DNA from: Syntrophales bacterium
GTDB taxonomy: Bacteria; Desulfobacterota; Syntrophia; Syntrophales; UBA2210
NCBI GenBank assembly: GCA_963662405.2
Contig: CAXXKT010000001.1
Location: 1,440,001-1,504,000, forward strand
DNA: 64,000 nucleotides
Reading direction: 5' to 3'
Part shown: in pieces, positions 1 through 64,000 of the stretch
Layout: each line of letters starts with the position of its first letter
Position numbering within the stretch: the first letter of the stretch is position 1
Made by a program: the position numbers and the translations under genes
The notes under the pieces: generated by a model
What the model saw: the letters and a program-made list of their open reading frames with translations, nothing else
What the model was told of the DNA's origin: nothing
Databases searched by the model: none

Positions 1-2
1 TC

Positions 3-623
3 AGCTGGGGCCTGCCGGGGACGGATGTCAACTGTTGCGGCGAGAGCGTGGGGAAGGTGGGAAACGCAGCTCTCTTTGAACAGCTCAAAGACAACAACCG
101 AGAGAGATTTGATGCCGCCGGTGTGCGCCGGATCGTCGTCAATTCTCCCCACTGCTATTATACCTTTCGGGAAGAGTATGGTGGCGGGTATGATGTGGTC
201 CATATCGTTGAACTGCTTGCCGAACTGATCCGGGAAGGGAAACTGGTCCCGATGAGGGATCTCGAAGGGGTGAAGATCACCTACCACGATCCCTGCTATC
301 TCGGACGGCACAGTGGCATCTATGATGCCCCCCGTGATGTCCTTCGCTCCATTCCCGGGATTGATTTCGTGGAGATGCCGCGGACAAGGGAGCAGGCGAT
401 CTGTTGCGGCGGCGGCGGCGGCGGACTCTGGACCGAAAGGGAGAAGGGGGAACGGCTCAGCGACCTCCGCGTCGAAGAGGCCCTCGAAACGGGGGCCACG
501 GTGCTGGCAACGGCCTGTCCGTACTGTATTTCTATGCTGGAAGACAGCGTCAAGACGGTTGGCGCCGGTGAGAAGATAGTGGTCAAGGACGTGACGGAAT
601 TGATCCTTGAGAGTCTGGTCTGA
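3..623 (+). CDS. (Fe-S)-binding CCG-domain protein, HdrB/HdrD/BamD-like; 5' truncated by window edge
   Basis: Frame open from base 3 (SWGLPGTDVNCCGES). CCG motifs, YHDPCYLGRH, CCGGGGG and ATACPYC. Lies directly upstream of hdrA. Confidence 0.85.
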   Translation, partial: SWGLPGTDVNCCGESVGKVGNAALFEQLKDNNRERFDAAGVRRIVVNSPHCYYTFREEYGGGYDVVHIVELLAELIREGKLVPMRDLEGVKITYHDPCYLGRHSGIYDAPRDVLRSIPGIDFVEMPRTREQAICCGGGGGGLWTEREKGERLSDLRVEEALETGATVLATACPYCISMLEDSVKTVGAGEKIVVKDVTELILESLV

Positions 624-636
624 GAAGGAGTGGTGT

Positions 637-2598
637 ATGAGTAGCAGGATAGGGGTCTTTGTCTGTGATTGCGGCCTGAATATCGCGCGAACCGTACGGG
701 TCGGCGAGGTCGTCGAATTCGCCCGGCAGCTCCCCGGGGTGGTAATGGCCGAGGAGTACAAGTTCATGTGCTCGACCCCCGGGCAGGAACTGATCCAGGA
801 AAGCATCAAAAAGCATAACCTTGATCGCGTGATCGTTGCCGCCTGTTCCCCCCTGATGCATGAGAAGACCTTTCGGAAGGTCGTGGAGAAGGCCGGGCTG
901 AACCAGTACCTCCTCACCATCGTCAATATCCGCGAGCAGTGCTCGTGGGTGATCTCGGATGTGGACAAGGCGACGGCGAAGGCCAAGGCACTGATCAACG
1001 GGGCCGTGTACCGCTCGCGTCTGTTGACCCCTCTCGATTCGCGGATCATCGAGGTCCAGCCGGGCGTTCTCGTCATCGGCGGCGGGATCGCCGGTATCCA
1101 GACCTCTCTGGAGCTGGCCGCGACGGGTACGAAGGTCTATCTGGTGGAAAAGTCCTCCACCATCGGGGGTCACATGGCCCAGTTCGACAAGACCTTTCCC
1201 ACACTGGACTGCTCCGCCTGCATCCTGACTCCCAAGATGGATGCGGTTCTTCAGAATCCGAACATTGAACTGATAACCTCCGCCGAGGTGACGGAGGTGA
1301 AGGGGTTCGTCGGTAACTTTACGGTCACCGTCCGCCAGCGCGCTCGGTACGTCGATCACGACAAGTGCAACGGGTGCCTTTCCTGCGTGGAGAAATGTCC
1401 CGGGCGGGGGGCATCCGAATTCGACGAGGGGCTGGCGCGGAGGAAGGCGATCTATATCCCCTTTCCCCAGGCCGTTCCCCAGAAGCCCGTCATCGACCGG
1501 GACAGCTGCACCTTTTTCAAAAAGGGGAAGTGCCGGGTCTGTGAGAAAATCTGCGAACAGGGTGCCATCAATTTCGACGAGGAGGATACCCTCCGCGAGA
1601 TCACCGTGGGGGCCCTCGTTGTCGCCACGGGATACGATCTGATGGATGTGAGTCCCCTGGTGCAATACGGCTACGGTACCTATCCGAACGTCTATCACGC
1701 CCTGGAGGTAGAGCGTCTCTTCAACGCGACGGGGCCGACCGAGGGGAACGTGATCATGCGGGACAAGCGGGTCCCGGAGAGCATCGCTATCCTCCATTGC
1801 ATCGGGAGCCGCGACAAGAACTGGCACGAGTACTGCAGTCGGGTCTGTTGCATGTATTCCCTCAAATTCGCTCATCTCTTCAAGGAAAAGACCTCCGCCG
1901 ACGTCTACCAGCTGTACATCGACATGCGCTGTTTCGGAAAGGGGTACGAAGAATTTTACGATCGGCTGCTTGAGGAGGGGGTCAAGTTCATCCGCGGCAA
2001 GGCGGCACGGGTCACGGATCGGGCCATAACCCCCGACGAAGAGGGAAAACTGATCGTCGAGGCGGAGGATACCCTGTCGAGCCAGTTCCTGCGCCTCCCC
2101 GTCGATATGGTTGTTCTGGCCCCGGCGATGGAGGCCAGGGCCGATGCCGGTGAGATCTCCCGGCTCTTGAATGTCAGCCTCGACAAAAATAAGTTTTTCA
2201 TTGAGCGGCACCCGAAGCTTGATCCCCTCGCGACGATGACGGACGGGGTTTTCCTTGCCGGAACCTGCCAGGGACCGAAGGATATCCCCGATACGGTGGC
2301 CCAGGCCATGGGCGCGGCGGCGGAGGCCCTGACGATTGTGGGGAAGGACGAGCTCGAACTGGAGGCCGCGACAGCCTTTGTCAATCCTGCCGCATGCTGC
2401 GGGTGTCACAACTGTGTGCGTGTCTGCCCGTACAGTGCCCCCTCGTTCAATGTCGAGAAGGGGGTATCGGAAATCAACGAGGCCCTGTGCAAGGGATGCG
2501 GTCTCTGTGCGGCAACCTGTCCGGCGGGGGCGATCATGACGCGTCATTTCACCAACGATCAGATTATGGGTGAGTTGGAAGGGTTGATGGAGTGGTAA
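637..2598 (+). CDS. hdrA: Heterodisulfide reductase subunit A family FAD/Fe-S protein
   Basis: RIGVFVCDCG N-terminus, GGGIAG FAD motif, KTFPTLDCSAC, HCIGSRD...YCSRVCCM, C-terminal 2x[4Fe-4S]. SD GAAGGAG precedes ATG 637. Confidence 0.95.
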   Translation: MSSRIGVFVCDCGLNIARTVRVGEVVEFARQLPGVVMAEEYKFMCSTPGQELIQESIKKHNLDRVIVAACSPLMHEKTFRKVVEKAGLNQYLLTIVNIREQCSWVISDVDKATAKAKALINGAVYRSRLLTPLDSRIIEVQPGVLVIGGGIAGIQTSLELAATGTKVYLVEKSSTIGGHMAQFDKTFPTLDCSACILTPKMDAVLQNPNIELITSAEVTEVKGFVGNFTVTVRQRARYVDHDKCNGCLSCVEKCPGRGASEFDEGLARRKAIYIPFPQAVPQKPVIDRDSCTFFKKGKCRVCEKICEQGAINFDEEDTLREITVGALVVATGYDLMDVSPLVQYGYGTYPNVYHALEVERLFNATGPTEGNVIMRDKRVPESIAILHCIGSRDKNWHEYCSRVCCMYSLKFAHLFKEKTSADVYQLYIDMRCFGKGYEEFYDRLLEEGVKFIRGKAARVTDRAITPDEEGKLIVEAEDTLSSQFLRLPVDMVVLAPAMEARADAGEISRLLNVSLDKNKFFIERHPKLDPLATMTDGVFLAGTCQGPKDIPDTVAQAMGAAAEALTIVGKDELELEAATAFVNPAACCGCHNCVRVCPYSAPSFNVEKGVSEINEALCKGCGLCAATCPAGAIMTRHFTNDQIMGELEGLMEW

Positions 2599-2624
2599 CT
2601 GTGAGTAACAAGGAGTAATGTTCC

Positions 2625-3056
2625 ATGGAATTTGAACCGAAGATACTGGGGATCGCCTGCAACTGGTGCACCTATACGGGGGCCGACCTGGCGGGGACGA
2701 CGAGGGTGCAGTATCCCCATAACATCCGGGTCGCCCGGGTGATGTGTTCCAGCCGGATCAACCCGTCCTTCATATTCAGGGCCTTCGAGCTGGGGGCCGA
2801 CGGTGTCCTGGTGGGGGGATGTCACCCCGGGGACTGTCACTACTCGACGGGGAACTACTATGCCCGGCGGAAACTCGCCGTGACCAGAAAGATCCTCGCC
2901 TTCGCCGGCCTGGAGCCGGAGCGATTCCGGGTTGAATGGATCTCCGCCTCGGAAGGGATCCGGTATGCCGATATCGTGAAGGACTTTACCGAGGAGATCA
3001 GGGCACTGGGACCGCAGAAGAGGTTTGCGATCAGGAGGAGGGATACGGAAGCATGA
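2625..3056 (+). CDS. mvhD: MvhD/FlxD [2Fe-2S] subunit
   Basis: ACNWCTYTGADLAG, MCSSRINP, GCHPGDCHY, WISASEG motifs. Confidence 0.95.
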   Translation: MEFEPKILGIACNWCTYTGADLAGTTRVQYPHNIRVARVMCSSRINPSFIFRAFELGADGVLVGGCHPGDCHYSTGNYYARRKLAVTRKILAFAGLEPERFRVEWISASEGIRYADIVKDFTEEIRALGPQKRFAIRRRDTEA

Positions 3057-3904
3057 AGCGGATCGAGGCGCGGCTGAGAGAGGAAGCAAAACGGCTCCTG
3101 GAGACGGGGGAGGTGACGGTCGTCCTCGCGTACGGCAGGGGATACGATGACCGGCACCCCATGCCCTCCGCAGTGAAGACGGCCGCCGATGCGGAACTGA
3201 TCGTCTTCAACGAGTACTGTATCCACAACCTGGCCCGGTACCTGATGGACTATCCACCCGGAACGAGGATCGCCATCGCCGTCAAGGGATGTGACAGCAG
3301 GGCGGTGGTCGTTCTCTTGCAGGAGGAGAAGATCAAGAGAGAGGACCTGGTGATCCTCGGGATCCCCGTGGCGGGGATGAAGGACCCGAAGACCGACCGG
3401 GTCATTGATGCTGCGACGACCGGCGGCACATCAAATCCCGTCCTGTACGATATCCTTCTCGGGGAAACGGTGCCGGAGCCCGATGCGTCACCCTATGCGG
3501 TCCTGGAGGAACTGGAAGGAATGGAAGGTGCCGATCGGTGGGGCTTCTGGCAAAAAGAACTCGGGCGATGCATCCGTTGCTACGCCTGTCGCCAGGCCTG
3601 CCCCCTGTGCTATTGTGATCCCTGCTTCGTCGATCAGTCCCAGCCCCGCTGGGCGGATAAGTCTCCGTCGATCGAGAGCAATCTCATGTTTCACCTGACC
3701 CGCTTTTACCACCTGGCGGGACGGTGCGTCGATTGCGGGGAGTGCTCGCGGGCCTGCCCCATGGAGATTCCCTTGTACCTTTTCCACAAGAAGGTTGCCA
3801 GGGAGTGCGAGGAGATGTTCGGGCAGGCGGCCGGGATGAGCGTGGATGACAAACCGGCGATGGTCGACTTCAGGGTGGAAGACGCGGACGAGATACTGCT
3901 GTAA
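3053..3904 (+). CDS. flxC: FlxC-like 4Fe-4S protein (Flx/Hdr complex)
   Basis: ATGA overlap with mvhD stop. CIRCYACRQACPLCYC and AGRCVDCGECSRACP motifs. Confidence 0.85.
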   Translation: MKRIEARLREEAKRLLETGEVTVVLAYGRGYDDRHPMPSAVKTAADAELIVFNEYCIHNLARYLMDYPPGTRIAIAVKGCDSRAVVVLLQEEKIKREDLVILGIPVAGMKDPKTDRVIDAATTGGTSNPVLYDILLGETVPEPDASPYAVLEELEGMEGADRWGFWQKELGRCIRCYACRQACPLCYCDPCFVDQSQPRWADKSPSIESNLMFHLTRFYHLAGRCVDCGECSRACPMEIPLYLFHKKVARECEEMFGQAAGMSVDDKPAMVDFRVEDADEILL

Positions 3905-3915
3905 GGAGTTGAGGC

Positions 3916-4938
3916 GTGCTGAGAAAGATTGGATTTGAAAAGGTAGAGGCATTGGCATCCGCCCTGATGGAGAAGGGGGAACTCTTTGCCCCGGTCGCGG
4001 ACAGCGCCGGTGTCGATTTTTGGAAGATCGACGATCCCGGCGACGTGACGCTGGACTTCTCCAATACCCTTCGGAGTCCCAAGTCCGTCTTTTTCCCCCA
4101 GGCGGATGATATGGTCCGTTACCGTCTCGCCCATGACGGGATCGAGACCGAAGAGGTCCCCCTCGGTTTTGATCGACGGATTATCCTGGGGGTACGCCCC
4201 TGTGACGTACGGAGCTTTGCGGTGATGGACCAGCTTTTTCTCGGAGACGATATCGTCGACCCCTACTGGGCGGAGAGACGAAAGAACACAACAATCATCG
4301 GGTATGCCTTCGACGCGGTTGAACCGGCCGATTTCTACACCACCTTCGGGATCGGGGCCGCCGACCCGACGGGGAGCGACATCTTCATGATAAAGGGGGA
4401 GGGGGTGTTCCTCCTGAAGGGGATCACGGATCGGGGAGAAGAGCTCCTCGGCGCGATCCCGGTTCTTGAAGACGCCTCGGCGCAGGACGGGGAATATTTC
4501 GAAAAGAAGATAGCGGATAACTCCCAACTCGAGACGCGGATCCTCGGGACGGAAGGGATTGCGAAGAAACTGGAGGGTGTCTTTGAAGATCCGTACTGGA
4601 CCGACGCGGCCGCCCCCTGCCTGAACTGTGGGGTATGCACCTTCGTCTGCCCCACCTGTCACTGCTTCGATATCCAGGACGAGACCCTCTTCGGCGGCGG
4701 CGCGCGCAGGCGGATATGGGACTCGTGCATGTTCACCGATTTTACCTTGCACACGAGCGGACACAACCCCCGGACAAAGAAATCGCAGCGGCTCCGCCAG
4801 CGAATCAATCACAAATTTTCCTATTATATGACCAACTTTGACGTCTTTTCCTGCGTGGGATGCGGTCGGTGCACCCGGTCCTGTCCCGTCAACATCGATA
4901 TCGTGGCCGTTGTTGAAGGGGCGGCTTCACTCCCATAA
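3916..4938 (+). CDS. flxB: FlxB-like (AsrA family) 4Fe-4S protein
   Basis: GVRPCD, CLNCGVCTFVCPTCHCF, WDSCM, CVGCGRCTRSCP motifs. Confidence 0.85.
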   Translation: MLRKIGFEKVEALASALMEKGELFAPVADSAGVDFWKIDDPGDVTLDFSNTLRSPKSVFFPQADDMVRYRLAHDGIETEEVPLGFDRRIILGVRPCDVRSFAVMDQLFLGDDIVDPYWAERRKNTTIIGYAFDAVEPADFYTTFGIGAADPTGSDIFMIKGEGVFLLKGITDRGEELLGAIPVLEDASAQDGEYFEKKIADNSQLETRILGTEGIAKKLEGVFEDPYWTDAAAPCLNCGVCTFVCPTCHCFDIQDETLFGGGARRRIWDSCMFTDFTLHTSGHNPRTKKSQRLRQRINHKFSYYMTNFDVFSCVGCGRCTRSCPVNIDIVAVVEGAASLP

Positions 4939-4965
4939 GAAAAACGATCAGCCGAAAGTGATTTC

Positions 4966-5832
4966 ATGCAGAACCCATACATACCGATACCCGTAGTTGT
5001 GGACAAGATTATCACGGAGGTAACGACGAAGGACATCAAGACCTTTCGTTTTACCTTTGTGAACAAGGAGGATGAGGAGCGTTTTTCTTACCTGCCCGGT
5101 CAGTTTGGTGAGCTTTCGATATTCGGCAAGGGTGAATCGCCGATCGGGATTGCCTCCTCGCCGACGCAGCCCGGTTATCTGGAGTTTACGGTCCAGAAGG
5201 CGGGGGTGGTGACATCGGAGCTTCACAGCATCGAGGAGGGGTTCCGGATGGGGGTGCGAGGTCCCCTGGGGAACACGTGGCCGATCGACTATCTGAAGGG
5301 GAAGAACATCGTGATCGTGGGGGGCGGTTTTGCCTTTACGACGCTGCGGTCCCTTCTCAACTACATGATCCACGAGGACAACCGTTCGGACTTCGGGAAG
5401 ATCACGGTGGTGTACGGGGCCCGTGAGCCGGGGCTGTTGATCTACAAGGACGAGCTGGCGGCCTGGGAGGCCCGGGACGATGTGGACATGAACGTGACGG
5501 TGGACAAGGGAGACGAGGGCTGGACGGGGCGTGAGGGATTCGTTCCGGCGGTCTGCGGGGAGGTAGCTCCCAGTTCGGAGAACGCGGTGGCGGTAATCTG
5601 CGGTCCCCCGATCATGATCCGTTTTACGCTGCCGGTCTTTTTCGACCTCGGTTTTTCGAAGGAGAACATCTACACGTCGCTCGAGATGCGGATGAAGTGC
5701 GGGATCGGCAAGTGCGGTCGGTGTAACGTGGGGAACAAATACGTCTGCAAGGACGGGCCGGTCTTCTCTCTGGCCGAGCTGGACTGGATACCCTCACAAA
5801 AGAGTATTAAAATTGTGATCCGTGGTGTGTGA
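4966..5832 (+). CDS. flxA: FlxA-like FAD/NAD(P)-binding [2Fe-2S] protein (AsrB/PyrK family); C-terminus probably frameshifted
   Basis: PGQF, RGPLGN, ICGPPIM, MKCGIGKCGRC...CKDGPVF motifs. Confidence 0.9.
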   Translation: MQNPYIPIPVVVDKIITEVTTKDIKTFRFTFVNKEDEERFSYLPGQFGELSIFGKGESPIGIASSPTQPGYLEFTVQKAGVVTSELHSIEEGFRMGVRGPLGNTWPIDYLKGKNIVIVGGGFAFTTLRSLLNYMIHEDNRSDFGKITVVYGAREPGLLIYKDELAAWEARDDVDMNVTVDKGDEGWTGREGFVPAVCGEVAPSSENAVAVICGPPIMIRFTLPVFFDLGFSKENIYTSLEMRMKCGIGKCGRCNVGNKYVCKDGPVFSLAELDWIPSQKSIKIVIRGV

Positions 5833-5915
5833 TCCGTATACCGTCGCGACAAATCTCATGGGGCAGACCCCGGGGAGAGACGCCACGCGAATAGTACGAA
5901 GAAAGGTGAGTACGG

Positions 5916-6698
5916 ATGTATTATAATTGTTTGTTGCTGGAGAAAGAAGAAGGTGTCGGGGTCCTTTCCGTTAATCGTCCTGAGGCTCTCAACGCCTTGG
6001 ATATCAACGTCATGAAAGATCTGAAGCAAGCGGTTGGCGATATCGCCGGTGACGATGAGATCCAGGTGCTGGTCATCACCGGTGTGGGTGAAAAGGCCTT
6101 TGTGGCGGGGGCCGACATCAAATTTATGCAGTCCATGACCTCGCTCGAGGGGAGAAGGTGGGGGATGTTGGGGCAGCAGATCTTCAGGGAGATAGAAAAA
6201 ATGGAGAAGCCCACCATAGCCGCCGTGAACGGATTTTGCCTCGGGGGAGGCTGTGAACTCGCCATGGCGGCCGATATCAGACTCGCCTCAGAAAAGGCAA
6301 AATTCGGGCAGCCCGAGGTTGGACTCGGTATAACGCCGGGGCATGGTGGAACGCAGAGGCTCCCGAGATTGATCGGAGAGGGAAGGGCCATGGAACTCTG
6401 TCTGACAGGGGATATGATTGATGCCCAGGAGGCCTATCGAATCGGGCTCGTGAATCACGTCTACCCCGCCTCAGAGTTGATGGATGCGGCGCAGACACTG
6501 GCCCGGCGCATCGCGAAAAACGCCCCTGTTGCCGTAAGACACGCCAAAGTCGCAATCAACCGAGGAATGCAGGTAGATATCGATACGGCGATGACCATCG
6601 AGGCCGATCTCTTCGGCATCTGTTTTTCAACCGCTGATCAAAAGGAAGGGATGGGTGCCTTTATCGAAAAGAGAAAGGCCGCTTTTCAGGGAAAATAG
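5916..6698 (+). CDS. crt: Short-chain enoyl-CoA hydratase (crotonase)
   Basis: AFVAGADI, GGGCELAMAAD, FGQPEVGLG, GGTQRLPRL motifs. Confidence 0.93.
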   Translation: MYYNCLLLEKEEGVGVLSVNRPEALNALDINVMKDLKQAVGDIAGDDEIQVLVITGVGEKAFVAGADIKFMQSMTSLEGRRWGMLGQQIFREIEKMEKPTIAAVNGFCLGGGCELAMAADIRLASEKAKFGQPEVGLGITPGHGGTQRLPRLIGEGRAMELCLTGDMIDAQEAYRIGLVNHVYPASELMDAAQTLARRIAKNAPVAVRHAKVAINRGMQVDIDTAMTIEADLFGICFSTADQKEGMGAFIEKRKAAFQGK

Positions 6699-6720
6699 AG
6701 GCACCGCCACGAACCAAACC

Positions 6721-6747
6721 CATTCCCCCCCCCGCAAGGGGGGAATG
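6721..6747. terminator. Stem-loop between convergent crt and rmlC-like genes
   Basis: CATTCCCCCC...GCAA...GGGGGGAATG inverted repeat. Confidence 0.6.
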
Positions 6748-6772
6748 ATCCTGGAAACAAAGGAGCCTGCCC

Positions 6773-7228
6773 TTATCCGTCTTTTCTTTCCCATTCATAG
6801 GGTATGTCGTTTTCGTGTGGGTGGACACGGAACTCGTCCGGGTCTTCATAATCGTATGTTTCAGTGGGGGTATTGACAACGATGGCCTCCCCCGGTGAGA
6901 CACATTTGAACCCGTGGTAGACGTACGGGGGGATGTGCACCAGGATGGGGTTGTGCTCCCCGACGAAGAATTCGTTGACCTCTCGGTGTGTCGGGGATCC
7001 TTCCCTCCCGTCGTAGAGAACGATCTTCATCGTTCCCTTCACCACCGCCATGTTGTCGGACTGTTTCTTGTGGTAGTGCCACCCCTTGACCACCCCTGGG
7101 TAGGCGGTGGTCATGTAGACCTGGCCGAATCCCTCGAAGACCCCGTCGTCCCGGCGCAATATCTCCATCAACCGTCCCCGCTCATCAGGGATGACCCGCA
7201 ACTTCTTGATCGCAACGCCCTCTATCAT
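6773..7228 (-). CDS. rmlC: dTDP-4-dehydrorhamnose 3,5-epimerase family cupin (RmlC/SpsL-like)
   Basis: MIEGV..K...DERG, GVVKGWHYH, IPPYVYHGF motifs. SD AAGGAGG upstream of ATG 7228. Confidence 0.8.
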   Translation of the reverse strand: MIEGVAIKKLRVIPDERGRLMEILRRDDGVFEGFGQVYMTTAYPGVVKGWHYHKKQSDNMAVVKGTMKIVLYDGREGSPTHREVNEFFVGEHNPILVHIPPYVYHGFKCVSPGEAIVVNTPTETYDYEDPDEFRVHPHENDIPYEWERKDG

Positions 7229-7238
7229 TCCGTCCTCC

Positions 7239-7967
7239 TTACCGGTTGTTCGATCCGGTTTCAGCGACCATATTCCCCGCGTACCGGAGCGAGTCGAAGG
7301 TCCCCGCGTCCGTCCACCAGCCATCCAGGATGTCGTGGGTGATGGTCCCCTTGCCGATGTAATGGTTGTTTACGTCGGTGATCTCCAGCTCACCCCTGTC
7401 CGAGGGCTTCAGGGTCTTGATAAAATCAAAGACCGTATGATCATACATGTAGATCCCGATCACGGCGTATGAAGAGGCCGGGTTCGCGGGTTTCTCGTCG
7501 ATCCGGACGATCCTGCCATTCTCGAATGTCGGGACGCCGAAGCGCTGAGGATCGTGGACCTCCTTGAGAAGGACCTTGGCCCCCTCCTTTTGCCCTTCGA
7601 AGTCCTGGACCGCCTTTTTGATATTTTTTTCAATGATATTGTCACCCAGCATGACGACGATCTTATCGTGATCCGCGAAGAATTCCGCTAGACTCAGGGC
7701 GGCGGCGATGCCCCCTTCACCTTCCTGGTATGTATAATTCAGATGCCGGAGACCGAAATCCTTGCCGTTGCCCAGCAATTTCAGGAAATCGCCGGCATTA
7801 TTCCCTCCCGTGACGATCAGGATCTCGTCTATCCCGGCGTTGACCAGTGTGGCGATCGGATAATATATCATCGGTTTGTCATAGATCGGCAACAAATGCT
7901 TGTTCGTGACCTTCGTGAGCGGGTGCATCCTGGTGCCGAGTCCCCCCGCAAGAACGATTCCCTTCAT
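7239..7967 (-). CDS. rmlA: Glucose-1-phosphate thymidylyltransferase (short SpsI/RmlA form)
   Basis: MKGIVLAGGLGTRMHPLT...KHLLPIYDKPMI, PSDRGELEITD, WWTDAGT motifs. Confidence 0.9.
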   Translation of the reverse strand: MKGIVLAGGLGTRMHPLTKVTNKHLLPIYDKPMIYYPIATLVNAGIDEILIVTGGNNAGDFLKLLGNGKDFGLRHLNYTYQEGEGGIAAALSLAEFFADHDKIVVMLGDNIIEKNIKKAVQDFEGQKEGAKVLLKEVHDPQRFGVPTFENGRIVRIDEKPANPASSYAVIGIYMYDHTVFDFIKTLKPSDRGELEITDVNNHYIGKGTITHDILDGWWTDAGTFDSLRYAGNMVAETGSNNR

Positions 7968-8090
7968 ATATTCGCTCCTCTCTTCGAGATACTCAAAAAC
8001 ACTCGGTACCCCATAGCATATTTTGATGATGCGGGACAACCAATAATACGGATACGCTCGGGATCATTCCTTTTCTTTACACGAGATGTG

Positions 8091-8105
8091 CCATATAGTA
8101 TATGG
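8091..8105. promoter_or_regulatory. Perfect palindrome CCATATA-G-TATATGG in the rmlA/ribD divergent region
   Basis: Inverted repeat seen directly. It overlaps a candidate TTTACA-N17-TATATG promoter of ribD. Confidence 0.35.
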
Positions 8106-8136
8106 TGACACAAATAGACGCACCGGGTGCAGAGCT

Positions 8137-9231
8137 ATGACAGACGAACAGTATATGAAAATGGCCTTGAGCCTTGCCCGGAGGGGAGAAGGGTGGACGA
8201 GTCCCAACCCGATGGTGGGGGCCGTGATCGTCAGGGACGGGGTGGTCCTGGGACGGGGGTTCCACCGGCGGTTCGGTGAGGCACACGCGGAGGTAAACGC
8301 CATCGAGAGTACCGGCGGCTTTTCCCTCGAGGGCGCGACCCTATACGTGACACTGGAGCCCTGCTCCCACCATGGAAAGACTCCTCCCTGTGTCGATCTG
8401 GTTATCAAGGAAAAGCTGGCGCGGGTAGTGATAGGAGGGGTTGATCCCAATCCCCTCGTTGCCGGGAGGGGTATCAGCAAGCTCCGCGGCCACGGGATCG
8501 AGACGACGGTCGGGGTGCTGGAACGGGAGTGCGCGGATCTGAATGAAACGTTCTTTACCTACATGAAGACCGGCATCCCTTTTGTCACGCTCAAGTATGC
8601 CCAGACCATCGATGGAAGGATCGCCTCGTCAACGGGGCATTCCCAATGGATCAGCTCGCCCCCGTCGCTCCGATTCGCTCACCGCCTGCGGGCGAGGCAC
8701 GACGCCGTCCTGGTGGGGATCGGTACGGTCATGGCGGATGACCCGGACCTGCGGGTCCGTCTGGTCAGGGGGAGGAATCCCCTCCGTGTCGTTATCGATC
8801 CCACATTGCGAATTGCCATGGATGCGCGCGTTCTTGATAATCAGGATACCGCCGGAACGCTGATCGTGACCGGGCCGCTGTGTGCCGCCGATAAGCATGC
8901 CGTCTTGCGCGAGAGGGGAATCGAGACGCTGACTGTTGCGCAAGACGATACCGGCAGACTCGATTTGCCGGCGGCACTGAGAGAGCTGGGGAACCGGCAG
9001 GTATCATCGATCCTTGTCGAGGGGGGTGCGGGGATCATTACCTCCTTTGTGAAACAGGGACTCTTTGATCGTATGATCGTCATCAGTGCGCCCAAGATAT
9101 CGGGGAGGGGGATCGAGGCGGTGGGTGACCTGGGGATCTCGAGCATGGACCAGGCCATCACCCTATGGTATGAGCGCGTATTTCGAAGAGGGAATGATGT
9201 CGTTATGTATCTGAGGAGGGGGGAATCCTGA
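8137..9231 (+). CDS. ribD: Riboflavin biosynthesis bifunctional deaminase/reductase
   Basis: SPNPMVGA, HAEV, LEPCSHHGKTPPC, DPNP, VEGG motifs. Confidence 0.95.
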   Translation: MTDEQYMKMALSLARRGEGWTSPNPMVGAVIVRDGVVLGRGFHRRFGEAHAEVNAIESTGGFSLEGATLYVTLEPCSHHGKTPPCVDLVIKEKLARVVIGGVDPNPLVAGRGISKLRGHGIETTVGVLERECADLNETFFTYMKTGIPFVTLKYAQTIDGRIASSTGHSQWISSPPSLRFAHRLRARHDAVLVGIGTVMADDPDLRVRLVRGRNPLRVVIDPTLRIAMDARVLDNQDTAGTLIVTGPLCAADKHAVLRERGIETLTVAQDDTGRLDLPAALRELGNRQVSSILVEGGAGIITSFVKQGLFDRMIVISAPKISGRGIEAVGDLGISSMDQAITLWYERVFRRGNDVVMYLRRGES

Positions 9232-9232
9232 T

Positions 9233-9736
9233 ATGGCGTGGTATGCGGTCTATACAAAGAGCCGTTTCGAAGATCGGGTATATGCCGGACTGGTTCAGCG
9301 GTCACTGGAGCCCTTTCTTCCCAAGATAGAGGTGTGGAGCCGGAGAAAGGACCGGAGAAAGAGAATCAATATCCCCATGTTCTCCGGGTATCTCTTCGTC
9401 GATTTTCCCGAATATACCAACGAACGGAAGCTCAGCGTCCTTACTACACCCGGTGTCGTGAAGATGCTGGGGAGACCGAATAGTCACGAACCGGTCGCGG
9501 TCCCGAATACCCAGATCGATGCAATCAAACGGCTCATAGCCTCAGAGGTAGATATACAGCCCTGTTTTTACCCGAAGGAGGGGGAACGGGCAAGGATCGT
9601 GGACGGGCCGTTCAAGGGGATAGAAGGGGTGGTGCTGCGGGCCGATTACCGCAGACACCTCTTTATCGTTTCCATCGATCTGTTGCAGCGCTCCGTCGCC
9701 ATCACGCTGGAGGGGTTCCAGATAGAGAAGGAATGA
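9233..9736 (+). CDS. NusG paralogue, UpxY/RfaH/LoaP-type transcription antiterminator
   Basis: WYAVYT..RFE NGN domain, PMFSGYLFV, KOW GPFKGIEG. Confidence 0.85.
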   Translation: MAWYAVYTKSRFEDRVYAGLVQRSLEPFLPKIEVWSRRKDRRKRINIPMFSGYLFVDFPEYTNERKLSVLTTPGVVKMLGRPNSHEPVAVPNTQIDAIKRLIASEVDIQPCFYPKEGERARIVDGPFKGIEGVVLRADYRRHLFIVSIDLLQRSVAITLEGFQIEKE

Positions 9737-9771
9737 GGATACGCCCCCGGTTGAGGGCCGCTCGACTCTCC

Positions 9772-10764
9772 TTACCGGGAATCTGAGCCTCTGAATGCCT
9801 TCATGGCCTCATCCACGAGAACATGCTCGCGTCCCTTGTATTTCGGCGAGAGGTGGAAGACGCGCATCTCTTTCACCCCCGCTTCCCGTGCGAGGATACC
9901 CGCCTGCCGCGCCGTCAGGTGGTATTTGTCCGCCGCTCTCTCGGCATCCTCCTCAAGAAAAGGGGCTTCGATAAAGAGGATATCGGATCCTCGCGCCAGA
10001 TCCACGATCTTTTGTGCGTTCCTCCTGCTGTAGACCGCATCGGCGATGTACGAGACCTTCCGCCCCGGCGTCGTCCTGACGATTCGCTTCAGCTCGCCAA
10101 GGGCAAGCTGCTTGGTGTCACCGTTGCGCATTCGTGCCTTGATCATGGTCCCATCCGGGGTCCCACCGCGGATATCGTCTTTCAGTTTGATCAGCCAGTT
10201 ACCGGGGGCGAGTCCCCCCGCTTCGAGGGCATTTTTCATGATGTTGATCTGTGTCTTTTCCTTCATCGCGAAGGCAAGGGAAGGGACCTTGTGGTCCAGG
10301 AAGGCGACCCGTACCGTGAAATGCTTCTCATCGGCGAGAGGGTCGGTGAGCTGTCCCGTGGTAGTCCCTTCCGCCCTGAAGCCGCCCTTGCAACTGTATC
10401 GCGTCTCCATCCGCTGTGTTTCGTTTATCTCGACCGACCGTATGACGAAATCGTTGGTATAGTTGTGAACCAGGTTCCACGTATAGGCGGCCAGCTTCCC
10501 CTCGACGTTCTTCGTGAATCCCGATGGACCGAAAAGCGTCAGGTGGAGATTCCTCCCGAGACAGATCCGCAGGAGATGATCGAAACCGATGAAATGATCC
10601 ATGTGAGTATGAGATATGAAGACATGACCGATCCTGAGGATCTGCCTCGGAGCGAGGGCGGAGAGCTCCCCGAGGTCGAAGAGGATCGCCTCATTTCGAT
10701 GCCTGAATTTCACGTATACCCCCGGGTCGGCTGAAGGGTTGTTGATCAGATGGACACTAAACAT
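9772..10764 (-). CDS. Ribonuclease Z-like metallo-beta-lactamase-fold nuclease
   Basis: LFDLG, SHTHMDHF, GP, YIADA, IEA.F, HLTARQAG, FHLSPKY motifs. Confidence 0.8.
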   Translation of the reverse strand: MFSVHLINNPSADPGVYVKFRHRNEAILFDLGELSALAPRQILRIGHVFISHTHMDHFIGFDHLLRICLGRNLHLTLFGPSGFTKNVEGKLAAYTWNLVHNYTNDFVIRSVEINETQRMETRYSCKGGFRAEGTTTGQLTDPLADEKHFTVRVAFLDHKVPSLAFAMKEKTQINIMKNALEAGGLAPGNWLIKLKDDIRGGTPDGTMIKARMRNGDTKQLALGELKRIVRTTPGRKVSYIADAVYSRRNAQKIVDLARGSDILFIEAPFLEEDAERAADKYHLTARQAGILAREAGVKEMRVFHLSPKYKGREHVLVDEAMKAFRGSDSR

Positions 10765-10769
10765 GGTTT

Positions 10770-10845
10770 ACTATAAACGAAGAGAGGAAAAGGTGTCAAG
10801 GCGGTGGAAAAACCTTGACACCCCGCGGGAGCGGTGAGGTATGAT
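10770..10845. promoter_or_regulatory. Back-to-back sigma70-type promoters whose -35 boxes form a perfect 10-bp inverted repeat
   Basis: Minus strand TTGACA(10799-10794)-N18-TATAGT(10775-10770). Plus strand TTGACA(10815-10820)-N19-TATGAT(10840-10845). GGTGTCAAGG-N11-CCTTGACACC. Confidence 0.6.
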
Positions 10846-10852
10846 GCCGAAT

Positions 10853-11272
10853 ATGGGGGTATTCGTCGTTTCACAGAAAAAGGAGGAAGAGCTTTTCGCC
10901 CGTATGGAACAGCTGGGCATACGGGAGGAGGATCTCCGCGAGACCTTTGTCAGGGCATCCGGGCCGGGAGGGCAGAAGGTGAACAAGACCTCTTCCTGCG
11001 TCCTGCTCGTCCATGTCCCGACGGGTTTTTCGGTCAAGTGCCAGCAGGAGCGTTCGCGGGCGTTGAACCGGTATATCGCGAGACGCATCCTTGTCGACCG
11101 GATAGAGCGGGTACGGAAGGGGCGCGCCAGCCGTGAGCGGCAGAAGATCGAGAAGATACGGCGCCAAAAGAGGCGACGATCAAAACGGGCACAGGAGAAG
11201 GTGCTCCGTTTCAAGCATATCCAGTCCGAGAAAAAGACGCTTCGATCGAAGCATATCCATGAAGAGGGATGA
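10853..11272 (+). CDS. Peptidyl-tRNA hydrolase / ribosome rescue factor, ArfB(YaeJ)-like RF-1 domain
   Basis: RASGPGGQKVNKT GGQ motif, CQQERS..LN, long Arg/Lys-rich C-terminal tail. Start could be 10841, 10844 or 10853. Confidence 0.85.
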   Translation: MGVFVVSQKKEEELFARMEQLGIREEDLRETFVRASGPGGQKVNKTSSCVLLVHVPTGFSVKCQQERSRALNRYIARRILVDRIERVRKGRASRERQKIEKIRRQKRRRSKRAQEKVLRFKHIQSEKKTLRSKHIHEEG

Positions 11273-11346
11273 TATTCGTGTATGGATCCGGGGATGTCAT
11301 ACCTGTAGGGGAACAGGTGCTTCTGGAGAGGGGTGTCACGGTCAGG

Positions 11347-11389
11347 AAAGAGAAAGGGGAAGGGACCCTTTTTATTCGTCCCTTCCCCT
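11347..11389 (-). terminator. Intrinsic terminator downstream of atpE
   Basis: AGGGGAAGGGAC/GTCCCTTCCCCT stem with a U-rich tail on the minus strand. Confidence 0.65.
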
Positions 11390-11421
11390 GTTCGATGAAG
11401 CCTTCTGTTTCGGTGATGCCC

Positions 11422-11793
11422 CTATCCGGCCACGTACTTGATCAGCGGGTTGGCATAGAGGATGACCAGCGAGACGACCAGCGCGTAAATCGCGATGGAT
11501 TCCGTCATGGCCATACCGACGAGCATGGTGAGCATGATCTTGCCCTGGGCGTCGGGATTTCTGCCGACGGAATTCGCGGCACCGCCCGTTGCCTGCCCCA
11601 TGCCGCTTCCGGCACCGATCGCGCCAAATCCCATTGCGATAGCGGCGGCGATGACACTGCACGCGACTACCAAGGCCTTGTTGTTTGCCAGGGTGTCAGG
11701 TGAAGCATCGGCGGCGAGCGCAACGGCAGCTGTCACGAACAGAAATCCCACGGTGAGCATAAAAATGGTGATACCCTTCAAAGATTTTCTCAT
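11422..11793 (-). CDS. atpE: F0 ATP synthase subunit c (stand-alone), with N-terminal signal-like extension
   Basis: GxGxGxG glycine motif, RNP loop, TESIAIYAL ion-binding helix, YANP C-terminus. Confidence 0.92.
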   Translation of the reverse strand: MRKSLKGITIFMLTVGFLFVTAAVALAADASPDTLANNKALVVACSVIAAAIAMGFGAIGAGSGMGQATGGAANSVGRNPDAQGKIMLTMLVGMAMTESIAIYALVVSLVILYANPLIKYVAG

Positions 11794-12020
11794 ACTTCTT
11801 TCCCTCCCGAATAATGTATTGGCCTGCCTTTCGAGATACCATCCTGCTCCAGACTCTCTTTATTCGCCGAAACAGGATTAACGCAAAATCACAGGCAAAT
11901 AGTATGTATCCGTTCGGACTGTCCGTGTCAAGCACTATTTAGAAAAAATTGTCACGGGACAGGTGGATATGATATGGACATGAAAAAGCGGGCATCAAGG
12001 AAGGGTCACGGATGGTCGGA

Positions 12021-12494
12021 ATGACGGATCAAGAACGGATCGTTGTACGGGCGGTGCAGGGAGATATCCCCCTTGGCGGAAGACCGTTTGCAACCATCGG
12101 CCGGAAGATCGGTATGGAAGAGGCCGAGGTCGTCGGGACACTGCAACGGTTGCAGGAAAAGGGATGTATGCGGAGATTCGGTGCCGTACTGCGGCATACC
12201 AGGGCTGGTTTCTCCGAGAATGCCATGGTGGTCTGGGCCGTACCGGAAGAACGATGCGAAGAGGTCGGCCGGTTCCTTGCGGGCTATCGTGAGATCAGTC
12301 ATTGTTACGAGCGGATGCCTCCCTTTGAAGGGGTCTATAACCTCTTCACGATGATCCATCTGGCCGGTAAAACCGATGGCGCGGATCGGATGGCATCGTT
12401 TGTTCGGGAGGTCTCGATCGCCAGCGGGATCGGGGAATACCAGGTCCTCAGGACGAGGAAAGAATTCAAAAAAAGCAGCATGGAGTATTTCTAA
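12021..12494 (+). CDS. ahbB: Siroheme decarboxylase beta subunit (AsnC/Lrp-like AhbB/NirH)
   Basis: QGDIPL..RPF, RRFGAVLRH..AGF..NAMVVW, SHCYER, YNLFTMIH, EFKKSSMEYF motifs. Confidence 0.85.
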   Translation: MTDQERIVVRAVQGDIPLGGRPFATIGRKIGMEEAEVVGTLQRLQEKGCMRRFGAVLRHTRAGFSENAMVVWAVPEERCEEVGRFLAGYREISHCYERMPPFEGVYNLFTMIHLAGKTDGADRMASFVREVSIASGIGEYQVLRTRKEFKKSSMEYF

Positions 12495-13754
12495 ATGGGC
12501 ATATCGAGAGAGTTGTTTCATGAGGCACAGCGGTACATTCCCGGGGGAGTGAACAGCCCCGTGCGCGCCTGCCGATCCGTCGGGGTCGATCCTCCCTTCA
12601 TAGAAAGGGCCGTGGGGTCGAAGGTGTACGATGCGGACGGACGGGAGTATATCGATTATATCGGGTCGTGGGGGCCGATGATCCTCGGACACGCCTTTCC
12701 GCCGGTGGTGGAGGCGATCAGGCAGGCCGCCGGAAGGGGGACAAGTTACGGTGCCCCGACCCGGATGGAGATCGAGATGGCTCGGCGCATCGTCGAGGCC
12801 CTCCCCTCGATCGATCTGGTCCGGATGGTCAGTTCGGGGACCGAGGCGGTGATGAGCGCGATCCGGCTCGCCCGCGGACACACGGGGAAAAACAAGATCA
12901 TGAAATTTGAAGGGTGTTACCACGGCCATGGTGATTCGCTCCTGGTAAAGGCGGGGTCCGGCGTGGCGACCCTGGGGATCCCGGGGAGTCCCGGTGTCCC
13001 CGAAGCCCTTGCGCAGTTGACGATCACCGTTCCTTACAATGATACCGAAGCTGCCGTAGCGGCGATTGACCGGCATGGGGACGATCTCGCCTGTGTCGTT
13101 GTAGAGCCGGTCGCCGGGAATATGGGCGTGGTACCACCGGTTCCGGGGTTTCTTGAGGGACTGAGGCAACATACCGCCGAACGGGGAATCCTCCTCATCT
13201 TCGACGAGGTGATCACCGGGTTCAGGCTTGGATACGGCGGTTTTCAGAATATGGTGGGGATTAGACCCGATCTCACCTGCCTCGGGAAGATTATCGGGGG
13301 GGGGCTCCCCGTCGGGGCGTTCGGCGGGAGGGGGGATGTCATGGAACGGCTGGCACCGCTGGGGCCGGTGTACCAGGCGGGGACCCTCTCGGGCAATCCC
13401 CTTGCCATGGCTGCCGGGATTGCGACACTCGACTCCCTCCGGGACCCGGGGATATACGAAGAGCTTGAAGAAAAGACCGCACGCCTGTGTGCGGGGATTG
13501 CCTCGATACTCCACGACCGTCAGATCCCCCACCGGATCAACCGGGTGGGGTCGATGTTCACCCTCTTCTTCACCGATCGGGATGTCACCGAATTTGCCTC
13601 GGCCGCGCAGGTCGATCAGGGGTTGTTTGTCGATCATTTCAGAAAGATGCTGACCGGCGGGGTGATGATCGCCCCGTCTCCCTTCGAGACCTCCTTCGTC
13701 TCGCGTGCGCACAACGATGAGGACATAGAGGCGACGCTGAAGGCATTCCTCTAG
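12495..13754 (+). CDS. hemL: Glutamate-1-semialdehyde 2,1-aminomutase
   Basis: [47 protein letters not shown] motifs. Confidence 0.97.
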
Positions 13755-13830
13755 CCTTGCCTTTAGACATATGCCGTGACGGATAGACGGGAACAGAGAT
13801 ACCGGTGTCGGAAACAGCGGGCGACTGCGT

Positions 13831-16035
13831 ATGATACAGCAATCCGGAGAAAGAACACGGCTGGCGGGCCTTACCGACGCCATGGTCCTCTGCGGGATCG
13901 TCATTTTTTTATTCAGTTATTTTCGTCCCGAATACCTCTTTTCCCTGACGACGACGACCGGGGGGGATACGGGTTCCCATTTTGCTGCGGCGCAATACCT
14001 GCGCGATGTTCTCCTCCCGCAGGGGCGTGTTTCCGGTTGGACGATGGGGAACTGCGCCGGGTTTCCCCTGTTTCAGTTTTATTTTCCCTTTCCCTTTGTC
14101 CTGATGGCCCTCCTCGGGGCGATGATTCCGCTCCAGATCGCCTTTAAACTGATCACTATCCTGGGGGTAGTGACCCTTCCCCTGTGCTGCTACACCGTGC
14201 TTCGCCTCATGGATCAGAGATTCCCCGTCCCCTCTGCCGGTGCGGTCTTTTCCCTCTGTTTCCTCTTTATGGAGGCGAACTCCATGTGGGGAGGAAATAT
14301 CCTCAGCACCCTTGCCGGTGAGTTTGCCTACGGTATCGGCTTGTCTCTCGCCGTTCTCTTTGCGGGGACGCTCTATCGGGGGGTCCGTGACGGCGGATAC
14401 CTGGTGCTGAACGCCGTCCTCCTCTTCCTCATCGGATTCAGCCACGGGTATGCCCTCCTCTTCGCCGTCGGGATGTCGGCCTTCTTTCTCTTCGATAGAT
14501 CCTCGTTCCTGAAGAACGGCATCTACCTCTTAAAGGTGCACACCCTGGGATTTTTCCTCCTCGGATTCTGGCTGCTCCCCCTGCTTGGTAATATGGGGTA
14601 TACGACGGCCTATGCCGACCGGTGGTTTATCCGGTCGATCCGGGAGGTCTTTCCGCCCATCCTCTGGCCTCCCATTGCCTTGGCCGTGGCGGGTCTTTTG
14701 ATATCAATTTCCCGTATCAGGCGAACAAGAGGGATGGAGATGTTCCGTACCGGATCGGGAAAAGCGGTGACCTTTTGTCTCTATGTGTTGGTCTTGTGCG
14801 GGGCGTGTTACGCCGTCGCCCCGCGAATCGGTATCGTCGATATTCGGTTTCTCCCCTTCACGCAGATATTTCTGATGTTGATGGGAGCGATCGGTCTCGG
14901 TGTCCTGGCTCGACCGCTGAAACAGTCGTGGGTGGTGCCGCTGGTTGCCCTCGCCTGTATCCTTCCATTCGTCAGCCACCTTGAAAAAAAGGCGACGCTG
15001 TGGATACCCTGGAATTACAACGGTTTTGAGGCAAAAGGCCTCTGGCCGGCCTTCAGCATGGTGAACGGACACCTCACGGGGACGGTCGGCGACTCGCGGG
15101 TAGTGTACGAACATTCCTCACTGCACAATGGAGCGGGGACCCCGCGGGCCTTCGAGTCCCTCCCTCTCTTCGCCGGGCGGTCGACACTGGAGGGCCTGTA
15201 CATGCAGTCTTCTCCGTCTTCCCCCTTTGTTTTCTATATCCAATCCGAAATCTCGAAGGAGTCGTCGCGCCCCTTTCCGCAGTATCGGTATTCGGACATC
15301 GACCTCGTGGACGGGGTCGAGCACCTCAAACTGTTCAATGTCGGCGATTTTATCGTGATCAGTAACGAGATCAGGGAGCGGATACGAGAACTCCCCGATT
15401 TTCGGCTGAAGGAGGTTATACCTCCCTACAGCATCTATGAGGTGACGACAAATACGAACCGGTACGTTACCCCCTTGGAATTCGAGCCGATATTATGTAC
15501 CGCTCGTGACTGGAAGCAGGTCTCCTTCCGGTGGTTCGAGACCTACCGAGAGAACAGGGGCGTTCACCTCGTATTCGATTCGGGAGGAGGGGTCAACAGG
15601 TCGCGATTCTCGACGGTGATCGCTTCATTCCCCCCTCCCGTAGCGGAGGGGTGCGCCGATGAGGCGGAGACGTCTCTGTCGCTCCCCCGGATCCCCCTTG
15701 GTAGAAACTGTACGGTCACTGAAGAAATCAGGAACGAGGAGATCCTCATCCGGACGTCCGATCCGGGTGTACCCCTGCTGATCAAGGTTTCCTACCATCC
15801 AAACTGGAAGGTGGAGGGGGCGCCGGAGATCTACCATGTTTCCCCTTCATTCATGCTGGTATATCCCGATCGGCATGCCGTGCGTCTCTTTTACGGGAAA
15901 ACCGGTTGGGATTACCTCGGGTATTTCCTAACCGGTGCCGGGGTTATCGTTGTTTTGCTGATCGGGGGGATGGAAATGAGAAAGGAGAAAAAGGGGCGTG
16001 GCGGTCAATCCAGGGAAGAAAAAGAGGAACGATAA
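13831..16035 (+). CDS. Polytopic membrane protein, PTPS-related / GT-C glycosyltransferase-like
   Basis: GGDTGSH motif after TM1, GW..G..AGFP...FYFP, many TM helices, WNYNGFE.K, C-terminal SYHPNW (YfhO-like) domain. Confidence 0.7.
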   Translation: MIQQSGERTRLAGLTDAMVLCGIVIFLFSYFRPEYLFSLTTTTGGDTGSHFAAAQYLRDVLLPQGRVSGWTMGNCAGFPLFQFYFPFPFVLMALLGAMIPLQIAFKLITILGVVTLPLCCYTVLRLMDQRFPVPSAGAVFSLCFLFMEANSMWGGNILSTLAGEFAYGIGLSLAVLFAGTLYRGVRDGGYLVLNAVLLFLIGFSHGYALLFAVGMSAFFLFDRSSFLKNGIYLLKVHTLGFFLLGFWLLPLLGNMGYTTAYADRWFIRSIREVFPPILWPPIALAVAGLLISISRIRRTRGMEMFRTGSGKAVTFCLYVLVLCGACYAVAPRIGIVDIRFLPFTQIFLMLMGAIGLGVLARPLKQSWVVPLVALACILPFVSHLEKKATLWIPWNYNGFEAKGLWPAFSMVNGHLTGTVGDSRVVYEHSSLHNGAGTPRAFESLPLFAGRSTLEGLYMQSSPSSPFVFYIQSEISKESSRPFPQYRYSDIDLVDGVEHLKLFNVGDFIVISNEIRERIRELPDFRLKEVIPPYSIYEVTTNTNRYVTPLEFEPILCTARDWKQVSFRWFETYRENRGVHLVFDSGGGVNRSRFSTVIASFPPPVAEGCADEAETSLSLPRIPLGRNCTVTEEIRNEEILIRTSDPGVPLLIKVSYHPNWKVEGAPEIYHVSPSFMLVYPDRHAVRLFYGKTGWDYLGYFLTGAGVIVVLLIGGMEMRKEKKGRGGQSREEKEER

Positions 16036-16723
16036 CATCCCCTCAGTGGCTCTCATTGTCCCCGTCTACAATGAGGGGAAGATCCTGTCGGACAGCACCC
16101 GGCGACTCATATCGTATCTGGATACGGTTTTGCCCGGATCCGAGATCATCATTGTGAGCAATGGATCCACGGATGAGACGGTGGAGATCGGAGAACAGAT
16201 GGCTGCGGTGTACCCGACAATCACTTTTTCCCGGACTGATAAACGGGGCGTGGGGTATGCCTTCCGGCTGGGTATGTCGCTGACTGAAGCCGAAAAGATC
16301 ATCACCGTTGATGCCGATCTGACGACCGACCTCGATTTTATCCCCCGTGCCTACGGCCTCTTGGACAGGTACGATATCGTGATCGGCTCGAAACGGATGG
16401 GTTCTCAGGAACGCTCACCGATCAGGATCGCCGGGAGTGCCCTGTATCTTTATTGTGTCAGGACGTTGCTCGACCTTCCTTTCGGGGATTATTCGATCGG
16501 TGCAAAGGCATACCGAAGGGAAATCGTCATCCGGCACCTCGGCTGTGTTGCTGGCGGGTCTTCATATGTCCTCGATATTATATATAAGTCATCGAGCGAT
16601 GGGGCGCGGATTACGGAGATTCCCGTCCGGTGCAGCGATATGAGAAAAAGCCACTTCAGCCTCATTCACGAGGGGGTATATCGGTTGTACCGCCTCTTCG
16701 GCGTGTGGCGCCGAAAAGAATAA
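15998..16723 (+). CDS. Glycosyltransferase family 2 (polyprenol-phosphate glycosyltransferase-like)
   Basis: IVPVYNE, NGSTDET, DAD motif, IVIGSK. Confidence 0.8.
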   Translation: MAVNPGKKKRNDNIPSVALIVPVYNEGKILSDSTRRLISYLDTVLPGSEIIIVSNGSTDETVEIGEQMAAVYPTITFSRTDKRGVGYAFRLGMSLTEAEKIITVDADLTTDLDFIPRAYGLLDRYDIVIGSKRMGSQERSPIRIAGSALYLYCVRTLLDLPFGDYSIGAKAYRREIVIRHLGCVAGGSSYVLDIIYKSSSDGARITEIPVRCSDMRKSHFSLIHEGVYRLYRLFGVWRRKE

Positions 16724-16809
16724 GGCATTACCCCCGTCGCCGGGAGATGCCCCCGGTATGCGGGGAAGGGGATCCTCGGTCATATGATCTTCCGGAGGCG
16801 GGAATCAAA

Positions 16810-19197
16810 TCACTCCGGTGCGTCGAAATCCGATCTGAAGAAGCCTTTGACGTCGGGGGTGTCCTTGTGGCGTACCGCCTCGGTCGGTTCCGTCCCCACG
16901 AGGAAACATTCAAAGATATACTTCTCAGAGGCGGGACCCGCCAGCATCCCCGTTTCGGGATCGATTTTGGCAAAGACGACCCCCTCGGGGGGGGAGAATG
17001 ACTCGACCGGAGTCCCGGCCAGCGCCTTTTCCATGAAATAGAGGAAGATTGGGCTGGCGGCGCGAGAACCGGTCTCGTATTTCCCCAGTGGTTTCAAATC
17101 GTCAAACCCGACCCACACCCCCGCGACGAGGGAGGGGGTGAACCCCATGAACCAGGCATCCTTGAGGTCGTTCGTCGTCCCCGTTTTCCCCGCTACCGGG
17201 CGATTCAGGGCCCTGACCCGCCACCCGGTTCCTCCCTTGATGACCTCCTGAAGGAGGTGAGAGGTAATGTAGGCGATCCCGGGATCGATTACCTGTTCCT
17301 CTTTCGGTCGATTCTCTTCCACTATGTTACCGGTGCGATCGACGATTTTTGTTATGAAGTAGGGTCGTACCCGCTTCCCGCCGTTTGCAAAAATCCCATA
17401 CCCCCGTACGATTTCCACAAGGGTGACGCCGGAGGTCCCCAGGGCCATGGAAAGATCTCTCGTCAGGGGACTGGTGATACCCATGTTCGCCGCATACTCG
17501 GCGGCGTAATCAATCCCGATCTCCTTGAGGAGTTTGATCGTCACCAGGTTTCTCGATTTGATAAGGGCGGTCCTGAGTGTGGTGGGACCATAAAACTTTT
17601 CCGAAAAATTCTGGGGTTTCCAGAGGCTGTCCTTCAGTGCATCGTGATAAATAACTGGGGAATCCATGATGATGGTTGCAGGGGTCATCCCCTTGTCAAA
17701 GGCCGCCGTAAAGATAAATGGCTTAAAGGCCGAACCCGGCTGCCTCTTCGCCTGTGTCGCACGATTGAATTCGCTTTTCCCGTAGCTCCTTCCTCCGACC
17801 ATCGCCTTCACTGACCCCGTTCGAGGATCCATCGCGAGGAGGGCGCCCTGCACGCGGGGTTCCTGTTCCAGGGCCATTTGCAATATACCGTCCGCGTTGT
17901 CCAAGACCCGTACCTCCACGACATCGCCCCGCCTCAGTACATCCGCCGGATCCTTCACCGTGACGGTATTGTAGGCAACGTTCGAATCGGGAACGCGAGC
18001 CCACGACATCCGCTCCAATGCCATGATCCCCTCATGGGGACCCGCTTTCAGCCTCACACTCTTTTCCGCGCTGTCGATATCCGTTACGACGGCCTGCAGC
18101 AGGTGCCCTTCGATGAGACTCTCTGCTTCGATATGCATACCCTCGATGTAGGGGTCGATTTCCTCTTCCGGCAGCCGTTTCAGCGGACCTCGATACCCCT
18201 GTCGTTTGTCGAGTTCCCTGAGTCCCCGTGCCACGGCTTCACGGGCCGCCTTCTGAGCAACCATATCCAGCGTGGTGTAGACTTCAAGACCTTCACAGTA
18301 CAGGACGTCACTGCCGTAGGTAGCCTGAATATACCGGCGGATGTGTTCGGTAAAGTAGGGCGCTATCTTTTCTGTTTTTTCGGTCTGTTTCAGCTCGAGT
18401 GAGGTTGCGCGCGCGATTGTCTTTTCCTCATCCGTTATATATCCATCCTCGGCCATCCTCTCCAGGACGTAGATTTGTCGCTTGCGGGCGCGGTCAGGGT
18501 GAATGGAGGGTGAATAGCGGCTGGGGGCCTTGGGAAGTCCTGCAAGGAGAGCGGCCTCCGGCAGGGTCAGATACTCGGCCGATTTTCCGAAGTAGTGTTG
18601 CGCGGCGGCCTCGATGCCGTACGCCCCGTGTCCCAGATAGATATGATTGAGATAAAGATTCAGGATTTCATACTTTTTTAAATACCGATCGATTTTATAG
18701 GCCAGGATGGCCTCTTTCAGTTTTCTGATGTATTTTTTCTCGGGAGACAGGAAGAGGGCCTTGGCGACCTGTTGCGTGATGGTACTCCCTCCCTGGACGA
18801 TGGTTCCCGCCTCCACATTTTTAAAAAATGCCCTGATGATACTCTGGAAATCGATCCCCTGGTGCCGGAAAAAACGGGCATCTTCCGCCGCCACGAAGGC
18901 CTGTATGACAAACTTCGGGAGTTGCGTGACCGGGATGACCTTTCGGTCTTCGAGATAGAACTCATCGATTAATTGGCCATCATTCGCGTATACCCGGGTG
19001 ATGATGCTGGGTCGGTAGTCTTTCAACGAAGAGATACTGGGCAAGTCGTTGATGAGAGAATAGAGAAACCCGGCTCCCCCCAAGACCACCACGAGGATGG
19101 ATATGAAGATCCAGAGGAGTATTTTTTTTACTGTTTGTCGTTTCTTTTTTGTCTCGTTGCGACGCGGACCGCCGGGCGGTTGTTGCTCGTTACTCAT
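16810..19197 (-). CDS. mrcA: Penicillin-binding protein 1A
   Basis: Transglycosylase AEDARF..H.G, QGGSTITQQ, RKLKE. Transpeptidase GSAFK, SRN, KTGT. Confidence 0.93.
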   Translation of the reverse strand: MSNEQQPPGGPRRNETKKKRQTVKKILLWIFISILVVVLGGAGFLYSLINDLPSISSLKDYRPSIITRVYANDGQLIDEFYLEDRKVIPVTQLPKFVIQAFVAAEDARFFRHQGIDFQSIIRAFFKNVEAGTIVQGGSTITQQVAKALFLSPEKKYIRKLKEAILAYKIDRYLKKYEILNLYLNHIYLGHGAYGIEAAAQHYFGKSAEYLTLPEAALLAGLPKAPSRYSPSIHPDRARKRQIYVLERMAEDGYITDEEKTIARATSLELKQTEKTEKIAPYFTEHIRRYIQATYGSDVLYCEGLEVYTTLDMVAQKAAREAVARGLRELDKRQGYRGPLKRLPEEEIDPYIEGMHIEAESLIEGHLLQAVVTDIDSAEKSVRLKAGPHEGIMALERMSWARVPDSNVAYNTVTVKDPADVLRRGDVVEVRVLDNADGILQMALEQEPRVQGALLAMDPRTGSVKAMVGGRSYGKSEFNRATQAKRQPGSAFKPFIFTAAFDKGMTPATIIMDSPVIYHDALKDSLWKPQNFSEKFYGPTTLRTALIKSRNLVTIKLLKEIGIDYAAEYAANMGITSPLTRDLSMALGTSGVTLVEIVRGYGIFANGGKRVRPYFITKIVDRTGNIVEENRPKEEQVIDPGIAYITSHLLQEVIKGGTGWRVRALNRPVAGKTGTTNDLKDAWFMGFTPSLVAGVWVGFDDLKPLGKYETGSRAASPIFLYFMEKALAGTPVESFSPPEGVVFAKIDPETGMLAGPASEKYIFECFLVGTEPTEAVRHKDTPDVKGFFRSDFDAPE

Positions 19198-19972
19198 CGT
19201 TCTTCTTCTCAGCTTCCGTATCATTCTCTTTGTCTTCCGCCCCGTCGCGTTTCTTTTCTCCCGCCGTTACCACCCAGATGCTGATCTCATACAGGAGCAT
19301 CAGCGGCAGGGCCATCAAACACTGCGTGACCACATCCGGGGGAGTGAAAAGGGCGGCGGTCACGAAAACCAGGAGGATCGCATATTTTCTCTTTTTTCTG
19401 AGTATCTTCGAATCGACCATTCCGATCCGTGCCAGGAAGAACATAAAGATGGGGAGTTCGAAGATAACCCCGAAGGCGATCAGGAGCTTCATCGAGAAAG
19501 AGAGATACTCTTTCAGTGAGAGCATGGGACGTATGAACTCGTTCCCGAACCCGACAAAGAACTTAAATCCGAACGGGAAGACGATGTAATAGGCAAACAG
19601 GGCCCCTCCCAGGAAAAAGATGGTGGAAAAGGCGACGAAGGGCGCCACGTGTTTCTTCTCTGATGCGTAGAGCCCTGGCGACACAAACTTCCATATCTGA
19701 TACAGGATATAAGGACTGACAAGAAAAATCGACGATAAAAAAGATACCTTGAGGTAGGTGAAAAAGGCCTCGGGGAGACTGGTGAATATCATGGAGCTGT
19801 TATCGGGCATCACGGCGGCAAGGGGGAGCGTCAGGGCCCAAAAAAGTTTTTCTTTAAAGAGGTAGCAGATGATGAACCCGGCCCCCACCGCGATCAGGAC
19901 CCGCGTCAGCCTGGACTTCAATTCTTCCAGGTGCAGGGTAAAGGGCATTTTTTCATTTGTCTGGTCGGTCAT
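19190..19972 (-). CDS. tatC: Twin-arginine translocase subunit TatC
   Basis: HLEELK.RL, FVSPGLY..EK, FELP, TPPD, LYEISI motifs. Confidence 0.95.
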   Translation of the reverse strand: MTDQTNEKMPFTLHLEELKSRLTRVLIAVGAGFIICYLFKEKLFWALTLPLAAVMPDNSSMIFTSLPEAFFTYLKVSFLSSIFLVSPYILYQIWKFVSPGLYASEKKHVAPFVAFSTIFFLGGALFAYYIVFPFGFKFFVGFGNEFIRPMLSLKEYLSFSMKLLIAFGVIFELPIFMFFLARIGMVDSKILRKKRKYAILLVFVTAALFTPPDVVTQCLMALPLMLLYEISIWVVTAGEKKRDGAEDKENDTEAEKKNDE

Positions 19973-20161
19973 ATCTCATTCTCGTGCTATCGGTCTGCGG
20001 CGAGTGTCTCCGTATCCGTCGGAACAAACGTTGGTATTCTTGAAAAAAAGAAGAGCAGGTCAACCACTTGCAGGCTCCGGAAAATAAAATCGTGAATGCA
20101 GCAAAGGGATGGCGGGTGACCCGATGTGCCCGGAAGGGATACGGGGACGAATCGCCACGGA

Positions 20162-20446
20162 TCAATGAGGCTTCTTCTCCGCCGGTTCCGGGCTCTCCGC
20201 TTTGGCCTTCTTATCATTCTCTTCGGTGTCGGTTTTCTTCCCGTAAAGGACCGAATCCTTAAAATCGTCAGCCTCGTTTTTGATCTGATCGACATTGAGG
20301 CTTTCCCGTACATCATCGGTGGCGCGGCGGAACTCTGCGAGTCCCTTGCCGAGGGATTTCGCCAGATCCGGCAGCTTCTTCGGCCCGATAACGAGGAGGG
20401 CGACAATCAGTATAATGATCAATTCCGGCATTCCGATGCCAAACAT
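20162..20446 (-). CDS. tatB: Twin-arginine translocase TatA/TatB family subunit
   Basis: MFGIGMPEL...GPKKLPDLAKSLGK..EFR. Confidence 0.85.
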   Translation of the reverse strand: MFGIGMPELIIILIVALLVIGPKKLPDLAKSLGKGLAEFRRATDDVRESLNVDQIKNEADDFKDSVLYGKKTDTEENDKKAKAESPEPAEKKPH

Positions 20447-20479
20447 ACCATCACCATGTTTCCGTAAAAGTGTGCCCAT

Positions 20480-20507
20480 ACTATAGTATTGTCGGAATCT
20501 TTGTCAA
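20480..20507 (-). promoter_or_regulatory. sigma70-type promoter for tatB-tatC-mrcA
   Basis: TTGACA-N16-TATAGT on the minus strand. Confidence 0.5.
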
Positions 20508-20665
20508 TCTCAAATCAGTCAAACAGATTGCAACTTGTGCGGTTCTGTGATAGGAGGTTTACCACATGTGCGTGGGAATCCTGCCGGTAAAGGGAAATTT
20601 TTCCCTTGGGAAGTTCGGATTCCCCACACGTACGTGGGAAGTTGCTACAGAGGAGGAACGGTACA

Positions 20666-20953
20666 GTGAAGATAACCGCGCAAGAGGTCGGGTATGTCGC
20701 CCACCTCGCCCGGCTCGATCTCGGAGAGGAGGAAAAGGAGACTTTCACCTCACAGCTCAACAGTATACTGCTGTACATGGAGATCCTGAACGGAGTGGAC
20801 ACGGAAGGTGTCCGGCCGATGACGCATGCCATTTCTCAGACCAATGTCCTGAGGGATGATGTAAAGAGACCATCGATCGGGGTGGAGCAGGCGCTCGCCA
20901 ATGCCCCGGACGGTGGCATGGGTTTCTTCGAGGTCCCGAAAATCATTGAATAA
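20666..20953 (+). CDS. gatC: Asp/Glu-tRNA amidotransferase subunit C
   Basis: V.YVAHLARL, LRDD, ANAP...FFEVPKIIE. SD GAGGAGG before GTG. Confidence 0.92.
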   Translation: MKITAQEVGYVAHLARLDLGEEEKETFTSQLNSILLYMEILNGVDTEGVRPMTHAISQTNVLRDDVKRPSIGVEQALANAPDGGMGFFEVPKIIE

Positions 20954-20998
20954 GAGGAAGGTCCGGCTTGATCGTTACAGCCGGACCGGGAAAACGGT

Positions 20999-22456
20999 AT
21001 GGAATCGAATCAGTCAACCATTCATGAACTGGAAGAGCGGCTCCGGAACGGCAGCCTGACATCCGTTGCCATTACGGAGTCCGTCTTCACGCGGATCGCA
21101 TCCGTCGAGGAGCGGGTGCATGCATATATCACTCTGACGGAGGAAGGAGCGCTTGAGCAGGCCCGTGAGGCGGACCGACGGATACAGGAGGGCGACGTGA
21201 GTGCCCTGACCGGCATCCCCATTGCCCTCAAGGATGTTCTTTGTATGCAGGGTGTCAGGACGACCTGCGGCTCCCATTTTCTTGAAAACTTTATCCCCCC
21301 CTACGACGCCACGGTGGTCAGAAAACTGAAGGATGCCGGTGCCGTCTTCGTGGGGAAGACCAATATGGATGAGTTTGCCATGGGGTCCTCGACCGAGACC
21401 TCCCGGTTCGGGGTCACCCGGAACCCGTGGGACCTAGAGCGGATCCCCGGGGGGTCCAGCGGCGGTTCGGCCGCCGCAGTTGCCGCCGACGAGTGCATCG
21501 CCTCTCTGGGGACCGACACGGGTGGTTCCATCAGACAGCCTGCCGCCCTCTGCGGTGTCGTGGGACTCAAACCGACCTACGGGCGGGTCTCGCGCTTCGG
21601 CCTGGTGGCCTTCGCCTCCTCCCTGGATCAGATCGGACCGATCACCAAGGATGTAGAGGACTGTGCCATCATGATGAATGTAATCGCCGGCCACGACACC
21701 GGCGATTCCACCTCCGTTCCCGCTGATGTTCCTGATTATCGGGCCTGTATCGACCGGGGTATCGAGGGGTGGACCATCGGTATCCCGGAGGAGTACTTTG
21801 TCGAGGGGATCGATTCGGAGATCAGTGTGTCCATAGAGAAGGCTATCACGACCCTGGAGGGGCTCGGTGCCCGGTGCCGGTACATATCGCTCCCCCACGC
21901 CGAGTACTGCGTCGCCGCCTACTACATCATCGCACCGTCGGAGGCCAGCTCGAATCTGGCCCGGTACGACGGCGTTCGGTACGGATTCAGGGCGCCCGAA
22001 CCGGAGAACCTCCTCGATATGTACAAGAAGACCCGATCGGCCGGTTTCGGGGCGGAGGTCAAGCGACGGATCATGATCGGGACCTACTCCCTCTCCTCGG
22101 GGTACTACGATGCCTACTACAAGAAGGCATCACAGGTACGGTCTCTTATCAGGCAGGATTTTGACCGCGCCTTCACCCAGTGCGATGTTATCCTGACGCC
22201 GACGACGCCCACCCCGGCGTTCCGGATTGGGGAGAAGATGGACGATCCCCTCCAGATGTACCTCTACGACATCTTCACCCTGTCGGCAAACCTGGCGGGG
22301 GTCCCGGGGATCTCGGTTCCCTGCGGATACACGAAGGGGGGACTCCCCGTGGGGCTCCAGTTCATGGCCGGTCACTTCGCGGAGGAAAAGCTGTTGCAGG
22401 TAGCCGCCGCCTACGAGAAGAATTCAGAAAAAGAAAGAAGGAAACCCGATCTGTAA
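20999..22456 (+). CDS. gatA: Asp/Glu-tRNA amidotransferase subunit A
   Basis: Amidase signature [29 protein letters not shown]. Confidence 0.97.
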
Positions 22457-23889
22457 TGGATTATGAACCAGTAATAGGGCTTGAGGTACACGCCCAGCTT
22501 CTGACTGATACCAAGATATTCTGCGGCTGTTCGACCCGGTTCGGCGAGGCGCCCAACAGCAACACCTGTCCCGTCTGCCTCGGGATGCCCGGGGTCCTCC
22601 CCGTCCTCAACCGGAAGGTCGTCGAGTACGCGATGAAGATGGCGATTGCGACCCACTGCACGATCAATCCGGTCAGTACGTGGGCGCGGAAGAACTATTT
22701 TTACCCCGATCTCCCGAAGGGGTACCAGATCACGCAGTTTGCTCACCCCCTCGCGGAGCACGGATACGTCGATATCGAGACGGAGGGGGATAAAAAAAGG
22801 ATCGGGATTACCCGCATCCACATGGAGGAAGACGCGGGTAAGTCGATCCACGACGAGGTGAGCGATTCCAGCTACATCGACCTGAACCGAGCCGCGGTTC
22901 CCCTGATCGAGATCGTCAGCGAACCGGATATGCGCAGCCCGGAGGAGGCGGCCCAGTACCTCCGCAGGTTGCACGAGATCTTGGTTTACCTCGAGATATG
23001 CGACGGCAATATGGAGGAGGGGAGCTTTCGTTGCGACGCCAATATCTCCCTGCGGCCGAAGGGTAGAGAGGCCTTCGGAATCAGATCGGAACTCAAGAAC
23101 ATGAACTCCTTCAACAACGTGCAGCATGCCCTCGAATACGAGATCCGGCGGCAGCAAGCCATCCTCGAGCGGGGGAACGAGGTCGTCCAGGAGACGCGAC
23201 TCTGGGATACCGCGGAGGGGGTGACCCACTCGATGCGGGGAAAGGAGGAGGCGCACGACTACCGCTACTTCCCCGAGCCCGATCTTGTCCCCGTCGTTAT
23301 ATCCGATGAATGGAGGGAAGAAATCGCGCGGACCCTCCCGGAACTCCCCTTGGAGAAGCGGGGGCGATTCATCGCCGAGTACGGTATCCCGCCCTACGAC
23401 GCGGGCGTCCTGACGGCGAGCCGCGCCCTGGCGGATTATTACGAAGCGGTGGTTGGTCTCTGCGGACGACCGAAGATTGCCAGCAACTGGGTGATGGGGG
23501 ATTTTCTGGCATACCTGAACGAAGAGAAACTGGAAGTCGGAGAGGCCCCTGCTGGCCCCGCGGCCCTGGCGGAACTGATCGGGCTTATCGAGGATGGAAC
23601 GATCAGCGGGAAGATCGCCAAGGGGATCTTCGAGGATATGTGGGGGACCGGGAAGGGGCCGAAGGAGATTGTCCAGGAGAAGGGACTTGTCCAGATCACC
23701 GATACGGGTGAGCTGGAGCGGACCGTCGATGACGTACTGGCGGCGCACCCGAAACAGCTCGAGCAGTACCGTAGCGGGAAAGAGCAGCTCTTCGGTTTCT
23801 TCGTGGGGCAGACGATGAAGGCCACCGGCGGCAAGGCGAACCCGAAGATCGTTAACGAACTGCTCAAAAAGAGATTATCCACGCCATGA
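22456..23889 (+). CDS. gatB: Asp/Glu-tRNA amidotransferase subunit B
   Basis: [46 protein letters not shown] overlap with gatA. Confidence 0.97.
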
Positions 23890-24929
23890 TCGAGACCATA
23901 TCCTGGGCCGGGAATGCCGTCGTGATGATCGACCAGCGGTTCCTCCCGCACGAAGAGCGTCACCTGATCTGCCGGACGTACCCGGAGGTGATCGAGGCCA
24001 TCAATGAGATGGCCATCCGGGGTGCCCCCGCCGTGGGGATCGCGGCTGCGATGGGGATTGCCCTCGGCGCGCTGAACATTCCCGGCGGTATGCTGCACAG
24101 TGAATTTCCTCGGATCTGCGACGCCTTCGCCCGCACCCGTCCCACCGCGGTCAACCTCTTCTGGGCCATTGACCGGATGACGACTCGTTTCAAGAGAGAA
24201 CGGTCCGCACACGCCGATGATGACGGGATAAAAGAGGGCCTGATAGAGGAGGCCCGGCGGATCCGTGAAGAAGATATCGAGACGAACCGACGGATCGGGG
24301 CTTACGGTAAGACCCTGATCGCGGACGGGGATACCGTCCTGACGCACTGCAACGCGGGGGCCCTTGCAACCGGGGGGTATGGAACGGCACTGGGGGTCAT
24401 TCGCGCGGCCCACGAGGAGGGGAAGCGGATCCATGTCCTGGTGGACGAGACCCGTCCGCTCCTCCAGGGGGCACGCCTGACCGCGTGGGAGATGTACCAT
24501 GAAGGGATCGATGCCACCCTGATCACCGACAGCATGGCGGGTGCCCTCATGCACCGGGGAGGGGTCAACTGTGTCCTTGTAGGGGCGGACCGGATCGCCG
24601 CCAACGGCGATACCGCCAATAAGATCGGGACATATACCCTGGCGGTTCTCGCTCGGGAAAATCAGATTCCCTTCTATGTGGCGGCTCCCCTTTCAACCAT
24701 TGACCGCCGGACACGCACCGGCAGGGGAATCACCATTGAGGAGCGGGGCATGGATGAGGTCCTGGGCTACCAAGGTATACGAACGGCCCCGGAGGGGCTC
24801 GCGGCGCTGAATCCTTCCTTTGACGTTACCCCCCATCGGTATATCACCGCGATTATCACACAGCGGGGAATCATTACAAAACCCTTCGGCAGGACGATTG
24901 GAGCTCTTTTCTCTCCCCCTGCCGCCTGA
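23886..24929 (+). CDS. mtnA: S-methyl-5-thioribose-1-phosphate isomerase
   Basis: [37 protein letters not shown] motifs. Confidence 0.95.
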
Positions 24930-24954
24930 ACCGATGAAAGCGATTACAATTACT

Positions 24955-25569
24955 ATGAACAAGCTTTTTATCTTTGATTTCGACGGGGTTATCGCGGAAT
25001 CTCTGAACTTCTACGAGGAACTCGTCAGGACACATCTCGAAAAGATCGGGGCACCGGCCATCACGACGCGGGATCAGTTTCTTGATCTCTTCGACGGGAA
25101 TTTCTATGCTTCCCTCAGCAAGCGGGGTGTTGACATGGATGCCTTCAACAACGCCGTCATGGGAGCCGCTCCGGATATAGACTACACACAGATTCGTCCG
25201 GTCGACGGTATTCTCCCCGTGATGGATGCCCTTGCTCGTGATAATACTCTCCTCGTCATTTCCTCCAATATCTCTTCCGTGATACGGACCTTCCTCGAGC
25301 GGTACCGGTTCGACGGCATTTTTGTCGATGTCCTGGGGGCAGATTTCATGCTCAGCAAGACGAGAAAGATTCATCACGCCGTGGAACAGTGGCAGGAAGA
25401 GCGGGATCGGACATACTACGTAGGGGATACCGTCGGCGACATCAAAGAAGGGCAGGACGCCCATGTCAGAACGGTGGCCGTGACCTGGGGATGGCACCCA
25501 AAAGAACGATTCGAAGGGATTGGTGCCGATTACATCGTCGACGCTCCGGGAGATCTCCTGACGATTTAA
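24955..25569 (+). CDS. HAD-family hydrolase (phosphoglycolate phosphatase-like)
   Basis: FDFDGV motif I, YVGDT..D motif IV, VTWGW. Confidence 0.85.
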   Translation: MNKLFIFDFDGVIAESLNFYEELVRTHLEKIGAPAITTRDQFLDLFDGNFYASLSKRGVDMDAFNNAVMGAAPDIDYTQIRPVDGILPVMDALARDNTLLVISSNISSVIRTFLERYRFDGIFVDVLGADFMLSKTRKIHHAVEQWQEERDRTYYVGDTVGDIKEGQDAHVRTVAVTWGWHPKERFEGIGADYIVDAPGDLLTI

Positions 25570-25595
25570 CCCCGGAAAGACCAAGGTCACGTATG

Positions 25596-25631
25596 AAAAA
25601 GAGGCCCTGCGGATATCCGCGGGGCCTCTTT
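25596..25631. terminator. Bidirectional intrinsic terminator between HAD gene and groEL
   Basis: AAAAAGAGGCCCTGCGGA-TA-TCCGCGGGGCCTCTTT. Confidence 0.8.
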
Positions 25632-25660
25632 CGGTGTTACATGGTGTGAACGGTCGATCC

Positions 25661-27337
<1,677 letters not shown>

Positions 27338-27628
27338 TTATTTTTCGATTATTCCGAGTATGTCGTCTTCGCGCATAATAAGGTGCTCGACGTCGTCTAT
27401 CTTGACTTCCGTTCCCGCGTACTTGCTGAACAGCACCCGATCGCCGGCCTTCACATCCATTTTGATGATCTTGCCGTCATCCGTCTTTTTACCGCCGCCA
27501 ACGGCGATCACTTCACCCTCCATCGGCTTTTCCTTTGCGCTGTCGGGAATGATGATTCCCCCCTTTGTCGTTTCCTCCTCTTCGAGGCGCTTCACGATAA
27601 TCCTGTCATGCAATGGTCGTATCTTCAT
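27338..27628 (-). CDS. groS: Co-chaperonin GroES
   Basis: [28 protein letters not shown] motifs. Confidence 0.99.
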
Positions 27629-27724
27629 GCTTCCTACTCTCCTCCTTACAATTAATTATTTTTCAAGGTAAATATCCTTGCAGGAATCTCAACACTTCAT
27701 AAAATAAACATCAATCCAATCCTG

Positions 27725-28339
27725 TCAAGGGGCGCTCCTCTTTTTTATCTCCACGGGGACTTCGCACAGGTCTTTGAAACGTCGGGCGTCCTCCACGGAA
27801 CCGACGATGTCGTCGTAGTGGATGGGGATCGCCGTTCCGGGGCGTACGATATTCACCGCGCGGGCGGCCTCCTCAGCGGTCATCGTGTAGGTCCCGCCGA
27901 CGGGAACCAACATGATATCCGCCTGGATCGTTTTCATCTCGGGGATCAGGTCGGTGTCCCCACAGTAGTAGATCCTCGTTCCCTGTACCGTCACCACAAA
28001 CCCGAGCCAGCCGTTTTCGCGGGGATGAAAGTCTTTGTCCGTATTATAAGAAGGGACCGCCTCAACCGACACCTTTCCGATTTGTACGACGTCTCCCGGC
28101 TTGACGATCCGAAGATTTCCCGAAAGGACGGCGGCGCTTTCCCGGGTGGTGACGATCACGGTATCCGCCTTCCGGATTTTTTCGACATCCTCCACCGAGA
28201 GATGATCATAGTGGCTGTGACTGATCAGGATCAGGTCCGCCTTCATAGGGTCCTTGAGCTTCCAGGGATCGATATAGATCACCTTTTCTCCCTCGATCCT
28301 CACGCTTGAATGACCGAGCCAGACGATGTCCTCTACCAT
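27725..28339 (-). CDS. MBL-fold metallo-hydrolase (UPF0173/UlaG-like)
   Basis: WLGHS, YIDP, SHSHYDH, GDTD, PVGGTYTM, IPIHY motifs. Confidence 0.85.
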   Translation of the reverse strand: MVEDIVWLGHSSVRIEGEKVIYIDPWKLKDPMKADLILISHSHYDHLSVEDVEKIRKADTVIVTTRESAAVLSGNLRIVKPGDVVQIGKVSVEAVPSYNTDKDFHPRENGWLGFVVTVQGTRIYYCGDTDLIPEMKTIQADIMLVPVGGTYTMTAEEAARAVNIVRPGTAIPIHYDDIVGSVEDARRFKDLCEVPVEIKKRSAP

Positions 28340-28399
28340 GACACACCTCCTCATTATGCTTCGGGTTTTGTGTTATACGACTTCTCTATCGGCAGGTGG

Positions 28400-30007
28400 C
28401 TACCGTTTCCCGATATGCAGGATGCCCTTGGTGATATTGCACAGGTGATCGTTGAGTCGGTCGATGGCCGTCAGGACATCCGAATAGACGAGACCGGCAT
28501 CGCTCATACACTCACCCTTCCCCAGCCTCTCGATATGATTTGAACGATATTGCTTGACCAGGGCGTGAGCCTCCCGATCGATATTCAGCGTAATGGCGGC
28601 TGCCTGGTGGTCGTCCTTTTCGAGGGCCTTCTTGGTCTGTCGCATCAGGGCGCGTGCCTTCTCGAACAGTTTTGCCAGTTCCATGTGCGCGGGAGCGGAA
28701 AATTTCAGGTCATGTTCATATCCCCGTTGCGACAGCTTCACGATGCTCTCGCAGTAATCCCCCACCCGCTCGAGGTCATTTACGCTGTGAAGAAGAGCAG
28801 GAACCAGGCTGCGTTCCTTGTCGGTCAGCTCCCCCTTGGTGACCTCGATCAGATACTGGGTGATGTTCCGCTGCATCTCGTCGACCGATTCTTCATCGAG
28901 GGTAATCTCATTCTTGATCCTGTGGTTGTACGTAGCGATACACTCCTCCGCCTTCTCAAACATCTCCTGGCAGAGGGTCAACATGGAGACCATCTCCTTG
29001 ATGGCCGCGTCGATCGCGAGGTTCGGGGTGATGAAGAGGTTCGAATCGAGATGCTTTGCCTCCTTCTTTTCGTAGTCCCGTCCGGGGATCACCCGCTCCA
29101 GAAGCTTCACCAACAGGGGGGTCATCGGCAGGAAGATGAGGGCGTTGATCACGTTGAACACCGTATGGGAGTTGGCGATTTGCCGGGCAATATCCCCCGA
29201 GGTCAGGGGAATGAACTGGAGGTAGAATGGGACCAGGGGGAGCATGATCAGGGCCCCCGTTATGTTGAAGACGGTATGCCCGAGAGCGAGCCTCCTGCTG
29301 GAGAGATTTCCTCCGATACTGGCGATCCCTGCGGTTACGCAGGTGCCGATATTGACCCCGAAGATCAGGTATACGGATGATGTGAGATCCAGAAGTCCGA
29401 CGGAAGCAAAGGCGATGATCATACCGGTGGTCGTGCTGCTGCTCTGGAGGATGGCTGTGGCTACCAATCCCGTCAGGATCCCGAGGAGGGGACTGGTGCC
29501 AAAGGTGACAAAGGCGCCTTTGATCATCTCGTTGTCCGCCAGGGGTTTGACCGACGAACTCATCATCGCGAGCCCCAGGAACAAGAGACCGAACCCGAGG
29601 AGCGCCCGCCCCTTGTTTTTGTGCTTGTCCTTCTTTGCAGCGAGGGCGGTTACGGCGCCGACGAAGACGAAGAGGGGGGCGACCGCCGTGAACTTGAAGG
29701 CGATCAGCTGCGCGGTCACCGTTGTTCCCACATTGGCACCGATCATGATCGCAATGGCCCCCGCCAAGGGGATAAAACCGGCATTGAGGAATCCGATGAC
29801 GATGACCGAGGTCGCGCTCGAGCTTTGTATGATTGCGGTGACGAATGCCCCCATGCTCGCCGATCTGAGTTTCCCCGAGGTCATCTTCTCGAGCATTGTC
29901 TTGAGGAGTCCCAAGGACAGCCGCTTCAGCGAGTCGCTCAGGAGATACATGCCGAAGACGAACAGACCCAGTCCTCCGATCACACCTGAGATAATCTTAA
30001 AATCCAT
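28400..30007 (-). CDS. Na+/Pi cotransporter with PhoU-like C-terminal domain
   Basis: Duplicated QSSS motifs, GANVGTT / GVNIGT, DLERVGD. Confidence 0.92.
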   Translation of the reverse strand: MDFKIISGVIGGLGLFVFGMYLLSDSLKRLSLGLLKTMLEKMTSGKLRSASMGAFVTAIIQSSSATSVIVIGFLNAGFIPLAGAIAIMIGANVGTTVTAQLIAFKFTAVAPLFVFVGAVTALAAKKDKHKNKGRALLGFGLLFLGLAMMSSSVKPLADNEMIKGAFVTFGTSPLLGILTGLVATAILQSSSTTTGMIIAFASVGLLDLTSSVYLIFGVNIGTCVTAGIASIGGNLSSRRLALGHTVFNITGALIMLPLVPFYLQFIPLTSGDIARQIANSHTVFNVINALIFLPMTPLLVKLLERVIPGRDYEKKEAKHLDSNLFITPNLAIDAAIKEMVSMLTLCQEMFEKAEECIATYNHRIKNEITLDEESVDEMQRNITQYLIEVTKGELTDKERSLVPALLHSVNDLERVGDYCESIVKLSQRGYEHDLKFSAPAHMELAKLFEKARALMRQTKKALEKDDHQAAAITLNIDREAHALVKQYRSNHIERLGKGECMSDAGLVYSDVLTAIDRLNDHLCNITKGILHIGKR

Positions 30008-30093
30008 CTGATCTCCTCTGTAGGCATCGACGTATGGTTCCGGGGTTGATCACCGCTCCCCGCATAGCGAAAAGAGTCCTCCCCTCCCAAAAC

Positions 30094-30111
30094 GTGACAT
30101 GTATATTACAC
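30094..30111 (-). promoter_or_regulatory. Pho-box-like 11-bp-period direct repeat
   Basis: GTGTAAT-ATAC-ATGTCAC versus the PhoB consensus CTGTCAT-N4-CTGTCAY, about 90 bp upstream of the Na/Pi transporter. Confidence 0.35.
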
Positions 30112-30161
30112 CGTATCAAAAAGTCAAGACATTCACTGGTCGCTCATCGTAACACCGCACT

Positions 30162-30178
30162 CGCACTGTACATGCCAA
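30162..30178 (-). promoter_or_regulatory. Candidate sigma54 -24/-12 promoter facing the Na/Pi transporter
   Basis: TTGGCATGTACAGTGCG (GG-N10-GC). Confidence 0.45.
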
Positions 30179-30603
30179 GAATCCACGACGGTACCGGTCT
30201 TACCTTGCAGTCCCCGGGCAAGGGGCGACAGTGCGACTGACGACCGCGCTTAAACCTGCCGAGGTTACGAACAATAGAGAGCATAGCATCCGTGGGAGGT
30301 GAACGGACCGGAGCGCCTTTGCCCAGAATGATCGCATGGCCTGAGACGATTCGGTATCGGATGGCGGGGCAGCGGAACCGTTGCGCATGGAGAAAACGAT
30401 AACCAAGAAGGCGGGAGATATGACGGGAAACACCGCATGATAACGGGTGCAGACCACCCGCGTGTCAACCGTTCGGATTGATCGGGACAGGAAAAGAGGA
30501 TCGCCACGACGCCGGTTTTTTGCCCCGCAGACGTTTAATGCAGAACATTGCTTCATGGCGTCAGGATACCGGCCCGGCAGGGCAGAGGATGAGACCTCCT
30601 CTC

Positions 30604-32028
30604 TTACGGATTTGTGTCTCCGGTATCTCCTTTGTCACCTCCGCATATCTTGATGCTGTATTTATTTATCAGTTTATAGAAATTTGTTCGTTGCATGCCT
30701 ACGGCACTGGCGGCACGGCTGACGTTCCATTTATGGGCGGTGAGCGCGTTGATGACGAATTCTTTTTCCAACTCGACGATGGCTTGATCGCGGAGCTGTT
30801 TCTTCAGGCGTTTCAGGTCATTCACATCTTCAGGCTTCGCGATTTCCGAATGAAGCCCGGATATCCCGTCAGGAAGATCATGTAACTGGATTTCCGGATC
30901 ATCTGCGTGAATAAGGGCTCTCTCCACGGTATTTTCCAGTTCGCGGACATTTCCCGGCCATCCATAAGCGAGGATGCATTTCATGGCCTCCTCCGAAATG
31001 CCACATCGAGAAGACGGATTTCGCTCGGCGTATTTATTGAGGAAATGATCAATCAGGAGGGGAATGTCCTCTTTCCGCTCCCTGAGAGGCGGAAGGAAGA
31101 TGGGGAATACGTAGAGACGGTAAAAGAGGTCTTCCCGAAAGGCCCCCGTCTCGACCATCTTTTTCAGATTCTTATTCGTGGCGGTCACAAGTCGTATATC
31201 CGTTGCTTTTGCCTCCGTACCACCGACGGGGGTATATTTCCGTTCCTGAATGACCCGCAGGAGCTTTCCCTGGAGGTCGAAATTCAAATCGCCGATTTCG
31301 TCCAGAAAAAGCGTACCATGGTTGGCGACCTCGAAAAAGCCCGCCTTATTTGACATCGCCCCGGTAAAGGATCCTTTTACGTGACCGAACAATTCGCTCT
31401 CCAAAAGGGAGGAGGTCAAAGAGAGACAATCCACCGTGACAAAGCGGCTGTCCTTGCGTGCACTGTTTTTATGGATGGAACGGGCCACGAGTTCCTTACC
31501 CGTTCCCGATTCACCAATGATAAGGACGGTCGTACTCGTAGCAGCCACCTTGGTGACGAGCCTGAAGATTTCCATCATGCGCGGGCTGTTGGCGATGATG
31601 TTATCAAAAATCATTTCATGGGGCAGGGCTTGATCCGAGGTGTAGGGAGCCAACATCCGCCCCTTCTCTTCGAGGGCTTTTTTAACGGTCAGGATAAGCT
31701 CCGATGGTGTGAAGGGTTTGGAGAGATAATCAAAAGCCCCGCTTTTGATGCTTTCCACCGCCGTATTGATGGAAGCGTAGCCCGTGATAACGATGGTCTG
31801 TGTTGATGGATACCGTTCTTTTATGATCTCTATGAGATCGGTTCCGCAACGTCCCGGCATCACGAGATCGACCGTTACTACGTCGAACAGTTGTTTCTCG
31901 AGTTTCGCGACGGCCTCATCGACATTCATGGCGCCTTCGACACGGTATCCTTGGCTGGTGAGGGTCCTTCGGCAGGCCTCTTGTACCACTTCTTCATCGT
32001 CAACAATCAGAATATTAATGTCTTCCAT
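30604..32028 (-). CDS. NtrC-family sigma54-dependent response regulator (REC-AAA+-HTH)
   Basis: IVDDE...DLVMPG receiver, GESGTGKE, ELFGH.KGSFTGA, FLDEIG, FREDLFYRL, WPGNVRELEN, Fis-type HTH. Confidence 0.95.
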   Translation of the reverse strand: MEDINILIVDDEEVVQEACRRTLTSQGYRVEGAMNVDEAVAKLEKQLFDVVTVDLVMPGRCGTDLIEIIKERYPSTQTIVITGYASINTAVESIKSGAFDYLSKPFTPSELILTVKKALEEKGRMLAPYTSDQALPHEMIFDNIIANSPRMMEIFRLVTKVAATSTTVLIIGESGTGKELVARSIHKNSARKDSRFVTVDCLSLTSSLLESELFGHVKGSFTGAMSNKAGFFEVANHGTLFLDEIGDLNFDLQGKLLRVIQERKYTPVGGTEAKATDIRLVTATNKNLKKMVETGAFREDLFYRLYVFPIFLPPLRERKEDIPLLIDHFLNKYAERNPSSRCGISEEAMKCILAYGWPGNVRELENTVERALIHADDPEIQLHDLPDGISGLHSEIAKPEDVNDLKRLKKQLRDQAIVELEKEFVINALTAHKWNVSRAASAVGMQRTNFYKLINKYSIKICGGDKGDTGDTNP

Positions 32029-32052
32029 TACATGCCTCCCAGCCCTCCTGCC

Positions 32053-33429
32053 CTATTGGACGGGTAATCGAACACTAAAGACGGCCCCCATGCCCTCATG
32101 GCTTTCCGCGATCAATTTACCCCCGTGGTTTTCAATGATACCCAGGCTGATGCTCAAGCCCAAACCGGTTCCCATATCTTTTGTCGTATAAAAGGGATCA
32201 AAAATCTTTTGAATTTCATTTTGACTGATCCCCGGACCCGTGTCTTCAAAGACGATGTCCAGCACGCGCCGCTGTTCGTGGTAAATCGCACTGATCCTGA
32301 GCATGCCGCCTTCAACCATGGCTTGCTGGGCATTGACAATGAGGTTCATAAAAACCTGTTGCATCTGATCCTCATCAAATAAAATCTTAGGGAGATTATC
32401 GCGAATGTCCTTGATAAATTTGATGTTACGGAAGTCCTTGTGATAGGCAACCAGGCTGATTGTCTTATTGAGCACGGCGATGATATCGTGACATTTCTTT
32501 TCAGGCTGGCTTTGCCGGGCAAAATCCAAAAGCCCCTTGATGATCTTCTTGCATCGTTCTGTTTCCCGAATGACAATGTCGATATCCTTTTGGACCTGCT
32601 CTTGATCCGCGCATTCCTCTTTAATGAAGTGAGAGAAGTTGAGAATACCGGTGAGGGGGCTGTTAAGCTCATGGGCAATTCCGGCGGAAAGATTCCCTAA
32701 AGAAGCCAGCTTTTCACTTTGGATCAGCAGATTCTGCTGTCGCACCAACTCCTCGTTTGCCTCTTCGAGCTCCGTGCCTTTTTTGTCCAGTTGCAGCGTT
32801 AAATCAAAGAGATCCTGACCGCGACGGTGAAGACTCCGGGAGATGGAGCTGGTCATGTAAACCGTCAGGAGGATGATGGTCGTGAACGAGGCCATGACCG
32901 TAATGAGACGTGGTGTATTGTGCCAAAGCTCGATGGCGGTAAGCCCGTCAATGCGGTAATGCGGAATGATGCCGAACCAGGAAAGACCTACCAAAACGCT
33001 GACGAGCAGGAAACAGACGATGGCCTGATACCAGATATCGCGACCGGTCAAGAAGATGCTTCCCAGAACCATGTGAAAGACGGAAAAAAAGAGGAATGGA
33101 TTTTCGAGCCCACCGCTGAAATAAACCATAAAAATCAACGCCAGAAGATCGAGACCGATCTGCAGGTTTGCCTCAATGCGGAGGGATTTGGCTGATGGCT
33201 TGTATCGTGAAAAAAACCCCTTGTGAAGCAGGTAAAAGAAACAATTGTACAGCAGGACCATCCCGGCGATCAGCAGGATCGGGAACAACGGCAATTTGAA
33301 ATGGAACCCCTTGATGGCAAAAAAGAGCAACAGGGTCAAGACGAGTAAAAAAACCCATCTGAGCTGAACACACCATCCCAAACGTGCCTGTAATTCATCT
33401 TCCGAGGGCTTATAAATGGGCATAACCAT
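32053..33429 (-). CDS. Membrane sensor histidine kinase with RegB/PrrB-like transmembrane domain
   Basis: About 6 TMs with LRW and SGGLENPF. EKLASLG..SAGIAHELNSPL H-box, N/G1/F/G2 boxes. Confidence 0.9.
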   Translation of the reverse strand: MVMPIYKPSEDELQARLGWCVQLRWVFLLVLTLLLFFAIKGFHFKLPLFPILLIAGMVLLYNCFFYLLHKGFFSRYKPSAKSLRIEANLQIGLDLLALIFMVYFSGGLENPFLFFSVFHMVLGSIFLTGRDIWYQAIVCFLLVSVLVGLSWFGIIPHYRIDGLTAIELWHNTPRLITVMASFTTIILLTVYMTSSISRSLHRRGQDLFDLTLQLDKKGTELEEANEELVRQQNLLIQSEKLASLGNLSAGIAHELNSPLTGILNFSHFIKEECADQEQVQKDIDIVIRETERCKKIIKGLLDFARQSQPEKKCHDIIAVLNKTISLVAYHKDFRNIKFIKDIRDNLPKILFDEDQMQQVFMNLIVNAQQAMVEGGMLRISAIYHEQRRVLDIVFEDTGPGISQNEIQKIFDPFYTTKDMGTGLGLSISLGIIENHGGKLIAESHEGMGAVFSVRLPVQ

Positions 33430-33476
33430 CCCCTTCTAACTCCTTCCTATAAGAGATACCCGATGATGTCAACTGC

Positions 33477-33495
33477 TGTATACGGCAGATATACA
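33477..33495. promoter_or_regulatory. Palindromic site TGTATA-N7-TATACA, copy 1 (candidate enhancer/UAS)
   Basis: TGTATAcggcagaTATACA. Confidence 0.55.
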
Positions 33496-33593
33496 ATCGT
33501 GGCGGGGCACGTGGGGGTGCTTTGGGGAGAGGTATTCCTTAATGCTATATATAAACAATGAGTTGGCATGGTTCGGCGGCGAGGTAATAGATC

Positions 33594-33620
33594 GTATTGT
33601 ATAAATAAAATATACAATAC
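33594..33620. promoter_or_regulatory. Palindromic site TGTATA-N7-TATACA, copy 2 (extended 10-bp perfect inverted repeat)
   Basis: GTATTGTATA-aataaaa-TATACAATAC, about 105 bp upstream of the sigma54-like promoter. Confidence 0.65.
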
Positions 33621-33723
33621 ATCCCCCCCCGGAACCCCGCCGCAGACTCGCATAGAAACAAATTTACAATATATCTTCAATTATAACAGGACATTGCACT
33701 TTTTTACCGGGATCGAATTTCTC

Positions 33724-33740
33724 CTGGCACATTCGTTGAT
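33724..33740 (+). promoter_or_regulatory. Candidate sigma54 promoter
   Basis: CTGGCACATTCGTTGAT: perfect -24 TGGCAC; -12 TTGA instead of TTGC. Confidence 0.6.
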
Positions 33741-33776
33741 ATGAATAAAGTCAAAAATCAGAAGGAGGACCGAGAA

Positions 33777-34262
33777 ATGAACGAACTGAAACGAGCAATT
33801 GGTTATGTCTGTGATATCCCCGTGACCGGAACGAATATGATCATCGGCAAGGAAGATCAGCGTATGCGCCTGATCAAGTACGCCGAGAAAGAAAACATCG
33901 AATTGGTCCATATTTTTGAGGATAATGCGTATACGGAGGATTTCATGAATCGTCCCGGTCTGCAAAAGGTCCTTACCATGCTTCACGAATATGACACGGT
34001 ATTGGTCGAACGTGCCTGGGTCTTGACCACAAGGAAAAAGGACCTGATGCCGTTCCTGGAGATGATTGAATCCAAGCAAACCAGGCTTGTGGCGACGGCC
34101 TATCTGTGGGATTGCCTGCACCAGATACTTCGTCGCCGTTATGCCGATACGCTCGGATTCAAACCGGCCGGGATTATGGAAAAGACACGTTACAATATCC
34201 TGGAGATGAACCCGAGACAAATGGACGAGGTTGTCTGTACCCAAGATGCCAGTGTGGCCTGA
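33777..34262 (+). CDS. Serine recombinase/resolvase-fold protein lacking the catalytic residues and DNA-binding domain
   Basis: AIGY, Q...L..YA, IELVHIFED, RPGLQKVL, DTVLV pattern of the resolvase N-domain. YxRxS replaced by YVCDI and DRLxR by WVLTT. Strong SD AAGGAGG. Confidence 0.75.
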   Translation: MNELKRAIGYVCDIPVTGTNMIIGKEDQRMRLIKYAEKENIELVHIFEDNAYTEDFMNRPGLQKVLTMLHEYDTVLVERAWVLTTRKKDLMPFLEMIESKQTRLVATAYLWDCLHQILRRRYADTLGFKPAGIMEKTRYNILEMNPRQMDEVVCTQDASVA

Positions 34263-34415
34263 GAAGATCAGGTATTGACCGGCAAAACGCTGGTGCTCCG
34301 GTGGACTGCTCAGAAGAGAAGGAGGAGAGATAGCGCAAGACGGAAGCGAATAAAGCGTGTGAACCGCCACACGGCAATGAACGGCACAAAGAGAAGGCGT
34401 CGTTCGGTCGCTTGC

Positions 34416-34447
34416 GAGATGGGGACCATCTCACCCCCTTTCTTTTT
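34416..34447 (+). terminator. Possible terminator after the recombinase-like gene
   Basis: GAGATGG-gga-CCATCTC followed by a pyrimidine/T run. Confidence 0.4.
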
Positions 34448-34546
34448 CAGCGTGACACCTTCCCGTGAGGCGGCACTGTGTCCACAATCCCTTGCTGGAG
34501 TCGGATACAGCGATCAGAAGAGAAAGTCATAAGGAGAACGTGACAA

Positions 34547-35962
34547 ATGGAACAGTTGAACAGAACGAGATACGGGGGAAAGCTGAGGACCGCCGAGGCG
34601 GTGGCCCGGATGATCACGTCCGGCGACCGGATCTTCTTTTCCGAATTTGTCCTCCGACCCGAATCATTTGATACGGCCCTCGCCGATCGTGCCGATGAAC
34701 TGACAAATGTTACCATAGAAGGTTTATGTATTGCCAAGGTTCCCCATTTTATCGAGGCAGACCCGAAACGGCGGCACTTTATTTACAATGACTGGCACTT
34801 TTCCGGGGTGAGCAGGAGACTGTACCGGCAGGGTCTGTGCAGCTACATTCCCCTTACCTATCACCAGGGACCCCGGATCATTCGGAAATACAAGGAGTAT
34901 GATTTCGTGGTGGTGAGCGCGCGGCCCATGGACGGGCAGGGATATTTCAACTACGGCGTCTCCAACTCCCTCACCTCGGCGGCCATTACCAAGGCCAGGA
35001 AGGTCATCGTCGAGATCAACGAGAGCATGCCCCACTGCCTCGGGGGCAATCAGGAATCGGTGCACGTATCGCGGGTCGATTATATCATCGAGGGGAACAA
35101 TCCCCCGATGATCGAGATTCCCCCTGCCCAACCCTCGGAGACGGACACCCTGATCGCCCGGCACATCATGACGGAGATCGAAGACGGGGCCTGCCTCCAA
35201 CTCGGCATCGGCGGTCTGCCCAACGTCATCGGTGCCATGATTGCGGAGAGCGACCTGAAGGACCTGGGGATCCACACGGAGATGCTGGTTGATTCCATGG
35301 TGGACCTCTACGAGGCCGGGAAGATCACGGGGAACCGGAAGACGGCGGACCGTTTCAAGATGGTCTATACCTTTGCCATGGGGACCGGCAAGCTCTATGA
35401 GTTCCTGCACCACAATCCGGCCTGCGCCTCGTACCCGGTGAACTACACCAACGATCCCCGGGTGATGTCCTTCAACAGCAAGGTGACGGCCGTCAACAAC
35501 GCCATCGAGGTGGACCTGTTCAGTCAGGTCTGCTCCGAATCCGTCGGGACCTCCCAGATTTCCGGGACGGGGGGACAGTTCGACCTTATCTTCGGTGCCT
35601 TCAATTCGCGGGGCGGCAAGGGGATCATCGGCCTGAGCTCGACGTTCCAGGACAAGGACGGAAATGTTCACTCGCGGATCGTCCCCACGCTCCGGCCGGG
35701 TTCCATCGTCACCGTTCCCCGATCCTGCGTGCAGTACATCGCCACCGAGTACGGGATTGTCCAGCTCAAGGGGAAATCGACATGGGAGCGTGCGGAGGCG
35801 CTGATCAGTATCGCCCATCCCCGGTTTCGTGACGACCTCATGAAACAGGCGCGGGAGATGAAGATCTGGCTCGATCGTGCTGATGACCAGAATCGATATA
35901 GTTTTGACCCTCACGTTACAGACCGCTCTTCCAATTCTGTTGAAGTAACCTGTTCATTGTGA
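34547..35962 (+). CDS. Acetyl-CoA hydrolase/transferase family; butyryl-CoA:acetate or 4-hydroxybutyrate CoA-transferase-like
   Basis: CLQLGIGG.P, GIHTEM catalytic Glu, SGTGGQ.D, ATEYG, IAHP.FR motifs. Confidence 0.9.
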   Translation: MEQLNRTRYGGKLRTAEAVARMITSGDRIFFSEFVLRPESFDTALADRADELTNVTIEGLCIAKVPHFIEADPKRRHFIYNDWHFSGVSRRLYRQGLCSYIPLTYHQGPRIIRKYKEYDFVVVSARPMDGQGYFNYGVSNSLTSAAITKARKVIVEINESMPHCLGGNQESVHVSRVDYIIEGNNPPMIEIPPAQPSETDTLIARHIMTEIEDGACLQLGIGGLPNVIGAMIAESDLKDLGIHTEMLVDSMVDLYEAGKITGNRKTADRFKMVYTFAMGTGKLYEFLHHNPACASYPVNYTNDPRVMSFNSKVTAVNNAIEVDLFSQVCSESVGTSQISGTGGQFDLIFGAFNSRGGKGIIGLSSTFQDKDGNVHSRIVPTLRPGSIVTVPRSCVQYIATEYGIVQLKGKSTWERAEALISIAHPRFRDDLMKQAREMKIWLDRADDQNRYSFDPHVTDRSSNSVEVTCSL

Positions 35963-36001
35963 TAGAGATCCAGCAATTTCATCGCGGTAGTGGAGAGGTA
36001 T

Positions 36002-37462
36002 ATGGAAGGAAACTTGGGGAAGATGCTGGTGAATACGCGAGCTGCTTGTGCGGATCGGGTATCCCTTATATATAAGGATACGATCGTTTCCTATGCTGAA
36101 CTGGACCAAGCGGTCAATGCCTTTGGTAGCCGGTTGCGAGCCCTTGGCGTAACCAAGGGGGACCGGGTGGCGATCATGCTTCCCAATATACCGGAATTTG
36201 TCGTGGCTTACTTTGCCGCGTTGAAACTTGGCGCCACGGCGGTGACCATCAATGTCATGTCGACCCCCTACGAGCTTCTCTATCTTCTCGGTAACTGCGA
36301 GGCAAAGGTTTGTATCACCGTCCCTTCGTCGGCAAAACGGTTCCAAGAGATACGAAAACAGCTGCCGCAACTCGAGCACCTGATCACGACCGACGAGACC
36401 GCCGGCACTCTCTCCATAGATGAATCACTGGAAAGAGAACCCCACACGCTTGAGATGCCGGAGATCATGGGTGAGGAGCCCGCCGTGATGATCTATACCT
36501 CAGGACTGACGGGGAAACCGCTCGGTGCCGTCCTGACCCACCACAATCTCTCTACCCAAGCTTCCCTCCTGGAGGAGGTCTTGAACGGAACACCGGACGA
36601 CAGGGGTTTGTGCCTCATCCCTCTCTTTCATTCTTTCGGTGCCGTAGCCAATATGCTGATGGTCCTGAAGACGGGGGCCAGTGTCGTTATGCTCGATCAG
36701 TTCAATCTTGAGGCCCTCTTCAAGACGGTAGAGGAACAGAAGGTTTCTTATATCGCCGCCGTCCCGAGGGTTTTCCTGGGGATGCTCCTCTATGAGGGGG
36801 CGGACCGATACGACATGAATTCTCTGCGGTTTTGCATCACCGGCGGTTCGGCGATGCCGCCGGAATACATCCCGATGTTCGAAAAAAAGTTCGGGGTTAT
36901 CCTGTTTCAGGGATATGGGCTGACGGAGGCATCCCCCGTTTGCTCGGTCAACAGGGTCGACCGCGTGCAAAAAGTCGGCTCTATCGGAACGCCGATACCC
37001 GGTGTCGAGGCGCGAGTCATGAACGGCAGCGAATCTTCCCTGGCGGCGGAGGAGATAGGAGAGCTTGTCATCCGCGGCCCCAATGTTATGAAGAGTTATT
37101 ACCGCAATGATGAGGCAACCGCCGAGGTGATCCACGACGGGTGGCTCCACACCGGGGATCTGGCTCGGATCGATGAAGATGGGTATATCTTCCTCGAAGG
37201 GCGCAAAAAACGGATGATTATCACCAGCGGATTCAATGTATATCCCGCCGAGATCGAAAACGTCCTCAGGATGCACCCGGCCGTCATGGACGCACGGATC
37301 ATCGGTCAGGAGAATCTCATGCGAGGAGAGATCGTCAAGGCCCTTATCGTAAAAAAAGAGGGGTTTTCTCTCAATAAAACTGATATTACTAAGCACTGTA
37401 GGACATATCTTTCTTCATACAAATCTCCCCGGGAGGTGGAGTTTGTAGAGAGACTTGATTAA
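36002..37462 (+). CDS. Acyl-CoA synthetase / fatty-acid-CoA ligase (AMP-forming)
   Basis: YTSGLTGKP, QGYGLTEASP, GWLHTGD, GFNVYPAEIE. Alternative GTG start at 35990. Confidence 0.9.
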   Translation: MEGNLGKMLVNTRAACADRVSLIYKDTIVSYAELDQAVNAFGSRLRALGVTKGDRVAIMLPNIPEFVVAYFAALKLGATAVTINVMSTPYELLYLLGNCEAKVCITVPSSAKRFQEIRKQLPQLEHLITTDETAGTLSIDESLEREPHTLEMPEIMGEEPAVMIYTSGLTGKPLGAVLTHHNLSTQASLLEEVLNGTPDDRGLCLIPLFHSFGAVANMLMVLKTGASVVMLDQFNLEALFKTVEEQKVSYIAAVPRVFLGMLLYEGADRYDMNSLRFCITGGSAMPPEYIPMFEKKFGVILFQGYGLTEASPVCSVNRVDRVQKVGSIGTPIPGVEARVMNGSESSLAAEEIGELVIRGPNVMKSYYRNDEATAEVIHDGWLHTGDLARIDEDGYIFLEGRKKRMIITSGFNVYPAEIENVLRMHPAVMDARIIGQENLMRGEIVKALIVKKEGFSLNKTDITKHCRTYLSSYKSPREVEFVERLD

Positions 37463-37513
37463 ACAAGAACAGCAAATCCTCCCTGACAGACGCGTGACGA
37501 AAGGAGACGTAAC

Positions 37514-38809
37514 ATGCGAGAAGTGGTTATCGTAAACGGAGCACGGACCGCCGTCGGCACATTCGGTGGGTCCCTCAAGGATGTACGGTGTGTTGATCTC
37601 GGTTCCCTGGTTATCAAAGAGGCGATCAAGAGGGCTGGTCTCAGGCCGACTATTTCCGATTTTATAAAATCATGCCGTGCGGATGCCTTCGGAGAATTCG
37701 AAAAGACACCGATAAATGAAAAACATTATGATTATGACAATTCTCTGATCCCTACATACTTTGATGAATGTATCATGGGGAACGTTTTGCAGGGTGGTCA
37801 GGGGCAGAACCCCGGACGTCAGGCGGCCATCTATGCCGGGTTGCCCGAGGAAACAACCGCGATCACGGTCAACAAGATCTGTGCGTCGGGGATGAAGGCG
37901 ATTGCCCTGGGTGCCCAGGCGATCAAGGCGGGAGATGCGGATATCGTCGTTGCCGGCGGTATGGAGTCGATGAGTCAGGCACCGTACGGCCTCCCGAAGG
38001 CCCGGTGGGGGTATCGGATGGATATGCCCTTCGGTCAGATCACCGATATCATGGTCCATGACGGCCTCTACGAGATCTTCAACAAGTACCACATGGGATT
38101 TACCGCCGAGAACATTGCCGCACTCTATGGGATTACCCGCGAGGAGCAAGATGAACTCGGTCTTCTCAGCCATGAGAGAGCCCGGGCGGCGATTGCCCGG
38201 GGTGAGTTTGTGGATGAGATCGTCCCGGTCGTCATGCCGCAGCGCAAAGGTGACCCGAAGGTCTTTGATGTTGACGAACGTCCCATGGACACAACCCTGG
38301 AGAAGATGGCCAAACTGGCTCCCGTCTTCACCAAGGACGGAAAGGGAACGGTCACTGCCGGGAATGCCTCCGGGATCAACGATGCCGCTGCGGCCGTTGT
38401 CTTGATGAGCGCCGAAAAGGCCCGGGAGATGGGTCTCAAACCCTTGGCAAAGATCAAGGGATACGCGTCGGGCGGCGTGGATACCGCCTATATGGGCCTG
38501 GGTCCCATCCCCGCTACCCGGAAGGTCATGCATCAGTTGGGGCTGACGGTCAAGGATATGGACTACATCGAACTGAATGAGGCATTCGCCTGCCAGGCGA
38601 TCGCCTGCATGCGCGAACTGGGGATCGGCCTCGACAATTGCAACCTCAATGGGAGCGGGATCTCCATCGGGCATCCCATCGGCTGCACCGGGGCGCGGAT
38701 TACCTACAGCCTCGCCATGCAGATGCAGAAGAAAGACCTCAATCTCGGGCTGGCCACGCTCTGCATCGGGGGAGGCCAAGGGATGGCAATGGTCCTCGAA
38801 CGGGTATAG
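37514..38809 (+). CDS. Acetyl-CoA C-acetyltransferase (thiolase)
   Basis: [24 protein letters not shown] catalytic motifs. Confidence 0.95.
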
Positions 38810-38836
38810 ACTCAACTACGCAAAGGAGAACGAGAG

Positions 38837-39694
38837 ATGGAAGTGAAAACATTCGGCGTCATCGGTGCCGGTCAGATGGGGAACGGGATCGCCCAGGTCG
38901 TTGCGCATCAGGGTGGGCTGAAGGTCATCATGAACGATATCGCAGATGAATTCGTCGAGAGAGGCTATGCAGCCATTGCGAAACGTCTCGACGGGATGGT
39001 CGCCAAGGAGCGGATTACTAAGGAGAACAAGGAAGAGATCCTCAGCCGGATCACGAAGAGTACCAATCTTGAAGATATGAAAGGGGCCGATTTCGTCGTG
39101 GAGGCGGCCACCGAGCGGGAAGACCTGAAACTCGATATTTTCAGAAAACTGGATGGAATCTGCGCCCCCGGGGTTATCCTCGCATCCAACACCTCCTCGA
39201 TCCCGATTACGCGGATAGCGAGCGTGACGAAGAGACCGGAGAAGATTATCGGGATGCACTTTATGAATCCCGTTCCCGCAATGAAACTGATAGAGGTCAT
39301 CCGCGGATTGGCTACGGAACCGGCGACCTTTGACCTGACGGAACAATTGGCCCGGCAGTTCGGCAAGACCCCTGTCGAGTGCAATGACTTCCCCGGCTTT
39401 ATCCTGAACCGGATCCTGATCTCGATGATCAATGAAGGGATCTATACCCTCTATGAGGGCGTGGGAAGCGCCGAGGCGATTGACAGTATGATGAAACTGG
39501 GGGCCAATCACCCCATGGGGCCGCTGGAATTGGCAGATCTCGTTGGCCTCGATGTCTGTCTCGCGATTATGGAGACGCTCTACACGGGACTGGGGGATCC
39601 CAAATATCGTCCGTGCCCGCTCCTCAAGAAATATGTCGCTGCGGGCTTTTTGGGAAGAAAAACGGGGAGGGGTTTTTATAACTACCCCGGCTGA
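38837..39694 (+). CDS. hbd: 3-hydroxybutyryl-CoA dehydrogenase
   Basis: GAGQMG.GIAQ, SNTSS, GMHFMNP, HPMGP..LAD..GLD motifs. Confidence 0.93.
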
Positions 39695-39744
39695 TCGGTT
39701 TGAGCAATCAGCCCAATATAGAGTAGTAGGAAGGAAGAAGCACT

Positions 39745-40893
39745 ATGAATTTTCAGCCAACGGAAGAACAACAGATGGTCAAGGAGATGGTGGCACGGTT
39801 TGTCAATGAAGAGATCAAACCGAAGGCCGAGGAGTTTGACCGAACACACGAGCACCCGCAGGAAGTCGTCCGGAAGCTCGGTGAAATGGGACTAATGGGT
39901 GTTGCAGTTCCCACCGAGTACGACGGCGCCGGTATGGATAACGTCACCTACGTTATGGCCCTGATCGAAATTTCGCGTGGCTGCGCGAGCTGCGGTGTCA
40001 TTACCTCCGTGAACAATTCGCTCTACGGTTATCCTGTTAAAACCTTTGGGACGGATGAACAGAAAAAGAAATTTCTTGCGCCGGTGGCGGGAGGACTGGT
40101 TGAGGGATGCTATGCCCTGACCGAATCGGGCGCAGGGTCGGATGCCGCTGGACTGAGGTGCCGGGCCGAACTCAAAGGCGATAAGTACATCGTCAACGGC
40201 GTCAAGAAATTCATTACCAGCGGCAACGTCGCCGATTACTGCGTGCTGGCGGCAACGGAAGATCCTGCCAAAGGGTACAAGGGCGTTATAAACCTCATCG
40301 TGGATTTGAAGAACACCCCCGGGTTCTCCGTCGGCACCATTGAGGATAAGATGGGCATCCTCGCATCCGGTACGGCGGAACTCGTTTTTGAGGACGCCGA
40401 GGTCCCCGCCGAAAATCTCCTGGGCAAACCCGGAGAGGGATTCAAGCAGATGCTGATGGGACTCGATGCCGGGCGAATCGGCATCGGAGCGCAGGCCTGC
40501 GGTATCGGAAAGGCCGTTCTGGAAGACTCGCTTGCCTACGCACAGGAGCGAGAGCAGTTCGGAAAACCGATCACCTCCTTCCAGGCGATTCAGTGGAAGT
40601 TGGCCGATATGGCAACGGAGATCGATGCTGCGGAAATGCTTTTACTCAAGGCCGCCTGGCTCGAGGACAACGGTCTCGATTTTGAGAAGGAAGCGGCTAT
40701 GGCGAAGATGTACGCCTCCGATGTGACCATGAGAGCCGCCGTAGAAGGTGTTCAGATCTTTGGTGGTTACGGTTACTGTAAGGATTATCCGGCGGAGCGA
40801 CACATGCGGGATGCCAAGATCTGCCAGATCTACGAAGGCACCAACGAAGTGCAACGAATGGTTGTCGCCCGAAAGCTGTTGGGCGCTCGATAA
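39745..40893 (+). CDS. Acyl-CoA dehydrogenase (short/medium chain, butyryl-CoA dehydrogenase-like)
   Basis: ALTESGAGSD, NG.K.FITSG, REQFGK, QIFGGYGY, IYEGTNEVQR motifs. Confidence 0.93.
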   Translation: MNFQPTEEQQMVKEMVARFVNEEIKPKAEEFDRTHEHPQEVVRKLGEMGLMGVAVPTEYDGAGMDNVTYVMALIEISRGCASCGVITSVNNSLYGYPVKTFGTDEQKKKFLAPVAGGLVEGCYALTESGAGSDAAGLRCRAELKGDKYIVNGVKKFITSGNVADYCVLAATEDPAKGYKGVINLIVDLKNTPGFSVGTIEDKMGILASGTAELVFEDAEVPAENLLGKPGEGFKQMLMGLDAGRIGIGAQACGIGKAVLEDSLAYAQEREQFGKPITSFQAIQWKLADMATEIDAAEMLLLKAAWLEDNGLDFEKEAAMAKMYASDVTMRAAVEGVQIFGGYGYCKDYPAERHMRDAKICQIYEGTNEVQRMVVARKLLGAR

Positions 40894-40929
40894 CTGGATT
40901 AAAAATAGGACTCTTTCCGGGAGGGCACC

Positions 40930-42618
40930 ATGTTGGAGCTGAACCGTCTTGCACAATATGAAGGGGTAAAAGGCCCGTTACTCCTGATTATCCTGGACGG
41001 TGTGGGGCTGTACCGGGGAGAGGAGGATGGCTATCCGGGCAATGCCGTCGATATGGCGGCTCCACCTACTCTGTGCCGCCTGATGAGGGAAGAACGTATC
41101 GTCCTCCGTCTCAAGGCGCACGGAGTCGCGGTGGGGATGCCGACCGACGCGGATCAGGGAAACAGCGAGATCGGTCACAATGCCATGGGGGCGGGGCGGG
41201 TCGTTGCGCAGGGGGCAAAGCTGGTCGATGAGGCCATCGAGACCGGTCGTCTCTTTGAAGGGGAAACCTGGAAGTCTCTGATCGACAATGCCCGGACGAA
41301 GCACACCCCGATTCACTTTATCGGCCTCATATCCGACGGGAATGTCCATAGCAACATCGCTCATCTGATTGCCCTGATCGGCCGGTGCGACCGGGAGGGT
41401 GTGGAAGAGGTCTATATCCACGGGCTCCTCGACGGACGGGATGTCCCCCCCATAAGCGCTTTGCGCTACTTCGGTGAGCTGGAGGACTATCTCTGGTCAT
41501 TACGGGCGCAGGCCTCTGAACAGGGGACTCGGCGCCGTTACTGTGTCGCCTCCGGGGGCGGCCGGATGGTGACCACCATGGATCGTTACGAGGCGGACTG
41601 GTCGATTGTCGAGCGGGGATATCGCGCCCATGTCCTGGGTGAGGGACCTCGATTCCCCGACTGCCTCACCGCCATTCGAACCTTGCGCGAGCAGGAGCGG
41701 GAGGACGATCAGTACCTTTCTCACTGGGTCGTTCATGATCCGGACGATCCGGCGGTTTCCCTCACGCGGATCGGAGACGGACACGGCGTTGTCCTGTTCA
41801 ACTTCCGGGGGGATCGGGCCATCGAGATCAGCCGTGCCTTTGTGGAAGACGACTTTGCCGGATTCCACCGTCAAAATCATCCTGCCGTCTTCTATGCCGG
41901 GATACTCGAATATGACGAGGATACCCATATGCCCCCCCACTTTCTCGTCTCTCCTCCCGAGATAGATCGAACGGTCTCGGAGTACCTGGCACGCAACGGT
42001 GTTTCGCAGTATGCCGTCAGCGAAACGCAAAAGTTCGGGCACGTGACCTATTTCTGGAACGGGAACAACTCCACCAAGTTTGATTCGAAGACGGAGGAGT
42101 GGGTGGAGATCGAATCCGATCGTCTCCCCTTCGACCAGGCGCCGCAGATGAAGGCCGACGAGATTGCCTCCCATGCCATCGCGGCACTCCAAGCCGGGAC
42201 GTACCGCTTTATTCGCCTGAACTTTCCCAATGGGGACATGGTGGGACACACGGGGTCGCTCCCCGCGGCGATGGAGGCCGTCAGGGCCGTCGATCGGGCG
42301 GTGAAAAGGATCATAGACGCGGCCGACGCAGTTGGCGCAACGGTAATCATAACGGCCGACCATGGAAACTGTGAGCAGATGTACGCCGTTGATGGGAAGA
42401 CGGGGAGACCCGTCATGGGACCCGGCGGGGAGTACCAGCCGCAGACGAGCCACACACTCAACCCGGTTCCTTTCATTATCCATGGGCCCGATACGGGGCG
42501 GTATGAATGTACCGATATCGCAGAACCGGGGCTGGCCAACATTGCCGGCACGCTCCTTTTTCTCCTTGGTTATGAAAGGCCGGACGATTACCTCGAACCG
42601 CTCATCCGGGTCGTCTGA
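40930..42618 (+). CDS. gpmI: 2,3-bisphosphoglycerate-independent phosphoglycerate mutase
   Basis: ILDGVG, GNSEIGH, DGNVHS, DGRD, NFRGDR, DMVGHTG, TADHGN, SHT.NPVP motifs. Confidence 0.95.
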   Translation: MLELNRLAQYEGVKGPLLLIILDGVGLYRGEEDGYPGNAVDMAAPPTLCRLMREERIVLRLKAHGVAVGMPTDADQGNSEIGHNAMGAGRVVAQGAKLVDEAIETGRLFEGETWKSLIDNARTKHTPIHFIGLISDGNVHSNIAHLIALIGRCDREGVEEVYIHGLLDGRDVPPISALRYFGELEDYLWSLRAQASEQGTRRRYCVASGGGRMVTTMDRYEADWSIVERGYRAHVLGEGPRFPDCLTAIRTLREQEREDDQYLSHWVVHDPDDPAVSLTRIGDGHGVVLFNFRGDRAIEISRAFVEDDFAGFHRQNHPAVFYAGILEYDEDTHMPPHFLVSPPEIDRTVSEYLARNGVSQYAVSETQKFGHVTYFWNGNNSTKFDSKTEEWVEIESDRLPFDQAPQMKADEIASHAIAALQAGTYRFIRLNFPNGDMVGHTGSLPAAMEAVRAVDRAVKRIIDAADAVGATVIITADHGNCEQMYAVDGKTGRPVMGPGGEYQPQTSHTLNPVPFIIHGPDTGRYECTDIAEPGLANIAGTLLFLLGYERPDDYLEPLIRVV

Positions 42619-42621
42619 GGC

Positions 42622-43086
42622 TCAATAGATCCCCGCCTCGATGCCGCCGGCGATCGTCTGCCCCAGTTCACGACACCTCTCGAGGATCTCATCCGTCACT
42701 CCCCCCTGTGTTCCCTTCGCGATGACGGGATCATACACCTTTTTGAATTGATAGCCGAGGGCGATTCGCTCGATACTGCTCAGGGCACCCGTTCCGTCGT
42801 TCCCCGCGCAGATAAAGACCACGTACGGTTTCCGGAATACCTTTCCCTCCGCCGGGTAAAAGGTGCGATCGAAGAAGTCCTTGAGCGCCCCCGACATATA
42901 TCCGAAATTCTCCGGTGTACCGATCGCGATCCCATCGCAGGCGAGGAGGTCTTCCAGGGACGCATCGGCCGCCCGCTTCAGGCGCACCTCTGTGTTTTCG
43001 ATGGACGCCGCCCCTTGGGCGACGGCCTGTGCCATCGTTTCGGTGTTCCCCGTTTGGGAATGGTATACAACCAGTATCGTGAACAT
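42622..43086 (-). CDS. Flavodoxin / WrbA-like NAD(P)H-dependent FMN protein
   Basis: YHSQTGNTE.MA, GTPENFGYMSG.LKDFFD. Confidence 0.85.
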   Translation of the reverse strand: MFTILVVYHSQTGNTETMAQAVAQGAASIENTEVRLKRAADASLEDLLACDGIAIGTPENFGYMSGALKDFFDRTFYPAEGKVFRKPYVVFICAGNDGTGALSSIERIALGYQFKKVYDPVIAKGTQGGVTDEILERCRELGQTIAGGIEAGIY

Positions 43087-43134
43087 TGCTCCTCCATCAT
43101 CATGAAAATATACGCGGCAGATACGGCACCACTT

Positions 43135-44844
43135 CTACGGTCGATACACCGCCTTTGTCTTCTTTGCCAATTCTTCTTTTCGCAGTTCCCGCCGGAGGAT
43201 CTTGCCGGTTTCGGTCTTAGGGAGCATAACGCGGAACTCCACCTCCGCCGGCAGCTTGTACGTGGCCAGTCTCCCCCGACAGAATTCGATCATCTCCTCC
43301 TCGGTCGCCTGTTCCCCCTCCCTGAGTACCACAAAGACCTTGACCCGCTCTCCCTTCCGAAGGTCGGGAATGCCGATGGCGCAGGCCTCCTGTACCTTCG
43401 GATTTTCATAAAATACCTCGTCCACATCGATGGGATAGATATTATATCCCCCCGAGATGATCATCTCTTTCTTGTGATCCGTTATGTAAAAATACCCTTC
43501 ATCATCCATGAGGGCCACATCACCGGTATAACACCAACTGTTTCTGATGACATCCGCGGTCTCAGTCGGCATATCCTTGTATCCCTTCATGACCTGCGGT
43601 CCCCTGATGATCAGCTCGCCCGGTGTCCCCACGGGCATATCGGTGAGACCGTCTTCCAGGTCGACGATCCGGCAGAGGGTATCTGAAACGGGGACGCCGA
43701 TGCTGCCGACCTTGCATGCTCCTTTCTCGAAGGGATTGATATGCGTGACGGGGGATGTTTCAGTGAGGCCGAATCCCTCGATGATGGAGACCCCGGTTAC
43801 CTCTTCAAACTCTCGGAGGACCTCGTGCTCAAAGGGGGCGCTCCCCGAGATACATCCCTTGACACATCCCATGTCGGTCTTGGGAAGAGCGGGGTGATTG
43901 AGCATTCCTATATACATGGTCGGTACCATCGCCACAAAAGATGGTTGGTACGTTCGTATCGCCTTGAGGAGAAAGTCCGTCTTCGGTTTGGGGATCAGGA
44001 TATCTGTCCACCCCATATAGATGGAAAAATTCATGACCGTGGACAGACCGAAGGTATGAAAGAAAGGCAGTGCTCCCAGTGCCCGCTCGTTCCCTTTTTC
44101 AAAGGAAGGGAACCATGCAGCCATCTGTTGGACCTGGACACTGAGATTGGCGTGGGTGAGCATTACCCCCTTCGACACCCCGGCCGTTCCCCCGGTGTAC
44201 TGATACATGGCAACATCTTCAAAAGCCGGTTTCTCCGGTGGTGGACCCGGTAGATGCGTTTCCAGACACTCTTTCCAGGTGTACACTTCGGGTGCCGTCT
44301 TTACCGCAGCGATCAGTCTTTTGCGCTTTGCCGTAAAGCGGAAGAGAATAGTGCGCGAGAAGGGGAGGTACTCTCCGACGGAGGTATAGACGATCTGTTT
44401 GATCGGTGTCTCCGGGCGGAGATCGATCATTCGGTTCCCGAGGAGATCAATCGTTACCAGGACCTTCGCGCCTGATTGATTGAACTGGTGCTTCAGCTCC
44501 GCATCCGAGTAGAGAGGGTTGGTCATAACCGCCACCCCTCCGATCTTCAGGATGGCATAGTAGGCGGCGACGCAAGGGATCAGATTAGGCATGAGTACGG
44601 CAACGGCATCGCCGGGGCCGATGCCGAATGAAATCAGGCAGGCGGCAAAGCGGTCAACCATCTCCGCGAGTCTCTGATATGCGAGCGGATACCCGTCGCA
44701 GATCAAGGCCTCCCGTTCGGGGAACCGGTGGGCCGACCGCTCGAGGATATCGGGGAGACAGATCTCCTCGTATTCAATATTTTCCGGAATCCCATCTTGA
44801 TACACTCTCAGCCAGGGCTTATCCTCATACCGTACCGCTGTCAT
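43135..44844 (-). CDS. Long-chain-fatty-acid-CoA ligase (FadD-like)
   Basis: QYTGGTAGVSKG, EGFGLTETSP, TGD, LPKT..GKILRR motifs. Confidence 0.9.
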   Translation of the reverse strand: MTAVRYEDKPWLRVYQDGIPENIEYEEICLPDILERSAHRFPEREALICDGYPLAYQRLAEMVDRFAACLISFGIGPGDAVAVLMPNLIPCVAAYYAILKIGGVAVMTNPLYSDAELKHQFNQSGAKVLVTIDLLGNRMIDLRPETPIKQIVYTSVGEYLPFSRTILFRFTAKRKRLIAAVKTAPEVYTWKECLETHLPGPPPEKPAFEDVAMYQYTGGTAGVSKGVMLTHANLSVQVQQMAAWFPSFEKGNERALGALPFFHTFGLSTVMNFSIYMGWTDILIPKPKTDFLLKAIRTYQPSFVAMVPTMYIGMLNHPALPKTDMGCVKGCISGSAPFEHEVLREFEEVTGVSIIEGFGLTETSPVTHINPFEKGACKVGSIGVPVSDTLCRIVDLEDGLTDMPVGTPGELIIRGPQVMKGYKDMPTETADVIRNSWCYTGDVALMDDEGYFYITDHKKEMIISGGYNIYPIDVDEVFYENPKVQEACAIGIPDLRKGERVKVFVVLREGEQATEEEMIEFCRGRLATYKLPAEVEFRVMLPKTETGKILRRELRKEELAKKTKAVYRP

Positions 44845-44880
44845 ACGCTCCCCCTTCTTACGTTTTCCCGACCCCAGAAC

Positions 44881-44915
44881 AAAAAGGGCTCTCGATCCTA
44901 CGGATCGAGGGCCCT
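44881..44915 (-). terminator. Intrinsic terminator after EMO gene
   Basis: AGGGCTCTCGATCC-tac-GGATCGAGGGCCCT with a U-tract on the minus strand. Confidence 0.7.
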
Positions 44916-44972
44916 CTCCACTACCCTAATACGAGATACATCTTCCACCTTATCGGTTGAAGTCTCTTCTCC

Positions 44973-47108
44973 CTAGGCCTCCTCGACGGGGGGCTCCTCG
45001 GTCTCCACCTTTTCTTCGAGACCCATAGAATTCCAAGCGATTTCGGCGATATCCAGTGCTACCATCTTCTCTTCCATCTGGCGGTCCTTGATGCCGTCCG
45101 CCATCATGGTGAGGCAGAAGGGACAGCCCACTGCGATCGTATCCGCCTTCGCAGCGATGGCCTGATCCGCCCGCATATCGTTGATCCGATCGCCGATATC
45201 CTCTTCCATCCACATCCTCCCGCCACCGGCGCCGCAACAGAAGCTCTTGGCGCGGTTTCGATCCATCTCCGCCAGTTGCATCCCGGGAACGGCCTGCAGG
45301 ACCTTGCGCGGCTGCTCGTAGATATTATTGTACCGACCCAGGAAGCAGGAGTCGTGGTAGGTAAAGGTTCCCTGGACCGAATCTTTCAGTTTGATCTTTC
45401 CCTGTGCAATCAGATCGGCAATGATCTCGCTGTGATGATAGACCTCGAAATTGCCGCCGAAATGCGGGTAATCTTTTTTGATCATGTTATAGCCGTGGGG
45501 ACAGGTGCAGATGATCTTCTTCACGCCGTACCCGTTCATCACCTCTATGTTCATCTGTGCCAATGTTTGGGAGAGGTATTCATTTCCGCCCCGCATCGCG
45601 GAGTCGCCACAGCAACCCTCTTCCTCGCCGAGGATACCGAAACTGACACCGGCCTCCTTGAGCAGTTTTGCAAAGGCGATCGTCACCTTTTTGCCCCTGT
45701 CGTCAAAAGATCCGGAGCATCCAACATAGAAGAGGTACTCTACATTGGAATCTTCGGCCATTGTCTTGACACCCAGTTCTTTGGCCCACTCGGCCCTCAG
45801 GTGTGTCCCGATCCCCCACGGGTTGGAGTTGTTCTCCATATTACGGTACGTTAACTGCAGCTCGGGAGAGAAATCGGCCTCCATGAGTACCTTGTACTGT
45901 CGCATCCCGGTGATCATGGGGACATGCTCGTTAAAGACGGGGCAGGCCTCCATGCAGTACATGCAGTTCGTACACGCCCACAGTTCGTGGAGATCGATAA
46001 CCTCGCCCACCATCGCCTTCTCCGGCTCCGGTATCGCGGCCTCTTCCCCTTCTTTGGCGGCCTTCTTCGCCGCCATGACGACGGGAGCCCGCTCCAACCA
46101 GTACTCCTTAATGTCCTGATGGAGTTTCTTCGGGGAGAGGGGTTTGCCCGACAGGTAGGCGGGGCATCCGTCCTGGCACCGTCCGCACTTCAGACAGGCA
46201 TCGCTGTTGAAGATCTGTTTCCACGTGAAGTCTTCGAGCTGTCCGACGCCGAAGGATTCGGCATTTTCAAAGTCGGCAATGGGTTCGAGATACCCCGTCG
46301 GCTTCAGCGATCGCATATACTGGTTAGCCGGCGCAAGCGCGATATGGATCAGCTTCGAGAAGGGCAGATACGCGATAAAGCCGAAGGCGAGAAAGGCATG
46401 GAGCCACCACGTCAGCTTGTGAAGGATCCTGACCGTATCGTAGTTGATCCCCGACAGGGTCTTTGCGAAGGCGTATCCCACAAAGGACCACCCACCCCAG
46501 GTGTACCCGTCGACGTTGATATTCACATGAAGTCGGAACCCCTCGAGGAGAAATCCCGTCACGATGATACCGGCGATGAGAATCAGGATAATCGCATCGT
46601 CCGCCGTGGCATCCAGTTTTCCCCGGTAACCGAGTCGATCCGGTTTCTGGACATATTTTCTCCAGACCGCCAGGACGACACCGACGAGGACCGCAAGACC
46701 GAACACCTCCATAATAAAAGAAAACCAGAGATAGAAGCTGCCGTTAAAGAACGGGACAAGGAAGGGAAGGTGGAAGTGGGTCGCATCGAAAGCCGCACCG
46801 AATATCAGAACAAAAAACCCGAAGAAGATCAGGGCATGCATGGCTCCCGGAAAGGCATCCTTGAATGTTCGCGCCTGCAAGAGGCCGTTCAGGAGGAGGG
46901 ACTTGACCCGATCTCCCGCGTTATCGGTCCTGTTCTCCGGTTTGCCGATTGCCTTCCACATCTGCCAGCGCAGATAGAACCCATAGGCACAGATCGCTAT
47001 GGCAATCGCTGCAAATAAGAAAAGTACCGGTTCGGAAGGAAATGGGGCATTCCAGAATACCTCTCTCCCCTCATTTCCCACAGAGTATACCTGTCCGCCG
47101 TGTGCCAT
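44973..47108 (-). CDS. Membrane-anchored heme b/Fe-S oxidoreductase (DUF224/HdrF-like; ETF:(methyl)menaquinone oxidoreductase EMO)
   Basis: NarI-like TM region with His ligands (MHALIF, WWLH, KLIH), CxxCxxCxxxCP x2, two CCG domains. Adjacent to etfAB. Confidence 0.88.
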   Translation of the reverse strand: MAHGGQVYSVGNEGREVFWNAPFPSEPVLFLFAAIAIAICAYGFYLRWQMWKAIGKPENRTDNAGDRVKSLLLNGLLQARTFKDAFPGAMHALIFFGFFVLIFGAAFDATHFHLPFLVPFFNGSFYLWFSFIMEVFGLAVLVGVVLAVWRKYVQKPDRLGYRGKLDATADDAIILILIAGIIVTGFLLEGFRLHVNINVDGYTWGGWSFVGYAFAKTLSGINYDTVRILHKLTWWLHAFLAFGFIAYLPFSKLIHIALAPANQYMRSLKPTGYLEPIADFENAESFGVGQLEDFTWKQIFNSDACLKCGRCQDGCPAYLSGKPLSPKKLHQDIKEYWLERAPVVMAAKKAAKEGEEAAIPEPEKAMVGEVIDLHELWACTNCMYCMEACPVFNEHVPMITGMRQYKVLMEADFSPELQLTYRNMENNSNPWGIGTHLRAEWAKELGVKTMAEDSNVEYLFYVGCSGSFDDRGKKVTIAFAKLLKEAGVSFGILGEEEGCCGDSAMRGGNEYLSQTLAQMNIEVMNGYGVKKIICTCPHGYNMIKKDYPHFGGNFEVYHHSEIIADLIAQGKIKLKDSVQGTFTYHDSCFLGRYNNIYEQPRKVLQAVPGMQLAEMDRNRAKSFCCGAGGGRMWMEEDIGDRINDMRADQAIAAKADTIAVGCPFCLTMMADGIKDRQMEEKMVALDIAEIAWNSMGLEEKVETEEPPVEEA

Positions 47109-47245
47109 AATGTTATCGCCTCCATATAGGAATTTCAGATTTCTAACCCTGCTGGTTTCCTAAAAGGTGAGGGGGTCTTACTACTCCTCATTCTTTTACA
47201 AAGCCAAAAGGATCAAAGATCACTGTAACGCTCGGATTGGTGTTC

Positions 47246-47279
47246 AAAAAAGTGGGGGTGGATATGATATCCACCCCCA
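47246..47279 (-). terminator. Intrinsic terminator between etfA and EMO
   Basis: TGGGGGTGGATA-tga-TATCCACCCCCA with a U-tract on the minus strand. Confidence 0.7.
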
Positions 47280-47288
47280 TATTGCCTA

Positions 47289-48263
47289 TTACAGGATTTT
47301 TTTAACTTCCGCGGTCAGCTCCGGCACGACCTTGAACAGATCGTCCACGATACCGTAGTCGGCCTTGGCAAATATCGGCGCCTCCTCATCCTTGTTGATG
47401 GCGACGATATACTTGGAGGAACTCATCCCGGCCAGATGCTGAATGGCCCCGGAGATTCCGCAGGCGATATACAGGTTCGGGGAGACCACCTTACCGGTCT
47501 GTCCCACCTGGTCCGTCTGGGGTTTCCATCCCGCGTCAACCGCGGCCCTGGAGGCGCCCACGGCCGCGCCGAGAAGTCCGGCCAGCTCTTCAAGGATCTT
47601 GTACTCGTCGGGACCCTTCATACCGCGACCGCCGGAGATGATGACGTTCGCCTCCGTCAGTTCGATCTTGCCGCTTGCATCCTCCTGTGTCTCAAGGACC
47701 TTGGTCTTGAGGGCGTCAGCGGGGATACCCGCGTCGAACTTCACTACCTCGCCCGCCTTGGCATTCTCCACCGCGGCGAAGACATTTGGACGCAGTGTCG
47801 CCATCTGGGGAAAGCTTTCGATACCCACTTCCGCGAAGGTCTTGCCAGCGTACATCGGTCTGACGGCAACCATCTTACCACCATCAATCTTCAGCTCCGT
47901 GCAGTCGGAAGCCATGCCGGTGGCCAGTTTCCCAACCAGGCTCGCCCCAAGATCTTTGCCCTGCACCGATGCGCCCAGAAGCAGGATCGACGCATCATTT
48001 TCCTTCACAACCTTGGCAACCGCCGCGCTGTACGCATCGGTTGTATAATCGGCATAGATGGCGTCATCCGCCAGATATACCTTGTCCACACCATATTTGG
48101 CCAGTTCCGGGGCAAGTCCCTCAACACCGGACCCCACCAGAACCGCGTTTACCTCCTCGCCCAGTTCATCAGCAAGCTTTCTTGCCGCACTGGCAATCTC
48201 GAAAGAGACCTTGCGAAGGGCGCCACCTCTCTGTTCAGCAACTATCCATACACCTTTTGCCAT
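47289..48263 (-). CDS. etfA: Electron transfer flavoprotein alpha subunit
   Basis: ISGGRG, GASRAAVDAGW, QVGQTGK, GISGAIQH motifs. Confidence 0.97.
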   Translation of the reverse strand: MAKGVWIVAEQRGGALRKVSFEIASAARKLADELGEEVNAVLVGSGVEGLAPELAKYGVDKVYLADDAIYADYTTDAYSAAVAKVVKENDASILLLGASVQGKDLGASLVGKLATGMASDCTELKIDGGKMVAVRPMYAGKTFAEVGIESFPQMATLRPNVFAAVENAKAGEVVKFDAGIPADALKTKVLETQEDASGKIELTEANVIISGGRGMKGPDEYKILEELAGLLGAAVGASRAAVDAGWKPQTDQVGQTGKVVSPNLYIACGISGAIQHLAGMSSSKYIVAINKDEEAPIFAKADYGIVDDLFKVVPELTAEVKKIL

Positions 48264-48288
48264 TTTTTTATCCTCCTCTTCCCTCCGG

Positions 48289-49050
48289 TTAAATTACCTT
48301 GGCCTCTTCCCTCAGCAACTTGGCCAACTCAGCGGCCTTCACAGCCGGATCGTCGCCACCGATGATCTTTCCTGGGGCCCTCTCCGGAGGGGGAGTCATC
48401 TTGAGAATCTTTGCCTTCGGCTCAACGGAAATACCGAGTGCCGCAGCGTCCTTCACATCGACCGGTTTCTTCTTCGCCTTCATGATACCGGGGAGAGATG
48501 CGTAACGCGGTTCGTTCAGACCCTTCTGTGCGGTAACAACGCAGGGCATCGGGCTCTCTATTATAAGCTGTGCCCCTTCGATGGGTTTAGTGGCCTTTAC
48601 CTTGCCGTCCGCCACTTCAAGCCCGGTCACGATAGTGACCTGGGGAATCCCGAGCAGTTCGGCCAGGATGGATCCGACCTGAGCGGAGTCATCGTCAATC
48701 GCCCTCTGTCCGCAGAAGATAATATCGGGATTGATCTCTTTGATGGCGGCTGCCAGCGCGGCTGCCGTGTTGTACTCGTCCGCCTCATCAATGGTGATAT
48801 GAACCCCTTTTTCCGCGCCCATGGCAAGGGCAGTCCGGATCGTCTCCATCGCCCGTGCGGGACCGACTGATACAACGGTCACCTCTCCACCATTCGCCTC
48901 TTTCAGCTTCAGGGCTTCTTCGACACCGTACTCATCATAGGGATTCATGACCCACTTGATTCCGCCCTCTTCAATACCGGAGCCGTCAGCTTTTACCTTG
49001 ATTAACGCCTCGGTATCAGGGACCTGTTTTACACATGCAACTATGTTCAC
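48289..49050 (-). CDS. etfB: Electron transfer flavoprotein beta subunit
   Basis: CVKQVPD, MNPYDE..VEEA, ALAMGA, NEPRY motifs. Confidence 0.97.
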   Translation of the reverse strand: MNIVACVKQVPDTEALIKVKADGSGIEEGGIKWVMNPYDEYGVEEALKLKEANGGEVTVVSVGPARAMETIRTALAMGAEKGVHITIDEADEYNTAAALAAAIKEINPDIIFCGQRAIDDDSAQVGSILAELLGIPQVTIVTGLEVADGKVKATKPIEGAQLIIESPMPCVVTAQKGLNEPRYASLPGIMKAKKKPVDVKDAAALGISVEPKAKILKMTPPPERAPGKIIGGDDPAVKAAELAKLLREEAKVI

Positions 49051-49121
49051 AATTGCCTCCTTTCACCGATGAGTGTGAATCTCTTTACTTCTGCACTCAT
49101 CTGTTATTATTGATTGTACTC

Positions 49122-49154
49122 CCGGTTTCTCCCCCGTGGTAGGGGAGAAACCGG
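49122..49154. other. Strong stem-loop between acs and etfB without a U-tract
   Basis: CCGGTTTCTCCCC-cgtggta-GGGGAGAAACCGG. Confidence 0.55.
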
Positions 49155-49170
49155 AAAGAGTAATACTCTC

Positions 49171-51141
49171 TTACAAACGGTTTTTCAAGATATCATCTAC
49201 AACGGATGGATCGGCCAGTGTTGAGGTGTCACCCAAGTCATCGATTTCGTTGGCTGCTACCTTCTTCAGGATTCTGCGCATGATCTTGCCGCTTCTGGTC
49301 TTGGGAAGACCGTCCGCCCACTGGATCTTCTCAGGTGTGGCGATCGGGCCGATCTCCTTGCGGACGTGGGCAACGAGCTCTTTCCTCAACTCATCCGTCT
49401 TCTCGACGCCGGTATTCACGGTAACATAAGCGTAAATCGACTGTCCCTTCATCTCATGGGGATACCCGACAACGGCCGCTTCAGCCACCATTGCATGCTT
49501 AACCAGGGCTGATTCGACCTCGGCCGTTCCCATGCGGTGACCGGAGACGTTGATAACATCGTCGATACGACCCGTAATCTGGTAGTACCCATCGGCATCC
49601 CTTCTCGCGCCGTCGCCCGCCACGTAGTAGCCGGGGAACTGCTCGAAATAGGTCTCCTTGAATCTCTGGGTATCACCGTAGATCCCTCTCGTGAGGCCGG
49701 GCCAGGGTTTCTTGATGCAGAGGGCGCCCGAAGCAACGGTATCCGTCAGTTCTTTCCCCTCATCGTCCAGGAGGACCGGCCAGACACCCATAAAGGGTAC
49801 CGTCGCCATACCCGGTTTGATGTCGGTGGCACCGGGGAGGGGAGTAATCAGGATGCCGCCCGTCTCCGACTGCCACCAGGTATCGACGATCGGGCACTCT
49901 CCGCGTCCGATGAGGTTGAAGTACCAGTTCCATGCCTCGGGGTTAATCGGTTCGCCCACCGTACCGAGGATCCTGAGCGAGGAGATATCGGCTGCCTTGA
50001 CCCAGGTGTCACCCTCTTTGGCGATGGAGCGGATGGCGGTCGGAGCGGTATAGAAAATGTTGACCTTGTACTTTTCAACGATTTTCCAGAACCGGCTCAT
50101 ATCCGGATAGTTCGGGATCCCTTCAAACTGGATGGAGGTGGCACCGTTGCAGAGCGGACCATAGACGATGTAGCTGTGGCCGGTGACCCACCCGATATCG
50201 GCGGTGCACCAGTAGACGTCACCCTCCTGATAGTCGAAGACCATCTTGTGCGTATAGGCCACATAAGTGAGATAACCGCCCGTGGTATGGACAACGCCCT
50301 TCGGCTTTCCGGTAGAACCTGATGTGTAGAGGATGAAGAGAGGATCTTCGGAATCCATCCACTCCGGTTCGCAGTTGGCGTCGACCTTCGCCATTTCATC
50401 GTTCCACCAAAGGTCTTTTCCTTCGGTCCAGTCACACTTGATCTTGTCCCCGACACGTTCAACAACAACCACCTTCTCAATCGAGGGGCATTCGCTGACG
50501 GCGAGGTCTGCATTTGTCTTCTGCGGGATGGCTTTTGCGCCGCGGAATGTGCCGTCACAGGTGACGAGCATCTTTGCGTTACTGTCCTGAATCCTGTCCC
50601 TGAGGGCGTCCGCAGAGAAACCGCCGAATACGATACTGTGGATCACACCGATACGGGTGCAGGCCAGCATGGAGACAACCAGTTCGGGGATCATGGGCAG
50701 ATAGATCACCGCCCGGTCACCCTTCTTCAGGCCCTGGGCCTTGAGGACATTGGCGAATTTGCAGACCTCTTCATGGAGTTCCTTATAGGTGATGCCCCTC
50801 TCTTCACCGGGCTCGTTCCCTTCCCACTGAATGGCGACCTGGTCGCCTTTCTTCTCGAGGTGCCGGTCGAGGCAGTTATAAGAGACATTCAGCTTGCCGC
50901 CTTCGAAGTATTTGATGTAGATATCGCCTTTCCTGTGGTCGAAGTTGTAATCTTCGACCTTGTCCCACTTCTTGAACCAGGTCACATACTCTTCCGCTAT
51001 CTCAGCCCAGAAGCCCTCCGGGTCCTCAAGAGAACGTTTGTAAATCTTTTCATACTCCTCTTCTCCTTTGATATGGGCCTTCTCTTTTATCCATGCCGGT
51101 ACCGGATAAACCTCTTTCAATGCTACCTTCTCTTCCGCCAT
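49171..51141 (-). CDS. acs: Acetyl-CoA synthetase (AMP-forming)
   Basis: [48 protein letters not shown] motifs. Confidence 0.97.
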
Positions 51142-51483
51142 TGCTTTGCTACCTCCATTTTTTGTTGTTTTCTGTAAAATGTTTCACTGGACTCAGCAAC
51201 ACCATGATCAGCTCCGGGAGGAGAAAGGCCTCCATAATCCGGGACTTGTTACCGCGAGACAACCCAAGGTCAGAATATGACTAAAGGTCATACGGCTCAG
51301 TGAAGTAATCAAAAAAAGGGATGGATGTCAAGGAAAAAAACTTAAAGTATCGGGCCGGATAAATCCGACTGTAAGGGATCTATTGAAAGCACCCCCTGCA
51401 TGGATTAAGAGAGTGATTTCTTCTCGAATCAATGTTGGTACCTTATTTCATGTCGCCGGGCTATTATTACACCGGAGTCGATT

Positions 51484-51685
51484 TTGGATGTATATACAAT
51501 GGATGGGGCGTTGTCCGTCTGTGCTGATGGGGAGTGGGGCTTTTGTTCCAGTTCCAGTGACACGCGATCCTTTCGGTACGGTGACTATTCCCCCTCTCAA
51601 CGGGTGGGGAATTTTCACCCTGATCGGGCTTATCTTGGCGGAAGGGACGAGAAGGACGAGGAGAAACAAACAGGAGGATCGGTAG
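51484..51685 (+). pseudogene. Possible remnant of an IPTL-CTERM sorting-signal protein
   Basis: TIPPLNGWGIFTLIGLILAEGTRRTRR* resembles IPTL-x-x-WG-hydrophobic-RRR. No credible intact ORF upstream. Confidence 0.4.
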
Positions 51686-51998
51686 GGCGTTTCTGTCGGG
51701 TCTGCGGGTTTTTCCTTTTCGTGTCTGGTGCCTGTATTGTTGTATATCGTACGGGCACAGTCTCCGTATGGACGAATCGTGTAATCCGGATCACGACCAT
51801 GCCCGGTCGGTCTTGTACGAAAAGACGATTTCCAATCAGTAAGTGATGTGCACCTGGACCCTCTTACCGGTCGAGGAAGCCCTGGCTTTTTGCCCATTCA
51901 TTTGTCAGCCCGAAATAACCACCGGATAATTACGCCTTGACAAACAACTCGAATTATGGTGAAAGAGGCAGCTTACAGATCTTAAGAGAGGCTTTCCG

Positions 51999-52136
51999 AT
52001 GAAAAAGAATCTAACGAAGTTGAGCAACATCAAGAGAAAACGAACCCACGGGTTTCGTGCCCGGATGGCGACGCGATGGGGAAGGCAGATACTGAACAGG
52101 AGGAGAGCGAAGGGAAGAAAGCGGCTTGCGGTATAA
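51999..52136 (+). CDS. rpmH: 50S ribosomal protein bL34 (not in ORF track, 45 aa)
   Basis: [45 protein letters not shown]. Upstream of rnpA. Confidence 0.95.
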
Positions 52137-52197
52137 CCCTTTGCGCCGGGAGACGCTCGTTGCCTTGTAACGGTGGAGGTGGGCCCTGCCGGATCTC

Positions 52198-52536
52198 ATG
52201 AAAGAACAATCCTTCGGAAAAAAGGAGCGAATACGCAAAAGGAAGCAGTATCTGGATATATACCGAAGGGGGGGGCGGCTTCACTCACACAATTTCATCG
52301 TCGTACTGAGCCCCAGTCCATCGGGGGAAAAGAGGCTCGGAGTAGCAGTCAGCAAAAAGGTAGGAAACGCAGTAAAGCGGAACAGGATTAAACGCCTTTT
52401 ACGAGAGTTTTTCAGATTAAACAAAGAGGGGCTGCCTGATTCAAAAGACATGGTGATCATAGCAAAAAAAGATGTCTCTTCGCTCACGTACCAGGGCGTA
52501 TGCTTTGAGCTGGCGGGTCTTTTGAACAAGAAGTAA
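52198..52536 (+). CDS. rnpA: Ribonuclease P protein component
   Basis: [25 protein letters not shown]. Confidence 0.95.
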
Positions 52537-52541
52537 TACTC

Positions 52542-52760
52542 ATGAGAGTTTTGGAAGATGTGTTCATCGCGTGCATCCGGTTTTATCAGGTAGCCATATC
52601 TCCCTATTTCCCTCAGCGCTGCCGATTTTATCCTACCTGCTCCGAGTACGCCATAGGTGCTATCCGGCGCTATGGTCCTTTCAGGGGGACCCTGCGCGGG
52701 TTTCTGCGCATACTCAGGTGCAACCCCTTTCACCCCGGTGGGTACGATCCAGTAGAATAG
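52542..52760 (+). CDS. yidD: Membrane protein insertion efficiency factor
   Basis: YQ..ISP...[23 protein letters not shown]. Confidence 0.93.
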
Positions 52761-52779
52761 TTAACCACGGAGGTCTTGC

Positions 52780-54411
52780 ATGGACAAGAGGACACTGCTC
52801 GCTGTTGTCCTGTCGTTAGCGTTATTGATGGGATATCAGTATTTTTTCCCGAATGCCCGGCCCTTTACCCCGAAGACTCCTCAGGAAATGGGAGAGGTTC
52901 AGGTCGAAGGACAGACGGTCGATGGCGGCGATCAAACCACACCTGGTATCGCTTCGGGTGTCGAGGAACGGAAATCATTGGTCGCAGGAGAGGCTGACCG
53001 TGGCGAGGGGAAGGATGTCGTTGTAAAGGGGGCACTCTATACGGCGGTCTTCAATTCACGGGGTGCGGGCCTGAAATCATTCAAACTAGAAGGGTACAGC
53101 GAAGAGCTCGAAAAGGATTCGACGCTGGTCGAGATGGTTGATATCGGAGACAGCCAGCGCTACCCGCCGGCTGCAACCTTTCCGGGGGCCAGCATCGATA
53201 TCCCCGCCGATGCCCTTTACGAGACAGGTGTCGAATCGGTCGATTTTACCGATGCCTCGGGTAGTAAGGAACTGGTCTTTTCACGATCATATCCCGGCGC
53301 ACTGCGGGTGGATAAGATTTATACCTTTTACCCTGACAGCTACTCCTTTGATCTTGAGGTCAGGGTGACGAACCTGTCGAACAATACCATCAAACAACAG
53401 GCCCGTCTCGTCTGGAGTCGGTATGCCGACCCAGAGGATAAGGCCAGCAGATACAGCCATGAGGGGCCCATCTCGTATGTCAAGAACAAGGTCGTTTCCG
53501 AGAAGGTCAAAAAGTTGGGGGGCCGGAAATTCAGTGACCCGGATGTGTCGTGGGGGGGATTCGAGACGAAGTACTTCATAGCGGCGTTGATACCGACGCA
53601 GCCGTCTCTCACTCGATTCGTTGTCTCCAAGGATTCCAACAATATAGTCGCCACCGAGCTCGAAGGGCCGAAGACCGTTATCCCGCCCGGTCAGTCGGGT
53701 TCGTTCAGCTATTCCCTGTATCTCGGGCCGAAGGAATACGACCGGCTTAAGGGACAGGGTGTCGGCCTTGAAAATGCCATCGACTTCGGGTCATGGATCA
53801 AGTGGCTTGCCCTGCCTCTCCTCAAGGCCCTGAAATGGATCGTTACGTATGTCCATAACTATGGGGTCGCCATCATTATTCTGACCATACTGGTCAAACT
53901 GATTTTCTGGCCGCTGGGGAATATCAGCTACCGGTCGATGAAGGGGATGCAAAAACTCCAGCCCCAGATGAAAGCGCTTCAGGAGAAATACAAGGACGAC
54001 AAGGCCAAGCTCCAGCAGGAGACGATGGCCCTTTACCGGGCCAACAAGGTCAATCCGATGAGCGGCTGTCTCCCCATGGTGATTCAGCTCCCCGTCTTCT
54101 TCGGTTTATACCGGGCGCTGCTCTACTCGATAGAACTGCGGCACGCCCCGTTCGTCTTCTGGATCCAGGACCTGTCGGCCAAGGACCCGTACTACATCAC
54201 CCCCATCGTTATGGGAGCGACTATGTTCCTCCAGCAGAAGATGACTCCGACGGCCGGAGGAAACGAGATGCAGGCAAAGATGATGTTGTGGATGCCTGTC
54301 ATCTTTACCTTCCTCTTTCTCAATTTCCCCTCGGGGCTGGTTATCTACTGGTTGTTCAATAATATTATCAGTATCGGTCAACAGTACTACATCAATAAGA
54401 AGAGCTCCTGA
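52780..54411 (+). CDS. yidC: Membrane protein insertase YidC
   Basis: N-terminal TM, periplasmic domain, YLGPK, IDFG, NYG.AII, GCLP, WIQDLS..DP. Confidence 0.96.
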   Translation: MDKRTLLAVVLSLALLMGYQYFFPNARPFTPKTPQEMGEVQVEGQTVDGGDQTTPGIASGVEERKSLVAGEADRGEGKDVVVKGALYTAVFNSRGAGLKSFKLEGYSEELEKDSTLVEMVDIGDSQRYPPAATFPGASIDIPADALYETGVESVDFTDASGSKELVFSRSYPGALRVDKIYTFYPDSYSFDLEVRVTNLSNNTIKQQARLVWSRYADPEDKASRYSHEGPISYVKNKVVSEKVKKLGGRKFSDPDVSWGGFETKYFIAALIPTQPSLTRFVVSKDSNNIVATELEGPKTVIPPGQSGSFSYSLYLGPKEYDRLKGQGVGLENAIDFGSWIKWLALPLLKALKWIVTYVHNYGVAIIILTILVKLIFWPLGNISYRSMKGMQKLQPQMKALQEKYKDDKAKLQQETMALYRANKVNPMSGCLPMVIQLPVFFGLYRALLYSIELRHAPFVFWIQDLSAKDPYYITPIVMGATMFLQQKMTPTAGGNEMQAKMMLWMPVIFTFLFLNFPSGLVIYWLFNNIISIGQQYYINKKSS

Positions 54412-54426
54412 TATGAGGTAACGGGA

Positions 54427-55158
54427 ATGAAAGACCTACTCGAGATAGAAGGAAAAACGATAGATGAGGCCATTCGCAAGGCCTGTGATGCATTCAATGT
54501 TCCAAGAGAGAAGCTGGGCATAGACATCCTTTCCGAGGGTTCGACGGGTTTTCTGGGAATCCTGGGGGTGAAACCGGCCCGCATCAGGGCCAAGATCCTG
54601 TCGATAGAGATAACCACGGACCGATCACCGGAGGAAGGTGCAGCGACCGTTCCCGTTACCGTCGAACAGGTTCCCGAAGATACCGTTCCTGAGGAAACCG
54701 CCCGTGAGGCACAGACCTTTGTCGAGGGAATTCTTTCTCATATAGGGTTTGATTTTCCTGTCACGGTTGTAGAAAAACGCGAATCCATCATTCTGAATAT
54801 CCAGGGCGATGGGGGTGGCCTTCTCATCGGGCGCGGAGGGCAGACACTCGATGCAATCCAGTACCTGACCAACAAGGCGCTCAACAAGAATGGCAACGGT
54901 GGAAAGCGGATCATTATTGATACGGAGAATTACCGGAAGAAGCGCGAAGAGAGTTTAGTGGCCCTGGCGGAGAAGCTGGGGGAGAAGGCCAAGCGGACAC
55001 GGAAACCCGTGACGGTGAATCCGCTGAACGCGCACGACCGCCGGATCGTACACATGGTGCTCCAAGAAGACAAAGACCTGACCACACGGAGTCGAGGAGA
55101 CGGTATCCTGAGAAAGATCGTTATTGTTCCCAAAAAAGGCGGTAAGGCGAAGTCCTGA
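54427..55158 (+). CDS. jag: Jag/EloR/KhpB RNA-binding protein
   Basis: Jag_N (GKTIDEAI), KH (LIGRGGQTLDAIQYL), R3H (RRIVH). Confidence 0.92.
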   Translation: MKDLLEIEGKTIDEAIRKACDAFNVPREKLGIDILSEGSTGFLGILGVKPARIRAKILSIEITTDRSPEEGAATVPVTVEQVPEDTVPEETAREAQTFVEGILSHIGFDFPVTVVEKRESIILNIQGDGGGLLIGRGGQTLDAIQYLTNKALNKNGNGGKRIIIDTENYRKKREESLVALAEKLGEKAKRTRKPVTVNPLNAHDRRIVHMVLQEDKDLTTRSRGDGILRKIVIVPKKGGKAKS

Positions 55159-55181
55159 CGCTGGAGGGCACCCGGAACGCC

Positions 55182-56561
55182 ATGGCGGCATACGAAGACA
55201 CAATAGCGGCCATCGCCACGCCACCCGGTGTGGGAGGGATCGGTATTGTGCGGGTGAGCGGGCCGGGCGCCGAAGAGGTTTGTCGGTCACTCTTCAGGTC
55301 GGTTTCTGCTCCCGCGCCTTTGAAGAGTCATCACCTCCATCACGGTCATATCATATCACCCTCCACCGGAGAGGCAATCGACGAGGTACTGGTTGCCCTG
55401 ATGAAGGCGCCCCGTTCCTACACGGGCGAGGATGTTCTCGAGATCAACTGCCATGGGAGTCCCTTGATCCTGCAGATGGTCCTGGACGCCGTTATCAGGG
55501 TGGGAGGGCGGCATGCCGAGCCGGGGGAGTTTACCCGGAGGGCCTATCTCAACGGTCGCATGGACTTGGTGCAGGCGGAAGCGATTATGGATTTAATCGC
55601 CGCACGAACGGATCGGGGCCGGGCCCTTGCCCTTGCCGGTGTCAAGGGTGAATTGTCAGATGCGTTCAGTTCCTTACGCTCCGATCTGATCGACATTCTC
55701 GCCTCGCTTGAATCGGCAATAGACTTCAATGAGCACGATATCTCATCCCATACCGATTCCGTCTCACTTCAGGACCTCGAGGCTGTCATTTCGCGGATCG
55801 ATGGGATCCTTGAGACCTATCAGGAGGGGAAGTTCCTCAGGAATGGCCTGAACGTTGTGATTATGGGGCGGCCTAATGTGGGGAAATCGAGTCTCCTCAA
55901 CCGGCTTCTCGGTGAGCGGCGTGCCATCGTCACCCCCATTCCCGGGACCACCCGGGACTTTATCGAGGAGACGATTTCCATCAAGGGAATCCCGGTCACT
56001 CTCACCGATACGGCAGGGGTCAGGAAAGGTGCGGAGGCGAGTGAAGAGGAGGGGATCGCCTTCACATGGCACAAGGCACTGGCTGCCGACATTGTGATCA
56101 TCCTGATCGACGGGAGTGAACCTTCGACCGAGGCGGATGCTGAAATGATCGCCCGGAATCGGGAAACGTCTTTTATCGTAGTCGTCAATAAATCGGACCT
56201 CCCGCAGCAAGTAACCGATGCCCGACTGGGCGAGTTGTTCCCCGGCGTTGAACCTCTGCGGGTATCGGCAAAATTCGGTCAGGGGATAGCCGATTTAAAG
56301 GAACGCATCCACGTCCTGGCGACAGAGGGAAAGGGCGAGACGGCGGGTGGTGTTATCCTCACCAATCTCCGCCATAAAATCGTTCTTGAGAAAACCGCGG
56401 TGTCCCTCGCATCTGCCCGCGCTAATTTTTCCGACGGTAATATGGAACTGGCGGCATTCGATCTGAAAGAGGCGCTTGATCACTTGGGCGATATTGTCGG
56501 GGAGACGACGGTCGAAGATATCCTCGGCAGGATTTTTTCAACGTTCTGTGTCGGGAAGTAG
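55182..56561 (+). CDS. mnmE: tRNA modification GTPase MnmE
   Basis: DTIAAIATP, GEFTRRAYLNG, GRPNVGKSS, GTTRD, DTAG, FCVGK. Confidence 0.97.
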   Translation: MAAYEDTIAAIATPPGVGGIGIVRVSGPGAEEVCRSLFRSVSAPAPLKSHHLHHGHIISPSTGEAIDEVLVALMKAPRSYTGEDVLEINCHGSPLILQMVLDAVIRVGGRHAEPGEFTRRAYLNGRMDLVQAEAIMDLIAARTDRGRALALAGVKGELSDAFSSLRSDLIDILASLESAIDFNEHDISSHTDSVSLQDLEAVISRIDGILETYQEGKFLRNGLNVVIMGRPNVGKSSLLNRLLGERRAIVTPIPGTTRDFIEETISIKGIPVTLTDTAGVRKGAEASEEEGIAFTWHKALAADIVIILIDGSEPSTEADAEMIARNRETSFIVVVNKSDLPQQVTDARLGELFPGVEPLRVSAKFGQGIADLKERIHVLATEGKGETAGGVILTNLRHKIVLEKTAVSLASARANFSDGNMELAAFDLKEALDHLGDIVGETTVEDILGRIFSTFCVGK

Positions 56562-56646
56562 GGTATGTGCTATCATCGTGACCCGGTTGAGGAACGATGA
56601 TCAGAGATAGATGCGGTTCTCTTACCGAGATAAAGGAGTGCTAGCA

Positions 56647-57054
56647 GTGAAGATACAAATATTGGTTGCCGGGTACGTGTTCGTCGCGCGAGTCGAGGAG
56701 GATGCTCCGCGAACATGGACGGAATTCCATAAGCTCCTGCCGTACCGGCAGAAACTCATCCATGCCCGTTGGAGCGGAGAAGCCTGCTGGATTCCCTTGG
56801 GAGACTTCAAGCTTGATGTCGAGATCGAAAATGCCACAAGCTATCCCGCCCCCGGAGAAATCCTCTTCTATCCCGGTGGATTCAGTGAAACGGAGATTCT
56901 CCTGCCCTATGGGTCAACCTGTTTTGCCAGCAAGCTGGGGCAGCTTGCCGGAAACCATTTCCTGACCATCATCCAGGGGCAGGAGCATCTGAAGAGTCTG
57001 GGAAGGAACATCCTCTGGGAGGGCGCCCAGGACATCATCTTTGAAGAGCTCTGA
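56647..57054 (+). CDS. DUF3830 family (cyclophilin-like) protein
   Basis: IHARWSGEA.W, ENATSYPAPG..LFYPGG.SETEIL..YG...FASK.GQLAGNHF. Confidence 0.75.
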   Translation: MKIQILVAGYVFVARVEEDAPRTWTEFHKLLPYRQKLIHARWSGEACWIPLGDFKLDVEIENATSYPAPGEILFYPGGFSETEILLPYGSTCFASKLGQLAGNHFLTIIQGQEHLKSLGRNILWEGAQDIIFEEL

Positions 57055-57134
57055 TGTGTCCTCGAAAGACTGTATCGTATGGACGCATTTGATGGGCGGT
57101 ACTGAGAGGTATGATAAAAGAGAGATAGGCAATC

Positions 57135-57519
57135 ATGAAAGCGTATCTCCACGAGGCCCTCTCTCCGGCAGTCCGGTCTTATCTCCGTCTATTACTGATA
57201 TATCGCGCAAGAGGTCCTCTCGTTCAATGGGCGAGAAGTCTTATGTTGGGCAGGAGTGGGGGTTGTAGACGATTCCTGCCGTGCTGCGAGCAGCTGTTTG
57301 TCCATCAGAGTTCCGGGCTATCTCACTTCCTTGAAGAGCAGACTGGAGAAGACAGGGCGCCCGGCCAATACCGCTGAACCGATGACGGATGAAACAGAAC
57401 AAACGGAAGTGCGCCGGTTTCCGGACCCCAAATACCCCTCCGTGCAAATCGGCTTTTCGCTCCGCCGTAAAAATGCACCAGTAAAACTCATTCAAGAAAA
57501 ACCCGACCTGCCGGGATGA
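57135..57519 (+). pseudogene. Frameshifted hypothetical-protein pseudogene
   Basis: MKAYLHEALSPAVRS then +1 frame ISVYY*YIAQEVLSFNGREVL..VGVVDDSC...IRVPGYL...GRP....EPMTDE reads as one protein-like sequence with a frameshift near 57180 and an in-frame TGA. Confidence 0.5.
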
Positions 57520-57626
57520 TACCCACCTTTCGGAATCTGAGAATATTTCGGATGCCGGACCCGCATTGATTCAGAAGCGAAATTTAATCCGAACCTATTG
57601 ATCTCATACTGATTTTCGATAGGGGC

Positions 57627-57656
57627 TTGACACGGAGAGATGTTTCGTATTAGAAT
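57627..57656 (+). promoter_or_regulatory. sigma70-type promoter of ectABC
   Basis: TTGACA-N18-TAGAAT. Confidence 0.6.
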
Positions 57657-57924
57657 ATTTCCAACTGAAACATGTTTTGTAAGGTAAAGACCGGTCTGAG
57701 AAAATTGAGGAGTGGCCGTGCCTGTGTCACGACCGAGAGAGGATGACACCCGTTGGTCTTGAGGGCCTGTTTCTTCAACGGCGTAACGGGTGACCGTTTT
57801 AAATATTCCCCCGGATGATATATCGCCGCGGTTACATCCCAATAAATTTCGTTTCGCCGAGGAGCATTGAAGCGGCGGGGGCGATTGGTATCGAGAGGAA
57901 TGCAATGATCAGGGGAAATTCTGG

Positions 57925-58470
57925 ATGAACAGTTATGAAAAGAACATGGAAGACTTTTCGTTTCGAGAACCAGTGCTTGGTGACGGTGCGGCTATCTATG
58001 AACTCGTGAAGCGTTCTCCCCCTCTCGATCTGAATTCGCGTTACTGTTATCTGCTTTTGGGCGATCACTTCAGCAAAACCTGTATCGTCGCAGAGCACCG
58101 GTCGGATATCGTGGGGTTCATTTCGGCATACCCCCATCCAAAGAAACAGGACACCCTGTTTGTGTGGCAGGTAGTCGTGGACAAACAGATGCGAGGACGA
58201 AGGCTTGCGGGAGATATGTTGGAGCGTCTCCTTGCACGGGGTGACCCCTCGCGAGTTTCCTTTATAGAAACGACGGTTACACCGTCGAACCGGTCGTCAT
58301 TGCGTTTTTTCCAGACATTCGCGGACGCGAAGGGGGCCGGGTGTCGCCGCGTATCGTATCTCACCGAGGACCTCTTCGGGGAGGGCACGCATGAAGAAGA
58401 GGTCCTGCTCAGTATCGGACCCCTGGATCGAGCACACAGCATACATACACCAGTTAAGGAGAGAAAATGA
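57925..58470 (+). CDS. ectA: Diaminobutyrate acetyltransferase
   Basis: PPLDLNS.YCYLL...HF..TC, LFVWQV.V, ETTVTPSN..S...F, HEEE.L..IGP. Start may be 57946. Confidence 0.95.
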   Translation: MNSYEKNMEDFSFREPVLGDGAAIYELVKRSPPLDLNSRYCYLLLGDHFSKTCIVAEHRSDIVGFISAYPHPKKQDTLFVWQVVVDKQMRGRRLAGDMLERLLARGDPSRVSFIETTVTPSNRSSLRFFQTFADAKGAGCRRVSYLTEDLFGEGTHEEEVLLSIGPLDRAHSIHTPVKERK

Positions 58471-59753
58471 GAATCTTTGAACAGATCGAATCCCAGGTGC
58501 GGAGTTATGTCCGTCATTTTCCCACGGTATTTGCCAGCGCTAAGTGGTCCACCCTCTGTGATGAGCAGGGAAAAGAATATATCGACTTTTTCGCCGGTGC
58601 CGGGACGATCAATTACGGTCATAACAACCCCGTTGTCAGTGATGCCCTGATCGACTATATCAAGGGTGACGGCATTGTTCATGGTCTCGACAAAGCCACA
58701 ACGGCAAAAAAGCAATTTCTTGAAAAGCTGTATTATACCATTTTGCAACCCCGTCACCTTGAATACAAGGTCCAATTCTGCGGACCGACGGGGACCAACG
58801 CCGTGGAGACGGCACTGAAGATCGTGCGTATGGTGAAGGGACGCTCCAACGTCATCTCATTTACGAACGGATTTCACGGTCTCACCATGGGGGCCATGGC
58901 TATCACGGGAAACGCCTTCTACCGGGACGAGGCCTTCATAAACCGGGCAAACGTTACCTTTATGCCCTATGACGGCTATTTCGGGAATGGTACCGATACG
59001 GCCCTCTATCTGCGGAAATTTCTCGAAGACACGAGCAGCGGCGTCGATCTCCCCGCGGCCGTGATCCTGGAAACGGTCCAGGCTGAGGGGGGGGTCAACG
59101 TGGCGAGTTTCCAGTGGCTCAAGGATGTAGAACAGGTCTGCCGGGATTTCGATATCCTCCTTGTCGTGGACGACATCCAGGTGGGGAACGGTCGAACGGG
59201 GACGTTCTTCAGCTTCGAAGAGGCGGGAATCAATCCCGATATCGTCATCCTGTCAAAATCGATCGGCGGTGGGCTTCCACTGTCGCTGGTCCTGATGAAA
59301 CCGGAACTCGACCAATGGAAGCCGGGGGAACATACGGGGACCTTCCGGGGAAACAACCTGGCCTTTGTCGCCTCGACGCAATTACTGAGTTATTGGGATA
59401 ATGGAGATTTTCCCGATGCCATCCGCTATCGCGAGGGAATCCTCAAGGAAAGACTGGGGCAGATCACGGAAAAATACGCGGAACTTGGAGTCGAGATGCG
59501 GGGTCGGGGGCTCATCTACGGCCTGTACTTCCCCCAGCAGGGATTCAGCGGGAACGTCACGGCGGAGGCCTTTGAGCGGGGCCTGGTGATCGAACGTGCC
59601 GGGGCGAAGAACGACGTGATCAAATTTCTTCCCCCTCTGGTCATCGAAGAGGAGTTACTCCGTCAGGGTCTGGAGATCATCGATGAGTCGATTGCCGCCT
59701 GCCTCGACAAGAAGGAAGATATGATAAAAGGGGCCTTTTGCAATGATAATTAA
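58467..59753 (+). CDS. ectB: Diaminobutyrate-2-oxoglutarate transaminase
   Basis: ESQVRSY.R.FP, DFFAGAG..NYGHN, GPTGTNAVE, DDIQVG.GRTG, W.PGEHTGTFRGN. Confidence 0.97.
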   Translation: MRIFEQIESQVRSYVRHFPTVFASAKWSTLCDEQGKEYIDFFAGAGTINYGHNNPVVSDALIDYIKGDGIVHGLDKATTAKKQFLEKLYYTILQPRHLEYKVQFCGPTGTNAVETALKIVRMVKGRSNVISFTNGFHGLTMGAMAITGNAFYRDEAFINRANVTFMPYDGYFGNGTDTALYLRKFLEDTSSGVDLPAAVILETVQAEGGVNVASFQWLKDVEQVCRDFDILLVVDDIQVGNGRTGTFFSFEEAGINPDIVILSKSIGGGLPLSLVLMKPELDQWKPGEHTGTFRGNNLAFVASTQLLSYWDNGDFPDAIRYREGILKERLGQITEKYAELGVEMRGRGLIYGLYFPQQGFSGNVTAEAFERGLVIERAGAKNDVIKFLPPLVIEEELLRQGLEIIDESIAACLDKKEDMIKGAFCNDN

Positions 59754-60141
59754 GAAGATCAAAGAGATAGAGGGCACTGACCAGGAGGTCTTCGCCGAAA
59801 GCGGAAACTGGGTGAGTCGGCGGCTCCTGCTGAAAAAGGATGGGATGGGTTTTTCCTTCAATGAGACGATTATCTTTGCCAACACGGAAACCCCCATCTG
59901 GTACAAAAACCACCTTGAGGCCGTTTACTGCATTGAGGGAGAAGGGGAAGTTGAACTGGTTGAGACCGGTGAGATTATTCCCATCGCCCCGGGGACACTC
60001 TACGCGCTGGATCAGCATGATCACCATCTCCTGCGGGCCCGCGATCGTGACATGCGGCTCATGTGTGTCTTCACCCCACCGCTGGTGGGGCGCGAGGTGC
60101 ACCAAGCGGATGGTTCCTATGCCCTGCCGGACGATAACTGA
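59743..60141 (+). CDS. ectC: Ectoine synthase
   Basis: W.SRRLLL..DGMGFS, WYKNHLEAVYCIEGEG, YALD.HD.H.L, CVF.PPL.G.EVH..DG.Y. Confidence 0.97.
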   Translation: MIIKKIKEIEGTDQEVFAESGNWVSRRLLLKKDGMGFSFNETIIFANTETPIWYKNHLEAVYCIEGEGEVELVETGEIIPIAPGTLYALDQHDHHLLRARDRDMRLMCVFTPPLVGREVHQADGSYALPDDN

Positions 60142-60270
60142 TATCGATGTTCGGTGCTTGCGTGTTATCCCATCTTCTCTGATCCTGCGGGATTGAGGAT
60201 GGCCGGAAAGAGAAAATGTAAACCGGACACAACGCTGCGGCCGGTCACGCTGGTTGATACCCATGCCAGG

Positions 60271-60296
60271 GCGGAGGGATGCCCCTTCGCTTTTCT
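60271..60296 (+). terminator. Possible terminator downstream of ectC
   Basis: GCGGAGGG-atgc-CCCTTCGC-TTTTCT. Confidence 0.45.
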
Positions 60297-60802
60297 GCCC
60301 GTGCCCGAGGGATGTCCCCCTTTTTGAAACCGGATAAGCCGATCTCTGCTGCGGGGAGGATCCCCGGACAATGTGATAACGGTCCGGTCCATGGTTTGTC
60401 CATCTGTCGCCGGGTACTTCTGTCTCGGAACGGATGGACACTGCAATACCCTCCGCGGAGGTCCTCTTTCCTGATGGTTTTCTTTGTGCGCGGGGAAACA
60501 ACCTTTACACGGATCGATATGTGTGGTAGGCAAACAGCACCGCAGACTTTCGAGTGAGAGACCGGATTTTCAAAGCCAGATTCATCATATTCTTCATCAT
60601 GAGGGTGTCCCGGTCCTGATATCACAAAGCGGTCATGATTAAGAAACCCTGAAAAACGTATGACGCTGTAGCTTTCCCTGAAGTTCGAGGCAGTATATGC
60701 CCGGATGACTGATGCGGAGGGGTATCTGCATTGCGGAAAGATGGGGAAACGGTCATAAAGACATGTAGTCTTTACCTGATTATATACACGTGGTGGTGAA
60801 GA

Positions 60803-62725
60803 ATGCCTCATCGAAATGCAATCCGCTCCCTCGACATCTTAGATCATATCGCGACTTCATACCTCGAACTGGATCTGAAGGGATACTACCTCTTTGTCAA
60901 TGACAATTTGTGCAAAGACCTGGGGTACAGCCGCGATGAAATCGTGGGCGAGCACTTCAGTCGGTTTGTCGTCCCCGAAGAAATTGACAAACAGTATAAG
61001 CTCTTCGGTAAGATCTATCGCACCGGCAAACCGGAGACCCTGCCCACTTCCAAAGTGGTAAAAAAAGACGGGACGGTCATCTATATAGAGCATTCCGCAA
61101 ACGTTATGAGGGATCGGTCGGGTCAAATCATCGGATTCTGCGGCGTGGCGCGCGATATTTCGGAGAGGATCAGGGCAGAAGAGACCCTGAAAAAAAGCGA
61201 GGAAAAATATCGCACCATCCTTGAGTCCATGAAGGAGATGTATGTCGAATATGATCTGAAGGGACTGGTCACCTTTGTGAACGAGGCGTCATGCGCGCTG
61301 ACGGGCTATGATCGTGAAGAACTGCTGGGGATGCATTACAGCGCTTTTTTCACCGCTGAGGATGCCCTGCGGATGAAAGAGGCCTATTCGGAGATATATC
61401 AGACTGGACACCCGGAATCCATGATCGATGCCGATGTCATTTCGCGAAACGGCGCCGTCAGGAATTACCAGGCCGATATCGTACTTCGCCGTGATGCATC
61501 CGGAACGCCAATCGGCTTTCGCACGCTGGCCCGGGATGTGACGGATTATAAAAGGGCGGAAGAAGAAAAGGCCCATGTTGAGAAACAGTTGTACCAGGCG
61601 CAGAAGATGGAGTCCGTCGGCCGGCTTGCGGGGGGAATAGCCCACGATTTCAATAATATGCTTACTGTTATCCTTGGGCATGCCGAACTGATTAAATCGC
61701 GCCTGCCCCAGGATGACCCCCTCTTTGTTGAGATGTCGGAGATAGAAAAGGCAGCGGGCCAGTCGCGGGATATCACGCGCCAGCTCCTCGCTTTTTCACG
61801 AAAAGAGATCATTATACCGGAACCTGTCGACCTGAATGTCCTGGTTGAGAACATCCAGAAAACACTCCTCAGACTGATCGGCGAAGACATAGATCTGAAA
61901 TTTTATCCTGGCACACAGCTGTGGACCATTAAGGTGGATCCGTCTCAGATGCAGCAGATCCTTATGAACTTTTCGATCAACGCCCGTGACGCCATGCCGG
62001 ACGGCGGTAAACTGACCATAGAGACGGAGAACATTCACCTCGATGAGGCGTACTGCAAGACATACCCGGATTTTTCCCCCGGTGACTATGTCCTGCTGGG
62101 GGTGAGCGATGACGGCGTGGGTATGGATCGGGAGACCATGAATCACCTCTTCGAACCCTTTTTCACCACCAAGGAGAGGGGGCGGGGGACTGGACTCGGG
62201 CTTGCCACCGTATACGGCATCGTCAAACAGAACGAGGGCTTGATCAATGTCTACAGTGAGCCGGGAAACGGAACGACCTTTAAGATCTATCTTCCTCGGA
62301 ACAGGGAGGGAACCGTCCGGGTCGATGATATGCAAGAAGCGAGACCGGAACATGATACGGGGACCGTCTTGCTGGTAGAGGATAACGACATGGTACGCGT
62401 CATGACGACCGAGATGCTCGAGGCCATCGGGTATACGGTTGTTGCGATATCCTCACCGAGGGAGGCCCTCACCTGTTTCGATAGTGAGGATTTCGCCGTG
62501 GATCTGGTGATCACCGATGTAGTGATGCCTCAGATGAACGGCAGAGAGCTGGGAGAGCGAATTACCGCATTGCGCCCCGGGACCCGCGTTCTCTTCGTGT
62601 CGGGATACACCACCAACGTCATCGTCCACCGGGGGGTTCTTGCCGATGGGGTACATTTTCTCCACAAGCCGTTCAGTATGAGCGATCTGGCACGCAAAGT
62701 CCGGGAAGCCTTGGGAAGGCGTTGA
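60803..62725 (+). CDS. Cytoplasmic hybrid sensor kinase (PAS-PAS-HisKA-HATPase-REC, CckA-like)
   Basis: Two PAS/PAC domains, QKMESVGRLAGGIAHDFNN, NARDAM, GTGLGL, receiver TDVVMP. Confidence 0.93.
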   Translation: MPHRNAIRSLDILDHIATSYLELDLKGYYLFVNDNLCKDLGYSRDEIVGEHFSRFVVPEEIDKQYKLFGKIYRTGKPETLPTSKVVKKDGTVIYIEHSANVMRDRSGQIIGFCGVARDISERIRAEETLKKSEEKYRTILESMKEMYVEYDLKGLVTFVNEASCALTGYDREELLGMHYSAFFTAEDALRMKEAYSEIYQTGHPESMIDADVISRNGAVRNYQADIVLRRDASGTPIGFRTLARDVTDYKRAEEEKAHVEKQLYQAQKMESVGRLAGGIAHDFNNMLTVILGHAELIKSRLPQDDPLFVEMSEIEKAAGQSRDITRQLLAFSRKEIIIPEPVDLNVLVENIQKTLLRLIGEDIDLKFYPGTQLWTIKVDPSQMQQILMNFSINARDAMPDGGKLTIETENIHLDEAYCKTYPDFSPGDYVLLGVSDDGVGMDRETMNHLFEPFFTTKERGRGTGLGLATVYGIVKQNEGLINVYSEPGNGTTFKIYLPRNREGTVRVDDMQEARPEHDTGTVLLVEDNDMVRVMTTEMLEAIGYTVVAISSPREALTCFDSEDFAVDLVITDVVMPQMNGRELGERITALRPGTRVLFVSGYTTNVIVHRGVLADGVHFLHKPFSMSDLARKVREALGRR

Positions 62726-62770
62726 TCCCTTTTGTTCGTCAAGGACGAAAACAGGTCCCGGGTAACATTT

Positions 62771-64000
62771 TCACGCCGCCCCATGTTCATTACGGGCGAT
62801 GATGCTGTCCTGGACGTCCTTGCCGAGCCTGGTGAAGTAGGCGACATACCCGGCCACCCTCACGGTGAGTTCCTGATGTGCCTCGGGATCACGTTGGGCT
62901 TCACGCATGGTTTCCGACGAGATCAGGTTGAACTGGCAGTGATGGATCTTCAGATCGACGAAGGTCCTGATCATGTGTGCCAGTCTGCGGACACCGACAT
63001 CGTTTCCAAAGACATCCTGGCTGAGCCGCATGTTCAGGGTCTGTCCGAAGAAGATCGAGGCATTATCGATCTTGCCGACGGAATTGAACACGGCGGTGGG
63101 CCCGTTGACATCGACGCTGCGGGTCGGTGAGATCCCATCCGATAACGGTTCATGTGCCTTCCGCCCCGAAGGGAGCGCCCCGACGAGCTTACCGGTCCTC
63201 ACGTACCAGACGAGGGGGTTCTGATAGGGGATGAGGTGCCCCCCGCGGGAATTCGTGTGCTTGATCACCTCATCACAATATGTCTTCATCACCCAGGTGA
63301 CGATCTCGTCGACGTAATCATCGTCGTTCCCGAACTTGGGGACCTTCAGCAGTTCCTGCCGCAAGGATTCATCTCCCTCGAAGTTCTTGTCGAGGGCGTC
63401 GAGGAGTTCGGCCATGGTGATCTTCTGCTCCTCGTACACCAGCTGTTTGATCGCCGCCAGGGAGTCGCCCACATCCGTTGCGCCGGCGGTCGCGATGATG
63501 GGGCCGAAGTTGAACCGGGCGCCCCCTTCTTCGCGCGGTTTGCCGTTCTCGATACAGTCCTCGATCAGGGCGGAGGTGTAGACGGTCGGATACCCGGCCG
63601 CCAGCGCCAGTTCCGAGTTTTTGAGGGCGATCTCGCAGTGACCGGCAAAGTAGGCGAGCTGTTTCAGGTACGCCTCCTGCAGGTCGGCAAATGTGGTGAA
63701 TGTCCGAGGATCCCCGGTCCGTACACCCATGTACCGTCCATGATCACGGCTCCACCCGTCGGCCAGTGCCAACTCCAGCATGTTAGGCAGGAGCAGGAAC
63801 GACCCCACATTGAATTCCGAATCGTAGTTGGTGACGTGGGGTTCGTTGCAGCCGATGGCCCCACTCGTCCGGGCCAGCTCGATCGGAACGGGCGGTCCCC
63901 CCAGGGTCCCCCGCGCCAGGAAGTTCTCGACGAAGACGTCGTTATTGAGAAACATGGGGTGGCCGGTCCCCAGGACACAAAGCTGACAGGTCTTGATCAG
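62771..64000 (-). CDS. Glycyl-radical enzyme (PFL-like family), 3' part; continues beyond window
   Basis: Frame open to window end (GTGHPMFLNND). Cys loop AIGCNEP, PKFGNDD..VD, A.PSGR, C-terminal RVAGY glycyl-radical motif. Confidence 0.9.
   Translation of the reverse strand: MIKTCQLCVLGTGHPMFLNNDVFVENFLARGTLGGPPVPIELARTSGAIGCNEPHVTNYDSEFNVGSFLLLPNMLELALADGWSRDHGRYMGVRTGDPRTFTTFADLQEAYLKQLAYFAGHCEIALKNSELALAAGYPTVYTSALIEDCIENGKPREEGGARFNFGPIIATAGATDVGDSLAAIKQLVYEEQKITMAELLDALDKNFEGDESLRQELLKVPKFGNDDDYVDEIVTWVMKTYCDEVIKHTNSRGGHLIPYQNPLVWYVRTGKLVGALPSGRKAHEPLSDGISPTRSVDVNGPTAVFNSVGKIDNASIFFGQTLNMRLSQDVFGNDVGVRRLAHMIRTFVDLKIHHCQFNLISSETMREAQRDPEAHQELTVRVAGYVAYFTRLGKDVQDSIIARNEHGAA

Follow-up and report, generated by a model that had tools for sequence, protein, structure and literature searches.

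What does a small protein with the fold of a serine recombinase, but without its catalytic residues, do behind a sigma-54 type promoter and beside a set of beta-oxidation genes? The question is raised by one locus in a 64,000-nucleotide stretch (the window) of the genome of a Syntrophales bacterium. An earlier note on this DNA had proposed a dedicated redox circuit in which a quinone-sensing kinase and an NtrC-type activator drive a single small gene, whose product, here dRes, would be a repurposed recombinase.

Anatomy and probable output of the divergent locus

The activator and kinase (minus strand), two palindromes, a -24/-12 site and dRes (plus strand) were all located in the window as the earlier note had described them, with the two regulatory genes facing the small gene. 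The activator (30604..32028, minus strand, 474 aa) is an NtrC-type sigma-54 enhancer-binding response regulator with the Pfam domains Response_reg, Sigma54_activat (E 8.6e-67), AAA_lid_14 and a Fis-type HTH_8, together with GSFTGA at residue 219; its best NCBIfam matches were AtoC, NtrC and ZraR, every one under the cut-off. A RegB-like membrane histidine kinase of 458 aa (32053..33429, minus strand) was assigned from Pfam (HisKA and HATPase_c), NCBIfam and motif positions. It has six hydrophobic segments, GGLENPF at residues 106-112 between the third and fourth of these, the H-box His253 and, 40 residues past this phospho-His, an invariant Cys293. The cassette is AT-rich, as had been noted, with a GC content of 0.44-0.52 over 30500-34250 vs 0.53-0.61 in its flanks.

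The start codon of the kinase is 48 bp away from the distal palindrome, TGTATAcggcagaTATACA (33477..33495), and the -24 element lies 127 bp downstream of the proximal one, TGTATAaataaaaTATACA (33598..33616). With <=2 mismatches allowed, a search of the window for TGTATA-N7-TATACA gave nothing besides this pair, and the 3,796,170-bp genome has no further exact copy. Of six looser palindromes in other parts of the genome, none is accompanied by a -24/-12-like site within 400 bp. A motif scan placed the sigma-54 type promoter, TGGCACattcgTTGA, at 33725..33739 (plus strand); the window has no exact TGGCAY-N5-TTGM other than TGGCACATTCGTTGA at this site. Its -12 element is TTGA, the consensus being TTGC, which counts against our best explanation. 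A promoter scan of 33400-34650 returned no sigma-70-like promoter. One palindrome pair and one exact -24/-12 site in the genome support a dedicated circuit. The regulator would bind both palindromes, and this promoter is the only target in the genome to which its motif points.

A Shine-Dalgarno GGAGG (33764..33768, plus strand), read from the sequence, lies 8 nt before ATG 33777. We place the start of dRes at this ATG (33777..34262, plus strand, 161 aa; Pfam, structure prediction and alignments), and rejected ATG 33741, because the promoter ends at 33739, because of the position of GGAGG, and because homologues begin at ATG 33777. Beyond dRes lies a spacer (34263..34546, plus strand) that is unique in the genome, gave no Rfam match and is missing in a syntenic relative; its hairpin and T-rich run make it a weak terminator/attenuator candidate. 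The likely terminator of the earlier note fared poorly: a consensus terminator scan of the plus strand from 34262 to 34547 detected nothing, and the spacer folds no better than shuffled sequence (z -1.0). By eye, a 7-bp hairpin (34416-34432) is followed by ACCCCCTTTCTTTTT, the T-run beginning 7 nt past the stem and reaching 34448.

Downstream lie the probable co-regulated cargo genes (34547..40893, plus strand; Pfam, NCBIfam and gene order in relatives), which encode a butyryl-CoA:acetate CoA-transferase-like protein (34547-35962), an acyl-CoA ligase (35990-37462), a thiolase (37514-38809), a 3-hydroxyacyl-CoA dehydrogenase (38837-39694) and an acyl-CoA dehydrogenase (39745-40893). The order of these beta-oxidation genes behind the small gene is the same in L030-L032 and partly so in L028. 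In L032, a syntenic relative, only 48 bp separate the small gene from the CoA-transferase/beta-oxidation operon, so the output is probably more than one gene and the proposal of a single-gene output was not borne out. By comparison with relatives, the ~270-bp spacer of the window is a lineage-specific insert with a candidate terminator. We somewhat favour read-through of the beta-oxidation genes from the sigma-54 promoter in the window, against which the hairpin and T-run could stop transcription after dRes. The fatty-acid context is otherwise as first described: outside the module, on the minus strand, lie genes for an EMO-type NarI/4Fe-4S/CCG oxidoreductase (44973-47108), ETF alpha (47289-48263) and ETF beta (48289-49050), and the window scan found no palindrome or exact -24/-12 site close to them.

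Co-conservation and the quinone motif

Co-conservation of the two-component pair, palindromes and promoter, which the note had put forward as a check, was scored across 50 non-redundant arrays out of 58 loci. A sigma-54 promoter was found upstream of dRes-related arrays in 40/46 non-redundant cases (background, 6 matches in 736,880 nt), at least one palindrome in 35/40, two palindromes in 16/40 and a divergent kinase within 1 kb in 22/28. Spacing was also maintained: palindromes were 111-125 bp apart in 15/15 non-redundant loci, the proximal palindrome lay 105-130 bp from the promoter in 26/33, and relatives again have a distal palindrome, near -300 to -335 relative to the small gene. Regulator orthologues, 60-87% identical, adjoin the kinase in related loci. 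Within the order, full-length kinase matches (62-100% identity) were confined to 4/301 genomes, the same four that carry dRes. The anatomy and co-conservation established by these comparisons identify a conserved signalling module with a patchy distribution.

The RegB quinone motif claimed for the kinase was upheld, with GG[IL]ENPF present in 25/26 full-length orthologues and Cys at His+40 in 26/26. In RegB the quinone motif is reported at the same position and with the same numbering (N110, F112) as in the window kinase (PMC3000548). Like RegB/PrrB/ActS, the kinase has six hydrophobic segments with GGxxNPF separating numbers three and four, and it keeps a conserved Cys that lies past the phospho-His and ahead of the ATPase domain. 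It scores only 113.7 bits against the ActS/PrrB/RegB NCBIfam model (cut-off 350), however, and its partner is not RegA-like, carrying a sigma-54 AAA+ domain that RegA does not have; the host is an anaerobe with presumed menaquinones, and the regulon would be one promoter rather than global. From the GGxxNPF loop that joins TM3 to TM4, and from the invariant Cys, we take the kinase to be a probable sensor of (mena)quinone-pool redox state. The organism itself probably uses menaquinones, not ubiquinone, and ligand specificity is therefore an extrapolation.

An EMO/HdrD-like membrane Fe-S oxidoreductase gene comes next after dRes in 27/42 non-redundant arrays, across a gap of 80-200 bp, which strengthened the proposed link to quinone-coupled fatty-acid oxidation; in the clade of the window, the beta-oxidation operon takes the place of this gene. 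Like the ETF-linked EMO (ETF:menaquinone oxidoreductase) of the window, and like DsrMK and HdrD, the linked proteins have NarI-like membrane, 2x[4Fe-4S] and 2xCCG domains. They nevertheless form a separate subfamily, 59-83% identical internally and 37-39% identical to that EMO, without adjoining ETF genes and always ending in Ala-Ala. Of the earlier interpretation, then, the dedicated circuit with a dead resolvase stood and the single terminated gene probably does not. We regard the logic of the circuit as very likely correct.

Fold and C-terminus of dRes

The match of dRes to Pfam Resolvase is limited to profile positions 17-99 of 145 (E 3.9e-8). AF2 predicted an ordered core (residues 1-125, pLDDT about 85-95) and a disordered tail (126-161), and the top Foldseek matches were all serine-recombinase catalytic domains, including IS607 TnpA, TP901-1 and Sin (E 1e-6), the likeness to PF00239 extending to helix E. 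The strand-1 Gly-Tyr, Gln28, Asp49, the Arg-Pro-Gly turn and mostly Arg85 are kept. In alignment with true recombinases of the same order, however, R8 is replaced by C, S10 by I, D67 by W and R68 by V, C or A, confirming a resolvase fold without catalytic residues, and a Pfam domain search detected no HTH or other DNA-binding domain. Having lost the nucleophile Ser, Arg8, Asp67 and Arg68 and with its DNA-binding domain missing, dRes cannot recombine DNA. It further differs from serine recombinases in its new invariant motifs (GYVCDIP, ERxW and YLWD), in having no flanking repeats, and in being chromosomal, sigma-54-regulated and under purifying selection. The dead fold under selection was therefore confirmed, and its naming as the effector was not.

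Of 60 distinct unfused dRes proteins, 58 end in Ala (46 AA, 8 VA and 3 MA), and this residue is encoded by all four Ala codons followed by all three stop codons. Linked oxidoreductases end in Ala-Ala in 11/11 cases and unlinked ones in 0/6. The host has clpX and a tmRNA tag with VAA at its end; a terminal Ala-Ala is, according to PMC7652416, the main ClpXP determinant. Proteolytic control through a C-terminal degron is a tentative suggestion, to which we give slightly less than an even chance. It is weakest for the window copy, in which SVA takes the place of a terminal AA and the tail, with a net charge of -1, is not basic.

Candidate roles of dRes

The dRes domain occurs in 1-3 copies, in tandem or fused, and the ancient paralogous tandem copies with double and triple fusions point to hetero-oligomers. 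Six distant 50%-cluster representatives are Response_reg + dRes fusions, an arrangement found in none of 401 genomes of the phylum, which counts against our best explanation. A signalling role is suggested by these fusions, by the tandem and fused copies, and by the persistence of dRes with the two-component system in four order genomes without the linked EMO-like subtype (best match 38-40% identical). We give an even chance to dRes being a regulatory or adaptor part rather than an enzyme subunit. A lead comes from RssB, a ClpXP adaptor whose PP2C domain is catalytically inactive; there too a receiver is joined to a non-DNA-binding enzyme-type fold. Two papers describe RssB as an adaptor that is an atypical response regulator and carries a PP2C domain at its C-terminus (PMC3877760, PMC7226468). 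The dRes fold differs, and protease or substrate binding by dRes is hypothetical.

dRes could instead serve disulfide-reductase-type enzymes as a dedicated partner. It would then be an assembly or docking subunit of the EMO/HdrD-like protein, or else a DsrC-like thiol substrate whose Cys12 would be oxidised or reduced at the CCG domain by means of the quinone pool; the pair would then be analogous to DsrK-DsrC. The EMO-like gene after dRes and the nearly invariant Cys12 fit this role equally well; Cys12 does not vary in alignments of 21 and 20 sequences, and dRes has the Ala-Ala terminus in common with the linked EMO-like proteins. In L047 a pyridine nucleotide-disulfide oxidoreductase gene begins 8 bp after a solitary dRes, and in L011 a dRes fusion adjoins another. 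Cys12 is, however, replaced in second copies (V in L062, S in L065) and missing in the whole fused AYTAD clade and in most of the distant members, and dRes has no cofactor motif. Receiver-domain fusions would not be expected of an enzyme subunit, and the four order genomes without an orthologue of the linked EMO-like subtype still keep dRes, kinase and regulator. We consider this role unlikely.

Most response-regulator outputs bind DNA, and the receiver fusions would also suit a non-cutting, second-tier regulator that contacts DNA through helix E and a basic tail, repressing or activating further genes or its own promoter. Helix E is kept (residues 112-125, with conserved Q116, R119 and R121), as are the recombinase phosphate-contacting Y10, Q28, D49, R59 and mostly R85, and the main-clade tail is Lys/Arg/Ala-rich. 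The tail of the window protein is acidic to neutral, though, recombinase catalytic domains alone bind DNA weakly, and inspection of the promoter regions brought out no conserved operator beyond the two palindromes. With the DNA-binding domain missing as well, such a regulator is decidedly unlikely.

Lower still stands negative feedback, in which dRes would inhibit its own kinase or enhancer-binding protein and the downstream enzymes alone would be the true outputs. PspA acts in this way on PspF and ZraP on ZraS, and in both systems a kinase or enhancer-binding protein gene is divergent from a sigma-54 promoter that drives, in first place, the gene of a small accessory protein. The locus matches the zraP-zraSR and pspF-pspA(BC) architecture, including the upstream palindromic activator sites, with ZraR/ZraS and AtoC/AtoS among the best NCBIfam matches, all below cut-off; dRes is always first after the promoter and strictly co-inherited with the kinase, and the module is kept without any enzyme cargo in G263. 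Yet dRes is cytoplasmic and of recombinase fold, unrelated to ZraP or PspA, and any feedback role is putative; extra sigma-54-driven dRes arrays lie far from any kinase or regulator in L009 and L051, and receiver fusions put dRes downstream of phosphorylation.

A functionless, decaying mobile-element relic, for which the AT-rich cassette, the patchy distribution and an IS-type integrase gene beside dRes in G025 might speak, can be set aside almost entirely, as dN/dS is 0.09-0.35, over 20 positions show no variation among 20-21 sequences, frame and length are intact in 60 distinct proteins, promoter and enhancer are conserved, and tandem paralogues are maintained across lineages. This is purifying selection, where the earlier note had allowed for neutral decay. 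By clade, dN/dS was lower in the main one (0.09-0.14) than in that of the window (0.22-0.35). dRes has also diverged more than any other gene in the syntenic block (in L031, 68% aa identity vs 81-99% for its neighbours); this divergence and the higher window-clade ratio count against our best explanation.

We found no description of such a system in print. In the circuit that we favour, the RegB-like membrane kinase would sense how reduced the (mena)quinone pool is and phosphorylate the NtrC-type enhancer-binding protein, which would bind two TGTAT(A/C)-N7-(T/G)ATACA palindromes, ~125 and ~250 bp upstream of the promoter, and activate sigma-54 RNA polymerase at TGGCAC-N5-TTGA. dRes, always the first gene transcribed in this scheme, would most likely be no enzyme but an oligomerising protein with a signalling or adaptor role, its level set by sigma-54-dependent synthesis and by turnover via an Ala-Ala/Val-Ala end resembling the ssrA degron. 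Taken whole, a quinone-sensing circuit whose first product is non-catalytic and probably a short-lived signalling adaptor is a reading with an even chance of being right. Behind dRes it would place electron donors to the quinone pool: the EMO/HdrD-like oxidoreductase in most lineages and, in this organism, a short-chain beta-oxidation operon.

Anatomy, distribution and regulatory sites of the cassette

ORF listing and domain scans bore out the arrangement proposed in the earlier note, a kinase/activator pair, palindromes, a promoter and a small gene, within a cassette that is more AT-rich than its flanks (GC 0.44–0.52 vs 0.53–0.61). The regulator (30604–32028, minus strand) carries a receiver (PF00072), a sigma-54 AAA+ domain (PF00158, E = 8.6e-67), a lid (PF25601) and a Fis-type HTH (PF02954). 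With GSFTGA as its sigma-54 contact loop (residue 219), it has the receiver, the AAA+ domain with a GAFTGA loop and the Fis-type HTH of NtrC-family bacterial enhancer-binding proteins; it reached no equivalog cut-off in NCBIfam and is therefore not AtoC, NtrC or ZraR itself. The adjoining RegB-like kinase (32053–33429, minus strand) consists of HisKA and HATPase_c behind six hydrophobic segments. Two palindromes, TGTATAcggcagaTATACA (33477–33495) and TGTATAaataaaaTATACA (33598–33616), lie between the kinase gene and that of the dead serine-recombinase-fold protein, dRes (33777–34262, plus strand), whose ATG is preceded by a sigma-54 type promoter, TGGCACattcgTTGA (33725–33739), and by GGAGG (33764–33768). 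An alternative ORF from ATG 33741 would start two bases past the promoter and the homologues begin at the second Met, so dRes was taken as 161 aa. Genes for a CoA-transferase, acyl-CoA ligase, thiolase, hydroxyacyl-CoA dehydrogenase and acyl-CoA dehydrogenase follow (34547–40893), and an ETF:menaquinone oxidoreductase (EMO)-type gene with ETF alpha and beta lies on the opposite strand (44973–49050). Rfam gave no match between 29900 and 34700. A one-mismatch sigma-54-like site, TGGCATGTACAGTGC (30163–30177, minus strand), faces a Na/Pi-cotransporter-PhoU gene (28400–30007, minus strand) from the 597-bp gap between that gene and the regulator. None of the ORFs in this gap (30008–30603) has a family match, and the corresponding gap in L032, a syntenic relative, is ~260 bp shorter.

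Across 301 genomes of the order, 12 matched the dRes family profile at E ≤ 1e-5. True members (E ≤ 3e-50) occurred only in the window's own genome (G000), G025, G219 (two copies) and G263, and at each of the eight weaker loci the profile had hit an ordinary recombinase that has the R-V-S motif. With the kinase as query, 230 of the 301 genomes gave a match at E ≤ 1e-40; those spanning the full length, membrane domain included (62–100% identity), came from the same four genomes only, every other match listed covering the kinase core alone at ≤47% identity. This joint confinement of kinase and dRes indicates, as read from gene content, that the module is inherited as a unit with a patchy distribution; in its own genus it was present in two of eight searched genomes (G000 and G025). 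At the congeneric locus (L027, G025:C1:1668000–1686000), dRes lies with its promoter and palindrome directly behind yidC-jag-mnmE, and an IS-type integrase gene (HTH_23/rve_3) and an acyl-CoA ligase gene separate it from the convergent regulator and kinase genes, an arrangement from which it follows that the module has been rearranged within the genus.

The palindrome and promoter motifs are not due to chance. No further palindrome occurred in the window even at two mismatches, the exact palindrome was confined to these two copies in the whole 3,796,170-bp genome, and within the window TGGCAY-N5-TTGM was matched exactly by TGGCACattcgTTGA alone. Of six looser palindromes at other places in the genome, none had a −24/−12-like element within 400 bp. 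The promoter, a predicted site reading TGGCAC-N5-TTGA, has a perfect −24 half and an A for C in the −12 half (consensus TGGCAC-N5-TTGC), and 40 of 46 relatives keep the same variant, at −52 to −95 relative to the start codon.

Homologues were sampled by a word-indexed protein search (21 relatives among 28 candidates, all 134–183 aa) and by contig scans of genomes and metagenomes (11 and 44 loci), and three further regions were added from genomes of the same order. Window proteins were mapped onto all loci by tblastn and the upstream DNA was scored for motifs. The resulting set comprised 61 gene arrays, 50 of them non-redundant, and the latter were used for all co-conservation counts. These counts agree with the co-conservation that the earlier note had proposed checking. 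The promoter (TGGCA[CT]-N5-T[TC]G-N) was found upstream in 40/46 arrays with at least 120 bp of upstream sequence, at least one palindrome (TGTATN-N7-NATAC[AG]) in 35/40 with at least 345 bp (two in 16/40), and a divergent kinase within 1 kb in 22/28 with at least 1.9 kb, the exceptions being L009, L027, the first copy of L028, L051, L069 and L070. Each motif had only 6 background matches in 736,880 nt outside these regions. Spacing was likewise maintained, at 111–125 bp between palindromes (15/15 cases) and 105–130 bp from the proximal palindrome to the −24 element (26/33). Locus L028 (G219:C1:897000–916999) has a kinase/regulator pair flanked by two near-identical dRes copies, one followed by CoA-transferase and acyl-CoA dehydrogenase genes; both copies have a palindrome and neither has the strict −24/−12 motif. 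Among 39 distinct promoter regions of relatives, 8 (e.g. L002, L005, L052, L056, L058, L059, L066 and L072) had an IHF-like WATCAA-N4-TTR at a fixed 43 bp before the −24 element, and one more had it at −81 (9/39 anywhere); the window's promoter region has no match to this strict consensus.

The kinase carries the RegB quinone motif, as the earlier note had recognised: GGLENPF occupies residues 106–112, between the third and fourth hydrophobic segments, and GG[IL]ENPF is kept in 25 of 26 full-length orthologues. The H-box His is His253 (in RegB we take the phospho-His to be residue 225), and a Cys 40 residues on, Cys293 here, is present in all 26. In RegB, as described in passages of PMC3000548, GGXXNPF in the TM3–TM4 loop defines the ubiquinone site (N110, F112), and a redox-active Cys, Cys265, is placed between the site of phosphorylation and the kinase domain. 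Asn110 and Phe112 of the window kinase carry identical numbers, and Cys293, a candidate redox-active residue, falls in the same position class as Cys265 of the RegB described there (PMC3000548). Against the ActS/PrrB/RegB model NF033792, the kinase scored 113.7 bits (residues 14–456), below the cut-off of 350. Its TM1 has invariant Arg16 and Arg24, to be set beside Arg31 and Gln38 of RegB, in an alignment that holds no RegB. The partner is also of NtrC type with an AAA+ domain, unlike RegA, which is not. Because of this score and this partner, membership in the RegB family is not established, and it is a reasonable inference from the conserved residues that the kinase works like RegB.

Fold, catalytic positions and selection on dRes

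The earlier note was correct in describing a resolvase fold with no catalytic residues. Pfam aligned dRes to only positions 17–99 of the 145-position Resolvase model. AlphaFold2 modelling with an input of 21 homologues was confident over residues 1–110 (pLDDT of 79–95 when averaged in blocks of ten residues) and predicted residues 126–161 to be disordered; the order of strands and helices was E6–12, H25–38, E42–49, H60–67, E74–77, H87–99, E103–106 and H112–125, so that the predicted structure has the resolvase-like alpha/beta catalytic fold with helix E. The best Foldseek matches were serine-recombinase catalytic domains (IS607-type TnpA, TP901-1 integrase, Sin and Bxb1; E ~1e-6), and the 30 PDB matches at E ≤ 1e-3 were, among those listed, serine-recombinase-family or closely related entries. 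Matches in the ESM Atlas came only from clusters named 'Resolvase N-terminal domain-containing', and a sequence search of the PDB gave TP901-1 integrase as best match at E = 0.13.

Catalytic positions were read by aligning the family to genuine recombinases, three in number, encoded in genomes of the same order, with residues numbered as in gamma-delta resolvase, whose nucleophile is Ser10. The enzymes' GY-x-R-V-S corresponds to GYVCDI in dRes, which replaces the Arg by Cys12 and the nucleophilic Ser by Ile14, and none of the 21 family sequences has Ser at the nucleophile position. Similarly, L-D-R-L-S-R has become A-W-V-L-T-T in the window protein and (A/V)W(V/C/A)L(S/T)(R/T) across the family. 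Of the catalytic D67-R68-x-x-R71, the Asp is thus an invariant Trp81, Arg68 is lost and Arg71, which most members retain, is replaced by Thr in the window protein. Tyr10, Gln28, Asp49, Arg59-Pro-Gly and Arg85 (in most members) are retained. Pfam gave the partial Resolvase domain only, and dRes has no DNA-binding domain, neither an HTH nor a large C-terminal domain. It therefore has the fold in common with serine recombinases and differs from them in three enzyme-defining features, the Ser nucleophile, the D67-R68-R71 cluster and the DNA-binding domain.

Neutral evolution, the other check proposed in the earlier note, does not describe this gene: dN/dS was 0.09–0.14 in five main-clade pairs and 0.22–0.35 in five pairs involving the window clade, a range (0.09–0.35) that excludes a decaying relic. 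Inspection of the alignment by eye also led us to drop a beta-carbonic-anhydrase-like zinc site, since there is only one conserved Cys and a His is lacking, and a low-molecular-weight phosphatase loop, since the Cys is not followed by Arg.

Cargo, fusions and C-termini

Downstream sequence was available for 42 non-redundant arrays, and in 27 of them the gene that follows, 80–200 bp on, encodes an EMO-like membrane oxidoreductase of ~700 aa with a NarI-like membrane domain, two [4Fe-4S] and two CCG domains. These proteins are 59–83% identical to each other and 37–39% identical to the window's ETF-linked EMO, and no conserved gene was found behind them. CoA-transferase and beta-oxidation genes come next in four arrays, all of the window's clade, and the remaining 11 have other genes or nothing recognisable. 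The relative L032 is syntenic with window 26549–41486 at 80–84% nucleotide identity, and there the CoA-transferase gene begins 48 bp after dRes. The ~270 bp that lie between these genes in the window (34263–34532) are absent from L032, are unique in the genome (no repeat) and have no Rfam match; no sigma-70-like promoter was found in them. The 'likely terminator' of the earlier note was not recovered by a plus-strand scan of this spacer and must refer to a 7-bp hairpin visible by eye (34416–34432) with a T-run 7 nt later, to 34448, which we rate as weak. Given the 48-bp gap in L032 and a spacer in which neither promoter nor terminator was found, transcription of the beta-oxidation operon from the sigma-54 promoter is probable but not certain.

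Other neighbours were recorded. In L047, a solitary sigma-54-driven dRes (901–1335) is followed 8 bp on by a pyridine nucleotide-disulfide oxidoreductase gene (1343–2767), and another such oxidoreductase gene (L011:2997–4634) adjoins a dRes fusion. Outside the window, a six-frame search found a CCG-domain homologue with one in-frame TAG (G000:C1:1623221–1624177), which could be a pseudogene, two genes or a case of recoding.

Arrays carry one dRes copy (33), two (15) or three (2), and copy 1 and copy 2 represent separate paralogues, both conserved. In a divergent clade, two or three dRes domains are fused within a single ORF, with three in L010:3711–5219 and L069:2492–4000 and two in L011:1689–2774 and L070:6878–7963; P0024 and P0022 are further cases. 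Together, the conserved paralogues and multi-domain fusions point to dRes hetero-oligomers, as would be expected for the fold. The fused clade reads AIAYTADI rather than AIGYVCDIP, hence has no Cys, and still lies behind TGGCA-N5-TTGC and a TGTATA-N7-TATACA palindrome.

The family is small, with 536 proteins at E ≤ 1e-3, 61 at 1e-10 and 14 at 1e-30 in a profile search of 1.84 billion cluster representatives. Six representatives (P0045, P0060, P0061, P0070, P0072 and P0076; 260–312 aa) have an N-terminal Response_reg domain before the dead domain and, where named by the source, are called 'CheY-like' or 'response regulator'. These six fusions indicate that the dead-resolvase domain, judged by domain order, serves as a response-regulator output. 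An alignment-based search had given no longer fused homologues at E ≤ 1e-10, a weak negative, as the later profile search found fusions; across 401 genomes of the phylum, receiver-domain matches only were obtained and no receiver-dRes fusion. Several distant members (P0028, P0030, P0033, P0037, P0049, P0071, L010/L011/L067) carry a C-terminal motif, approximately (R/K)(R/K)P(A/E)x(L/F)(H/Y)F, behind a disordered linker, which looks like a docking peptide.

Ala is the last residue in 58 of 60 distinct unfused dRes proteins (Ala-Ala in 46, Val-Ala in 8, Met-Ala in 3), after a variable tail for which disorder is predicted in the window protein. Every one of the four Ala codons is used, as is each of the three stop codons, which argues that selection acts on the protein. 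The EMO-like proteins encoded directly behind dRes end likewise, with Ala-Ala (...LAA, ...IAA, ...EAA or ...AAA) in 11 of 11 aligned (examples from L001–L066 are L037:7516–9633, L006:6976–9105 and L062:7491–9614), compared with none of six EMO homologues unlinked to dRes (the window's own and five from G025, G219 and G263). The oxidoreductase behind the solitary dRes of L047 ends in Val-Ala-Ala. Of 282 mechanically called ORFs of at least 200 aa in all sequence sampled, 24 end in Ala-Ala, and 20 of these lie in such operons. In several single-copy loci the last 3–4 residues of dRes are those of its EMO-like neighbour (KEAA/KEAA in L001, AAA/AAA in L037 and L039, EAA/EAA in L036). The host has a tmRNA tag, ADNYDYAVAA, and clpX (643.9 bits, cut-off 370.75). 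Terminal Ala-Ala is described in part of PMC7652416 as the main ClpXP determinant of the ssrA tag, with related Ala-Ala degrons targeting other proteins. An ssrA-like degron calls for an accessible Ala-Ala-COOH, and the Ala-Ala ends of 46/60 of the family are candidates for one; the window protein has Val-Ala, within a Ser-Val-Ala end on a tail that is not basic. The receiver-dRes fusions have no Ala-Ala terminus, consistent with one domain being put under signal control by either of two routes.

Possible function of dRes and the circuit

In the proposed circuit, a quinone or redox signal would reach the RegB-like kinase and, through it, the NtrC-type activator on two enhancers, which would in turn drive sigma-54 transcription of dRes and of quinone-linked electron-input enzymes. 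As a reading of gene order and motifs, this circuit is well supported. The module's sensor is like that of RegB/RegA, and its architecture like that of ZraPSR or PspF/PspA.

For dRes itself we favour a non-catalytic signalling or adaptor protein, whose level would be set by induced synthesis and probably by degron-dependent turnover. This is favoured because the inheritance of dRes follows the sensor and not any single enzyme, because it is fused directly to a receiver domain elsewhere, and because it has the build of an adaptor, in which an oligomeric globular domain is joined to a flexible tail that ends in a conserved peptide. Within the window's order, four genomes have retained dRes together with the two-component system and have no orthologue of the linked EMO-like subtype (best match 38–40% identical). 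The Ser-Val-Ala end and non-basic tail of the window protein, and the faster evolution of its clade, are real weaknesses of the adaptor reading. A DsrC-like thiol partner of disulfide-reductase-type enzymes would account for dRes about as well, given the near-invariant Cys12 and the disulfide-reductase-type neighbours. A predicted complex of the L037 EMO-like protein with its dRes scored 0.00 against a mark of 0.32, which says nothing either way.

An extension of the adaptor reading, which we consider improbable, is that dRes would found a new class of output domain. The dead recombinase fold would here act as an adaptor or anti-adaptor of regulated proteolysis, either fused to a receiver or as a sigma-54-induced, Ala-Ala-tailed stand-alone protein, and govern the lifetime of the Ala-Ala-tailed EMO-like enzyme in the canonical operon. 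If true, an electron-input enzyme of anaerobic fatty-acid oxidisers would have its synthesis and its removal alike controlled by a quinone-sensing kinase. Such a role would liken dRes to RssB, described in parts of PMC3877760 and PMC7226468 as an atypical response-regulator adaptor with a C-terminal PP2C domain, and the receiver-dRes fusions recall that protein. In the open literature, a scope outside which most subscription journals fall, we found no dead resolvase domain as a sigma-54 target or response-regulator output, and nothing relevant turned up on resolvase together with sigma-54, heterodisulfide reductase, response regulator or output domain. The D. vulgaris sigma-54 regulome (PMC4641369) does not mention resolvase, TGTAT or quinone, and the recruited mobile elements treated in the available portion of PMC8987985 are active serine invertases only. 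The finding may be a known sort of circuit built around a protein family of possibly new function.

The module offers a concrete circuit of four parts: a probable quinone sensor of RegB-like type, a sigma-54 activator whose operator is defined, one promoter, and cargo in the form of an EMO-like quinone reductase or a beta-oxidation operon. Fatty-acid oxidisers that are syntrophic or reduce sulfate operate near the thermodynamic limit, and to our knowledge the regulation of beta-oxidation electron entry into their menaquinone pool is essentially unknown. The module also records a rare event, the exaptation of a serine-recombinase catalytic domain into a non-catalytic protein that is conserved, duplicated, receiver-fused and marked with a conserved C-terminal dipeptide.

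Follow-up and report, generated by a model that had tools for sequence, protein, structure and literature searches.

Gene content and putative regulatory elements of the locus

The window, which is the whole 64-kb stretch of DNA analysed here, contains at 33777..34262 (+ strand) a gene named RESL that encodes 161 amino acids plus the stop codon. Its product is a stand-alone pseudo-recombinase, with the fold of a serine-recombinase catalytic domain and no nucleophile. An earlier note on this DNA described an intact ORF with a strong Shine-Dalgarno sequence, and this was confirmed: the frame is open throughout, and the motif AGGAGG, read from the sequence, is located at 33763..33768 (+), 8 nt 5' of the ATG. 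An alternative ATG at 33741 adjoins the promoter element described below and is not used by the RESL homologues, which have 161 aa and start with MNE or MNK. An antisense ORF of 229 aa (33681..34370, - strand) has no Pfam match and is a shadow frame. In the databases, RESL homologues are named "recombinase family protein" or "DNA invertase Pin-like", names that mislead towards mobile DNA or phase variation.

Concerning the neighbouring genes, a histidine kinase with a multi-TM N-terminus and the HisKA and HATPase_c domains is encoded divergently from RESL (32053..33429, - strand), and on the same strand as the kinase there is an NtrC-type response regulator, that is, a bacterial enhancer-binding protein with REC, sigma-54 AAA+ and HTH_8 domains (30604..32028, - strand). 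Downstream of RESL and on its strand (34547..40893, +) are the genes for a CoA-transferase, an acyl-CoA ligase, a thiolase, a 3-hydroxyacyl-CoA dehydrogenase and an acyl-CoA dehydrogenase, referred to here as the cargo. The interval between RESL and the CoA-transferase gene contains neither a sigma-70-like promoter nor a terminator-like site on the + strand, and RESL and this cargo are possibly co-transcribed. The order of RESL followed by a CoA-transferase was found again in the genome G020. Further away, at 44973..49050 (- strand), the window encodes EtfB, EtfA and a membrane FeS oxidoreductase (Nitrate_red_gam, 4Fe-4S, 2x CCG), whose family provides the gene directly downstream of RESL at most other loci.

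A putative sigma-54-type -24/-12 element, TGGCACattcgTTGA, is present upstream of RESL at 33725..33739 (+), with GA and not GC at -12. Across the 64 kb, TGGCAY-N5-TTGM matches this site alone, against an expected number of 0.34. Such an element precedes RESL in 16 of 17 distinct loci; 14 of them were detected by a scripted scan, with a background of 55 matches in 2 x 200,971 positions, and those of L004 and L005 were added separately. The exception is L044, in which RESL lies inside a kinase-regulator operon. The -12 dinucleotide is GA or GT in most loci versus the canonical GC, which counts against a sigma-54 circuit. The genome does contain rpoN.

Upstream of this element there are two enhancer-like palindromes. 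The proximal one, TGTATAAATAAAATATACA, has the form TGTAT-N9-ATACA and is located at 33598..33616, about 120 nt 5' of the GG at -24, and the distal one, TGTATACGGCAGATATACA, is found at 33477..33495, 121 bp from the proximal palindrome. Pairs of GTAT-N9-ATAC separated by 112-125 bp were observed in 11 of the 17 RESL loci, and 27 of the 29 occurrences of this motif in 201 kb are upstream of RESL. The variant GTATA-N7-TATAC occurs only three times in the 3.8-Mb genome, twice at the RESL locus; the third site (C1:1132432) lies within a gene, has no sigma-54 element close by and was put down to chance. Between positions 32500 and 36000 no inverted repeats were found, and the sole notable direct repeat is the enhancer-like pair. 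Judging from these DNA elements, RESL appears to be switched on by the adjoining sigma-54 two-component system.

Fold and domain composition

RESL matches the Pfam family PF00239 (Resolvase) with 34 bits, above the cut-off of 23.3, with residues 26-107 aligned to positions 17-99 of the 145-position profile. The AlphaFold2 (AF2) model has a pLDDT of 87 overall and above 93 over residues 1-125, and its top Foldseek matches are serine-recombinase catalytic domains (6dgc_A, E 2e-7; 3bvp). A structure search independent of Foldseek, over 48,161 chains, gave the same picture: its top 13 rows, with Z from 14.1 down to 9.3, consist of serine recombinases only, and the a/b folds that come next (Z <=8.3) are unrelated. 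These results support the resolvase scaffold proposed from the sequence.

Pfam and NCBIfam gave Resolvase-type matches only, and the PDB sequence search returned weak matches to the catalytic domains of the TP901-1 integrase and TnpX (E 0.13-0.67). PHROGs yielded weak matches to integrase and invertase catalytic domains and nothing else, and the ESM Atlas matches are clusters of similar size that are either unnamed or called "Resolvase N-terminal domain-containing". The PADLOC search gave no match.

The proposal that a helix-turn-helix (HTH) and a recombinase C-domain are missing also holds. No HTH, zinc-ribbon or recombinase C-domain was found in RESL, nor any Pfam domain outside residues 26-107, and in the model only a C-terminal tail of 34 residues (128-161; pLDDT 50-70, without a fold) follows the core. 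Helix E is a stub formed by residues 113-127 alone, in which the E-helix motif of recombinases does not align.

These features bear on the idea that RESL could still bind DNA as an architectural or regulatory protein by means of the helix-E stub and a basic tail, for example shaping the loop between enhancers and promoter or regulating other genes. In the ancestors of RESL, the catalytic domain and helix E contact the DNA. The family's tails carry a net positive charge (median +3, with a maximum of +13), as does the helix-E stub (median +2), and the equivalents of Y6, Q19, D36, R45 and, family-wide, R71 are kept. Nevertheless, besides the absence of HTH and zinc-ribbon and the short helix E, the family core is slightly acidic (median -3), and the window protein has a net charge of about -1, a pI of 5.96 and a non-basic tail. 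Hence, we consider this role rather unlikely.

Active-site residues

The alignment of RESL with six true recombinases paired Y10 with Y6, C12 with R8, I14 with S10, Q28 with Q19, D49 with D36, R59 with R45, W81 with D67, V82 with R68 and T85 with R71. Olorunniji and Stark (PMC2794168) call Y6, R8, S10, D36, R68 and R71 crucial; among these six, RESL has four replaced (R8, S10, R68 and R71) and two kept (Y6 and D36). The motifs quoted in the earlier note are all present, both the altered ones (YVCDI, YT and WVLTT) and the conserved ones (GY, Q, IFED, RPGL and DTVLV), as are the three Cys residues, which occupy positions 12, 113 and 154. Its statement that every catalytic residue is replaced is correct for the Ser nucleophile and the equivalents of R8, D67, R68 and R71 but overstates the case, because those of Y6, Q19, D36 and R45 are retained.

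Among 55 family members, Ser was never found at position 14 (=S10), which is occupied, counting the residues listed, by Ile (27), Val (15), Met (3), Pro, Phe and Thr (2 each) and Leu (1). Position 81 (=D67) is Trp in 44/55 and Asp in none, and position 82 (=R68) is Arg in only two. Arg is present at position 12 (=R8) in 8/55 and at position 85 (=R71) in 43/55, Thr at the latter being exclusive to the window protein. On the other hand, position 10 (=Y6) is Tyr in 53/55, and position 49 (=D36) is Asp in 48/55 and Glu in 5/55. As for the suggestion of a Cys at the former active site, Cys12 is invariant in the close family (21/21), but the idea is weakened because this residue is not conserved family-wide (20/55). 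The WDC motif is maintained mainly in its first two residues (W111 in 51/55, D112 in 54/55), with Cys at position 113 in 30/55. Near-invariant residues peculiar to the family are E78, R79, W81, W111, D112, Q116 and R119.

RESL has lost the nucleophile, D67, the three arginines of the active site, the greater part of helix E and the DNA-binding domain in full, and therefore, as sequence and fold show, it cannot cut or rejoin DNA.

The pocket could instead support a new chemistry, making RESL an enzyme such as a metal-dependent phosphatase, a phosphotransferase or a nuclease built on the acidic cluster D13, E48/D49, E78 and D112. The acidic residues at the strand ends are near-invariant, with E48 in 49/55, D49 as Asp or Glu in 53/55, E78 as Glu or Asp in 54/55 and D112 as noted above. 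Moreover, enzymatic outputs are common in receiver-domain fusions, and the RESL domain occurs in such fusions (see below). However, D49 and D112 are inherited from the recombinases (D36 and the IDT motif) and are not new, and no likeness to hydrolase families was detected in Pfam, NCBIfam, PADLOC or PHROGs, and the fold searches likewise gave none that rose above the background of generic a/b folds. An enzymatic role thus seems improbable.

Family, selection and domain fusions

The RESL family comprises 21 close members and 65 representatives at 50% identity. It forms a monophyletic clade (SH-aLRT 98), which long and well-supported branches set apart from the true recombinases. Weak matches to the family profile across the phylum, in ten genomes (E 1e-13 to 1e-21), correspond to true recombinases carrying RVST and DRLSR motifs and were excluded. 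The reading frame is intact in every homologue, and dN/dS is 0.19-0.24, with saturated dS. The family is conserved, rare and under purifying selection.

A decaying recombinase remnant or a mis-called ORF would be consistent with the missing catalytic residues and with a length shorter than that of recombinases. This explanation has a negligible probability given the intact frames, the dN/dS of about 0.2, the same substitutions through a deep family and the conserved promoter, enhancers and Shine-Dalgarno sequence. Neither of the two observations that the earlier note named as refuting its idea was made: the structural match is strong, and the nearest relatives of RESL carry its substitutions too, instead of being active recombinases that differ at scattered positions. 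Together with the monophyly, the purifying selection and the near-invariant residues of its own, this supports the exaptation suggested in the earlier note.

Fusions of a receiver domain with RESL (REC-RESL) were found in 5 of the 28 representatives scanned (P0047, P0058, P0063, P0070 and P0075) and also at L044 and L045, with at least two independent origins on the tree. In all of these the RESL domain stands C-terminal to REC, whereas the window protein has no receiver domain. The gene of the L044 fusion immediately follows those of a kinase and a sigma-54 activator, and the L045 fusion has its own sigma-54 element. These two loci and, by chance, L063 were the informative ones in a metagenome scan with the REC-RESL alignment; 76 of its 79 distinct loci are ordinary response regulators because the scan keyed on receiver-domain motifs. 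Furthermore, tandem RESL pairs exist in six distinct loci, as do single polypeptides with two or three RESL copies. When the two-copy fusion P0024 was modelled with AF2, each repeat folded confidently, but the pTM of 0.55 does not allow a mutual arrangement to be claimed.

Genomic setting and co-inheritance

RESL is chromosomal and surrounded by regulatory and metabolic genes, not by a mobile element. Kinase orthologues adjoin RESL at other loci too. Of the 14 loci whose upstream sequence spans 1.5 kb or more, 12 have kinase and/or activator homologues. The remaining two (L010 and L012) are second loci, and the other RESL locus of each genome has the kinase and/or activator. An identical set of 3 out of 61 related genomes contains RESL proper and the full-length orthologue of the kinase, whereas the cargo FeS oxidoreductase is present in 52 of the 61, counts that are not independent because the genomes are few and related. 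Joint folding of the activator (474 aa) with RESL residues 1-132 gave a score of 0.00 and a mark of 0.32, values that speak neither for nor against binding.

The earlier note had also proposed a dominant-negative inhibitor that would form dead heterodimers with an active serine recombinase. RESL retains the fold of the catalytic domain and, in part, helix E, a dimerisation element, and there are two true PF00239 genes in the genome, the only ones. Both are nonetheless on another contig, no recombinase gene was found at the 17 RESL loci examined, no repeats like recombination sites flank the gene, RESL is co-inherited with the sigma-54 two-component system, and the long branches of the tree separate it from true recombinases. 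This proposal is not supported and its probability is very low.

A different possibility is that RESL assists the cargo, as an accessory protein or by binding a ligand. It would then take part in assembly, docking or the binding of small molecules (acyl-CoA, quinone, flavin or nucleotide) on behalf of the beta-oxidation enzymes or of the ETF-linked FeS oxidoreductase. RESL is directly upstream of the FeS oxidoreductase gene, with gaps of 46-79 nt, in seven distinct loci (L002, L003, L004, L005, L006/L009, L007 and L063), and in the window and G020 it is followed by the CoA-transferase and the beta-oxidation operon. Its conserved Trp, Arg, Glu and Asp are placed at the C-terminal edge of the sheet, which is the ligand-binding place of a/b folds. 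For Syntrophomonas wolfei, PMC5101538 implicates the FeS oxidoreductase and EtfAB in reverse electron transfer. Against such a role, the oxidoreductase is far more widespread than RESL in the related genomes, and the cargo varies by locus while kinase, activator, promoter and RESL remain together. REC-RESL fusions also occur in a kinase-activator operon, and neither Pfam nor NCBIfam recognises a cofactor-binding motif in RESL. Accordingly, a cargo factor is regarded as unlikely, though it is the likeliest of the alternatives.

Proposed role

RESL is probably a signalling part and not an enzyme of mobile DNA, because the residues needed for cutting are lost and the gene travels with a sigma-54 system beside fatty-acid oxidation genes. 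The explanation that we prefer, which has slightly less than an even chance of being right, is that RESL is an exapted pseudo-recombinase that provides an output of, or feedback on, a sigma-54 two-component circuit. The membrane histidine kinase would phosphorylate the adjoining NtrC-type activator, which would bind both TGTAT-N9-ATACA enhancers and fire the -24/-12 promoter. RESL would be the first product of the resulting transcript, followed by cargo for fatty-acid oxidation or ETF-linked electron transfer. We infer the circuit, the firing of the promoter and the order of the transcript from conserved DNA elements and synteny.

The protein itself most likely acts by binding through the conserved, remodelled face of the former active site (D49, R59, E78, R79, W81, W111, D112, Q116 and R119), and it is probably a dimer or a higher oligomer, as hinted by the tandem pairs and the polypeptides with two or three copies. 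It would serve the circuit as an adaptor, for output or for feedback, with the activator, the kinase or sigma-54 as its target. In the receiver fusions, phosphorylation would control the activity of the RESL domain. Against this reading, the conserved charged and aromatic pocket could serve for small-molecule binding or new chemistry, a transcript shared with metabolic cargo would suit a cargo-accessory role equally well, and the P0024 model does not place its repeats confidently relative to each other.

More broadly, and as a tentative proposal, the RESL domain could be a new class of two-component output or adaptor. Together with kinase, activator and sigma-54, it would set the expression of reverse electron transfer and beta-oxidation in syntrophic fatty-acid oxidisers, its level being adjusted by sigma-54 transcription in stand-alone proteins or by phosphorylation in fusions. 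In the literature, at the level of titles and abstracts, nothing was found describing resolvase-domain proteins without nucleophile in sigma-54 or two-component contexts, nor an output domain of the RESL type. If the signalling role is true, this would be a clear instance in which the domain of a site-specific recombinase has become a signalling part without catalysis, and a new fold among two-component output or adaptor domains. Kinase, activator, two enhancers, sigma-54 promoter and RESL would make up a compact portable cassette that precedes genes for the ETF-linked FeS oxidoreductase or for beta-oxidation. The genes behind this cassette are central to syntrophic fatty-acid degradation, and their regulation is barely known.

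Comparison with known systems

RESL shares its fold and strand order (Z 9.3-14.1) with the serine recombinases, among them the N-terminal domain of the TP901-1 integrase (3bvp), the IS607-like TnpA (6dgc/6dgb), Bxb1 (9iu2), Sin (5c31) and the Tn3/gamma-delta resolvase (5cy1/2rsl), and it retains the equivalents of Y6, Q19, D36, R45-P-G and the IDT motif. It differs from them in lacking the Ser nucleophile and in the replacement of R8, D67 and R68, and of R71 too in the window protein. Moreover, it has an extra beta-hairpin (residues 14-23) at the start of helix A, and a helix E of about 15 residues; both a DNA-binding domain and recombination sites are absent.

The RESL domain of the fusions listed above resembles the non-DNA-binding outputs of other response regulators, and the window protein is its stand-alone form. 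PspA, with PspF, and ZraP, which is divergent from zraSR, are small accessory proteins whose genes adjoin those of their own sigma-54 activator system, by which they are induced, and they exert feedback on the signalling proteins. RESL could be analogous to them in placement, as a small gene by activator genes behind a putative sigma-54 promoter. There is no relation in sequence or fold (Pfam and NCBIfam matches are of the Resolvase type only), and RESL is cytoplasmic, with no evident signal peptide.

In E. coli, the kinase AtoS and the NtrC-type sigma-54 activator AtoC control atoDAEB, a CoA-transferase/thiolase operon for the use of short-chain fatty acids. Unlike the window, the Ato system has no resolvase-like gene between regulators and operon, and the window kinase differs in having a multi-spanning membrane sensor, with weak PilS-like 6TM matches in its orthologues. 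What both share is the layout, in which an operon with CoA-transferase and thiolase genes adjoins the genes for a histidine kinase and an NtrC-type activator.

Fold and active site of the resolvase-like protein

The gene at 33777..34262 (+ strand) is an intact ORF encoding a resolvase-like protein of 161 aa (RESL; the window copy is P0001), with a Shine-Dalgarno sequence, AGGAGG (33763-33768, +), 8 nt 5' of its ATG. An in-frame alternative ATG at 33741 abuts the promoter element and is unused by homologues, and the antisense 229-aa ORF opposite RESL is without a family match. With 34 bits, RESL exceeded the gathering threshold of the Pfam Resolvase family (PF00239; 23.3 bits) over residues 26-107 (profile positions 17-99 of 145), and NCBIfam gave solely sub-threshold recombinase matches. 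The AF2 model, built on a 55-sequence alignment, reached a mean pLDDT of 87 (>93 for residues 1-125). Its best Foldseek matches in the PDB were serine-recombinase catalytic domains (6dgc_A, E 2e-7; 3bvp), and when 48,161 chains were searched independently of Foldseek, serine recombinases filled the first 13 rows (Z 14.1 to 9.3), generic a/b folds coming next (Z <=8.3). The model thus shows a recombinase fold, which bears out the resolvase scaffold claimed in the earlier note.

An alignment of RESL with six true recombinases, four of them from searches and two encoded on the other contig of this genome, gave the equivalences Y10=Y6, C12=R8, I14=S10, Q28=Q19, D49=D36, R59=R45, W81=D67, V82=R68 and T85=R71 (RESL first, Tn3 resolvase second). 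Among the six residues named as crucial for Tn3 resolvase in the account of Olorunniji and Stark (Y6, R8, S10, D36, R68 and R71; PMC2794168), four are replaced and two are kept. The motif list of the earlier note was accurate, but its statement that every catalytic residue is replaced was an overstatement. Its remark that the protein lacks an HTH or recombinase C-domain agrees with our results, as no DNA-binding domain was found after the catalytic domain, where the tail has a pLDDT of 50-70. Helix E is also short (residues 113-127 only). RESL is therefore a member of the Resolvase family by fold and Pfam, but it differs from a functional recombinase in nucleophile, arginines, DNA-binding domain, helix E and recombination sites. 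Judged from these residues, serine-recombinase chemistry should be impossible for RESL. Residual DNA binding is quite unlikely, being weakened by the acidic core, pI of 5.96 and non-basic tail of the window protein, and a role as a dominant-negative recombinase inhibitor, also put forward in the earlier note, is very improbable.

Conservation and phylogeny of the family

A word-indexed search found 21 RESL-like proteins (134-183 aa, E <=0.001) among 28 candidates, all 21 carrying PF00239 and some labelled at source as 'recombinase family protein' or 'DNA invertase Pin-like'. An exhaustive HMMER search of 1.84 billion representatives gave 65 proteins at E <=0.001, 35 at <=1e-10 and 5 at <=1e-30. 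The family is thus conserved and rare.

Residues were counted in 55 of the 80 family proteins, fusions, fragments and near-duplicates being omitted. Position 14 (S10) is never Ser (0/55; the listed residues are I27 V15 M3 P2 F2 T2 L1), and position 81 (D67) is Trp in 44/55 and never Asp (0/55). Position 12 (R8) is variable (C20 S12 R8 A4 and others, n=55), Arg stands at position 82 (R68) in 2/55, and position 85 (R71) is Arg in 43/55, its sole Thr being that of the window protein. Elsewhere conservation is high: Y10 (53/55), Q28 (54/55), E48 (49/55), D49 (48 D and 5 E of 55), R59 (52/55), E78 (48 E and 6 D of 55), R79 (51/55), S115 (46/55), Q116 (52/55) and R119 (54/55). As for the YxCDIP and WDC motifs singled out in the earlier note, W111 (51/55) and D112 (54/55) are conserved, but Cys12 is invariant in the close family alone (21/21), position 12 being Cys in 20/55 of the wider set. 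Comparison of the window gene with its orthologues in the related genomes G003 and G020 gave a dN/dS of 0.19-0.24, a ratio that is approximate because dS is saturated (>1.2). Given this ratio and a conserved family, the idea of a decaying gene has almost no probability.

When 56 domains were placed on a quick maximum-likelihood tree, the 38 rows of RESL formed one clade (SH-aLRT 98). The sister group (P0065, P0066, P0081, P0082) keeps Arg at the R8 position and likewise lacks the Ser, and both groups together (98) are separate from the 14 true recombinase domains included. Such a pattern would be expected if function shifted once and was conserved thereafter.

Other nucleophile-less resolvase-domain proteins were also found, P0079 being listed together with the sister group. 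P0071 (268 aa) reads RVGKSEQ, keeps DRLSR and groups with true recombinases, and P0074 has a degenerate first resolvase domain followed by an intact one and a Recombinase domain. The only true PF00239 genes of the window's genome are an adjacent pair on contig C2 (C2:288651-290018; L022, L023), a small (~215 aa, RVST, SRLGR, C-terminal HTH-like) and a large (~550 aa) serine recombinase, probably part of a mobile element.

Regarding the C-termini, Ala is the last residue in 43/80 family proteins, 17 of which have Ala-Ala; the window protein ends in Val-Ala (34257-34259). Several of the true recombinases nearest RESL (L027, L028, L029, L036, L038) end in Ala-Ala too, an ending that may be ancestral and shared or may be a degradation signal at the C-terminus. 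The motif [KRA][KR]P-x-[RKQHT]-[LFMIV]-x-[FW] occurs in the last 45 residues of 19/80 proteins (P0022, P0024, P0029, P0030, P0034, P0037, P0038, P0040, P0042, P0043, P0045, P0054, P0056, P0059, P0061, P0062, P0064, P0067, P0069). In double and triple RESL fusions it is single and follows the last repeat, and it looks like a docking peptide. The tail of the window subfamily differs and is conserved (...LEMKP+K.D+.VY.QGATMA).

Predicted promoter and enhancer-like sites upstream of RESL

A sigma-54-type -24/-12 element, TGGCACattcgTTGA, lies upstream of RESL at 33725-33739 (+) and is the sole TGGCAY-N5-TTGM match in the 64 kb (0.34 expected). Such an element stands 50-100 nt 5' of the first RESL start codon in 16 of the 17 distinct loci examined. 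A scripted scan for GG[CT]A[CT]-N5-[TC]TG[CAT] found 14 of them, those of L004 and L005 being found separately; this relaxed pattern had 55 matches in 2 x 200,971 positions, so that ~0.02 would be expected per 150-nt upstream window. The locus without the element is L044, where a fusion gene lies within a kinase-activator operon. The -12 dinucleotide is GA or GT in most RESL loci, whereas the consensus canonically has GC.

Further upstream are two TGTAT-N9-ATACA palindromes (33477-33495 and 33598-33616), 121 bp apart. Pairs spaced by 112-125 bp occur in 11/17 loci; in L011 the spacing of the two copies is 52 bp, single copies are present in L004, L012 and L063, and none was found in L044 or within the 223 nt present of L045. 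Of the 29 occurrences of GTAT-N9-ATAC in the 201 kb examined, 27 are those upstream of RESL, and GTATA-N7-TATAC occurs three times in the whole 3.8-Mb genome, two of them here and one intragenic. Sigma-54 is encoded in the genome, no sigma-70-like promoter was found between 33300 and 34700, and no + strand terminator-like site from RESL to the CoA-transferase gene. This arrangement would match that of a textbook enhancer-dependent promoter on which the adjacent activator acts, and RESL is very probably the first gene expressed from a sigma-54 promoter under the control of the neighbouring two-component system.

Genomic neighbourhood and co-occurrence

That system lies 5' of RESL on the opposite strand and consists of a histidine kinase (32053..33429, -; HisKA, HATPase_c, multi-spanning N-terminus) and an NtrC-type response regulator (30604..32028, -; REC, sigma-54 AAA+, HTH_8). 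On the 3' side are genes for a CoA-transferase, acyl-CoA ligase, thiolase, 3-hydroxyacyl-CoA dehydrogenase and acyl-CoA dehydrogenase (34547-40893, +) and, farther on, an acetyl-CoA synthetase, EtfB, EtfA and FeS-oxidoreductase cluster (44973-51141, -). The stretch 42622-51141 (-), in which the FeS oxidoreductase is a membrane protein, also holds an acyl-CoA ligase and a flavodoxin-like protein, and is organised like the etfAB2 and FeS-oxidoreductase genes of Syntrophomonas wolfei as outlined in PMC5101538. Two window ORFs, 25634-27289 (+, 552 aa) and 27335-27652 (+, 106 aa), are without Pfam domains.

The loci examined were compared by tblastn with the window's own proteins. In the recurring layout, activator and kinase lie on one strand, with RESL divergent and followed by a membrane FeS oxidoreductase (~700 aa; Nitrate_red_gam, 4Fe-4S, 2x CCG), often with a second RESL paralogue in between. 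The full layout is present in L003, L005, L007, L009 and L063; in L008 the contig ends after the genes for activator, kinase and two RESL proteins, and L002, L004 and L006 start just 5' of RESL, which the oxidoreductase follows. L011 carries the activator, an oxidoreductase fragment and one gene in which RESL is repeated three times (P0022), and L012 a two-repeat gene (P0024). In G020 (L019 9610-10417, 16156-16965), two near-identical copies (dS 0.019) flank the kinase-activator pair, duplicated along with enhancers and promoter; different genes follow each, one copy standing, like the window's RESL, before a CoA-transferase gene.

In G003 (L018), an IS-type transposase and an acyl-CoA ligase lie between RESL and the kinase-activator pair, the transposase (rve_3/HTH_23; 10183-11379) directly after RESL. 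Two further palindrome-like sites (L018 15908-16033) lie at a distance of 6 kb, by the kinase gene, and point to a rearrangement that split the module. This RESL comes after yidC-jag-mnmE, genes found in the window at 52780-56561.

Kinase and/or activator homologues were found at 12 of the 14 distinct loci with 1.5 kb or more of upstream sequence; the exceptions, L010 and L012, are each a second locus in a genome that carries such homologues at its other RESL locus. RESL proper occurs in 3/61 related genomes (G000, G003, G020), a G048 profile match being left out as a true recombinase. The full-length kinase orthologue occurs in the same three, and one additional genome matches the generic kinase core only. 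Among 401 evenly sampled phylum genomes RESL proper occurs in two (G000, G296), the other 10 profile matches being true recombinases. With so few genomes, and those related, these counts are descriptive. They nevertheless tie RESL to the signalling genes rather than to the cargo, the metabolic genes 3' of it, which differs among loci. RESL could instead assist the oxidoreductase or beta-oxidation cargo as an accessory or ligand-binding factor, but this is unlikely, since RESL follows the signalling genes and the oxidoreductase is present in 52/61 genomes.

Independent support for the link to signalling comes from fusions with an N-terminal receiver domain, present in 5/28 representatives scanned (P0047, P0058, P0063, P0070, P0075) and sitting at two separate places on the tree. 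The L044 fusion gene, located 3' of an ADP-forming acyl-CoA synthetase gene, immediately follows those of a HAMP-type kinase and a sigma-54 activator, and the L045 fusion has its own sigma-54 element. Pfam-less ORFs of 578 aa and 330 aa directly follow the L044 fusion (6918-9745). All arrangements would place RESL activity downstream of a kinase signal, through predicted sigma-54 transcription or a fused receiver.

Proposed function and comparison with known systems

According to the model's secondary-structure map and the recombinase alignment, the retained D49 and R59 and the family-specific E78, R79, W81, W111, D112, Q116 and R119 cluster at the C-terminal ends of the strands, so RESL may act by binding through its former active-site face. 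An enzyme with new chemistry is improbable, slightly more so than residual DNA binding. Tandem paralogues, present in 6 distinct loci, and the double and triple fusions suggest that the working unit could be an oligomer. Our favoured reading, tentative and a little short of an even chance as a whole chain, is that the kinase/activator pair would switch on the sigma-54 promoter, RESL would be made as first product, and by binding it would serve the circuit of kinase, activator and sigma-54 as an output or feedback adaptor.

PspA and ZraP are small proteins that act back on the sigma-54 system by which they are induced, and by analogy their feedback logic could be a precedent for such an adaptor, although RESL has no homology to them. 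Names given to the family by other tools are generic only, and literature listings and abstracts did not describe any resolvase-domain proteins without a nucleophile from sigma-54 or two-component systems. The regulatory setting is similar to that of AtoSC-atoDAEB, a comparable known system. We rate RESL as a pseudoenzyme derivative of a known fold, with a predicted regulatory role that is new and well-defined.
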